This document shows, piece by piece, positions 1-64,000 of a stretch of 64,000 nt of DNA. The notes beneath the pieces were generated by a model, which saw only the letters and a list, made by a program, of their open reading frames with translations, did no database searches and was not told the origin of the DNA. The position numbers and the translations under genes were made by a program. Source of the DNA: Azolla caroliniana (taxonomy: Eukaryota > Plantae > Polypodiophyta); contig JBHGNT010000010.1 of assembly GCA_043228905.1 (NCBI GenBank), forward strand, positions 7,254,001 to 7,318,000, read 5' to 3'. How positions within the stretch are numbered: the stretch's first letter is position 1; each line of letters opens with the position of its first letter.

Positions 1-542
1 TCTCTTGGTAGTGCGGTTCTTGCATGGAGTAGCAAAAAGCAGCCAACAGTGGCTCTGTCGAGCACTGAGGCTGAATACTGGGGCGCTACCATTGCCACCT
101 ATGAAGCCATCTGGCTTCGACGACTGCTGCATGATCTTCAAATCGAGGTGCCAACCCCGATCCTGATCTATTGCAACAACATGAGCAGACCGTCAAGCAC
201 CTTTAGTGAGCACACCGGATACTCCGATATGTTAGCGGCACAAAGGAGCGGGGACTATTATACCAACACTGTATAACTAGGGAGGTAATCAGATATACCA
301 ATGCCGACTAGGCTGGTGATGCATCGGATCGCCGATCCACCTTCGGTTACATGTTTTCTCTTGGTAGTGTGGTTCTTGCGTGGAGTAGCAAAAAGCAGCC
401 AACAATGGCTCTGTCGAGCACTGAGGCTGAATACTGGGGCACTACCATTGTCACTTATGAAGCCATTTGGCTTTGGCGACTGCTGCATGATCTCCGGATC
501 GAAGTGCCGACCCAGATCCTGATATATTGAGACAACATGAGT
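1..542 (+). repeat. ~356-bp tandem duplication inside copia RT-end/RNase H
   Basis: 1-186 is near-identical to 357-542 (tctcttggtagtg...aacatgag). Confidence 0.85.
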
Positions 543-858
543 AGCATACAGCTCGCCAAGAACCCAGTGTTCCATGCTCGGGCAAAGCACATAGAAGTGC
601 ATTATCACTTTGTTTGTGAGCGGGTCCTGAGCGGTGAAGTTGAACTTCGGTATATTCACACGGATTGGCAAGTTGCCGACATCTTCACCAAGCCGCTCGG
701 ATCAGACATGTTGCAGCAATTTTTGGAGATGCTCGGCATTCAGCATCTCGATGTGCCACACTTGAGGGGGAGAACAAGAATGGGAACGTGTAAAGAAATG
801 AGGAGCAAGAGTGGTTGAGATGCAGCGGAAGGACTGTGTGTGCATGCGTACGTAAGGC

Positions 859-909
<51 letters not shown>

Positions 910-1787
910 AGACAGAGATAAAAGACTATATGTTACATTTTAACTAAAATACTTCCAACAGTAACTAAATTACAAGGGGTTGGTTTAAAAACTATTTACA
1001 AAACTAGCATGGTATGACCATAAGCTAGTGTGAAACCTATTACTATGGGAAGTTGAGTTCGACTCTCAACACGTCCCTTCAAACACAACTTCCATCTGTC
1101 GAAAAGTTGTTTCAGTTCGGTCTTCGAAATCCGGCTTCCGGCGTTCGTAATTCTAGAACTAGATTGTTCGGCTTTTCGGCTTCGTGCTCGGTTTGATTAA
1201 CTACGTGTTGCATACTCACGTATTGTTGCATGTTGTGTACTCGATCAATTGCATATAGTGCGCGTTTCGCTCACAATACTCCCCCTCAAGCTCGGCAATG
1301 TGGATGTCGTGAGACCAAGATCCGATGAGAATTGCCCGAACTTGTCGACCCCTAAGGCCTTTGTAAAAATATCAACAACCTAGAGGTGTGTACTGATATG
1401 TAATAGATCGATTTCTCCGGCCTGTATGCACTCGCGGATGAAGTGGTAATGCACTTCGATATGCTTAGTACGCGTGTGAAATACGAGATTTCGTGCCAAG
1501 TAGATGATGCTCGTGTTGTCGCAGTATAGGCGAATTGGATCTTTGATGGGTACGCCCAAATCCTTCAGAATAGGCTTGAGCCATACGGCTTCGCATACGG
1601 CGACAACCGGCTTCTGTGCTTGACAGTGCGATTGTCGGTTGCTTCTTACTACTCTAGGAGATCGCTCCGCTACCAAGGGAGAAGAAAAATCCGTATGTGG
1701 ATCGTCTATCCGCTTTGTATCTTGCCCAATCCACGTTTGTGTATCCTTCGAGTCGAATGGTCGTATTTGACTGATACATAATGCCGT

Positions 1788-2678
1788 TGTCGTGAAGGAT
1801 TTGCTTCACGATATAAAAATAAATTTAAATATTATATTTAGTAATATTACAAACACTTGAACCCACAACCTTATAAACCAAGCACAATGCATATACCACT
1901 AGGCTAGGCTATTTGTTTTTAAAAATGTTCTCAAGAATGTGCTTCACTATATAAGAGTAAACCTAAATATTGTATTAAGAAAAATTGAGGGACTTGAACC
2001 CTCAACCTTGTATACCAAGCACAAAGCATACACCACTAAGCTAGGTTACTTATTATAAAGTGTTATGTCCATCATTATAGTTATCCCATATATATTTTCA
2101 TACATGGGAGCTTAGATGAGCATGATGGCTATATGCATCACATGTAACGCATGTGCGCCAAATGGCGATCATGCATCACATGCATTTCATGCATCACATG
2201 CATTTCATGCATGCCATGCATGTTATGCACCCACACATTATCATTTGCATGAGAACAACTATATAAAGAGGAAGAAGGGAAAACAAGGTAATCAATCAAG
2301 AGAAAGTTAGAACATAATTAATGAAATAAACAAGTTAGCTTGTTGGTGAAGAGGCTCGTGTTTCCAAGTTCGAGTTAAGGGTTCAAATCAAGAGTCGGTA
2401 GAGAAAGGGTTCATCTTGTTATAAAGCATTGTAATGTTGGTAAAAACTTGTTCTCTTAATATAAATCGTGTTCATATCTTATACTCTTTCTTCTTAAATC
2501 ATACATTCTCTCTATCTTTTATCTATGCTCATCTCTCTCTCACACATTACTTTAAACTCTTATTCTTCTTATCCTTAATCTTCCTAACATTTTTGCGCAA
2601 AGCCTTATAAAAGTTTCATCAACTCCCTCTAACTTTAGTCCATGCGACTTTGCTGCAAGAACCACAACTACTCTGACA
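1788..2678. mobile_element. Solo LTR (probably Ty3/gypsy-type) inserted in copia B RT/RNase H junction
   Basis: Starts TGTCGTGAAG, ends CTGACA; 4-bp TSD CCGT (1784-1787, 2679-2682). Removing it restores the copia frame ...YVSTTMDYGIMYQ... The first 10 nt match the LTR at 9714. Confidence 0.85.
1853..2392. promoter_or_regulatory. Three tRNA-like Pol III A/B-box modules inside the solo LTR
   Basis: Minus strand: TAGCCTAGTGG...GGTTCAAGTG (1853-1911) and TAGCTTAGTGG...GGTTCAAGTCCC (1987-2048). Plus strand: TAGCTTGTTGG...GGTTCAAATC (2336-2389). Confidence 0.6.
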
Positions 2679-3952
2679 CCGTAATCCATCGTCGTACTAA
2701 CATACCAGAGTATCCTCTTAGCGCAATCGAGATGAAAGTTTCACAGATTCTGCGTGAATTGATTAAGTAGGCCAACCGAATAACTGGGGTTGGGTTGCGT
2801 AATGGTGAGATAGATTAAGTTGCCGATCCATTGACGGTACTGAGTTGACTCGCACTCGGCTATGCCGGAATCAGCATCAATCTTGAGATTACGATCAAGA
2901 GGTGTAGACATAGGTTTGCACTCGATCATTACGAACTTGTACAGAAGATTGAGAATGTAGTGTCGTTGAGAAATCATTATTTTGATTGGTGTCCGCATTA
3001 CTTCAATGCCAAGGAAGTAATGGAGCTCGTGCAGATCTTTCATTTCGAATCTGCTAGAAAGAAGTGATTTGACCTTGTTAATCTCGGCGAGATCCTTTCC
3101 TCTGATGACCAAATCATCCACGTAAAGGATGATGACAATCAGGCTATGCGACTCGTTTCGGATGTACAAAGAAGTATCAGATTTTGACATTCAAAATCTG
3201 ATCTGATGAAGATATTGCGTGATCTTCGAGTGCCACGCACGTGGTGCTTGTTTGAGGCCGTAGAGAGGCTTCTTGAGTTGGCACACGACATATGGATGAT
3301 TGGCGATTCAAAACCAGGTGGTTGGGGCATGTACACCTCCTCTTCCAATTCGTCTTGAAGAATGGCATTCTTGACGTCCATCTGGTGGAGGGGCCACCCT
3401 TTTGTTGCCGCAATTGCAATTACGGTCCGCACAGTTGTCATCATTGCCACCGGGGCAAAGGTCTCTTCGTAGTCTACGCCATGCATTTGTGCGTATCCTT
3501 TCGCAACGAGCCGTGCTTTAAAGCGATTTACGGATCTGTCAGCATTGTGTTTTACTTTGTAAATCCACCTGCAACGAATTGCTTACTTGTTTGGAGGGTG
3601 GGGAACGAGATCCCAAGTCTCATTTTTGCATAACGCTTCCATTTCCTCATTCATCACATCGACCCATCACGGATCCTTTACAGCTTCAGAAAGCGTCTCC
3701 AGCTCTTCTACTGACGTTACCTTCATCATGAACGCATAATGATACGCCATGTACTTGTCATAGCCGAAACGGCTTACGGGGTTCTTTCCACGGGTGGAAC
3801 GACGTAGCTCTGCATCCGTGGGGACTATCGCTTTCCTTGCTCCATTTCTGTGAGTGTCGAGACCTTCAAATTCCGTGTCGAGAGACTGAAGCACCTCAGT
3901 CTCTTCCTGATCTTCATATTCCCGCATTTTCGCCTTCCCTGTGTCCAGCTTC

Positions 3953-6478
3953 AGATAGATAGATAGATAGATAGATTATATTATCGTCTTTAGAGGTCAA
4001 ATATGACCTATGAGACCAAAAATATTACATTTCACGTGATACGTGTGAAGGTGAGTAGCAACTCTCGATGTTCAAGAACTTTACCAATGAATGTTGCAAT
4101 CGAGAGTGCGCATCATGGTTGTGAGAGAAATTCGTGCAAGGATTGGGCTCGATCAAAGAGATGTGGAAAGCATGGTCAAATATGATCAAAGGCAGAGCAT
4201 TGTATAAAAGTGTGATACTCAGACTCTCGAACTTGTTTAGGGCAAAGTGTGCATAGTCGACCACTCTCATCACTTGTGCCCCAACGCCCCGTCTCACATC
4301 TCAATGCGTGCGAACTAAGTCGCATGGAAGCAATGGTTCGAATGGCATATATCGGGATGGGCTCTAACATGTATCGATGTGTACGGCTTCCCCGTTCCTC
4401 AAAGAATATGGTTTTGTAGTTAGCTGCAATATTTGTAGTATAATGTGTGAAGTGTGAGCCACCACATTTGTCCCATGTCATGATACATTGGTGTTGCAAA
4501 AATGCCTCATTTACAGAGGAATCTAGTGACGCATCATGAAGCAAGTGTCTTGCATCCCATCTACCAAACCATTTTTCTAAATCTTGCATCCAACCAGAAC
4601 ACACAATTTTGCTTTTATGTGTCTTTTGGATCTTTTTGCTTGCTTCCCATGCAATTCTAGGAAGTCGATGTGAGGGGCTTTTTTGAACCTTAAGCATGTA
4701 TTCAACAATCCTTTCCATGGCCATGATCTCAATGGGAAGCAATCCCAGCTCAAGGAGGAGGGTGTAGGGCGTTTGTTTCTTAACTTGTAGAAACTTTGTA
4801 AGAAAATGTTTTTGGACATTTTCAAACTCTTTCCACCTAGATTTAGGGATGCTACTGTCCCATATTTCCACCCCATAGAGAAGAACCGGGGTCACCAAAG
4901 TGTCAAAAAGATATTTCTTGAGGACCCAACACTTAATATCTCCAAGATTGCATGTGTTCTCAAACGCATAATATGCTCGCTTACCCGCCTATAAGCGGCG
5001 TGTAGCACATTCATTCCATTTATGATTTGAAAGAACTTCAAGGCCAAGATATTTGAAACTTTCCACACATTCAATGGCTCACTGTTGTACATAATGCATG
5101 GTTTATCTCTTGTTTGACTCTTCACAAGCATAATCTTTGTTTTAGAGCTATTGACACTTAATCTAGTATGCATGCAAATTTTTTCCAATGCCTTCATAAG
5201 CTTTTGTGCATCTCCTGAAGTATTTGCAAAAAGCACTACATCATTTGCATATAACAAAAGCATAATCACAACATTCCCAATGGCAACTTCTTCAACACAT
5301 TCTTCCTTTACAAACTTGGTAATCATTTCTTCTAATTCATCAATGCATAGACCAAATAATGTTGGTGAGACTATTTGTATACTGCCTCCGGGCTTTTTAT
5401 TAATACCAATGGAGCATATGTTTTATGGTAAAAAAAAAAATGTTGGTGAGAGTGAGCATCCTTGCTTAACACCAATAGTGCTATTGAAAAAATCTGAAAG
5501 TCTATCTCTCATATGCACACAACATATAACCTTCTCATATATTCGGGAAATTGCAAGCATATATTCACTTGGCACCTCAAGTTCTTCCATCCGCCTCCAA
5601 TGATGCTCACGAGGTACCATATCAAAAGCTTTCTTGAAGTCTACAAAGCAACAATATAAACCTTTACCTCTAAGGCGAATTTACTCCATTAATACTCGAA
5701 GAGTGACAAGATGATCAATGGTGCTATGGTGTTTTCGAAAACCAGCTTGTCCATAAGCTCTCTTACCATTTTTTTCTGCCCATACACTTATCTTTGATTC
5801 CATTATACATCCAAATAGTTTTGCCATTAATGAGCCAACCATGATGGTTTGATAATTGTTTACATTATTTACATCTCCGCCTTTATGTAAAGGTTTGATC
5901 CAATTTGTAGTCCAATCATATGGCATACCATGTTGCAATGCATCATTAAACATATCGCATATCCATATATGTGCTTCCTTTCCCGTCCGTTTGAGCATTT
6001 CAGCTTTTATACATTGAAGATCGCTTGCCTTTCGAGAGGCCAATTTCTTAAGTCCTATGCATATATCTTCAATTGTAAAGAAGGGAGACATATGTGAAAG
6101 AGAACCATAACACATCGTCTTTCCGGCAAGAGATAACTCATAAAAATTCTTACAATGCATAGACAAGTAATGAAGAGTTAAGTCACCATAACTCTCAACA
6201 CATTTCCCCTTTAAATTTCCCCAAAATTTAGCACATGCATGTGCTTTCTCTTGTGTTTGGAGAAGTTGTTGAGTAACTTCCCATATTCGTCTCTTTCTTT
6301 GAATAAGCCTTTTATAGTCATGCAAATGCTTTTGGTAATTTTCTTTATCCTTAACTACATCCAAAACCATAAGGCACTTTCGAGCTTCATGGCATTTTTA
6401 TCAAACCATTTTTTTTTACATTTCTTGGTGCATTTCCATGATGTGCGGTTGGTCGAAAAACATTTCTTTGTACAAGAG
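3953..6478 (-). mobile_element. 5'-truncated RTE/L2-like non-LTR retrotransposon, degenerate, inserted in copia B
   Basis: RT fragments (PLHKGGDVNNVNNY, QAGFRKHHSTIDH, GVKQGCSLSP, LLYANDVVL); C-terminal CCHC (RLCTLC...ESEYHTFIQC); (ATCT)n tail at 3953-3976. No clear TSD. Confidence 0.88.
5371..5438 (+). mobile_element. 68-bp poly(A)-tailed retroposed fragment
   Basis: A-run at 5430-5440; 13-bp TSD AATGTTGGTGAGA (5358-5370, 5439-5451); interrupts the LINE RT. Confidence 0.85.
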
Positions 6479-9012
6479 AGAGATGTGCTTTGATCGCTTG
6501 GTGGCTCTGATGGCCCACTCAACCGTGTCGAAATTGGGTTGTCTTCGAACATTTGCGTGAGCCGATCCTCAACTTCTATTTCTATTTCGGCGTCATCCGC
6601 GTTGAGCGGAGTTGGAGTCGAAGTATTCTCTGGTGCGTACCAGGATGCGTATTCGTCGAAGACTACGTCTCGACTTGTTTGAACTTTTTGGGTAGATGGG
6701 TTGTAGCATTTGTACCCCTTTTGTTCGAGTGAATATCTTACGAGGATACATTTCTCCGACTTCAGGTCGAGCTTTTGTCGTGTATCGTTGGGAATATGCA
6801 CGTAAGCGATTGCGCCAAAAATGCGGACATGTGATAAGTTTGGCTTCTTTCCAAAGAACTTATCATGAGGAGTTACGTCATGTACTCCTGAGGTTGTGCA
6901 ACGATTTGTGAGGTATACAACTGTGTTCGCATGAGAATTCTCATGAGCTGTGTGACTGCATGAGAATTCTCATCGGATTCCTTCCTTTCGGAGATACGTC
7001 GTAAACTCATCCGAAAAGTATGCTTTGCCTCGGACATCCAATCAAAGGCAGCATGCATGCCGATCCGTAGCTTTTTCAACTTCGGCTTTAAATCTCTGGA
7101 AGTATCCGAACGCTTTGCTCTTTTGTTTCATCGGGTAGATCCAGGTGTTCTTGGAGAAGTCGTCGATGAACGTAACGTAATATCGGCATCCGCCAAGTGT
7201 GCTTGTCTGGGCCGGTCGCCATACATCTGAATGTACGACATCTAGAATCCCTTTGCTCACATTCCACATTTTTGGGAATGGATGTCGGTGTTGCTTTACG
7301 AACTGGCACACTTCGCATACGCCCGTAATCTCCTTCACAGTAAAGTTCAGGAGTTCGATTACAACTCCTTTCGATTCCATGTTCTGAAGTTTTTGGAGAT
7401 TGATGTGGCCGATTCTTTTGTGCCACAAATTTAAGTCCGTTTCAACTTTGAGGCCCTTTGCGAACATGGCTGACTTTACCTCGTTCGATTCAAGGATAAA
7501 CAAACGGCATTCTCGTCGACCATGAACTACGACTTGACTGCCCCTTTCGATGAAGCACTCGTTGTTGTTTAATCGTACTTGCATTCCTTGTTCGATAATT
7601 TGGCCAACTAAGACTAGTTTTTTTGTGATGGTGGGGACATGTAGTACATTCGTGAGGTAGGTTTGTTTTCCATCGTTTCCGAATGGGATGTTCCCCATAT
7701 GTTATATTGGATGAGTCGTGTCATCTCCTGTTTCAACATATCCGGGACGTTCGGGCTTCCGTAGTTCCCGAAACCAATCTTCATGAGACATCATGTGATT
7801 GGATGCTCCCGAATCGACAAACCATTCGTTATTTGAGTTAGAGGCACTAGTTGAATCTTGTGTTGACATCGAGTGTGCTTCGTGTCTCAATACGAACATT
7901 CCGCTACGATCGTCGTAGTCGGAATTCGTAGCGTAATTTGTAAACATTCCACTACAATTGTCGTAGTCAAAATTTGATGCGTAGTTCGTGAGTTGTCGGC
8001 TAATTGAAGCCGAGTCTCGTACCTTTTCTTAGCACTCCTCTTCATAGTGGTCATGTTTTCCACAGTACCTGCATTCGATCGGGTTGTTACAATTGCTCAG
8101 TCCAGCATGATGACACCCCCTTCTGCCGAACTCTCTGGGGCCATTCCTGTCCGCTTGCCATTGGTGGGGGTTATGCTCTTGAGTTTGCCGACCATTACGG
8201 CCTTGTTCAAATCGACCTCTATTTCCACGGCCGAAATTTCTTCTATCATCCGATTGGGAGTAGAGCATATGACCCTTCAGTGCGTTGCTCCTTTGCCGGG
8301 CGTGATTTTCCTCAACCAATAATATTGATTGGAGATCGAAAAATGGAGGGTTCTCCCTTGCAAGGATGACCGATCAAATCATGCCAAATTGGGGTGCTAA
8401 GCCACCGAGGCATATTTGCACCATCTCGTCATCGTCGATTACGACATTAATCGAACCAAGGGCATCACACAGCTCCTTGATCTTTAAGGTATAGCCTATG
8501 ATCAATATGTCCCTCTGATGCATGTTGTTTAGCTCCTGTCGAAGTTGAAGCTTTTGCGTAGCCGTGTTGGCCGCAAAAATCTTCTTGAGATTTCCCCAAG
8601 CTTCTTTTGGGGTTTTCGAATCTCGAATATAACCAAGTATATGATCATGAACACATGATGCAAGGCAATACAACACACAGCTTGCGGCCTGCTCCCAAGT
8701 AGGATAGTCATCGTGTGTTGGGTTGGGTTGAGTTTCATGAGCTCCTTCAATGTAGCTCCAATAACCTTGTCCAACAAGGTATTGATGCATCTTGTATTCC
8801 CAAGATGCAAAATTCGTTTTGTCAAGCTTCCCAGAAGGAAGATCACTTCCCATCTAAGTGTTCATTACGTCGATCCTTCTCATTGATGAACCGGTTCTGT
8901 TGATCATCAGCGTGTAGCACAACACAGTTAAATAGATTCGATTAAGCAACCACATGCTCCGGTACCATGTATAGAAATGAGGAGTAAGAGTGGTTGAGAT
9001 GCAGCGGAAGGA

Positions 9013-9051
<39 letters not shown>

Positions 9052-9057
9052 TAAGGC

Positions 9058-9102
<45 letters not shown>

Positions 9103-10870
9103 AAAGATAGAGATAAAATATTGTATGTTACATTAACTAAAATACTTCCAACAGTAACTAAGTTACAAGGGGTTGGTTTAAATACCAACTAAACTAGGGA
9201 AAGTGCCATTTCTACTATTTACAAAACTAGCCTGGTATGACCATAAGCTAGTGTGAAACCTATTACTATGGGAAGTTGAGTTCGACTCTCACCAGAACGG
9301 ATGGCACTAGACAAGGAGCCGGAGAGGAAGAAAGAACCAAGGGTGAAGATGAGCAGATAAAGGAAGCCAAGCCGACCGAAGGAGTCGGCACATCCGAACA
9401 AGTCGGAGTAAGTGGCAGTGGCGGCAAAGTCAAGAAGGACAGAACGGACAAGAAGAAGGCCAAGACCCAGACGTGGTCCGATGTGCTGAAGGGCCTAAAA
9501 ATGGAAGACGCGTTGGAGACTACCAACTCAGACAAGAGCTGGAATGAATCGGAGGAAGCCGATTTGGTTCAACGGTTGGATTCGAAAGAGCCAAATCAAC
9601 TACAGGCCAAGTAGACGAGAAGGCAACAAAAGTCGACACCATCACGGATGAACCGAAAGGAGCTGACATGGGTCGGTTGAGCAGACAAGCCGACCAAGGA
9701 GGTCGAGGTGCGTTGTCGTGAAGATTATGGGCCATAGTGAGAAACCAGGGAATATCAGAGGAATCCGCAAGGTGCGCCATGTGCACCCACTCTTATAAAA
9801 CTTGTATAGGGTAATGGGCGCCTTTATGACGCCGAGCGGCAATAAAGTCAGGACGGACAATCCCATGTATCACGGGATTTAACCCACATAGTCACGCAAC
9901 CCTCACCTTGTCCTATAAAAGGGAGGGCGCGCTTCTTGTACAAAGGTTCCCACCCGTTGGGTCCCAAACAGTTTTGTTCCTCGTTTTGAGGTTCCGTTTA
10001 GTGTCAATAAACTTCTACGTATAACGTCTATTTTTGTCTTCTCTTCATCTTGATGTGTGGGTACGTTGTCTCTGTTTTCTATTAGGGTTTCGGTGTCTTC
10101 TGTGTGCGTGCGTAGGTGGTGTGTTCGGTTGTGGCAGGCGACATGCGGACTGTCTGTGCTTTCCTGTGTTCCTGCTGGTTGGTTCTCAGTACTCCACGGT
10201 CCGGCCCGTCTGTGTGTGTGTGGTTGTTGGTTTCTATCGCCTATGAAGAGCCCGCGCGGTAGGTGGTTCATTGGCAAGTTTCCCTCCTCGGCGCGCACGA
10301 CCCAACTCGGTTCAACGAGCCCATGCGCTCCCTGAAGGCGGCTTGGCACAGGAGGCGGTCGTTCTGGAAGAGGCATGCCCTCCACGAGGGTCCTGTCGCG
10401 CGACAAGCCTGGGAGTTCCCCGACCGGCCCTAGGATGCAAGCTCCCTCTTCCTCTCCGTGTGAAATTGGGGTTGCAGCGAGCGTTGCGTGTGTAGGTGTG
10501 TGTGTGTGTCTCCAATTACCATGGGGTCCGGGAGCGGGTGCGTGTGTGGTCGCTAGTGTAGAGGTGCCGACTGTAACCGGGTGTGTATATGTGTGTGTGC
10601 GTGTGTGCGGGCGCGGTTAACCGAGCTGTGTCCAGTGCCTCTCTTGGGCCCCTTGTACATACCGGTGAAAGGGGCGGCAAGGATGAGAGTGCACCCTCTT
10701 GCTTCCTATGCGGTTACCTGTCGCATCTGGAGAATATCCGGGATCGAACTAGCCGGCAACGCGGCAACGCCTAGAGGATTCGAGTCCCCGGAAAATCCTC
10801 CCCTCCTGGTCCATGACCCTGGTGGTCCTGCCCGGATTTGACCTCCAAGCGCGGATAGCCATGACATCTT

Positions 10871-10888
10871 TGGTGAACCCGACGTGAA
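10871..10888 (+). promoter_or_regulatory. Primer-binding site complementary to tRNA-Trp 3' end
   Basis: TGGTGAACCCGACGTGAA is the reverse complement of TTCACGTCGGGTTCACCA, the 3' end of plant cytosolic tRNA-Trp as recalled; it starts 4 nt after the LTR end. Confidence 0.85.
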
Positions 10889-11445
10889 GGGCGGCAAGGG
10901 AGGATGGAGTTCAAGGCTGAAGACTTCGAGAAGGAGAGTTGGAAGCGACGCATCGAGATGGGCAAGGTCGAAGAAGTCGACTGTTACAACGGGGACGGAG
11001 TCCCACGAGTTTCACCAAAGGCCCGACCGTCCAGCATAAAGAGGAAGAGCTCCGAGAAGCTCTCAGAGCATGGTCACCCAGAAGCGAAACGAAGGTGGTG
11101 TGCGAAGGCAAGACATCACAGCGGGAAGGGGGCGAGCGGACAACACGGACATGGTCTAGCCGGAGGCCAAGCGGGGCACGATGGTGCCGGTACGAGAGAG
11201 GGTGCGGGACGAGCCGCCCTCTTTTACATGGGGAGAAAGACCGATCGGGCGAAGGTCGGGAATTAGGAAGAAGATGATCGAGGGTACGGAACGAGTCTGG
11301 CAGGATCGGCATCAGAGCCAAAACTCCGGACATTGGAGAGTGAAGCCCAGACGGGGCTTGATCGATCATAGAGCGGATGTTATCCGCCGACACCACTAAA
11401 AGGGTCGGTGGCCTGGGACAAGCCGTCGGGAGTCCTTACGAAGTC

Positions 11446-13420
11446 GGTAACCCCACATCTTGACCGGAGACTTCGGCAGTTCGGCCGGTGCGGCAACGTG
11501 AGACCGAAAGAGATGGTAGATGGAGGTGGGAGCTCAGCAAGAGGGCGACGATGAGTTCAAGAGAAGTACAAAGGGACGAAGCGGAGAATGAAGACCGGTC
11601 CTATGGGTCACCTCACACCGGGCTAGAAACTCCGGCGGTCGGCATCATATCCGACGTAAGACCAAGATACTGACGGTGGTGGCAGGAGAATGGGACTCGG
11701 AAATCTAGAGAATGACGGATGGACCCAGACGAGAACAGGGCGGAGCAGACTTCCGGATAACCTGTCCAGGAGGGAGGAGAGAGCAAGCCTACGGAGAGGC
11801 CGGGAACATGGTATGTCGGTACCACAGGAGAGGGTGTGGAGCAAGCCACCCTCTCGACTTGCGGAGAAGGATGACCCGGGATAAGGGTCCGATATACAGC
11901 GAGCCCAAGGAGGATCCTTCACACCAGATCTAGACACTCCGGCGGTCGGCCCGAGAGCCGACGTGAGACCTAGAGTGACGAACGGTGGCGGCGAGGGGAC
12001 GAAGGCAAAGGACTGCGGATGGGCGGTCTACGAAGATCCACACACCAATCTAACGTTCGGCCCGAGAGCCGGAGTGAGTCCTACAAGAGAGAACAGTGGC
12101 GGCAGGTGAACGTGACCAGCGGAAGAGGCCGGCGCGGAGGTCTGGACTACGGCGAGAGGAAAATTACAAGCGGTGCTGCCACGACCTTACAAACACCAGT
12201 TCTAGACACTCCGGCAGCCGGTAACGAGAGTCAGCATGAGACCTAGAGGGAGAACGGTGGCGGCGGCAAGGCGGGCAACCGAGACGGCAAAAGGGGAGGT
12301 CCCATGGAGACACTCACACAGATCCGGAGACTCTGGCAGCCGGCGATGAGAGTCGGCGTGAGACCTAGAGAGAAGGACGGTGGCGGCAGGAGAACGTGAT
12401 CTGACGACAGAAAGCAGAGCGAAAGGAGATATGAGGCCGGCGAGGCGGCCACAAACCAAAACCGGACCTTCCGGCAAGGTCGATGGAAGGAGGAAGAAGA
12501 AGAAAAGGAAAACCGGTCCTATGGGATCCTCACACCGATCCGAAGACCCTGGTAGCTCGAGCCAACATGGCAGCGTGAGACCAAGTGAGAAGGACGGTGA
12601 CGGCAGGAAACGGGACCCGGCAACGCAGAAGAGCGGACCGGGAGCCGGCAAGGGAAGAATGGACAATGAGGCGAACCCTTACCAATCGGTTACGGTTTCG
12701 GAAGAAGCCGGTAAGGGCAAGCAAGGAGCGGTGTGTCAAGCCAGAAAGGCACACCCGGGAGAGGAATAAGACACATGCAAGTGGCCATCAAGGGCCAAAG
12801 CAAAGCACGAGTACGGGACGGTGTTCGACACAGGCGGTGCTGAACAAGGATGACGGAAGACGGCACACAACGGTGTCGGGAACGAGAGCACGGGCGCACA
12901 ACGGACTGCACGGTTTGGAGGCCGAAAACGATACAACGGGCCGAAGGAGGATCCTCCACACCCGCTTCGGAGATCTCGGCAGCTCAGTCGGAGTGGCAAC
13001 GACTGGCATGGAAATCCAAGCCCGAGGAAACAAGTTGGTGGGGGCGAGGGGACAACGACAAGCAGAAGGCACCGAACTGGTGGCAGCAGTGCAAGACGGA
13101 AGCGGCCAAACGGGCTACAATGGGGTGTTCCTCGTACGTGGAGGACACCGGTATGCGGAGAAGCGGCGATGCACGATCTGGCCAAGCGAGGGCCGAGGAC
13201 GCGTGCATAGGACGAAACCGGGGTTCGGCACGGGCGGAGCCGAACACAAGAAGGGGATGCACAACACACGGAGGTGCCAGAGCGGGAATACAGGCGCAAA
13301 GAGGGGTTGCCGGTCCAAGGTGATCTCACGTAGAAGGCCAGAGAGGGATCCTCCACACTAGTTCTGGAGACCTTGGCAGTTCGGCCGCCATGGCAACGTG
13401 AGACCAGCGCGGCGAGGGGA
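11446..13420 (+). repeat. About nine degenerate ~80-bp units separated by variable spacers
   Basis: Recurring ggatcctcacacc..ctagacactccggc.g.cggc...cgtgagacc..gacggtggcggc near 11446, 11605, 11912, 12035, 12186, 12309, 12524, 12949, 13346. Confidence 0.7.
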
Positions 13421-15020
13421 CGAAGGCGGTGGAGATCAGCGCAGAGTGAGAATCGAGACGACATGAAGGTCGACAGAGGCCAAGCGGGCCATCGCGGGTG
13501 GTCCTCAGATGGAGGACACCGCATATCCGAAGGAACGAGAAGCGTGCATGCGGTCAAAAGAAGGGCCAATGGGGAAGCACGCGCACTACGGGATCGCGGC
13601 TAATGACCTATCGATGGGTCGATCAAGCCTGCGGAGAGGCAAACGCCGAGAAGGAACCGGAGCCGACGGTTCGGACCGGCAGGGCTAAACACGGCAGCTG
13701 GAATGCAGATTATGGAAGACCAGTTACTCACCGGCCGGAATCTCTCACCCTTCTCCGAACTTGGCATGTACCAGTGGATTTGCGGTTTGGTGGGGGCAGA
13801 TGTTGTGAAGATTCCGGGCCATAGTGAAAAACCGGGGAATATCTTAGGAATATCTGAGGAAATGGGGCACCTTTATGACGCCGAGCGGCAATAAAGTCGG
13901 GACGGACGATCCCATGTATCACAGGATTTATCCCACATAGTCACGCAACCCTCACCTTGTCCTATAAAAGGGAGGGTGTGCTTCTTGTACACCCGTTGGG
14001 TCCTAAACAGTTTTGTTCCTCGTTTTGAGTTTCCATTTAGTGTTAATAAACTTCTACGTATAACGTCTATTTTTGTCTTCTCTTCATCTTGGTGTGTGGG
14101 TGTGTTGTCTCTATTTTCTGTTAGGGTTTCGGTGTCTTCTGTGTGCGTACGTAGGTGGTGTGTTCGGTTGTGGCAGGCGGCATGCGGACTGTCTGTGCTT
14201 TCCTGTGTTCCTACTGGTTGGTTCTTAGTACTCCATGGTCCGGCCTGTCTGTGTGTGTAGGTGTTGGCTTCTGTCACCTATGAAGAGCCCGCACGGTAGG
14301 TGGTTCATTGGCAAGTTTCCCTCCTCGGCGGACAAGACCCAACTCGGTCCAGCAAGCCCATGCGCTCCCTGAAGGCGGCTTAGCACAGGAGGCAGTAGTT
14401 CTGGAAGAGGCGTGCCCTGCACGAGGGTCTCGTCGCGCGACGAGCCTAGGAGCTCCTCGATCGGCCCTAGGATGCAAGCTGCCTCTTCCTCTCCATGTGG
14501 AACTGGCGTCGCAGCAAGCGTTGCGTGTGTAGGTGTGTGTGTGTCTCCGGTTAGCATGGGGTCCGAGAGCGGGTGCGTGTGTGGTCACCGGTGTAGAGGT
14601 GCCAACTGTAACCGGGTGTGTATATGTGTGTGCGTGTGTGCGGGCGCTGTTAACCGAGCCGTGTACATACCAGCAAAAGGGGAGGCAAGGACGAGGGCGC
14701 GCCCTCTCACTTCCTATGTGGTTACCGGTCACGTCCGGAGAATATCTGGGATCGAACCGGCCGGCAACGCAGCAAAGCTCGGAGGATTCGAGTCCCCGGC
14801 AACTCCTCCCCTCCTGGTCCATGACCCTGGTGGTCCCGCCTGGATCCGACATGCAAGCATGGATAGCCGCAACAGCGCGAAACTGGACGAATCGCAAGAA
14901 GCGAACTAGACCAAACAAGGTGTGTGAACTAGATGAGCGAGCGAGAGGAGTCAGAGAGGAGAACTAGCTACTGCAGACACTAACACCACGATCCGACCTC
15001 AAGTTGAGCTTAATGGGAAG

Positions 15021-15525
15021 TGTTGAGCAAGCAAGCTCAACCGGATCCGTATCGGCTGAATAAGCCAGAGTTGTATCGGTATCTGGAATGGAGAACCAGA
15101 TCGGTGTCCGGATGATATCCAGAACCAGGAGCCAGATCGGATTGAAACCGATAGACCGTTAGAGGCCTACGGATCCAGCCTAGTACGTAGGCATATTTTA
15201 GGGAGTCAGTGATAGTCTCTCATGTGAGCATTGAAGTACCTATCAGTACTTATGTCAGTCCTTTATGGACTTGTATAAAAGTGCTCTTTGAGCACATTCT
15301 ATGGACACAGAATATTGAGAGTGTTATTTTTCTAATAGAGTTTACATTCTGCTCTCTCTCTGTCTCTCCCGCGCATATTCTTTGTGTTAAGCTTCAATTG
15401 AACCTTTCTCTCTACTGTGGCTATCCGGTAGAACCAGTTTGTAATACACTTCCCCATGTTCACATTTACACTTCTCATGTAATTAGATACTAATTAACCC
15501 TTAGTTAATTACCTTATTATCAACA
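15021..15525 (+). repeat. Copia LTR flanked by a PPT upstream and a Met-PBS downstream
   Basis: TG...CA ends; PBS TGGTATCAAAGC at 15526-15537. Confidence 0.8.
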
Positions 15526-15564
15526 TGGTATCAAAGCGTGTGGTTTAGCATATCCACTAAGCCT

Positions 15565-16123
15565 TGTTGGGAAACATGTCCCTCCGGATGGGAAGAAAAG
15601 TACCGTTTTGGTGAGTATCTCGGCCGAGGCAAAAACCGAAATCGAATCGAAATCGTTTCGGAAGACTATAATTGTAAATAGTCAAAAATGCCTCCTGGGG
15701 AGCTATACTTGTAAATAGCCAGAAAGTTGCTTTGGTTTATAAGCAACTAGGGCAAACCTTATAGTTAGAGATAGAGAGGTGTTATTGATCATTATTGAAA
15801 AGTTAGAATGAGGTAGTTGCCTCTGTAACCATGAGTGAGAGAGTGAGAGTGTAACTCTGTAGCTGTCTGTCAGACGAAGGAGAACTCGAGGTCGCTGCCT
15901 CCCAGTTCCGTATTTGTACTTCCTCTCTACTATAGTGATTTGTTTTCTCTGGGTTTGTGGACATCCCGTGGTTTTTCCTATTTCGGGTTTTTCCACGTAA
16001 AATATCGATGTCTCTGTGTCTTTACGTTTTACTTGTCTTTGTACTAGATCTTGGTATCTGCACACGAATACGAACGTGAAACCGGTTGTGGCCGGCCGAT
16101 TCCTAACAAAGTGGTATCATAGC
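15565..16123 (+). mobile_element. Orphan copia 5' LTR plus PBS (internal region deleted)
   Basis: TGTTGGGAAA...CCTAACA (15565-16108); TGGTATCATAGC at 16112-16123; shares the GTGGTTTTTCC...TTCCACGTAAA motif with other copia LTRs in the window. Confidence 0.8.
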
Positions 16124-16845
16124 AACGAAAGACTCGTGTCAAATCTGCAAAGTCCTTTACCATCTTTTCAATTTGCATGTACTTATACGGCACATCATCA
16201 TACGTGGATCCCATGATCCAGAATACATATGGTAGTGTCAGCTATAAGCAATGTATAGTGCCTCTTAGGTAATATGTTAAGCATATTACCTACTTTCCCA
16301 TTAAATACACTATAATGCAACTATCGAAAAGGGTTGTCTCTATGCAGAAAACTTTTGTCAGTCTCTTAATCTTCGAGTACCTCCAACTCCTTTCCTTTCA
16401 CCATTCTCTTTTTATATTTTGCACGTTCCAAGTGCTTGGAATGCCTTCATTACTGTCTCCTGCCTTTTTGGAGCGAGGCGGTTTCTGCAATGATCGATTT
16501 GATTAGGAAATACCACAATGAAGAAATCAATTAAAAGTATAAAGACACATACCCATTCTCTAAATACAATAAATAATTCCTTCAATTCATTATATGATGA
16601 TGTCACATGGCACGCCTACTCTACTTCCTCCCAGGTTGGAAGGGACAATTTCTTCATCATTAATTCTTGGATCTTCATATGTACTTTATGGCTCAAAATC
16701 AAAGAAACCATTGGTCAATCATCATAACAAAACAACAAGCCAATCAAAGAAGAACCAATAATTAATACGTACTTCTTAAACTTAGTGACCATCTCTTCTA
16801 AACTGAATTCCTTAGCAGCCACTCGCAAAAGTACATATATAAGTA
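16124..16845 (-). pseudogene. 3' part of ParB-methyltransferase gene: linker plus N-terminus of a beta-class DNA amino-methyltransferase-like domain
   Basis: Continues the ORF 34620-35039 across the 17-bp TSD (LLIYVL|LRVAAKEFSLEEMVTKFK). GT-AG introns at 16692-16772 and 16485-16552 keep the frame. It then reads VFNGKVGNMLNILPKRHYTLLIAD-(1-nt frameshift)-PYVFWIMGSTYDDVPYKYMQIEKMVKDFADLT. Confidence 0.65.
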
Positions 16846-18789
16846 TGAGCAATTGATGGATAAGGATCAAGGATCCATTTCTTTCCGGTTTTAGCAACCA
16901 CTCTAACTGGTGCACTTCGTAAGTCTTGTAGATAATTGCAATCAAAGGTCTAAGATTGCAATCTATTGTTGTCTAGGTGAAACACCCTTAACAACCATCA
17001 ATCTATCATTTGCGAAGCATCCAAACCATAGATGTTCCTGCCTCGGTTGGAAGGTTGTTAAAAATGAAGAATATGTTACTGATAAGGTAGCCATCATTAT
17101 CTTGGCACCATGAACTGATTGTAGATGTACAAGTCGATCTTCTTGTGACATTTGTTGAAACTGAGTCCATGTTCTTACAGATGCAGCTGGCCCATTATCC
17201 AATTTACCCCAAGCAAGGTGAGGACGCAAGCCCAAGACTTTTCCTGCATTATCCCGAAATAGAGAATTGGCAAGCATAGGTTGATTAAGTAATGCATCCA
17301 AGGTAGAAGGTTTGTCCTTTAGCAAAAATGATTTAATTGCATCCCACGCTCTTATGATTTCTAGCAAAAATCTACTGGATGCAAGATTTCTCCTTGGTGT
17401 TTTCATGTCATTCAAGAACAACCACTTTAAAGAGGGTGACCATACTCCTCCTGTCTTAGGAGTTAATTGCATTAACTGATTTAAAAGCATTCCTTTCCAA
17501 GCTTCTAATCTTGGCAACAAGCCTCTGATAACAAACTTAGTCAAGAGAGCTCTTGACTGCATCAAAGGATCTATCAAACCCAACCCTCCATTAATTTTAG
17601 GTTGAATCAACACATTCCACGCAACTTTGGCTACTGTAGGAGAGCCATGTTTTCATCCCCAAAGGAAATTCCGGATCAAGCTTTGCACTTTTGTCATTGC
17701 TGATCTAGAAAATAGCCACACAGATGCTATAAACCACATTGATGCCAATAGTATTGTATTTGCTACTACAACGCGACCCCCAAAAGACAATTGTTGGGCA
17801 TCCCAATACAATAATTTACGTTTTATTGATAATAGAAACGGAGATAGCATTACTTCTGGCCTTAAATCTATTCCAACCATACATCCTAAATATCGAACTG
17901 GCTCACCACGATGAAGCCATCGGAAAGCATGACCTGGATACCACTCAGGATGATTTTCTGCACCAACCCAAAGGCCAACTGACTTATTCTAGTTAAGTGA
18001 TGCACCTGTAGCATCTTAGAAAACTTGCAAAGCATTTTGTACCCGACCGAGATTACTGATCTCCCCGTCAACATAGAGGGTTGTACCATCTGCAAATTCA
18101 ACATCCAGTACAGTGGATTGTGTAATAGATAATACTAATCCTTTGATACCAGTAGTTGATGATCTTAGGTAGGAGGACAAAGCTTCCCCAAACAAGATAA
18201 AAAGAAATGGGGCAAGAGGGCATCCTTGCCTAATAGACCTGGATATAGAAAATAGTGTCCCGTATTCTCCAGTAAACAAAACAGAACTAGAAGCATGCCT
18301 GTAAAGGGATGAAACACCTTTTATCCATGCGGCTGGAAAACCTAATCTTGATAGCACTGCCTCAAGAAAGTCCCAATCCACTTTATCATATGCCTTTTCA
18401 AAGTCAAGCACCAATACTGCAAGTTGTTGTTTCTGTTGCTGAGCTAATGCAACCATTTCCCAGAACAAAAAGATATTATCAAAAATACTTCAATCTTGTA
18501 GGAAGCCACATTGTGTATCATGAATAATAGACGGCAATACAGGTCGTAGTCCCCGGGGGCTTCACTGTCAAAACTTGTATGATAGCACGTGAGTTCATCA
18601 AAAGGGGTTTAATTTAATCAGTGAGATACATCATATATATATATAAGGGTATTAATAAAGATTTGGAAATATATTTACATAAGGGTATTATCAATTATGC
18701 TAGAAAAAAAATTTACATAAGCCCATGAAATATTAGATATTTCAATGAGATAGTAAAGAATATACAAACAATACTCAAATTTGGAGTAG

Positions 18790-20490
18790 CATACATACAT
18801 ACATATACCTACATTGAAAGATTACATCCATGAATATGTATATACATACATTACACCCATTTATACATGCATACTGACTGAACATAAATATATGTCGAAA
18901 TATGTATTACCATGTGTAAATATGTACATACACATACATACATGTATTACATACTACATACATATTAGAATCGGCCATATATATTGACATAGGAGTATAC
19001 ATAATACATACATAAAAATTACATATTACATATATACATACACATTCTCACAAACATATTTTATATATTACATATTACACACATATATTATTATATACAA
19101 ATGAAAATATACAAACCAAACACAAAAAATATGTATTACCATGTGCAAATATGTATTACCATGTGTAAATATGTACATACACATACATACATGTATTACA
19201 TACTACATACATATTAGAATCGGCCATATATATTGACATAGGAGTATACATAATACATACATAAAAATTACATATTACATATATACATACACATTCTCAC
19301 AAACATATTTTATATATTACATATTACACACATATATTATTATATACAAATGAAAATATACAAACCAAACACAAAAAAATAAAGTACATATTATATATAC
19401 ACATACATACACATATACACACATTCCATACATACAATACAATACAATATATACATACATACATACACACACACACGAACATACCACACATCACACATGC
19501 ATACCACATACATGCATATATACCTACATTCATATATTGCACATCACACATGCGTATATACCTGTACATTCAAACATTACATCCATGAATATGTATATAC
19601 ATACATTACACCCATTTATACATGCATAATGACTAAACATAAATATATGTACAAATATATATTACCATATGTAAATATGACATACACGTACATACATACA
19701 TTACATACTACATACATATTAGAATCAAGTTTCAACCATATATATTGACATACATATATACATGTAACATAATACATACAATAAAATTACATATGACATA
19801 CATACATACACAAATGCATATATACATACAAAACACAGAAAAATAAATTACATATTATATATATACACATACACATACATATTATTACCTAAGGCTACAT
19901 ATTATATGTATATAAATCTTCATACTTACAAACAAGTTACATATATTACATATATATAAACGTGCACACACACATAAATAAATTAGATATTACATAGCAT
20001 ATAATCGATACCTATTACACAATATACAAATTTACACATACATAAATTACATATATACATATATAGATATATTACATATGTAAATACATATTCCACATAT
20101 CACCGTATATATAGATTATACTGGACCATACAAACCACAATACTTACATACACACACACATTAGGTATATGTATACTTACACATACATTGGATATATACA
20201 TGCATATTACATACATATTACAAACATACATCCATATACTAACCATATACATACTAAACATGAAAATATCCCAAAAATATTCATACATTTACATACATAT
20301 GACCACATACACACATACATATACATACACATACATACATTGGATATATACATACATATTATGCACATATTACAAACACATTCATACTCATTGAATCATG
20401 TATATTGACAAATACATATATGCATACACATACATACATACATATTCCACATATCACCATATATATACATACATATGCCTACAATGTTAT
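18790..20490. repeat. (ACAT/AT)n low-complexity tract with ~250-bp tandem duplication
   Basis: 18901-19143 is repeated at ~19152-19380. Confidence 0.85.
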
Positions 20491-20496
20491 AAGTCT

Positions 20497-23400
20497 TGAT
20501 GGAAATAATCGTCACTTTCCAAACTTCACCTCTCGGCCACAACCAAGGAAACACACGAATCGTTGTTGCAGAAAATGGGAAATGCGAAAAATAGAGTGGA
20601 CACACGATTTAACGTGGAAAACCCTGTACGGGAAAAACCACGGGAGTACAAGACTCCGAACCAAAACTATGCACAGAGAAGTATACAATGGCGAGCTGCA
20701 AGGCGACGACCTTGAGCTCGCTGTCCTCGCCACAGGCGGCGGAAATACACAGAGGCGTCGACCTCTTCCTCTCTCACGCTCTATCTCTCTCACGGCTGCT
20801 CTCTCTCTCTCACGCTCTATCTCTCTCACGGTTGCTCTCTCTTCACTCCTCTCGAGTGGAAAAACAGAAAAATGAGTAGCAACAACTAAACTGTTTGCCC
20901 TAAGTCATATTTATACACATATGACTTTCGGGCTATTTACAAATATAGCCTAGAGGGCCCTTGGCAAACATATTCACAAATATGTCCCCGCATCCGGATC
21001 TCTCTCCGGGTACATTCGTCATCCGGCTCCGTAGCCGGGGTCTTCATCATCCGGCTCCGTAACCGGGTACTCTTCATCCGGCTTCATGCCGGGTACTCCT
21101 CATCCTCTGGTTCCGTAACCGTAACCGGGCTTGCCGTCATTCATCTCCGGACATCCCATCCGGAGGGACCGAAATCCCAACAAACTCCCCCTTCACTTCG
21201 GCATGGGATGTCTCTCCAATCCGATCCTCTTCCGGCATGCTTCCAGCTTGTCGGGTGTGAGCACCTTGGTCAGCATATCCGACCCGTTCTCGTCCGTGTG
21301 GATCTTCGTCAGTACGAACTCCTTGTCTTCTATCCTTTCCCGGATCCAGTGATATCTTCGCTGGATGTGCTTCGTCCGGGAGTGATAGGCCGCGTTCTTC
21401 GCAAGGTGGATTGCACTCTGACTGTCGCAGTAGAGTCAGTACTCCTCCTGTCGGATACCGAGCTCTCTAATGAAGTCCTTCATCCATATTATTTCCTTGC
21501 CGGCTTCAACAGCCGCCATGTACTCCGCCTCCGTGGTTGATAACGCAACCGTCTTCTGCAGCCTCGACTGCCATGAAACAGCTCCCCCTGCATACGTCAT
21601 CACATACCCTAATGTGGACCGGCTGGTATCTGCATCAGCCGACATATCCGAATCGGTAAAGCCGTCGAGTTCGGGCTTACCGGAGCCGAATCGGAGGCAC
21701 ACGTTTGTCGTGCCCTTCAGGTATCGGAGTATCCACTTGACCGCGTTCCAATGCTGTTTGCCGGGATTGCTCATGTACCGGCTCACCACTCCGACTGCAT
21801 ATCCTATGTCCGGTCTCGTACACACCATGGCGTACATCAAGCTCCCGACGGCTGAGGCATACGGCACTTTCATCATATCCTCCTTTTCAGCCTTTGTCTT
21901 GGGACTTTGCTTGTTGGACAGCTTGCAGTTTGCCGGGAGGGTCGATCCGACCGGCCTTGCTTCCGACATGTTGAACCGTTTAAGCACCTTTGTCATGTAC
22001 TTCTCCTGTGACAGCCACAACTGCTTCTTGCTCCGGTCCCGGATGATGTGCATCCCTAGTATTTGTCTCGCCGGACCCAAGTCCTTCATTGAGAAGGTTC
22101 GGTGAAGAGCCTTCTTCAGCATCCGTATCTTGACCTGGTCCCGTCCGACAATCAACATGTCGTCCACGTACAGGAGGAGTATTAGAAAGTCTCCTCCTTC
22201 GAACTTCTTCACAAACACGCAGTGGTCGGACTGCGTTTTGAGGTACCCTTCGTCGGTCATGAAGGAGTCGAACTTCCGGTACCATTGTCGGGGAGCCTGC
22301 TTCAGTCCGTAAAGGCTCTTCTTCAACCGGCATACCAGGTGCTCCTTCCCTTTCTTCTCGAATCCTTCCGGTTGCTGCATGTAGATCTCTTCTTCGAGGT
22401 CGTCGTGAAGGAATGCCGTCTTCACGTCCATCTGTTCTACCTCGAGGTCCATGCTTGCCGCTATGCTCAGCACCGTCCGGATGGAGGTCATCTTCACTAC
22501 CGGGGCAAATATTTCGTCGAAGTCGACGCCCTTCTTCTGCTGAAACCCCTTCACCACGATCCTGGCTTTGTATCTCGGGGGGTTTCCGGCATCTCTCGGT
22601 TTCAGCTTGAACACCCACTTGTTTCGAAGTGCCCGCTTTCCTTTCGGCAACTCCACAAGTTCATATGTGTGGTTCTCATGCAGGGAATCCATCTCGTCCT
22701 GCATGGCACTCAACCACCTGCGGCTCTGGGTGTCGTGCTTTGCTTCTTCAAAGCTCTCCGGCTCCCCCTCGTCGGTTAGCAGCACGTGCTCTGGTTCCGG
22801 AAATCTCCGGGGGGCCCTTCTCTCTCTTAGAGGATATCTCCGTTCCGGAGCTTCGGTAACCTGTTCTTCCGATTCTTCTTCTTCATCCGAATCCATTTCG
22901 GGATCGGGGCCGGTTCCGGTATCATTTTCATCTTCTTCGGCCGGTTCTGTTTCTTCACCGTCTTCGGCCGGATCCTCGAGTGCTAACCGGTCCCTTGCCG
23001 GTCGGGACTGCTCCTCGTAGAGTTGATCCTCACCGGTCGACTTGGAGCTCTTCATCTTCTTCTCCGACTCCCAGTCGGCGAGTGTCTTGTCCTCCATGAA
23101 GATGATGTCTCGACTCCGGAATGTCTTCTTGTCGACCGGGTCCCATACTCGGTAGCCGAACTCGTCGTCGCCGTAACCGAGGAATATGCATGGCCGGGTC
23201 TTTGGATCTAGCTTTCCTCTCCGGTCCTTTGCCACATGCACGTATGCGAGACACCCGAACACCTTCAGATGCCGGTAAGATACTTCCCTACCGGTCCACA
23301 CTCTCTGCGGCGTGTCTCCGTCCAAAGGTACTGAGGGTGATCGGTTTATCACATATGTCGCCGTCGACATTGCCTCAGCCCAAAACCCCTTGGGTAATTT

Positions 23401-25983
23401 CGCATGCGCCAGCATACTCCGGACCCTCTCCATTATGGTCCGGTTCATCCTCTCGGCCAGCCCGTTCAGTTCCGGCGTCTTCGGCACAGTAAACTCGAGC
23501 CGGATTCCCATCGAACGGCAATACTCCGCGAACTGCCCCCGGCATTCCCCTCCGTTATCCGCTCGCATCGCTTTCAGCTTCTTGCCGGATTCCCTTTCCA
23601 CTCTCGCGTGGAGTTCTTTGAAGACGCACAACACTTGGTCCTTTGTCTTCAACGGTGCCGACCACAGCTTCCGGCTGTGATCATCAATGAATGTTACGAA
23701 GTACTGGGCTCCGCCATGTGACTTCGTTTCTACCTGACACACATCAGTGTGCACCAACTCCAATGGTGCGCTACGTCTCGTCGGTGGCCTTGAATGGAAG
23801 GAGGTTCGGTTCTGCTTACCGGCCAGGCAATCGGTGCACTTCTCCAGGTGCACATGCTTCACTGGAATGAGGTTGTCTTCTGCAAGCCTCTTCATCCCCT
23901 TCTCACTCATGTGGCACAGTCTCTTGTGCCACAGCTCACCGGCAGTGTCGGCTGCCACGTTCAACTCTTCCGGACACAACCAGGCATTCATAAGGTACAG
24001 TGTGTTGACTTTCCGGGCCCGAGCCACTATCAGGCTCCCCTTGCTGAACTTCATTACGCCGTTCCGGATGCTACCTGTGTAGCCTTCATCGTCTAGCCTC
24101 CCGGCTGAAATCAGGTTCAATCGAACCTCCGGAACGTGTCGGACATCCTTCAGCAACATTTTGCATCCGGTCGGGGTTGTCAACCACACGTCTCCTATGC
24201 CGGCAATCCGGCACGTACCTTCATTTCCCATCCGAACACAGCCATGCTCACCGGCTGTGTAGGATGAGAAGTATCTTCTCTCCGGGGTCAGGTGGAACGA
24301 TGCTCCGGAATCGACCACCCAGGTCGTCTCATCGCCGGCAATGTTTAGTTCACCTTCTTCGGTGATGAGCATGATTTCTTCCTCACTTGCCGCGAGTGCC
24401 GTCGTTCCTTTCCGGTCCTGCCCTCGCCGATCCAGACCTCTCCGGTCCGTGGCTCCCCGGTATGCACCGTTTCTCTCCGGTGACCTCTTCGAATCGGTGT
24501 CGTCGGCTCCGTTGTCCTTTCGGTAATGCCGACAATTCTTCCGGAAGTGCCCTGGCTTCCCACAGTGGAAACATATGGGTCTTCCTCTTGACTGCGACCG
24601 GGTCCCAGACTTCTCCCGTCTTTGCGGACTCCGGTTCCATTGTCTTCCCCGTTCCGATTCGGTAAGCAGCGCCTTCGAGTCGGAGGCCGGTTCTTTATCT
24701 CTCCGACGCGCTTCTTCGTTCAAAATACTTGTCTTTACCGTTTGTAGGGACAAGTTATCTTCGGTGCAGGAGGTGCTGAGAGTCACCACCAAATTCTCCC
24801 AGCTTTCCGGCAATGTACACATCAGAATGATGGCTTGCATTGCATCCTCCAGCGGGAACTTGATCGCCGCAAGCTGGTTCACGAATCCCATGAACGTGCT
24901 TACGTGTTCCACCATACTCTCGCCGTCCCGGTACTTGAGGTTCACTATCTTCCTCATCAGGGAGGTCCGGTTCAACGCATTCTTCCTCTCGTAGAGGCCC
25001 GACAGCTTCCGCCACATCTCATATGTGTTGGTGTCGTTCGCCACATGTTGTAGAACGCTCACGTCTACGTATTGCCGAATGGTTGCAACGGCTTTCCGGT
25101 TCAGAAGCCTCCATTCCGACTCAAGTACTCCCTTCGGTATTTCCGACCTGTCAATCGGTTCGTACAGGTCCCGAACAATCAGAAGATCCTCCATCTTGAT
25201 CTTCCAGTCGGCGTAATTCTGCGCATTTAGCACCATCATCCCCGGCTGCCCGCTGCCGCCGCCTTCCATTTTCTGCAGCAGCTCGCTCTGATACCAAATT
25301 GATGGAAATAATCGTCACTTTCCAAACTTCACCTCTCGGCCACAACCAAGGAAACACACGAATCGTTGTTGCAGAAAATGGGAAATGCGAAAAATAGAGT
25401 GGACACACGATTTAACGTGGAAAACCCTGTACGGGAAAAACCACGGGAGTACAAGACTCCGAACCAAAACTATGCACAGAGAAGTATACAAGGGCGAGCT
25501 GCAAGGCGACGACCTTGAGCTCGCTGTCCTCGCCACAGGCGGCGGAAATACACAGAGGCGTCGACCTCTTCCTCTCTCACGCTCTATCTCTCTCACGGCT
25601 GCTCTCTCTCTCACGCTCTATCTCTCTCACAGCTGCTCTCTCTTCACTCCTCTCGAGTGGAAAAACAGAAAAATGAGTAGCAACAACTAAACTGTTTGCC
25701 CTAAGTCATATTTATACACATATGACTTTCGGGCTATTTACAAATATAGCCTAGAGGGCCCTTGGCAAACATATTCACAAATATGTCCCCGCATCCGGAT
25801 CTCTCTCCGGGTACATTCGTCATCCGGCTCCGTAGCCGGGGTCTTCATCATCCGGCTCCGTAACCGGGTACTCTTCATCCGGCTTCATGCCGGGTACTCC
25901 TCATCCTCTGGTTCCGTAACCGTAACCGGGCTTGCCGTCATTCATCTCCGGACATCCCATCCGGAGGGACCGAAATCCCAACA
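20497..25983 (-). mobile_element. Young Ty1/copia element (Tnt1/Tork-like)
   Basis: LTRs 20497-21182 and 25300-25983 differ by about 3 substitutions and one CT unit by eye. PBS TGGTATCAGAGC (25285-25296, minus); PPT TGAAGGGGGAGTT next to 21183. No matching TSD (AGTCT vs ATATA). Confidence 0.97.
21193..25269 (-). CDS. Copia gag-pol polyprotein, single premature stop at 21436-21438
   Basis: 1277-aa ORF: CFHCGKPGHFRKNC, WVVDSGASFH, integrase (HTD...ADNGGE...NGLAERMNRT), RT (QMDVKTAFL, LYVDDML), RNase H. After the TGA the frame stays open (LYCDSQSAIHLAKN...HPMPK*) to 21193. Confidence 0.95.
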
Positions 25984-26487
25984 ATATACATATATACATA
26001 CATTACATACATGCATACACATAAATACGTTACATACACATACATACGTACATTACATATGTACATACATATCATCACAAACTACAATACATACATATAT
26101 ACATAAATATTACGAACAAACATCCACACACTCATGTATGCATATATGCATATGCCATACACTATACACATACAAACATACATACATTACATATTACATA
26201 TATACATAATACACGTATGTACATTCATGCATGTACATACATACATTGCATATGCATATATTACAATCACACATTCATATACATTGAGTCATGTACATTG
26301 ACATATGGATATATGCATACACCTACACACACACATGCACACACACACACACACACACACATACATACATACATACATACATACATACATACATACACAC
26401 ACACACAACACACACAACACACACACACATACATCATACATACATACACACACACACACACATACATACATACATACATACATACAT

Positions 26488-26533
<46 letters not shown>

Positions 26534-29400
26534 TACATATGGATATATGCATACACATACATACATTACATATGTATACACATATGTACATTTGTACATA
26601 GACATACCTATATTCATTTATACATTACTACATATACATACATTAGATATATACATAAATATTATGCACATATTACAATCACACATCCATACACATTGAA
26701 TCATGTACATTGTCATATGGATATATGAATACACATATGTACATTTGTACATAGACATACATATATTCATTTATACATTGCTACATATACATACATTAGA
26801 TATATACATAAATATTATGCACATATTACAATCACACATCCATACACATTGAATCATGTACATTGTCATATGGATATATGAATACACATACATACACAGA
26901 TAAATTACATATGTATATATGCATACACATATGTACATTCATACATGGACATACATATATTCATTTATATATTGCTACATATACATTCACATATATACAT
27001 TAGATATATACATAGATATTATGTACATATTACAATCACACATTCATATACATTGAATCATGTACATTTACATACACAGATAAATTACATATATGCATAC
27101 ACATATGTACATTCGTACATGGACATACATACTCATACATTACATACATGACATATGCATACACATATGTACATTTGTACATGAATGTCTGAATGTTATG
27201 TTTAGTATGTATGTATGTGCACGTAATGTATGCATGTATGAATGAATGAATATATATATATGTAATGTATGCATAAAATATGTATGCTTGCATGAATAAA
27301 CATGAATGAATGGTTGTTCCCCCCGCCCCCCCCAATCACATAGAATTTAAATCTTGTAAAAATGGTTACACTAATGACAGGATATCTTCTTTAAAAATAA
27401 AAATAATAAAAAACATGAATGAATGGATATATGAATGTACATATGTGTGTATATGTAATATGTAATGTATGTATATTTGTATGTGTATGCATATATGTGT
27501 GTGGATGTTTGTTTGTAATATGTATGTATGTGTATGTAAAATTAATGTACATATATATGAGGGGTATGAATGTTTAAGTTAAACTATAAAAGCGATAAGT
27601 TATAAAAGTGAAAACATTCTAAAGAAAAAATAAAAATAATGTGGGAGAGGGGTTTGAATGAGAATAGGAAAAAATGGGTAAGGGGTAGGGCTAGAAATAG
27701 GAGAAAGTAGGGGAGGGATAGGGCTGAAAATAGGAGAAAGTTGGGGAGGGGCAAGGCTACCATGTGTAGTCCCGGACATATGAACTACAAGAGAAAGAAA
27801 GAGATATAAAAGGGAATGCATCGCTACTAAATGTAGTCTCATGCTTACAAACAATATATATTATACATACACATACATACATATTACAACAAACATCCAC
27901 ACACACATATATGTATTATGCATACACATACACATACAAATATACATACATTACATATTACATATATACACATATGTACATTCATATATTCATTCATTCA
28001 TGTTTATTCATGCAAGCATACATTACGTGCACATACATACATACATACATACATACATACATACATTCGTTCATACTAAACATAATATTCAAACATTCAT
28101 GTTTTTTTAAATTTAGATTTTTGCCGCCTCCTCCTTTGCTTTACCTCCTCGTCTCTCCTCATTGTTGTCGCCTCTTCTCCCCTTGTTGCTTCTGTCCTCG
28201 TTTTGCCGCCTCTGTTCTCGTTTTGCTGCCGCCGCCGCTCGCCTTGTCGTGCTGCTTTTGCCCACCATTATTCTCTGTCGGGGCTGCCACAAGTACTCTA
28301 CAAATATTTTACAAGTACACATAAGTACAAACATCATACATAAACCAACACATAAATTCTTAGACTTACATACACTCACGTACATACATACATACATAAA
28401 CACACACACACACACACACACACACATAACGTATACAATCATACACACAGGCCATACATACAATATATACAATAAACGAAATTAATACAATACAATACAA
28501 TATGTACATACATACACACATACCTATATACACTGACTTACATACACATTTACACATAACACATACATACAATACAATATGTACACACACACACACACAA
28601 ACATAACACACATCACACATGCTATACATACACAAATAAATACAATACAATACAATATGTACATACATATTACACACATACCTATATACACATGCAATAC
28701 AATACCTATACACACACACACACACACACACAACACACATGCATACCACATACAAACATATATGATGTATGGAACATACATACACACACACAAACATAAA
28801 ACACAACAGACATGCATACCACATACAAACATATATGATGTATGGAACATACATACACACACACAAACATAAAACACAACAGACATGCATACCACATAGA
28901 AACATATATGATGTATGGAACATACATACACACACACAAACATAAAACACAACAGACATGCATACCACATAGAAACATATATGATGTATGGAACATACAT
29001 ACATACGCACATACAAACATAACAAACAACACACATGCATACCACATACAAACATAACAAACAACACACATGCATACCACATACAAACATAACAAACAAC
29101 ACACATGCATACCACATACAAACATAACAAACAACACACATGCATACCACATACAAACATATATGATGTATGGAACATACATACACACACACAAACATAA
29201 AACACAATAGACATGCATACCACATATAAACATATATGATGTATGGAACATACATACATACGCACACACAAACATAACAAACAACACACATGCATACCAC
29301 ATACAAACATATATGATGTATGGAACATACATACACACAAATCACACATGAATACCACATTCACAATGCACACATACACACATACACACATATATATGAT
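25984..29400. repeat. Microsatellite/minisatellite tracts in the TIR element, with internal inverted repeats
   Basis: (CA)n/(ACAT)n tracts; ~70-bp unit array at 28735-29340; 27177-27535 is inverted relative to 27860-28100. Confidence 0.85.
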
Positions 29401-29447
29401 GTATGGTTATATGAAACGTGATAGGTGGGTCATTCTATTTGTAGATA

Positions 29448-29651
29448 ATGGATGAAGAATCTATTATTGAAGTGTTTGAACATGAGAGGGATGATGAAGA
29501 TAAACCTTTGGGCATTGTAAGTGTGAGAGGAACTCTTACATATGCAAAGATCCGAGTCGAAATAATTGAGGACGGTATATTTTATGAACCATTTTCCTTT
29601 GTGTACACAAAAAATAATATTTTGAATGGGAAACAAGAAGAGAAAAAATAA
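29448..29651 (+). pseudogene. Captured or residual coding exon of unknown function in the TIR element
   Basis: Complex-sequence ORF (MDEESIIEVFEH...PLGIVSVRGTLTYAKIRVEIIEDG...FSFV...KQEEKK) immediately after an acceptor-like TTTGTAG, amid low-complexity DNA. Confidence 0.4.
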
Positions 29652-32600
29652 TGTTACGACTTCATATGAGTCTATCCATGAAACTAAACATAAGGTTAAT
29701 TTGTTAGTAATTTCATTATTGATATGCATTTTGGATTGTTTCACATCTGCTCTTTGAGATATATATATCAAGTTCAAGATTGTTTTATTGTAAATTACAT
29801 TTTTTTTATTATCACGCTATATTCTTCATATGTCTCAATAAACTAAAAAAAAACTTATATGCGGCTTATGTATGTTATACCTCTAGTGTTTTTGGTAATG
29901 TTTCCTAATTGTGTGTGCATTACTTTGTACTTTACATATTGTGTTTTCAATCTATGTGGCACTTGATGAAGCATTTCTAGGAATTGCATATGATGTTTAA
30001 TATTCATTCATAATTTTGCGAGTCATCAATTGTACAGGTGGTCATCGATCCTTTCTAGGATTGGAAACTATGTGTGCATGTATATTTTATATGTAAGGGT
30101 ATTTAAAATGGGTGGTTATCAAAAAATATATTGGTAGTAAGGGGTATTTTTATTAATCTTTTTTCTACAAAAGGGTCACTAAAATAGTAAAAACCATATG
30201 TATAAGGGGTTTATAAATGATGTCATGAACGCACGTGATACAACCGTCTTATATATAGTGGAGTCTCCGGGTCGTAGTCTAACTGCAATAGTTTTTGCCA
30301 CTATCTTATACACAACATTAAGCAATGTTATTGGCCGCCACTTGGAGACTTCATCACATTGAGCATCTGATTTAGGAATCATATATATGATTCCTTCTGT
30401 CTATTCCTCAGGCATATTACCCGTTGAGAATATTAAATTAACTGCTCTAGTAATGAGAGAACCAATAAAATCCCAATAATGCAAATAAAAGCCAATTCCT
30501 ATTCCATCTTTTCCGGGACAAACATCCTTACCTAAGGATTTAACCGCAGCAAATACCTCTTGAGATGTAAACGGTTGTAATAACTGAGAGGCCATTACAT
30601 CTGTAACCTTCTATTCAATAGTTGCAAGAACAACTTGTTGCTTATAAAAATTATCTGTCGTAAAAGATTCAACAGACAATAAGTTATGATAATAATCCGA
30701 GACTATACTTCGCATCTTAGAGCCATCTGATGAATAGGATCCATCAAGCCGCTTCAAAGAAGTAATAGAAAGAGGTCTAGCTTTTCGTTTAAATTGATTA
30801 AAGAATTCCTTATTGACCCGATCTTGCCTTTGAGACCAGCGAGCAACACTACGATGGTAAAAGAAACTTGAGTGTGCTTCCTGTTTTTCCTTTAGACTGC
30901 TTTTTACTTGCTACAAATCACAACATAATATAGATGAAGTTGGATATCTTTCCAAAAGTTGTTGTAATGCTGCCAAAGCACGACGCAAGTTAGCAATCTC
31001 TGAATTGTAGCGATAAACAGATGCTGAAACTCTTTCTGTGAATAGAATCTTTGTATCGAGTATGGCATGAGTCATATTGCTAAGCAAACAGTCATCTGAG
31101 AAATTGTATTTTGACCATATTTGTATGATTGACATCCAATGACTATCCTCAGATAAAATTGCAGGAGGGATACGCAATTGTGTCGAGTATAGCCTCTTAG
31201 TAAATGTAACCTGTAACTTTAGAGGGTTGTGGTCAGAGATAACTGATCCTGGAATAATTCCTATGGATCCACCTGCTTCCCAAACAATGCTACTAGCATA
31301 AAATCTATCTAGTCGAGACAAATTTGTAGCAACCAAGCTTCCATCTGATTTAGAAAACTGAAGGAATCCTTGTATACGTGAAAATGAATGCACCTTCCAT
31401 AAATCTAGCAACCCATAAGTAAAACAAAAGTAATCCCAACACTTAGCTTCCCATCCTGAAATTGTAGTAGTTATACTTCCCAGCCTATCAGCAGCATCCT
31501 CAATCATATTAAAGTCGCCTCCTACCAACCAACAATCCGCTAAACTCACATAATCAGAAAGAGATAGCCATAACTTTGCCCTTTCGGCCGCAAAATTTGG
31601 GGCATAGAGATTCATAAGGCCAACCTTTTGGGATCTTATTTTTACAATCAGGAATTGTGCCCCTTTATTCATAATAGTAGCAGCTAACACAATGATAGAC
31701 TACAAATGTTGTTTAATTGCAATGCATAGTCCAGCTTGACGGCCAGTGGGGCCAAAAACGGGAATCCAGAAGTGAGTCCACCGTCCTAGTAAAACAGATC
31801 CATACTTCCGAATTCTATCCATACATAAGTGATGCTCTTGTAAAAAAAGAATATCAATATTTCCTACATTAGCAGTACCTAAATCTGCGCATAAGAGTCC
31901 TTTAAATCTACGAAAAGCCTGACCACCCAAGCCTTGCACATTCCAAGAAAGAAGATGTAAGGTGTCCATCTTACACAGATTTTATTGGTGTCCTTTTCTC
32001 AAGGAGAGCATCCTGGCGGCCTTTCTGGGCACCCTCCTAGGCTCTTGCTTGTCGTTTTTAAAGCAGATAGTTCCCTGCATGCTTATGTACCCTATGATCC
32101 TTAACTTGCTTTTGAGGGGTATGAAGTGTCAAGGTATCTTGTGAAACTATAAATTGATATCCATCACAAGAGTGTTTATCTACTCCTTGAGCCATTTCAA
32201 CCCCCATCATATTTGATTGACTAGAAATAGATTTTCCTACAAGCTTATCAAAGGGAACTGAACTACCAGAAACACCGATATCGATTTGTTGGTCTGCTTC
32301 GATTCCCATAACACTTGGAGGCATTTCCACATCTGTAATATCTTGAGCAGAGACAACTTTTCCTTTTAATTTTTTAGATGAATCCAAATTAACATTTGGT
32401 GTCAACTGCTCGTTCTCAACACTTTTCAATGGTGGTTGGCCTACTATTAACCTTGGGAAAGTCTCAGGCAACTTAGTAGAAAGTAAGTCTGTCTTTTGGG
32501 AAAAATGGGTTGATGGTTGATCTGACATATTCACTTCATGTGACCAATCCTCTTCTACTTGGAGAGTAGAATATCTATTCTGTAAGGGGGGGAATTCCTT

Positions 32601-34637
32601 TAAATTATTGATTGACACTTTATGACGCTTGTCATAAGATAATTGTGAAGATACTTTCCTATGACCGACCTCAGTCCAACCCTTAGATCTAGCATGAGAT
32701 GGGACTATAGTTGTATTGGGTACATGCTTATCTATCTCTTTATTATATTTAGGGCAATTTTTTGCCAAATGACCAAATCCAAAACACCGAAAACACTGAT
32801 TTGGCAAACCCCTATACAAAATTCTCTGAGAATAAGATTCTTGTCTGGAGTCAAGCAGATTAGGCAATAAGATATTTGAGGGCAAAATTGTGGACTTAGA
32901 AATCAAAAGTTTTGTTGATGTAGCTCCCATATATTTATCGTTGTTCTGACGAGATTTATCATAAGTTTCCAAGACTGTGCCAATAGTACTGGCAATTAGA
33001 TGCACAAATGGCACCCACTCTTTACGTAGATTGGGAAACACTGCCACACATGTATTATATGAATCTAAATCATGAAGTACCTGATTTGCGGAGAAGTTGT
33101 GAGTCCATTTGTGGAAGAATACCCATCCTCCCTTGATTGCCATTGTTTTCTTCTCTAGCAAGATTGGTACCATCCGTTCAAGCTCGAACTCCACTTGATA
33201 ATAGTTCCGACCAAGCATTTGAATATCCGTGATGTTGTCAATATCTTGTTTTAAAGAAGCTTGTAATAACAATCGAAGATCAGCACGCTGAGGACGAATG
33301 CCCAAAACTTGCGCAATGATAATCCTCTTCTCTAGACGTTGAATCTCTCTTACAATCTGGGCTCTATCTTGTTTTGACAACATAAGCTCTACTACGCTGT
33401 CTGAAATAGGTGTAATATACAGGTTAGCTACACGGGAGCCCCGGTTAGGCTGTTCGCAACAACGCGGCAATTGCTCCTGGTTCTCCGTTGCATTGAAGTC
33501 GACCGGGTTTATGGAGGAGGTTGAGAGGCTAGTCGCAGCAATTTGATTGGTTGTAGCAGGTAAGTAGAAGGGGACAAACTGCTTTTCTGCATCTACTTTG
33601 GTATAAACGGAAGCCCCTACAGATCTTGTTGCAAGATTAACATGGGATCCAGGGGGTTGGCTTTGGTCACACTCCTTGGGGGAAAAGATCGTAAAGGTCC
33701 CCTTTTTTTAGTACTCAGTAAAACTTGGAAGATCATTACTGCTCTCTCATAATGGAAAGATACCAGCAGCTCAGAAACATTGGACCAATTGGGGTGTTTC
33801 CACTTTGCATTTGAGAACCTATTGGAAATGGATATGGTCATTCAAGGGGCCAACTAAATTTATTCTCTTTCGATGGTTATTAGTGCATCTAGCTCTACCA
33901 GTTGGTCATACATTGAAAGGGAATGTGACACCCAATTTGCGGCAATGTGCCATTTGCCATGAACCTCAAGAGACTACCAAGCATGTCTTATGGTCTTGTT
34001 CTTTTGCTCAACAAGTATGGAAGAAAGTCGTGTCTTTATTCCTAACAATAAATGTAGGTTGCTTATTCTCATGGGGATCAACGATGTGGGGAGTATTACA
34101 CTCCGGTTTAATGTTGTATGAGGCAAACGATGTTCATGAGGCAATGACAATACATAATGGAAGATTGATATTAGTTAGTCCTTTCCAGCAACCTCGAAAG
34201 CAGGTGCGATCCGTCCAAATTTGGAAAACTGTCCACAATAACATTATGGGTATTATGGAAATATCGATGTAAACGACTTTAAGATGGGGTAGACATTCAT
34301 GTCTCAGATGTGTTGTTTGAGTTATGGGAGAACTTGTTGGCTGTAGTCCGTGGTCAGTAGGACAATATGCAGGGTTCCCCAGATACTATGATCAAGAAAA
34401 GGAAAAAGCTTCTTCACTTATGGAAAAAGGTGCCCCTGTTTACAATGGTAGCTCAAGAGCCTCAATGGCAATATCGACTTCCATGGACTCTTTGAATATC
34501 ACAAATGTAAACATCCTCGTATTTTATATCAGTGTATAAAGAAAGTTGTAACCTTCTTGGTTGCTAGGTTCAAGTTGTAGCATTCGGGCGTTTTGTTCTT
34601 AATACTATTGAAGAAAATCTTATATAATAATAATAAT

Positions 34638-35885
34638 AAGTACATATATAAGTAATCTGTTGTCTTTGATGCCCTGCAACGACCGCCAAGAAAGCAACTT
34701 CATATCTTCTGGTAGCTCCTCGATGTTCAAGTCACTTTTACGTGATGTTGAATTTATCTCCACTTGGGGATCTACCTTTGCCTTCTTTGCTTGTTTTCCT
34801 TTCACCTCTTTCCGATCCCACATGCTAAATATTTTATCTTGCAAGTCCCATACCTCCCTTGTTCTAAAGGCTAGCTGAAACCACAAGTCATATTTTCTCA
34901 ATCCTTCAAACTTCGTGCTTTCATCAACTGCTATACCCACCTCCAACAGACATTGTCGACCCAGTCTAGGATGTAGTCTAGGACCATATCTTTGTAATGC
35001 ATCGAGGTACTCGTGATGAAAAAAATCTGATTCGCTCAATACAAGACATCTTTTGTCTGTAATGATTATCGTTATTATGGTCCCAAGCTAACAGCTTAGC
35101 CTCTTCATGAGTAAGACCTACATAGACTTTACGTTCTATGTACTTGAAGAATGGGGTCAGAGAATATTCTTTTATGAGTTGATGTCGGGCTTCGGCCGAA
35201 TAGGATCCTCCAATAACATAGTAAGTATGGTCATCAACAAAACTATACTTGAAATTTACAGTTGTGGGGCATTGGTCAGGATCCACCATTGCTAGGAATG
35301 GTACCAATTGCGTGCAGATTAATCTTCATTTTTCTCTTGAGGTTTTGCACGTGCACAATATGGGGCTCTCGGATTTCCAATGGGTGCCAGTGCCTTATGA
35401 TGAACATGGAGTGCGGGTCGGTATACCGCTCGAATACGGAGCATATCCACTCTCGATAACAATGGCTCCAGTGCCTCACAGCAAACATGGACTGTGGGTC
35501 AGTATACCGCTCGAATACGGAGCATGTCCACTCTCGATAGCAATGCCCCCCCCTTCCGGAGCAAGGAGTGTGTACGAATTTACTAACGTCCTTTGAATCG
35601 AACAGATAGGCAAATGGAAAAGTTGGCCTTTACGCAACAGTTTCGTCTTAACAATGTTTTCTGTTATTTGATTCTGCTCGGACGTCAATATGCCTGATGA
35701 CATCTTTTTCCTCCAAGAGGAAAAACTTCGACTTGTTGCTCCTCTTCCATGAACTCCAAGCCCTCGGGGTCGTCATCATCAGGCTTAGCTCATTTTTGGT
35801 ACTTCTTATGTTCCGGTTTGGACTTCCGAGACGGTTTTGGAGGTGTCTTAGCTTCGGTGAGCTTTGGAGTTGTTTAACTTCTTAA
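34638..35885 (-). pseudogene. 5' part of ParB/Srx-like plus methyltransferase gene
   Basis: Frameshifted fragments LFHLPICSIQR..HPLEIREPHIVHVQNLKRKM..VPFLAMVD..YYVIGGSYSAEARHQL..VYVGLTHEEAKLLAWDHN, matching the ParB/Srx pattern (P-h-h-h...Y-h-h-x-G-x-H-x-x-x-A). Confidence 0.65.
35387..35548. repeat. 81-bp tandem duplication within a candidate intron (35394-35587) of the ParB gene
   Basis: ccagtgcc...tataccgctcgaatacggagca...ccactctcgata occurs at 35387 and 35468. Confidence 0.85.
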
Positions 35886-36311
35886 GAGTGATAATAACAA
35901 TGAGGGGAAGACCTTTCCTTATATAGTAGATTAAAAAAATTATAAATTATAAAAAAAATGTTAAACAATTAGTAAAAAATTCTTTAAAATTAGAAAAAAA
36001 TAGGAAACAATAGAAACAAATATTCGATGATAAATATTTGTATTTTATGGAGATATATATGGTGATTACCAAATATGTGGTTTAGTTTCTATTGACGCTA
36101 CTGCTTTTTAACCTTCTTGATCTCAATGAAAATAAGCAAGATGTCCTCAACTTCTACTAGAATTTCCTTATTTTCTGTGAACCCTTTTACATTATCTAAT
36201 AACTCCTTATTCTCAATTGATGAGTACAACCACCAAGGTGTTCAAAACGGCTAATGTCAAGGGTCAAACTCACTTTTTTCGATCAAGCCTGTCAACTCTT
36301 GTGGTTTCCAA

Positions 36312-38674
36312 ATGAGTAAAAGGTGTGCAAAATGTGATAGGGTTGATACATCTAGTGATGAGGCTTGCGTAACTAAACCTCTCATTTTCAAAAGAATTCC
36401 TCGACAAGTTAGTGTCAAAAGATTGACTTCGGATCGTCAAATTGCATTAGATACAAACAACTCATGTTGTGGAAGTCTATGTCTTTCTAAATTTGGCAAG
36501 ATAAATCTAACGATATTAAGAGAAAAGTACTTATCACTTAATGGTGAAAAACAAGATACTTATTTCACATATGCACCTAATTTTGGATCACACAATAGCG
36601 GGTAATTCAACACATGTTGACTATTACCTTACATTTTGTACTAAATGTTATCGAGTTGCTTTCAAAATTGCTTATAGCATTGGTAATACGAGGCTACATT
36701 GAATTCAACAACGTCTAGTAAAGGGATCGTGGGTGCCTTTTGACAAGAATACAGTTGGATCTAAGGGTCTGATTGGGCATCGTGCTATTAGGTGGATGGA
36801 GATATATTTCTCAAAGCAATGTGATATTATGCCTACAACTGGAAGATTACATTTGTCTAATAACTTTACTCGTCATGAGGTATACCAAGCATATAAGGAT
36901 GACATGTTTTTAGAAAGTGCACCTTATGTACAACATCGACATTTCAATCTATTATGGAGGTTGCAGTTCAACAATGTGGTTATACCTCATAAGGTTCAGA
37001 TGGGTGTTTGTTCAGTTTGTGCAAGACTAAAAAAAGCATGGCAAAGAGTGGGAGAAATTATGAAGAAATGAAGAATTATAAGAATCTATTAAAAGAACAT
37101 CGTAATAGTCAAGTCTTGGAACATTCAAAAGCTATGCACCAACGACAAAAAGCGCTTCAATCATTGGAAAAGTATATGTGCTTGATTATAGATGGCATGG
37201 ATCAAAAGAAGGCTTGTTTGCCACACTTTCAAAGGTTGCCTAAGGACATTGGTGATGAATGACTTGTTCAAATGCATTTAGTAGGTTGCTTATCGTACTG
37301 TCAGACAATAAGGCATCAAGTCTTCTTAACTTATCCTAATATCCACAATGACCCTAGTCTTATAGTGATAGTCATACAAAGAGTGTTACAGTCTTGGCAA
37401 GGTATCCTCCTGCCAATTCTATACGTGCAATTTGACAACACAGCCAGATAAAACAAAAACTCGATTGTTTTCGGTTATTTAAGCATGCTAGTAGAGGGGC
37501 ATATTTAAAAAGATTAAGGTGAACTTCTTACTAGTTGGTCATACCCATGATCATATAGATCAGATGTTTAGTAAATTCTAAAAGAAATTAGCAAGATGTG
37601 ATGCTTTTACGCTTCTGGCACTATCAAAATTGATCATAGAAGCTTATATCCCAAAGCCAAAAGTACAACATCTGAATGAGGTGTATGATTTTAAACGCTT
37701 CTGCATGGATGGTGATGGGACTCAAAGTAACGTTCTTGCACCACTAAATAATATAAGTTTTAACCACATCTTCCTCATAAAAAGAAGTTCTACGAGCCAC
37801 AACACAACGTTGTTGTATGCCAAACAATACTCATCTTGTTCACAATGGGAACCACAACAGGGTTGTAGGCTCTTATTGCGTTTTCCAGATGCAGAAATCC
37901 ATGGTGTAGAACAAATGTTGTATGAAGACCATAAAAAACTGGCTTTCGGTATTTCAATTAATGAGCAAAAGATATATTGGATGCAATGGCTTGAAGAGAA
38001 ACAAAAAAAATATTGAGTGCACCAAGAAGTATGCTAGTGATCAAAATGTTGACTGGTGGGGTACTTTTTTCAACCATCAACATACGATTTTGGATAACCA
38101 CATTGCCGAAAACTAGCCACTCCAATATCTGTTCACTTGGAATATTAGTGTAGGATCCATGGTGTCCATGACTCGTCATCGGTCATTAGAAAATATTGAA
38201 CGTAATAATCTAGTTCGCCCATGATAGAGAGATATTTACATGGGACCAAGGATATCGCATACTGTAGAGGCAAGATGGCAAGGCAATTTGCATGAGCTAC
38301 AAGTTGGTATGTTGGTTGCAACATTAACTGGTGTTGATGAGTTGGGCCATCCCTTTTGGATTGCTAAAATTATTGAAATAATGAAATATGAACAAGGAAA
38401 TCAAGTTAAATCCACTTTGGTTCATTGGTATCACAACTCTTCCCCAAATGCATTTATTGGAAAGTACGCTTTAGAGATGGTTAAGGATGTCGGAGGCACA
38501 AACAGAAAGCGAAGAAGAAAGAATCTACCAAGCACGTCTACTCTTACACTAGATACTATAGACGTCCTAGTGTATGACTTCTCCTTCACCAAAACAGGAC
38601 ATCTAAGACAGAGCACCATCAAGATAATAAAAGAGAAGATCCCAAATGGGGCTCCAAACACAACACAAAGATGA
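36312..38674 (+). pseudogene. Sola-type DDD DNA transposase, frameshifted
   Basis: Motifs CCGSLCL, C..AFKIAYSIGNTRL, DIMP...LHL, LWR..F.NV.I...CSVC, LIIDGMDQKK (D 37191), LYVQFDNTAR*NKN (D 37434), FLLVGHTHDHIDQMFS (D 37558). Confidence 0.8.
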
Positions 38675-41600
38675 ACCTTTACACATGCAACACCCATCTT
38701 TGTGAAATGATGTATTTTGTGCCGTTTCTTTACGGATAGTTCTTAAAATGCGACATATTACCTGTTTCAAATGACCCAATGTTCGAAGTTAAATATGCCA
38801 AATGTAAATAGTGAGTTAGTGAGTTAGTAACTGTTTGTTGAACAACAGTCTATTATTGATGTAATCTCTTCATGCTTCCTATATAAAGGGGCAGATGTAT
38901 TGTATGTGTGTGAAATAGAAATTTATCTTTGGATACACCTTGTTATCATATTATTGTGTTTGTGTAATTGATTTAAGTTCTAAGTTAAGTGCAGAATAAA
39001 GAGCCAATCAGACAGAGCTAGTAAGTAAATTGTTTGTTATTAATTTCTGAATTGTAATTCCATCCCCAACCAAACCTTTGATAAGGTTACTTAGGGATTA
39101 AGTATCCGATCCGTGTTTACTGAGAGGGTACAACACGATAGAGCTAAAGAGACCTTTGATGTGATAAAAAACAATTGTCCCTACACCTTTTCTTTCTTTC
39201 TTTTTCTTTTTCTTTTTCTTTTTCCAAAAGAAAACACTAGTTAGCAAACGAAGTACATCAAAGTTCAGCCATAATCAACAAAACTCACACAACTCCACAC
39301 AAAACTAAGCATAATCCCCACCCTGCTATTTACAACAAAAGTATCCCGCTAACTCTTTTTACATGGTAACCATATAATTACATCTTCTGTCCACTAATGG
39401 AAGCCAATGACGGAAACAGCCATCTTGGTGCTTGGTAGTTCCATTTTGGCCCTAACGCTGAATTTACCATCATAGGAGAACGACCCCATTTCAACAAAAA
39501 CTTTGACCGAGCCCTTTTTGCTTCATCCGAGTTCCCTTCAATTGAGTTGTATCGTCCGCGTAGTCAAGATACCAGCTCAAACCAAATGTTTAGCAACATT
39601 TCACCGCTTGGGAGTTTTCGTTGCTAAAAAACAAACATACATCGTCTAGTCCAAATGTTCCAGACCGAGAAGCATGCCACCAACATCCATATCTCCTCAA
39701 AAAAACCAGAGTGTGTGCCAGGTTTCACTCCAACACATTTGAATACACTACCACCCTACACTATAAATCCATGACCATGTGGATTTAGTTGTTCCGCCCA
39801 GCCTTCCCTAGTTAGCTTCAAACCCTATAAGGACCCCCACACAACTCTCCCATTCACACCGCATGCTGCCACTATCCTGAGACTTCAACCCCAAATGTTG
39901 ATTACCTCTACATAGTTCCAAAAACAATGAGGTATTGATTCCAAAGAGTGACCACATAACTTACAACTAGCCTCCCCACCACGACACCTCATCCACTCCC
40001 TTACGGGTATCGCCTTATGACTAAGAAGCCAAAACCAAACCTTTATTTTTTCTGGCATATCCAATGCCCAAAGTCTCCTCCAAAACAACTTCAACAAGTC
40101 ATCTGATATGCCTTTATCCCTCCAACTATTGCGAGTCTAAGCAGCGCCCACTGATTTACCTTCTGAGCTTAGTATTATAATAAAAAAATCCCTCCAGTTT
40201 GTTCGTTCCCGGTTTCTGCCACCATACCTCTAGTGGATCCCACTCCAAATCATATAGGGGCTTGTTGTCAAATAGCCATAGTTTACAACCATTATCTAGC
40301 TTCCCTAGGTCCGGGTTTACTTGCCACTTCTTACCTTCCAACATTGCCAACCACCGGCCATTGTCGGACAAAGCACTTAGGTTCCCCCACAAACGATACT
40401 CATTAGATGGGCACTTGCCACGGATAATTTGTCCATCACTCTCACCTACAAACCACCCATACCAAACCCCCTCGTCCTTATTCAACCTTTCTAGACCATC
40501 AACAGCCTTGTTTATCAGATGGGTCACCTTCTCAAGCCTACCAGAAATGCTACCAAACTTACCCTCACTCCTCTTCATTCTGAAAACATCCCAATCTCTT
40601 ACTGAACTAACATTGTACCCTAACGTGTGCCCCCATGGAAAATATTTTTTCTGTCCAAGCATCATGTCGTCTTCGCTTCTAATCCTAGGGTTCCAAAATA
40701 GTGGTTGTCGGAGTTGTTCCTCCAATGTTTTCGGTTGCATTAAGACCAACCCTTCTCTTACACTTGACCAAGCCATCATTATGGCACGTGCCACCCTGTC
40801 CTCCATGCTAGCTGGCACTTTGATCTTTAGATCTGGACTGAACAACCACCACATCTTTGCCTTCCAAGGGCCGCCATTCCTTGGACACCAAAGGGCAGCT
40901 CTGTCCCTAAGAAGCATCTTCCACAATTCAGGTCTAGGTTGTAAACTTCGCACAAGTAGCTTATCGAGTAAAGCCTTACTTTGGTGAACTGGATCCACCA
41001 ACCCAAGTCCATCCTAGTTTTTCGCCTTGATCAAACAACTCCATGTCACTTTAGTTGATGCCGTCTCGTGATCTCTACCCGACCATAGGAACCCTCTCAC
41101 CATTGCCTTAATGTTTTTGATGCAAGTTTTGTCTAACACCCAACATGACACCGAGTGCCACATGGTGGCTAACAAAATGTGGTTTACCACGACCACCCTA
41201 CCTACAAGAGAAAGCTTTACCGATGCCCATAACCAAAGCTTTTTTCTAATTTTGTCTTTCACTTGCTCAAGTTGTTGGTTTTTAGGTGTCTCAACTCCCA
41301 CCAAAAAACCCAAATATTTAACAGCCATTCCATTGGGGACCCATTGAAAATCAGCATTAGGGCACCAAAGAGGCCATGGGTTTGAACTTACCGAAAATCC
41401 TTTGCTTTTGTTCCAATTGATTTTCCCTCTTGACGCTTTACAAAACAGCTCAATCTGTCTTTCACCATGCTATAAATTATCGTCATTGCCTTGTAGATAG
41501 AGCATAGTGTCATCTGTGTATGATGAGTCCAACAACTCCTTGCTCGCATGTGGGACAATTAATCCCCTTATTCCTGCATCTGGTCTGTTTAAAAAGAAAG

Positions 41601-43235
41601 AGAATGGCTTTGCAATAAATAAATAAAGGTAGGGGGCCAATGGGCACCCTTGCCTGACAGACTTGCATAATGGAATTGGTGGGCCCCGATGTCCTAACAC
41701 CGTCACCCTACTCAAACTTCCTTCGTAAAGGGCTAACGCAGCCAATCTCCATTTTGAGGGTAGTCCCAACTGTTGGGAAATCGGTCTCTCCGGATGGGAT
41801 CCGGTGATGAATAAAGAGGACCCGGTGAGAATCGGAAGAGATTTGGAAACCGGAGGAGAGCTGGTGAGAACCGGAAGAGAGCCGGTGAGAACTGGAAGAG
41901 AAGACATATCTGTAAATATGTTTTGAGTCAGCCTATTGAGGCTATATTTGTGAATAGCCCTAAGTTCATATAAGTATAAATATGACTTAAGGCAATCACT
42001 TTTATAGGTGGTTGTTATTATTGTCATATTGTGATATGGAGAGAGCGACACACACACACACACACAGTGAGTGAGTGAGTGAGTGAGTGAGTGAGATATA
42101 GAGTGATACTCTGTTGTAACCTCCGGTTGGCGAAGATATAGAGCTTGAGGTCGTTGCCTCCAAGGCTCTGATTGTACCTTTCTCCTATAGTGATAGTTGG
42201 AGTCCGTGGGCTCCCGTGGTTTTTCCCATTTAGGGTTTTCCACGTAAACATCCTGTGTATTTCCTTTGTGTACTCTCCACTTCCCATTTCTGTGTTTCAT
42301 TCTCAAAGAAGTGTTCAAGACTCGGTTGTGATAGAGCAACATTCCGTGTTTTTCTCAACAAATTGGTATCAAAGCGAACAACATAGGGAATGGAAGAATC
42401 GTTCGGCGGCATGTTCAAGCTCACCAACTCCAACTACTCAATGTGGAAGTCGAAGATGAGGGACATGTTGGTGGTTAAAGATCTTTGGTTGTCAGTTCAG
42501 TTTGGGGACAAAAGACCGGATAAGATCAACACCACAGTGTAGGAGGTGATGCACATGAAGACGACGGCCTACATCCAGTTCTTCATCGACATGAGCCTGT
42601 ACAACAACTTCAATGAAGAGAGCAAGGCTCATGAACTCTAAGAGAAGATCGGCATCATGTTCCAGAACAAAAATGTCGTTAATCGGGTTTCGGTATTCTG
42701 GAAGCTAGTGAGGCTCCGGTACCAGGACGGCTATAGTATGGCGGAGCACATGAATGCCTTCCAGGGGCTGATACATCAAGCAACCTCGTTGGAAGTACCT
42801 CTCGCCGATGAGGTACTCGCATTGCTCCTGCTTGGTTCCCTCCCGGATAGCTTGGAGATGTTAGTTGTCACGTTGGGCAACGCCACGCCAGAAGGAAAAC
42901 AGTTGTCCCTAGCAAGGGTAAAATCAAGCTTGCTAGATGAGGAAGCTCGCCAGAAGGACTAGGAGTCCAGAACCGATCCGAAGGCCTTGGTCACAAAAGA
43001 TGACCAAAACCGAGGAAGAGGCCGGTATCGGAGTCCCCAAAACCGGGACAAATCGGGGACGAGGTTGAAGTCAAGGGGGAGGCCCACGTGCTTCTATTGC
43101 GGGAAGTCGGGACGCTTCCAGAAGAATTGTCGGCATTTCTGGAAGGAGAAAGAAATTGGCACTACCGATTCGAAGAAGAGTTCGGACCGAAATAGTTCGG
43201 ACCGGAGAAGCTTGGATCGAAAGGGAACGTCAGCA

Positions 43236-43583
43236 TTAGAATTAGAATTAGAATTTTTATCGTCCATAAAGAGGCCAATTTTGACCTATGGGACCAAAGA
43301 ATACATGTGTTCTTGATATATGTCTCCTTCCTAAGAAGGGGTATTCATATGTTGAAGCACAAAGTCTCTATGTGTTAATAAAGCATACACATATGAACTC
43401 AACCTTCTAGGTGGTGTCTTAAGTATGGATCTTAAGTTATCACTCCCTCTTAGTGTGTCAACATATCTTGAACGAATTGCACTATATGTCGAGCATGTGA
43501 AGAGCAAGTGACATTCATCCTCTACCATGCCTTCATTGCATACTTTACATGTCTTCAAATTCGTTACATTTTGATATCATGAG
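43236..43583 (-). mobile_element. 3' fragment of RTE-like LINE inserted in copia gag-protease linker
   Basis: CCHC motif CKVCNEGMVEDECHLLFTC; (TTCTAA)3 tail; copia frame KGTSA|IATSEEE is restored on removal. Confidence 0.85.
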
Positions 43584-46300
43584 GCAATCGCGACAAGTGA
43601 AGAAGAAATGATGTGCATTACCGAAGAGAATGAGTTAAACCTTGTCAGCGATGAGACAACATGGGTTGTCAATTCCGGAGCGTCGTTCCACTTGACACCG
43701 GATTGGAAATGCTTCTCATCCTACACAGCCGGTGATCATGGTTGTGTCCGGATGGGGAATGAAGTTACATGCCGAATTATCGGCATAGGAGATGTGTTGT
43801 TGACGACATCAACCATATGCAAATTGCTGATGAAGGATGTTTGACACGTTCCGGAGGTTCGACTGAACTTGATATCAACCGGTCGGCTAGATGATGAAGG
43901 CTACACGAGTAGCATCTGGAATGGTGTTATGAAGTTCAGCAAGAGAAGCTTGATAGTGGCTCGAGCCCGTAAGAGCAACACATTGTACTTGATGAATGTC
44001 TGGATATGCCAGGAAGAAGTGAACGTAGCATTTGACATTGCCGGTGAGCTGTGGCACAAAAGACTGTGTCACATGAGTGAGAAGGGGATGAAGAGGCTTG
44101 CCGAAGACAACCTCATTCCGGTGAAGGACGTGCAACTTGAGAAGTGCACCAATTGTTTGGCCAGCAAACAAAACCGAACCTCCTTCCTGTCAAGACCACC
44201 GATGACACAAAATGCACCACTGGAGCTGGTGCATACCGATGTGTGTCAAGTGGACACGAAGTCACATGTCGGATCACAGTACTTCGTGGCGTTCATAGAT
44301 GACCACATCCAGAGGTTGTGGGTTAGGTGTTATCCGTCTTCAAGGAGCTCCACGTGAGAGTGGAAAGAGAAACCGGTTGGAAGCTGAAGCCGGTTTGGGC
44401 AGATAATAGAGGAGAATACCGGGGGCAGTTCGAGGAGTACTATTGGTCAAAGGGAATCCGGCTCGAGTTTACTATGCCAAAGACGTTGGAACTAAACGGG
44501 TTGGCCGAAAGGATGAACCAGACCATAATGGAGAGAGTCTAGAGCATGCTAGCACATGAAAAATTACCCAAGAGGTTTTGGGTTGAAGCACTGACGACGG
44601 CAACCTATGTGATAAATAGATCACCCTCAGCACCCTTGGAAGGAGACTCACCTCAGAAAGTATGGACCGGTAAAGATGTATCTTACCGGTATGTGAAGGT
44701 GTTCGGGTGCCTCACATATGTGCATGTTGCAAAGGACAAGAGAGAAAAGTTGGATCCAAAGTTCAGGCCATGCATATTCCTTGGATACAACGATGATGAG
44801 TTTGGTTACCAGGTGTGGGATCTAGTCGACAAGAAGGTGTTCCGGAGTCGGGACATAGTCTTCATGGAAGACAGGACCATTTTCGATTGGGAGTCGGAGA
44901 AGAAGGTGATGAACTCCGGATCATTCAATGAAAACCGGCTTGAGGACACAAGGACTTACCCGGTTGAAAACTGGACGCTAGCCGGTAACCAGATGACACT
45001 CGACGAACCGGCTGAATATGGACAAGAAACCGAACCGACCGAAGAAGAAGAAGAAGAAGAAGAAGAAGACACCGGAATTGGACAAGTTCTCAAATCGGAT
45101 TCGGACGAGGAACAAACGGAGGAGCCGGGAGTCAGAAACCAAGGACAGAGATATCCTCTTCGAGAGAGAAGAGCCCCCCGAAGATTTCCGGATGCACAGC
45201 AAGTGTTGCTAACCGATGAGGGGGAGCTAGAAAGCTTCGAAAAAGTAAAGAGAGACACCCACAACCGCAAGTGGTTGAGTGCCATGCAGGATGAGATGGA
45301 TTCCCTGCATGAGAACCACGGAGTTGTCGAAAGGGAAGAGAGCACTCCAGAACAAGTGGGCGTATAAGTTGAAACCGGGAGATGCCAGAAATCCACCTAG
45401 GTATAAGACTTGAATCGTGGTAAAGGGCTTCTAGCAGAAGAAAGGAGTGGACTTCGATGAGATCTTTGCCCCGGTAGTAAAGATGGCATCCATCCGGATG
45501 GTATTGGGCATAGTGGCAAGCATGGACCTCAAGGTAGAGCAACTAGACTTCAAGACGGCATTTCTACATGGCGACCTCGAAGAAGAGATCTACATGCATC
45601 AACCGGAAGGATTTGAAAGGAAAGGGAAGGAGCACCTAGTGTGCCGGCTGAAGAAGAGCCTATACGGACTGAAGCAAGCTCCTCGGTAATGGTACTAGAA
45701 GTTCGACTCCTTCATGACCGACCAAGGGTACCACAAGACGCAGGCCGATCACTGCATGTTTGTGAAGAAATTTGATGGAGGAGATTTCCTGATACTCCTC
45801 CTGTATGTGGATGACATGCTGATCGTCGGACGAGACCAAGGCAAGATTCGGATGCTGAAGAAGGCTCTAAACCGGACCTTCTCAATGAAAGACTTGGGGC
45901 TAGCAAGACAGATATTGGGAATGCACATCATCCGGGACCGGTCGAAGAAGCTGTTGTGGCTGTCACAGGAGAAGTATGTGACAAAGGTGCTTCAACGGTT
46001 CAACATGTTAGAGGCGAAACCGGTCGGATCGACACTTCCGGCAAACTGCAAGCTATCCAGAAAACAAAGCCTGAGGACAAAGACGGAGAAGATGGATATG
46101 ATGAAGATACCATATGCCTCTGCCATCGGGAGCTTGATGTACGCAATGGTATGTACTCGGCCAGATATCAGATATGCAGTTGGAGTGGTGAGCCAGTTCA
46201 TGAGCAATCCTGGAAGAGACCACTGGAACGTGCTCAAGTGGATACTTTGGTACCTGAAAGGCACCTCGAGAATGTGCCTCCGGTTTGGTTTCAGAAAACC

Positions 46301-46940
46301 CCAACTCGATGGTTTCACGGATTCAAATATGTCAGCTGATGTAGATACTAGCCGGTCGACATCCGGATATGTCATGACTTATGCAAGGGGAGTTGTTTCG
46401 TGGCAGTCGAGGCTACAAAAGACGGTTGCATTGTCAACCATGGAGGTGGAGTACATGGCAACTATAGAAGCCGGCAAGGAGATAATCTAGATGAAGGACT
46501 TCATCGAAGAGCTAGGGATCCAACAAGAGGAATACTGGCTCTACTGCGATAGTCAAAGCGCCATCCACCTTGCAAAGAACGTGGCCTACCATTCTCGGAC
46601 GAAATATATACAACGGAGATATCCAGCTCGATGGTTTCATGGATTCAGATATGTCAGTTGATGCAGATACTAGTCGATCGACATCCAGATATGTCATGAG
46701 TTATGCAAGGGGAGCTGTTTCGTGGCAGTCGAGGCTGTAGAAGACGGTTGCATTGTCAACCACGGAGGCGGAGTACATGGCAGCTATAGAAGCCGGCAAG
46801 GAGATAATTTGGATGAAGGACTTCATCGGAGAGCTAGGGATCCAACAGGAGGAATACCGGCTCTACTGCAATAGTCAAAGCGCCATCCACCTTGCAAAGA
46901 ACGCAGCATACCATTCTCGGACGAAACATATCCAGCGTAG
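46301..46940 (+). repeat. ~322-bp tandem duplication of RNase H N-terminal half
   Basis: ccaactcgatggtttcacgg (46301) vs ccagctcgatggtttcatgg (46623) and downstream sequence. Confidence 0.88.
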
Positions 46941-49900
46941 GTACCATTGGATCTGGGAGAGAGTAGAAGATCAAGAGTTCGTGCTGACGAAGATCCACAC
47001 AAAGGAGAACGAGTCGGATATGCTGACCAAGCTATTGACAACCGACAAGCTGGACACGTGCCGAGAGCTGATCGGGCTGACGAGACATCCCATGTCGGAG
47101 TGAAGGGGGAGATTGTTGGGAAATCGATCTCTCCGAATGGGATCCGGTGATGAATAAAGAGGACCCTGTGAGAACCGGAGGAGACCCGGTGAGAACCGGA
47201 AGAGAAGACATATTTGTAAATATGTTTTGAGTAAGCCTATTGAGGCTATATTTGTAAATAGCCCTAAGTTCATATAAGTATAAATATGACTTAGGGCAAT
47301 CACTTTTATAGGTTGTTGTTATTATTGTCATATTGTGATATAGAGAGAGCGACAGAGAGAGAGAGAGAGTGAGTGAGTGAGATATAGAGTGATACTCTAT
47401 TGTAACCACCGGTTGGCGAAGATACAGAGCTCGAGGTTGTTGCCTCTGAGGCTTTGATTGTACCTTTCTCCTATAGTGATAGTTGGAGTCTGTGGGCTCC
47501 GGTGGTCTTTCCCATTTAGGGTTTTCCACGTAAACATCCTGTGTATTTCCTTTGTGTACTCTCCACTTCCCATTTTTGTGTTTCATTCTCAAAGAAGTGT
47601 TCAAGACTTGGTTGTGGTCGAGCAACATTCCGCGTTTTTCTCAACACCAACCTCACCATCACTTTATCTAAAAAGGCCATTGTACTCTGTCATACGCCTT
47701 CTGGACGTCAAGCATGAGACATGCAATATGTTGATTGGTTTTCTTTGCCAAGGCAATCGCCTCCCAAAAGGTCAACACATTATCAATTATGCATCTGTTT
47801 TCCATGAATCCTGTTTGTCCAACATAATTAGTGCATTCAAGTGGGGTTTGACCCTCTTGGCCAAAATATTGGCAAAAATCTTATATATTGTGTTGATCAA
47901 CATAATCGGTCTCCATTGCCTTACATTAGCTATTAGACCCTATACCTTTGGAATTAGAAATATCAGCCCCTCTTTAAAATGCTCGAGTAAGTGTCCAACA
48001 ACCATGCCTCATTAAGACCATCAACCAAGTCAACCTTAATCACTTCCCAAAAAATTTCAAAAAAATCTCTTGATAATCCGTCGATGCTTGGACACCTCCT
48101 CTTCCAAGAGTGGCCTTGACAAATTAACTTGTGCACCTTTTCTTCGCGATCACGTGCAAAGAGACCATCCAATGAAGCTATTAAACATGCTTCATTCTCA
48201 AAATCTGGGAAAATAGAGATTTTCAAAAAAAAAACTATTTATGTAGTGTTTCTCTTGCTTTTTTTTATGCATCCAATATCCCACTACTCTTCAACCAAGT
48301 CCCTTAACCTGGAGATAATTTATATTTGTTCATCAATTTTCTTTTGTTAACAATACCTTCTCATAAGTAATCTAGTGAACAACGTTGAACCAAGATTTAA
48401 TTTTTCTACCAAATTACACACTACACATTATGTGTTTCCTAGAATCGCATTATGTGCAATTTCATTTTTCCATATGTGCTCTCACCAAAACATCCATGCA
48501 CATTTTCTTGGTTGATATCCTCTCTTATTGTTGGAGTATCTTATTTAGTTCTATTTGTCTTATTTTTCTATTTACTCCCTCTCGTCATGTCTCTCTATCG
48601 ATATGATGTCCATTTTACTAGTTTTCTTGCGCCATCAAGTTTGTATCTTCATATTAAAATAATAGTAATCTTTTTTTTTCAATTCCAAATCTTTTACAAG
48701 GTATGTCCACCAAGTCGATCAAGAAGTGTTAATAATAGTCTAATTCAACATGTCATATCGACATTATAATCATTTTAGGGATAACTGCACATTATATGTA
48801 GCTCTTGACGCTCAAACTCGTGACCTTAAAGACATGTCCAAAGAAATATAGAACATGAAGCAAAATTGACGATATGATTGTGATAATGAGTGAGTGGTGG
48901 ACCAAAGACATTGACAATGATGACTAAATGGCATCCCTTTTTAGTGTACATATTAGAACAACATGAAAATACATAGAATCATTTCCATCCTTCATAATGG
49001 TTAGAACCTTATGGCAAGACAAAACCCTCTAAGGTGTTGTAAGATGAGCTAAGGTAAAGGCAACTCCTCTTAGACAAAGTTCTTGTAGAGCTCAATTGCT
49101 AGAACTGTCAATTTATCTACGTAGGAAATCATTTTCTTGGCATTGTCACTAAAGTGATTATATATATAATGTGTGCAAACTAGTCCCAAGTCAATATAAT
49201 TGCACATGCATCTTCCATAATACCATAAACCTTGTTGCTTATGCATTCATGTCTGTGGACATAGGAAATCATTTTCTTTTTTTTTCCAAAAAAGGAAATC
49301 ATTTTCTTGGCATTTTCACTAAATTGATTATATATATAATGTGCTCAAGCTAAACATCCTAGAGAAAATAGAGATTGCCACTTGGTTTTGCATACACATT
49401 AATATTTCGTTTCCCCCCTTTTATGTCATATATTTGTATAACATATTCAATTATTTTACGTAGCTATCCAATGATGAAACATGAGCACAATCAAACATCG
49501 AGACAATGGGTGAGTGACAATTGATCTACTTTAAACTAATGATAGTTGTATGTTGGAATAAAATTAGAGCCTAGAGGTCATGGAAATGCATCTAGAATAA
49601 TGAGGGTGGAGTAAGGTGAGTTCTTAAGTTATTCACTTGTCAACAAGAGTTGTTTTTACACTTACCTTTTCCTGACATGCACAATTTCTATCTTTTACCC
49701 AATTGTTACCCATTGACAAGCTCACACAAAGTTTTTGTTTCGTTTTTTATTTTAAATGTAATTCTAAAATCTGTAAAACAACTTTAACTCCTCTAACCTA
49801 ATTTATCCTTGCTTTTCTTCTTAAAAACATACAAACATTATTGAACCAAACACAACTTCATTCCTCAAACTCAACTTTTCACCTTTAAACAACTTGCAAG

Positions 49901-51222
49901 GCTATACATTGTCTTATTGGACAATGATATTGTCCTAGGTCTGTACACATGTTCCAATCTACAAGATTAATAGATGTGGACATAATTGCATTGGAAAAAC
50001 AAAGAAAGACTCCTCAACTAGAGGTTTGACTTATGTTCATACACTAAACAATCCAATGGTTGTATTATATGGTGTACATAATAATACAAACCATATTAAT
50101 AGAATATGCAATAGTTATTTGATGTACAATTTGAACTTATATGTTGAGAGGCTTAAGGGGTCATCCCAAGTTCGGTTAATATTTATAGTGTATAGAATAG
50201 TGGTGTAGATGCAAATTTTGCGATTGATCATATAAACTTTAAACTTTCTCAGTTGAGCTTGAAGTTACAAAAAAAGGTGAGAAAGAAACATTATAGCTCT
50301 GTAAAAGGTTTAGGCCGTATTTATCTAGTTGAGAGACTAAGTTTCAACTTTAATAAGATACCTTGGACCCCACCTTAACTCTTTTGGTATCTTTCGAGTT
50401 TATGTTTGTGTGTACGTGATCTACATATGATGTATCTTTGCATGTCTTTCACATTATGTCCCTTTCAGTCTTTGTTTCCTCGGTGCTTTTTGAATTAGTG
50501 CACCTCCTTGGCTATCAACTTTTTTGTTTGTAGCTCTTTCCTTGTAAAAAAAAGCTCTCTTTATACACATTCTTGTCTGCACATGGTCTTAAGAACAAGC
50601 TACTCATTGACACTAATCTCTAGGTAGCACTTTTGTTGTAGAAAAATGTAGGTTTCATCATATATTTTAATTGTATGCGCCCCTTTTAGGTTAAAAATAC
50701 ACAAGTTTCCCTAGTGACATTTTGACACATCAAAGGAAAAGAAGAGATATTTGGAGTTCTTGCCTTTGCACATGTCATCACATGTTCAAATTTGAGGGTA
50801 TAGCTTATGAAGCTTAAGAATTATGCTATTTCCACATGCATGTGAACATGGATATGAAGAATTACAACAAAGGTCATAAGTCTAATGCTAGTAATTGGTC
50901 TATAGTGCACCTATGCAAGCTAGGTGGCAAAGCATTCAAAGAGTGTCTACATAACAGGCATTCCTGAAGTAGTATCCACCTTGCAAGTTACAATAGAGGG
51001 TACCATGCTTCAATTTGACCGACCTTCTCCATAGAAAAAAGGGCTTGCATCGTAAAGATTGGTCTAAATTTGAAGGGGGCTATTGGGTTGTGGCATATGT
51101 TAGAGTATAAGACAAATTCTTCGTAAAATGAATGTTTTGATTGAAGACACTAATTTATGGGATTTCAGTGCATATTCATGCTTAACATGAGAAGTGCATG
51201 ATGTACATGATGTGGAAAATAT

Positions 51223-51473
51223 GTTTCCGTCTATGCCCAAGTGAAACATACCTATATTACAATAAGGTTGTTATAACTATGCAAATGTGTGCTTAAAGAT
51301 AGCATGGCCAATATAATTGTTTGTAGATCTGCTTGTTTTGATTAACATTGTTGTTTCCATCTATGCCCAGATGAAATATTGTACCTATATTATAATAAGA
51401 TTGTAATAACTTTGCAAATGTGTGTTTAAAAATAGCGCGGTCACTATAATTGTTTATAGATTTGCTTGTTTTG
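51223..51473. repeat. Degenerate ~130-bp tandem duplication
   Basis: gtttccRtctatgccca...gcttgttttg occurs twice. Confidence 0.75.
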
Positions 51474-54400
51474 CCTAACATTGTTGGGTAAAATTGTGTC
51501 GTCCTTACATGTGTAATAGAACCTTGGTGCATACCTTACACGAGCATTGCATGCCTCAAGTGTATATAAAACACCTAAACACTTATTACATCAATGCATT
51601 CCTAGAAATCATAGCTTAAAGGGCTTTTGACTAGAGGACATGTCATTCATTTCTCCACATCACAAATATATTGAACTAGGTGGAAGATTTCCCTTCTTGC
51701 ATATAAATGAAAATGGATGTGATGGTGTTAGAGCATTCTTCAAGAGATAAAGGGTCAAGGGCACTGGTCTTTATAGTGCTCGAGTAGCATATGTTGTTCA
51801 ATAAGGATCTCTACCACTCTAGCCAAGCACCACATGCAACATTATTTGGTTTTGCCTCGTAATTTGTCCCTTCAAAAGTTTGCTACAAGTATAATTATAC
51901 AATCGTATTTAACAACAAATTATATCATAATGTGGATTCTTGAACACCTCGAGGCTTGAATGCTTTGTTGAATAGACTGTAAAATAAAGTGATTCACTAT
52001 TAAATGATAAACCAAATTGAAAAATGAAGAGCATGCTCGAAAACATATAGTATTGATCAACAAAAGTGTACAATTTTAATGTTCAAAAAACTTGGATTTT
52101 AAATTTATCTTAAGAATATGCTCAAAGAGATGACGAGTTCAATAGTAGTTCATCACAACCTACTGCCAAATATAAATCAATTGAAGCATGCTTGATTAGG
52201 TCAAATATGCATGATTTCATATGTGGAAAATCAAGCTTGTAATAATTTCCACATATGCGAACCAATGGGAAGAACTATATATGTTTGTTGTTACAGACCA
52301 TTTTTAGCATATAGGATTGGTGGCGGATTTATGTTTAGAAATGTTTATGCAAATGCTATACCAAATGATGATGAGTCCATATTTGATCACAACCTAGAGC
52401 TGAATATAAATAAACTTAGACTGAAGATATGTCTTATCATATAAGATTCGAAAGTTTGGATGTCGAAAACTAATATTTAGCATTCAAATAATGTGGACCA
52501 AAGGAGAATAATTGTATATGCACAATAATAGAAACGGAACTACCACTCCACCGATTTTGAAGAAAATACCTTCTTTCAGTTCATATAAAATTGTGTTTCA
52601 TGCATTGAGTATTGACTTCCATACTTGATAAAGAAAACATTGATTTCCCATACAATATATGAGCGTGCAAAGTTATATGTAATTAATGTACGCATTAACT
52701 TTGTCTTCCTCCTTATGGTTCAACACTTGCCATCCTACATTCCACACAGAATATGTGCAAATACGTGTGGAAACTACTTGTTGAAGCATTTGGATTGAGA
52801 TACGATGGGTTTCTATATTGTCCCAATCTAGGCATGTATTTAAATTAACTTAGAGGAGAAACATGTCAATGTATGAACTATGCGTCATTAGGATGTTTAA
52901 AACCAAACCTCTAAGATTCAACAAAATGTGGACTAATGAGAAGGATGTCACATAAACAATAAAGGAAATGAGCTACCACTCTACCAATACAAGAATGCCC
53001 TTAACTCGCGTGATAAATTCAAAGGAAACACATTCAACTCACTCTTATAACATTTCCCTCAAATTAGTGTGTTGACTTTCAATATATTCGTATAAAAAAA
53101 ATAGTTCCTTATTGGTCGAGGAACAAGCCTTTACTTATTTCCTCATCGGTTGGGATGATTTATTAGGACAATCATGTCGTTGGATTATTGACACAAACAC
53201 CAAATAAAAGCAACAACTGTTCAAATCTCTTGAGAATGATAACCATTCATCATTTGAGGTATTCTTACTATTTTCTTCTCTTGGGTAAAACTAAAATATT
53301 CGCATGCTTCAACACACGAGTGCGCTTGAATTCAACAACACATAATCACATATCATGTCCAATTATGAACTCAAAAAGTTTTTTCAAGGCTGCATAAATG
53401 TACCTAGTTTGCCTTGCAAAAATCTTACAAGACACTTCATGGTAACTAACGTACCCTAAGGTGTTACATTACGAGTCTTCCTGATTCTACTCATCTCATA
53501 CTTACATGTCAAGTTCTTATCAAGTCACATTTCCACTATAACATGATGAAGGTTGATCATTATAACTTGTGTCGATGTTTTTCTATTCCCCAATATCCAA
53601 GAAATTAATAGCAAATTCACAATCTCCTAGCCCTTGAGTTATATTTACTGCAAGCAACGATCCAAGGGAAAGTGTACTTATTGTCAAAGACATTTGAATA
53701 GCTGAAAGACTTGTCCTCACTCACCACTTGAAGATTTGATGTTTAGAATCCTTTAGGGGGTCCATTTGATTGGAAACTTTGTTTCTCTACCGCCATTGGT
53801 AAACTGCCAGCTCCCATGGCCTCTAATTGGAAAAATGGAAGAGAGGCATGAAGAAAATCATCTAAGGTGAGGATACACCCAAGTGGCTGTCCATAGTTCT
53901 ATTTCTAGCAACCCTCGGCGCATGTCCAATAATTAATACATTGGACTCATACTCTCAAGGGGGGGGAGCAGGGGTCTAGAACTCTAGGGGTATCATTCAT
54001 TCTCTGGTATCGCATACTCAGTTGATCTCGCTATGTGCCTCTCCTAGACATCGTTCGAATGCACGCACGCGCACAAATATATGTAAACACACACATGTAG
54101 CATATGGTTGTGTAAGGATTAGACAGTGCCCCTTTTTACTTTATGGAACCTTAGGAAAATAGGAGAGCGACTCAACTCAACATGTATGTATATGTATATG
54201 TATATGTATATGTACTATCTATACATACATACATACATACATACATACATACACATATGTATGTGTATGTGTATGTACATATGTATATGTGCGTTCACAC
54301 ATACACACATGCATACATGCATCTAATCATTTGATCTTCTTCTTCTTCTTCACAACACATGTTCATTAAAACAAAAGGAGCCTAACTAAACTTAGTTCTA

Positions 54401-54660
54401 ACTAATTTCTCTCCCACCTCCAACCCCCCCAAACACTCTTATTTTTAATGGTCTCTCCCTCCTCCCTCACAACAGAAGGGGTTTTTCTTTCTCCCTTCCT
54501 CACACCCACATTGCTTCCATGGATTCTTGAGCTACAATCCTTGATTTCTCTAATAATTCTTAAGCTTTTGTAACCCCCCCCTCTGTCTCCCTACACTAGA
54601 ATCAGTGAGGACTTAGATTCAGTTCCTTGCCAAATCATAAGCCCCTGAGCTACTCAGGCC

Positions 54661-57641
54661 ATGGTTAAGCTAGATTTGAATCGGCTACCTATCATGGCAG
54701 CAGGTGAGCTAGATCACCGTCTCACGAGCGATGACAATGAAGGAGAAGAAGAAGAAGAAGAAGAAGACGACGACGAGGGAGTGAGCCAGGCAGAGAATCA
54801 AACCTCGGATCTGGTACAGAGCACGATAATTAATGACCCTTGCAATGCTACTGCTGTATTGAGCGGAGGGGAAGACAACCTTTCAGGGACAAATTCAGTG
54901 AATAATGCCACTCAGTATGTGAGTACTACTACCACAACCACAACAACTACTACTACAACTACAACTAAAGATGATGATGATGATGACCATAGAGTCCCTC
55001 CCATTGACCAGTTCGAAGCTTCTAGTAAGGAGCAGATACATACTAACCCTAACCCTAACCCTAACCCTAACCCATCTCATTACATGGCCTACCATAGCAT
55101 GGTTACCCATGGGAACACCCTCCACCATAGCACACAACCCACCGGGCCCGGTTCCGTCTTCGGCCTTTTCGATGCCCACAACACCCCCATAAACCACCTC
55201 CTCCGGTTCCACCAACACTTCCCAGACCACTTCCGCCATGCTCCCTTGCCACCGCCACTCGGGAGCTTCGATAACACCATGAATTCTTCAGCTTATGCTC
55301 GCCACGAGGCCCCAGCCCCGGCCCCGGCCCCGGCCCGTGGACTTCCCTTGCGATCTTTGGCCGGATTCAACATGGCCGAGCCCCGCAGCTTGTGCCTCGG
55401 GCCTGGGGCCGGCCCCCGGAAGAGCGCCCCGGCATTGGAGCCCGTTCACGTGCCGCCCATGAAGAAAAGCAGGCGCGGCCCCCGCTCCCGGAGCTCCCAG
55501 TACCGTGGGGTCACGTTTTACCGGCGGACCGGAAGATGGGAGTCCCACATTTGGTAAGCATCCAATTCCTTTTTTTTTTTAGCTAACAAATCAAAATTGG
55601 TTGGGATACAGAGCACCATCCCTGTCTTTTTATTTTTTGGGGGTTTTTCAAGTCCATGATTGTTTGCCACACTGTCTTTTTTCCTGTAGGGATTGTGGCA
55701 AGCAAGTCTACTTAGGTGAGTCTTGAATACCAAAAATTACTTTCTTTGACAAATGCAAAGGTTTGATGGTAGCTTACTACAATTTACTGCCTTTAGAAAG
55801 CCCATTTTTTTTTTCCAAAACAATGGCCTTGATCATATCATCTTCTTTTTGTTACATTTTTTCTTTGATCAAATCTAGGTGGATTTGATACAGCGCACGC
55901 CGCTGCGAGGTAATTTTGGCATCGATCCTAAATAAAATTTTCTTGTGATTTTTTTCACATCTACATTTAGACGCACACCTATTATATGATGGATGGATCA
56001 AAAATGTTTTTATCAATTGAATGAGCTTCAATTAGTAAAAGTTAAATCTAACAGTGCAAATAATGTTTTGGGGCACCCAGAGCTTACGATAGGGCGGCGA
56101 TCAAGTTCCGGGGCCCCGATGCTGATATTAACTTCAATTTGAGTGATTATGAAGATGATATGAAACAGGTAGAGATTGTATGTTTGTGTTTGTGATGGGG
56201 ATCTCTAACAAATCAGTAAGAATTTGTGGAATTTATATATTACAACAAGGATTGTAAATTCTTATCTTTTATATTGTAGATGAGTTCTCTCACAAAGGAA
56301 GAATTTGTGCATATTCTACGCCGACAGAGCACCGGCTTCTCCCGGGGCAGCTCGAGGTTCCGAGGTGTCACATTGCACAAATGTGGACGTTGGGAGGCGA
56401 GAATGGGCCAATTCCTCGGCAAAAAGTGGGTTCAATTCCTACTTAAACGAAACCTTTGATCAACAATTGTGCCATGAATTTTGGTCGCTTCATTTAGTCG
56501 GATCAATCCTCGACCAAACTTGATTCTGTGTTTTTTCTTTCTAGGTATATCTACCTTGGCTTATTTGACACCGAAGTCGACGCCGCAAGGTTACTCCTGC
56601 TTTTCTCCATGTCCACGGTAACTGACTAGGAAAAACAATGCCATGGCATTCTTTGCTTAATCTTCTTTGGTATCATGTAGGGCATATGATAGAGCGGCTA
56701 TCCGTTGCAATGGGAGGGATGCGGTCACAAACTTTGATCCTAGTTCTTACGAAGAAGATCTCTTCGAAGACTCCAAAAACGGTACCAATTCTCTAATTTT
56801 CATGAGCATAAAATATTCATATATTAAGGGGGTTCAACTAAGCCCAAGATAGGACCATTAGCTTGAGTAGACCACATGGCTTGATTTAGTTTGGAACGGT
56901 ATCATATGGACATAAATCTAAGGTTAACCTTCCATGGATTTGTTTAATAAGTTATTCAATGGGTAATCTCTTTCCATGAATTTAGCAACTATGATATTGA
57001 AAGATTGAAGTTAAGTATAACCCTAATGATGGACTAGTCATTTAATTCTAGGTCTTGAGGAGACATTAAAGCTTACTCTTGGCTCCTCAAGTACTCAATC
57101 AATACTTCAAACCGAAGAAAGTACTAGCAATCCCATGAATATCCAATCCAACCCAAGTAACCAAGATGAGCGTGTCACAAATGAAGGGTGGACACTAAGA
57201 AGGGGTGACAACCAAGGACTAATGACGAGACTCACTAATACATTTGGCCAAAACCAGAATGAAAGAGATGGGCTCTTGCTAGGGTCATGTCACGTTATGC
57301 CATTCGAGAATGCAAAGAAGTCCACGACATGTAGTGGAGTCTACACACACGGAAACGATCCTATAAGAGATGTACCTTATGCCCAAGGTTTTCCTCATAC
57401 AAGTGAATTGTTGAAGTACAATGTGGAAAGACCTACCGGTTGGACATGGCATGCTTGCAACATGGCACATGTAGTGGCTGCATCCAACAAATTACCAACT
57501 GCAGCATCATCAGGATTCTCACCCTATATCCCGACAACGTCGGTGGTTGTTGCCACAGATGTTTCCACACCAAAACTACCCATGGTTTCGCAAGAGCACA
57601 ACTTTTTGGGTCTCTCTTTGGGCCTTGATGGAAAGGCGTGA
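54661..57641 (+). CDS. AP2: euAPETALA2-type AP2/ERF transcription factor with two AP2 domains, 8 exons, 639 aa
   Basis: Exons 54661-55553, 55690-55715, 55879-55909, 56081-56168, 56280-56425, 56545-56589, 56681-56781, 57052-57641, all with GT-AG introns; 1920 nt in frame. Motifs: [57 protein letters not shown], linker, [39 protein letters not shown]. The symbol denotes the euAP2 clade, not proven orthology. Confidence 0.96.
57499..57519 (+). promoter_or_regulatory. miR172 target site
   Basis: CTGCAGCATCATCAGGATTCT encoding (T)AASSGF(S), the canonical euAP2 miR172 site. Confidence 0.93.
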
Positions 57642-59960
57642 GACGAAGAACCACACCAATTGCAATAATGAAACATTCGATACATTAACTATCCAACTTG
57701 GTTTTCTTCTTGATATGAGCTAGGTTGGAATTCTATGTTTTTCTTCTCTATTCAATATGCCACAACGAACTGGTCGCTTCCAATATCGGAAGGTCCATTG
57801 TGGTTGCTTCGTGCAGTTGTTTTAGTACAAGTTACGTTGGAACAAGTGTGTGAAGACAATGGGACCACCAGCTCCAATGGATTGATTCTAGCTCAGTTCT
57901 TTATTAGGTATGGAATCACCTTAACTCCAACAATCTTCGGAGACACACTTTTAAGTTTAAGATATGTATTTGACAAAGCTTTTTGTTAGGCTTGCCCAAA
58001 GGGCAATGCCACTAGGTGAAGGAGTTAATTTTCTTAGAGAAACATTGAATTTCGATTTTCCAAACGTTTGCTTGTTTGAGTATCCATGTAATGATTTGTA
58101 TCTTTTTGTCTCTCCTTGTCTACCATCTGTCTTATTTATAAACTTGTTTCTTTTTCTCTCTCCTCTTCAGTGTAATGAATGATATCTCTCAATAATTTTC
58201 TTCGTTCCTCTACTCTACCTTAACTAATCTTGAGGTCATACGCGTGAAACTTTGTTTTACATTGTCTTTACATCAACATGCCAACTGTGGATCACAATGA
58301 ATGTGACCTTTTTATATTATGGAAAAAGGTAATGGGAAAGTAGGGAACCAAGTAGCTTGTTTTTACATCATGTCAACATTGGATGGCTATGAATGTGACC
58401 TTTCTATATATTTGAAAAGACATACATATCAAGGAAAGATTTTAACCTTTTAAATACACTACTATGCTAGATTACTCTTTGCAACAAATTCATATCAATC
58501 GTGTTATGCAAAGAAAAATGCGCATATAAAAGATGTCATTTTGTGGTATTGCACAACTCTTAGTTATTATATGCCATACACTTGATTGGATAATTTTCAT
58601 TCAATGCATGAATTTGCTTCCAAGTAGTTCAATCAAAATGCCACAATGCAATCATCATTCCTATTTTGTACACACTGTGAAATTGTTGGTACATGCATAT
58701 ACATTTATGAGGATGTCTACAATCATTCTCCAACATTTGTGTCAATTGGGGCACTTATAACATAATTTGACGAGGATGACTTGTTAGATAGAGAGATCAT
58801 GCAAAGCAATTTGGGTGAGCAATTCTAATACAAACTCTGACATAGCTAATAATTAGAGGTGATTATTATTTTCTTATGTGGTGATCTTATATGACAACAA
58901 TGGAGTCAAGAATGAAACCAGATATGGAACATCCTTCACGGTAGACACAATAGAGCTTGTCTCATTGTTTTGGGGCAATAGCCAAGAATGAAAAGAGAGA
59001 TTCAGTATCCTTTGTTGTACAAATACAATACTTCCTCAATGTTTTGGTCTTTTTCAAAATGTTCTACCTTATCCTAAGCATGAGTTTTGTTAGCAATGTT
59101 AAAGTGCAACATTATCGTTTTCCGACTTCATATTCTGGCATATGTATCAATTTCTATTGTGTAAATAACTTTAAAGAACTTTTGTTGGGAGTGAAGTGTC
59201 CAATCATTTGTTTTGCAGCAAACTATTTCACTCTTTATATTCTGAACTATATATCAAATTCCATGGTGTGAAGCACTTATTGTTGGGAGTAAAATGGGAA
59301 GTCCTTTGTTTAGGAGCAAATGCTAATGCACACGATCTTAAACTTAAGCTGAGAAATGTTTTGAAAATGAGCATATCTTAAAACTCATTCATTGAGACTC
59401 ATCCCATGCTTGATGTTACGAATACGTTATATTTATGTATTTAAATTTTAGAATTTCAATGATGTTGTGAATCGATAAGCAATAATGTTTTCATGTATGT
59501 AATATGATGTATAAAGGCATTGTTTTCACATTCTTCGGTAGCAATTTGGTTTAATATTGCTTATTCAACCATTTTGAGCCTCAAAAGATGTGCAATGCGT
59601 ATCTATCATCAAAAGAGTGAGAAACAAACACATGCACATTGATCCAAAATACTCTTACTGATAAAAACTGCAATCCAATCTATGTCAAGATATTTTGCTT
59701 GGTTTCTGTCTTCAAGCTTTAAGATGGAATGGAACTCTTCTAAAATTTCAGCTCTCTCTTTCTCTCTCTCTCTCTCTCTTTTGCTTCTCTTCATTATTGT
59801 TCCCACTTTCTTTATTCTTCACTTTTGCTTTTATATCTTAAAGTTGATGTTCTCAAATCATGTACAATGCAACCATGCACACCCCATCATCCTAAATCAT
59901 GCATCCATTCATACTAGGATATCCCGCTCGATCAAATCGAATCATAGTTAATCAACAATA

Positions 59961-60293
59961 GTTTGGTTTGGGAGCCTCTAACACAAACTAATTCAAACTA
60001 GACTAGTTAGAAAAATTGATACTTTAAAGGAACCAAACTGAACCACAAAACCTTTAAATTGAAACTCTTCCAACCAAACCATTTGAAGGAATTTTAAGCT
60101 CAAATTGAACTATTAAAGACAAAATGGGTTTGGTTTGGGAGCCTCTAACACAAACTAATTCAAACTAGACTAGTTAGAAAAATTGATACTTTAAAGGAAC
60201 CAAACTGAACCACAAAACCTTTAAATTGAAACTCTTCCAACCAAACCATTTGAAGGAATTTTAAGCTCAAATTGAACTATTAAAGACAAAATG
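59961..60293. repeat. Exact 167-bp tandem duplication in an AACC-rich MITE-like remnant
   Basis: 59961-60126 equals 60128-60293. Confidence 0.9.
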
Positions 60294-62539
60294 TTAAGCC
60301 ATTAAACTATGATTTATGGTACGGTTTTGGTTCAAATCGAATAATGGGCGACCCTATACTCAAGTTTCGTTTTTTCAAGAAAGGTTCATTTTTTTAAAAC
60401 TCAAAACAAAAACTAAAATTTTAAAGAATTGTTTGGGTTCAATGTTAAAACTTTATGATACATATTGCATAATTTATAAAGTTAATCTATATATTTAATA
60501 AATATTTCAAGATGTTCCCTTAAATCGTTAAGTTGTTAAACAGATGGAGGGCCAATCAAACCAAACCAAATCCTTGAAACCCACCCCCTAGCCAAACTAA
60601 GCCTAGGTTAGCTAGATAATTCATTAAGAAAATGATGGATCAAATAAACCAAAAAATAATTATTGAGCCCTAAGCAAAACCGAGTTAAAACCAAGTTGTT
60701 TATGAATTTGTAAACTTAAAATCAAATCGACTTTAAGTAAACAAGTTGTGCCATAGTTTTTTTGTGAATAGTTGTTTCTCAATAATCATGTGACATCTTT
60801 ACATATATTCACCTTTCAAATGAGAAATCAAATACAATTGTATTCATTTAGCGATGAAGTGTTAGGAAACCTAATTAATTTACGAGGTACACAATTTCCA
60901 TGAATTTTAGTGTTTAAAAGAGTGCCTTTGCCTTTCCATGATCTATCTGTGATTTTTCATGACCAATGCATGATGCATCCATGACATATTCATAACCTAG
61001 CTATTATCCATACATGATACATCCATGACCCAAATGCATGATATTGCCCTTGATTGTGTAAAGTATGTATAGGCCATAATTTTGAAGTGGTTATGTTTTC
61101 CCACATATTATAATAAGCTTAGAATAAAATAAATCAATACAATAGACCCAAGATTACAACAAAATAAACCTAAAAGCTTAGAGGTTTGGCATGGCCTGCC
61201 CGTAATCAATGGCAATGTTGACTCCTTATTGTCGTGGGTTCCAGGCACTCCACTATTAGAGATTTATTCTGCTGTAAGCATAAAATAAAGAGACAACGAG
61301 AGAAAGAAGGGTGCCCATCCACCTGACCGCCCCCAAGTGAAGGGATTGATACGGACCCGAGCCATGAATGACATCCCATACCACCTCTATGGCTTCGAGT
61401 CATACTTGGTACTGGTGCGCTATCGCCACAAGAGTTTGTTAATCACAAAATCATAATCTAAATGTAACCAAATAATGCGTCAAATGAGGATAGCACGGCC
61501 TTATATTTATAACAAGACCCAAAGCCCCCAAGCAAGTTCATACTTGGCCTTTAAGGGTTGTCGCAATCCCTGGGATTAAAAGTAATCCTCCCTTCTTTAT
61601 ATTCTCGATTAACCCTCACACTCCTATCCTTGTGTGTATAAACCATGGTTTTAATTACATGGGATAAGTTATGGTTATGCTAGAGAAGCAATGGAGCCTT
61701 GCACACATGCTCCTTGAGTTCCTTAAAGGCGAGGGCTGATGTAACATTCCATAATTTGGCTTTGTATGACCTTTAAGAAGATTAGTACATGACATCTTCA
61801 ATTGGGATTAATTGAGAAGAGATTTTCACAAAAACCCCACAAAACCAAGGACTGATTGAACTTCTCAAATATTCTAAAGAATGGGTTAGGGTTTGACTTT
61901 CTTGATTCGAAAAAAGGGTCAATTTTGACTCGTTGGGTTATGAGATGTCTGAGATATGTAATTGAAACTCACATTTTGAGATCTTTGTGTAGATTTGTTT
62001 GTCACGCAATGTTTGGATAACAAAGCAAACATGTTTACCATGTTCTTCCAATTTATGACTCTAAACTAACATATCATCCAAGAAAACAACAACAAAATTT
62101 CTAAGTTGTTCTTGGAATATGTCATTCATTTCTTGTTGAAATGTGGTTGGAGCATTGGTCAAAAACCAAAAGGCATGACCAAAAACTCATAATGGTCATA
62201 ACACATACGAAATGTTAATTTAGGAATATCATCCTTATACGAATTTGATGGTATCCCATAGGGAGATCAAGTTTTGCAAAATATCAAGCTCCCTAGAGAT
62301 GATCAATCAAGAAGTCTGTTGGGGCAGTGGATATGAATTCTTGATCATCACTTCAGTCAAGTGTTAGTAATTAATACACATACGCCATGTGCCATTTTTC
62401 TTTTTTACCAAGAGAGCTTTTCACCCCATGGTGATTTAGTATATTCTATATGATTAGTATATGATCTATTTTTACATATTCCTTGAGTTTCTTAGACATC
62501 TGATCCTCTTCAGATTGACTCAATCAATACGGAGCTATA

Positions 62540-63260
62540 TGTTAGGAATATGTCCCTCCTATGGGAGGAGCCGACTGGTTGGACTGAGAGCCAATAGTCG
62601 AAGACAAGGAGTAGCCGATTGGTTGGGTTGAGAATCGACAATTGATGTTATGGAGATTCTAATGAGTGAGTTAACATGAAGAGTCGACACCATAGTAAGT
62701 GATCCAAGTCGAAGACATGACCATGACCGACTGGATGGTCGACGATGAGGCCGACTAGTCGGGCGGACTGGATAATCGACGCAAGTGTCGGCTAGTCGAT
62801 CAATCGGCTGATTAACTGCCATTATTATCAGTATAATAATAGAAGTGAGAGTAGTAGGGACAACATTTGTAAATAGCCCATTAGTGTGTAAGTATAAATA
62901 CACGCAGGGCAAAGCTTTAAGTAATATAGAGAAAACTGAATTGTGTAGAGTTTCTATAATGAGAGAGCTACAGAGAGAAGAGAGAGCGCGTGACAGTGAG
63001 AGCAGCACCATAGTTGTGTGAGCTTAGACGCCAAGAGCCCTGCATGGCTGATACACTCAGTATGAAGAGAGTGTTGTATACTGTCTCCTTTGTATTCTCC
63101 AGTGTATAGTGGATCTCTGTTCCTGTGGTTTTTCCCCATTTAGGGTTTCCACGTAAAAGTGTGTATTGTGTGCATTTGCTGTTTTCTGTTTCCGCGTTAT
63201 TGTTTATTGCACAATCAGTCTTCCTCATGAATCTTAGGGATCGAATCCCTTTAGTATTCT
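62540..63260 (+). mobile_element. Copia-type solo/orphan LTR (right end uncertain)
   Basis: Starts TGTTAGGAATATGTCCCTCC (compare 15565); TATAAATA; (GA)n; GTGGTTTTTCCCCATTTAGGGTTTCCACGTAAA motif shared with other copia LTRs. Confidence 0.7.
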
Positions 63261-63559
63261 TATTGGTGCGACCCCAGGAATAAGTTCTATATGATGCTAA
63301 ATATCAAGTTTAGGAGGTAACCCATATGGAAGTTTCACTTGGAAAAATATCATGAAAATGGTTTAAGATTTCATTATAAACAAGATAAATGATCCATAAT
63401 ACAATTGATATTAAAAACTTGAATGTCCGGATCAAGTACACAATAAAATAAATCAATACAAGTGAACTCAATCGTTTAGTGTAAAATGGTTATAATTGAA
63501 GGAGATTGTTTTTTGACACATAGAATAAAATGGGTACAATTGTTTAGTGTAAACGTTAT

Positions 63560-63870
63560 TGAATGATGAACCCAATCAATAGATAAAGAGGAGTTATTAT
63601 TAAAGAACTAGGGATAACCTAGCATTACATTGGTGGTATGAAGATTCGTTACATGGAAATCTACTTTCTCTACATAAATATTAATGCAAATTTCCAATGA
63701 ATGAATCACGATGTGGATGTATTGCACTTTTGCATCAACCAAATGCACCTTATAGGTGCAATCACTTACGGTGGGTTGACGTACCAATATCTGAACCAAA
63801 CAATCATTCACAACATATATGAGCTTCCCTAATCAAACAAGAATTGTACTTGAGATCCCCTTTATATTCT
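63560..63870 (-). pseudogene. Ty3/gypsy aspartic protease remnant
   Basis: FLFD*GSS (degenerate D-S-G active site) followed by DFHVTNLHTTNVMLGYP*...SIDWVHHSITF, matching the DVILGxPWL..P.IDW pattern. Confidence 0.65.
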
Positions 63871-64000
63871 CCCCTTTATAGTATGTAGCTTTGCTTTTGT
63901 TATCGTGCTCTTCGCGTTGGAGCTTTTTGATGTGAATATGGGGATGGCCACAACTAGCAAACAAACAGATATGAAAGCAACAAAGGAACAAGAAAACAAG

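What the first reader, a model, noticed from the sequence alone, without database searches (positions are those of the whole stretch)
16124..16330. Beta-class amino-methyltransferase signature (G-x-x-x-x-x-L-x-x-L-P ... LLIAD[I/L]PY)
Seen: minus strand reads VFNGKVGNMLNILPKRHYTLLIAD, then GAC ACT A CCA TAT (one extra base), then PY. Established: beta-class MTases begin h-h-x-GD-x-x-x-x-L-x-x-L-P-x-x-x-x-D-L-I-h-x-DPPY, with catalytic motif IV first and the SAM-binding motif C-terminal. A DIPY variant is recalled from phage enzymes. Inference: the ancestral motif was DIPY or DLPY. The SAM-binding half is missing here because an LTR+PBS truncates the gene at ~16123.
Basis: partly seen in the sequence, partly recalled or inferred. 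Interest (0 to 1): 0.8.

Follow-up and report, generated by a model that had tools for sequence, protein, structure and literature searches.

The report
Dead transposon-borne ParB DNA methyltransferase fragment
This is a broken piece of a gene that a multi-copy cut-and-paste transposon of a plant (likely a fern) carries beside its transposase; intact relatives encode a protein predicted to be a bacterial-type DNA methyltransferase fused to a ParB-like domain, which likely binds palindromes inside the element and likely marks the element's own DNA, a design already proposed for a brown-algal transposon.

Summary
Observation confirmed. The minus strand reads LLIAD-[one extra base]-PY. Relatives read DIPY (38 of 49 loci covering the motif, none DLPY). 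It is exon 3 of a five-exon gene: ParB-like domain plus beta-class amino-methyltransferase, 936 aa in intact locus L012, with DIPY, NPYQKP and DLFSGTG in beta order. The gene sits head-to-head with a DUF7869 transposase inside a 7.6-kb element with terminal inverted repeats. The window holds a dead copy: transposase 36123-38677, terminal repeat 38747-38783, ParB part 35855-34638, a 17.8-kb LINE nest with a 17-nt target duplication, then 16845-16138. The SAM-binding exons and left terminal repeat are absent from the window; the LTR faces the gene with its primer-binding site, so deletion is likelier than insertion. Between subfamilies dN/dS is 0.03-0.07 in the methyltransferase, and a 23-bp palindrome lies upstream in 12 of 12 long-enough loci. 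Methylation is untested; 6mA self-marking is my best guess. The same design is in print for Ectocarpus Sola1-1_Ec32; I found no land-plant report. The scan found this family before on other DNA of this genome, repeatedly.

The parts
16138..16484 (-). Exon 3 of the ParB-methyltransferase gene, truncated at 16138; holds the N-terminal half of the beta-class MTase; 13-nt deletion near 16434, two stops, 1-nt insertion
16227..16239 (-). Catalytic motif IV (DIPY in relatives), frameshifted by one extra base at 16235
16553..16691 (-). Exon 2 (linker), with a stop
16773..16845 (-). 3' end of exon 1, downstream of the LINE insertion
16829..16845 (.). Left copy of the 17-nt target-site duplication of the LINE
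16846..34637 (.). Nested insertion splitting exon 1: LINE with inverted 5' part, satellites, young copia element (not part of the transposon)
34638..34654 (.). Right copy of the 17-nt target-site duplication
34638..35855 (-). Exon 1, ParB-like domain (residues 154-497 of the L012 protein, 54-88% identity), frameshifted; residues 1-153 and the palindrome array are missing
36123..38677 (+). DUF7869 DDD-type transposase pseudogene, head-to-head with the ParB-MTase gene
38747..38783 (.). Surviving terminal inverted repeat (92% to the L012 repeat)
15565..16123 (+). LTR (15565 to about 16107) and primer-binding site (16112-16123) abutting the truncation; not part of the transposon

Best explanation
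The finding is the frameshifted catalytic motif in a dead copy of the second gene of a terminal-inverted-repeat DNA transposon of a likely fern, whose intact relatives encode a predicted ParB-like domain fused to a predicted beta-class amino-methyltransferase that likely docks on palindromes inside the element and likely writes N6-methyladenine on the element's own DNA. Shown: the gene structure, motif order, association with the terminal repeats and transposase, purifying selection, the palindrome, and the decay of this copy (about 0.95). Predicted: the two folds. Inferred: palindrome binding by the ParB-like domain, SAM-dependent methylation, adenine as the target, and a benefit to the element such as keeping its divergent promoter active against host 5mC silencing. 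The confidence below is for the mechanism.
For: Loci align collinearly to 35850-34638 and then 16840-16138. L012 splices through four GT-AG introns of 68-90 nt to an open 936-aa frame with IGGSH at 311, DIPY at 655, NPYQKP at 789 and DLFSGTG at 814. Pfam N6_N4_Mtase hits exon 4 and covers profile 2-213 in relative P0136, whose DPPY aligns with DIPY. A DIPY-bearing homolog (P0190, 39% to the window peptide) folds at pLDDT 84.7 and matches CcrM best, E 2.1e-16. The N-terminal domain of L012 (pLDDT 87.4) matches Myxococcus ParB best, E 3.7e-6. L012 has terminal repeats at both ends and an open 897-codon DUF7869 frame (E 1.7e-52). 10 of 12 loci with 1150 nt or more downstream end in the repeat. 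dN/dS is 0.027-0.073 in the 6 of 14 MTase comparisons between loci where dS was not saturated. The palindrome is present in 12 of 12 loci reaching 1125 nt upstream, up to 4 copies. Asp in motif IV points to adenine: DPPY for N6A and SPPY for N4C (PMC8885841 passage).
Against: No methylation, expression or binding data. DIPY departs from DPPY; related proteins vary here (DLPY, DVPY, DFPY, DAPY) and some lose the aromatic residue (P0161, P0175). The fold matches N4C enzymes almost as well (rotifer N4CMT E 2.4e-13). The ParB match is partial (TM 0.25-0.38 of the query) and the conserved motif is GGxH, without the arginine patch recalled for CTP-binding ParB. The transposase was seen head-to-head in only 2 of 53 loci (98% identical to each other) plus the window, because most contigs are short. 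The dN estimate kept only well-aligned codons, which biases it low. The window peptide alone has no Pfam hit.
Confidence: 0.55

Rival explanations
1. The intact protein is a DNA-binding regulator or anti-silencing factor whose methyltransferase fold is weak or inactive; it binds the palindromes and controls transcription or transpososome assembly.
For: Non-canonical DIPY and degenerate motif IV in distant relatives; DIRS1-borne adenine MTase domains are described as likely inactive (PMC4738411 passage).
Against: Asp, Pro-Tyr, motif X and motif I are all kept in the young copies, and both MTase halves are under strong purifying selection.
Confidence: 0.2
2. The enzyme is active and self-targeting but writes N4-methylcytosine, which could pre-empt host 5mC at the same cytosines.
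For: N4C enzymes are among the top fold matches; 4mC writers of bacterial type exist in Marchantia and rotifers.
Against: Those enzymes have SPPY; 0 of 49 loci here have Ser at that position.
Confidence: 0.15
3. The enzyme is active but not directed at the element: it methylates host DNA broadly, or RNA, and the palindromes serve the transposase.
For: No substrate data; METTL3-type RNA methyltransferases appear lower among the fold matches (E about 3e-8); single Ginkgo gene models could be domesticated.
Against: DNA enzymes rank well above RNA enzymes; ParB-like fusion with adjacent inverted-repeat arrays recurs in Bostrychia Plavaka elements.
Confidence: 0.07
4. The gene is neutral captured cargo, as in Pack-type elements.
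For: The window copy and many low-coverage loci are decayed.
Against: Synonymous sites are saturated between subfamilies while dN stays at 0.04-0.10 and introns are kept.
Confidence: 0.03

Closest known systems
Sola1-1_Ec32 of Ectocarpus (PMC12477816; passages read)
   Same: DNA transposon with an accessory gene on the strand opposite the transposase, predicted ParB-like domain plus N4C/N6A methyltransferase; authors propose it binds and modifies its own element.
   Different: 21.5 kb and 1104 aa in a brown alga, against 7.6 kb and 936 aa here; no palindrome is mentioned in its main text ('palindrom' 0 hits); sequence kinship not tested, supplements not read.
Plavaka accessory genes PAG2 and PAG3 of Bostrychia (10.1101/2025.02.11.637652; passages)
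   Same: Transposon-borne PF01555 methylase; ParB-like gene beside tandem arrays of inverted repeats; same best ParB structure (7BNR).
   Different: Methylase is fused to SET and ParB to a 2OG oxygenase, in separate genes, in EnSpm-lineage elements.
Beta-class bacterial amino-methyltransferases (CcrM, M.RsrI, M.MboIIA, M.BceJIV)
   Same: Motif order IV then X then I, and predicted fold.
   Different: DIPY instead of DPPY, N-terminal ParB-like fusion, spliceosomal introns, no restriction partner.
Marchantia DN4MT1 and bdelloid N4CMT (passages)
   Same: Bacterial-type permuted amino-methyltransferases in eukaryotes.
   Different: Host genes with SPPY that write 4mC; 'ParB' has 0 hits in either main text; not transposon cargo.
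VANDAL/VANC of Arabidopsis (PMC5735166; abstract and outline)
   Same: Transposon-encoded protein acting on repeated motifs in its own element against silencing (analogy).
   Different: VANC removes 5mC, is in Mutator-type elements, and no homology was tested.

Membership tests
Beta-class amino-methyltransferase (PF01555) | Motif IV (D/N/S-P-P-Y/F) N-terminal to the SAM-binding motif I | tested here: met
   Order met in L012: DIPY 655, DLFSGTG 814; first Pro replaced by Ile, so a variant. In the window copy motif IV is frameshifted and motif I is absent.
Beta-class amino-methyltransferase (PF01555) | Pfam N6_N4_Mtase above the curated cut-off | tested here: met
   Met for exon 4 of L012 and L003 (38.1 and 34.4 bits, cut-off 26.7) and 9 of 11 relatives. 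Not met for the window peptide alone.
Beta-class amino-methyltransferase (PF01555) | Permuted methyltransferase fold | tested here: met
   Model of homolog P0190, not of the window peptide: top matches CcrM, M.BceJIV, N4CMT.
Beta-class amino-methyltransferase (PF01555) | SAM-dependent N6A or N4C methylation of DNA | not testable with these tools
   Needs an enzyme assay or modification-aware reads.
ParB/Sulfiredoxin-fold proteins | ParB N-terminal fold | tested here: met
   14 matches at E 0.001 or better; all those listed are ParB or Noc. No Pfam ParB hit; DUF6551 below cut-off.
CTP-clamp ParB proteins | Arginine-patch CTP-binding motif (recalled as GxxR/GERR) | tested here: not met
   Family motif is GGxH(S/T/G); filed as ParB-like only.
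TIR DNA transposon | Terminal inverted repeats enclosing a transposase | tested here: met
   L012 180-7773 with repeats at both ends; one repeat survives in the window.
Sola superfamily | DDD transposase | tested here: inconclusive
   Candidate Asp motifs begin at 360, 440 and 478 of the L012 frame; Pfam DUF7869; no Sola reference was compared; no solved relative.
Sola superfamily | 4-bp target-site duplication (PMC10741241 passage) | tested here: inconclusive
   The only two-ended locus (L012, a 111x contig) shows no duplication; its flanks likely come from different copies.
ParB-MTase accessory genes of algal transposons (Sola1-1_Ec32 type) | ParB-like plus amino-MTase fusion opposite the transposase inside a DNA transposon | tested here: met
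   Architecture met.
ParB-MTase accessory genes of algal transposons (Sola1-1_Ec32 type) | Common ancestry with the Ectocarpus protein | not tested
   The Ectocarpus sequence was not fetched.

The most novel reading that the evidence does not exclude
Transposons across streptophytes (relatives named from Chara, Riccia, Ceratopteris, Adiantum and Ginkgo) carry a self-addressed epigenetic device: a ParB-like domain that loads on parS-like palindrome arrays and a DIPY methyltransferase that writes 6mA (or 4mC) on the element to counter host silencing, giving ferns a transposon-confined, enzyme-written amino-methyl mark.
Probability: 0.4. Interest if true: 0.8.

Novelty: new member of a known kind. 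Interest (0 to 1): 0.5.

Why it matters
Enzymatic 6mA in eukaryotic DNA is disputed outside a few lineages, and ParB-methyltransferase cargo of transposons is in print, as far as I found, only as a prediction in algae. A young, high-copy plant family with an intact enzyme and an obvious candidate target palindrome makes self-methylation by a transposon directly testable. This window copy itself is dead and matters mainly as a marker of the family and its age.

Tried and rejected
Pfam on the 65-aa window peptide: 0 families. Search of the window for exons 4-5 and the left terminal repeat: none, so a simple nested insertion with the rest inside this window is rejected; the rest could lie beyond the window. 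Clean LTR insertion at the break: disfavoured because the primer-binding side faces the gene. The flank right of 38783 matches nothing else in the window or loci, so insertion of the transposon into the LTR element's leader could not be shown. A MULE-like frame in L003 lies outside the terminal repeat and is not part of the element. Target-site duplication of the transposon: not determinable. No whole genome is held, so no copy count in this genome. No RNA holder listed. The original Sola paper was not held. DUF7869: 0 papers. No earlier scan notes by sequence or nearby. dN/dS of the window copy in the MTase region: too few codons.

Full report
Setting. The window is transposon-rich land-plant DNA with copia elements, LINEs, satellites and an AP2-like exon. 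No whole genome is held. The closest named relative of the gene studied is from the fern Ceratopteris richardii (72% over 324 residues), so the host is likely a fern (inference).

Observation. The minus strand gives VFNGKVGNMLNILPKRHYTLLIAD in one frame and PY onward in the next. Read with X at the break, the 65-aa peptide has no Pfam hit but finds 24 proteins among 28 candidates at 70-82% identity, most with DIPY. Of 53 loci fetched, 49 cover the motif: 38 DIPY, 3 NIPY, 8 other or broken, none DLPY. The extra base is at 16235. Contigs from two coded runs cover both the motif and the junction with the LTR without gaps; one may be the window's own source.

The intact gene. In L012 the gene has five exons and four GT-AG introns of 82, 68, 89 and 90 nt, and gives an open 936-aa frame (start codon and splice sites chosen by inspection, not from transcripts). 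It has IGGSH at 311, DIPY at 655, NPYQKP at 789 and DLFSGTG at 814. Motif X is intact in 25 of 35 covering loci and motif I in 18 of 34. Exon 4 passes the Pfam N6_N4_Mtase cut-off; exon 3 does not hit. Relative P0136 matches profile positions 2-213 and its DPPY aligns with DIPY. A single-piece homolog, P0190 (39% to the window peptide over 59 residues), folds at pLDDT 84.7 and matches CcrM (E 2.1e-16), M.BceJIV and the rotifer N4C enzyme (E 2.4e-13), so the fold does not separate 6mA from 4mC. The N-terminal part of L012 folds at pLDDT 87.4 and matches ParB and Noc, best E 3.7e-6 but with low whole-query TM scores. Its conserved motif is GGxH, without the arginine patch that I recall for CTP-binding ParB.

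The element. L012 is bounded by inverted repeats of about 37 nt (180 to 7773) and holds an open 897-codon frame with DUF7869 (E 1.7e-52), head-to-head with the ParB-MTase gene. The repeat follows the MTase gene in 10 of 12 loci with enough downstream sequence. A full transposase was seen in 2 of 53 loci, with partial hits in 2 more. Contig names give coverage up to 297x against about 2x for many others, which suggests young high-copy subfamilies. A 23-bp palindrome with an 11-bp arm lies 1.1-1.5 kb upstream of residue 300 in 12 of 12 loci that reach that far, in 1-4 copies; the other 7 of 19 loci covering residue 300 are too short. Seven locus pairs were compared in each MTase half: dS was saturated in 8 of 14 comparisons and dN/dS was 0.027-0.073 in the other 6 (only well-aligned codons kept). 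Named relatives come from Ginkgo, Chara braunii, Riccia sorocarpa, Adiantum nelumboides and, more distantly, a sea cucumber; I did not see their genomic context.

The window copy. Right to left: terminal repeat 38747-38783; transposase pseudogene 36123-38677; a shortened intergenic region lacking the palindrome (0 hits) and residues 1-153; ParB part 35855-34638 with frameshifts and a foreign 81-nt tandem pair; a 17.8-kb insertion bounded by a 17-nt duplication at 34638-34654 and 16829-16845; the end of exon 1, exon 2 and part of exon 3 down to 16138. Exons 4-5 and the left repeat are not in the window. An LTR (15565 to about 16107) and its primer-binding site (16112-16123) lie 14 nt from the break, internal side toward the gene. 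An inserted LTR element would present its outer end, so a deletion or rearrangement is likelier (inference). This copy cannot make the protein.

Mechanism. Most likely the intact protein binds the palindrome array through its ParB-like domain and methylates adenine near the divergent promoter, helping the element stay active (0.55). Rivals: inactive or weak enzyme acting as a regulator (0.2), 4mC writer (0.15), non-self substrate (0.07), neutral cargo (0.03). Asp at motif IV is the only evidence for adenine (PMC8885841 passage). No activity, binding or expression was shown.

What is known. [quoted passage not shown] The Bostrychia preprint (passages) reports inverted-repeat arrays beside a ParB-like accessory gene. 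PMC4738411 (passages) lists phage ParB-terminase MTases and algal ParB-HTH fusions, with no fern entry in its main text. Also seen as passages: the Marchantia preprint, PMC12730594, PMC12695648, PMC4455052, PMC9477723, PMC10741241; abstract and outline: PMC5735166. Nine paper searches gave no report of this element in land plants. Iyer 2011, the Cell 2025 version of the Marchantia paper, Repbase entries and all supplements were not seen and could hold one. I reached the transposon reading before looking at the scan's notes; those notes gave the Ectocarpus, palindrome, Sola and VANC leads. 219 of 266 notes on this genome fit a look-up for these words; they are unchecked and are not support.

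Verdict. A real feature, correctly read by the first stage. It is a dead fragment of an interesting family that is a land-plant member of a kind proposed in algae in 2025. Interest 0.5; 0.8 if self-methylation is shown.

Noticed in passing
window 16846-34637: The LINE that splits the gene looks near full length with an inverted 5' part: ORF1 33707-32058, endonuclease 31699-30911 and RT 18489-16963 on the minus strand, then zf-RVT 33712-34272 and a (TAA)n tail on the plus strand, inside one 17-nt duplication; this fits twin priming.
   Followed up: partly
window 20496-25984: Young copia element, LTRs 99.3% identical, open 1292-codon frame on the minus strand, inserted in a CA/TA-rich satellite.
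   Followed up: no
window 35387-35548: Two 81-nt tandem units (84% alike) inserted in the ParB exon, absent from relatives; origin unknown.
   Followed up: no
window 15526-16123: Two primer-binding sites about 590 nt apart; the second LTR starts 27 nt after the first site, a nested LTR arrangement.
   Followed up: partly
   Followed up: no
window 54649-55557: First exon of an AP2/TOE-like gene ending in the start of an AP2 domain (Pfam E 0.16, below cut-off).
   Followed up: no
window 41771-47646: Older copia element on the plus strand, 80% similar to the one at 20496-25984, with an internal 322-nt tandem duplication at 46301-46943.
   Followed up: no
P0246 (Holothuria leucospilota): A sea cucumber protein aligns over both the ParB-like and MTase parts (23% over 629 columns, E 2e-29); its cluster representative lacks the aromatic residue of motif IV.
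   Followed up: no
L025 1599-1881: A copy of the gene with an internal inversion spanning the exon 1 end and exon 2.
   Followed up: no
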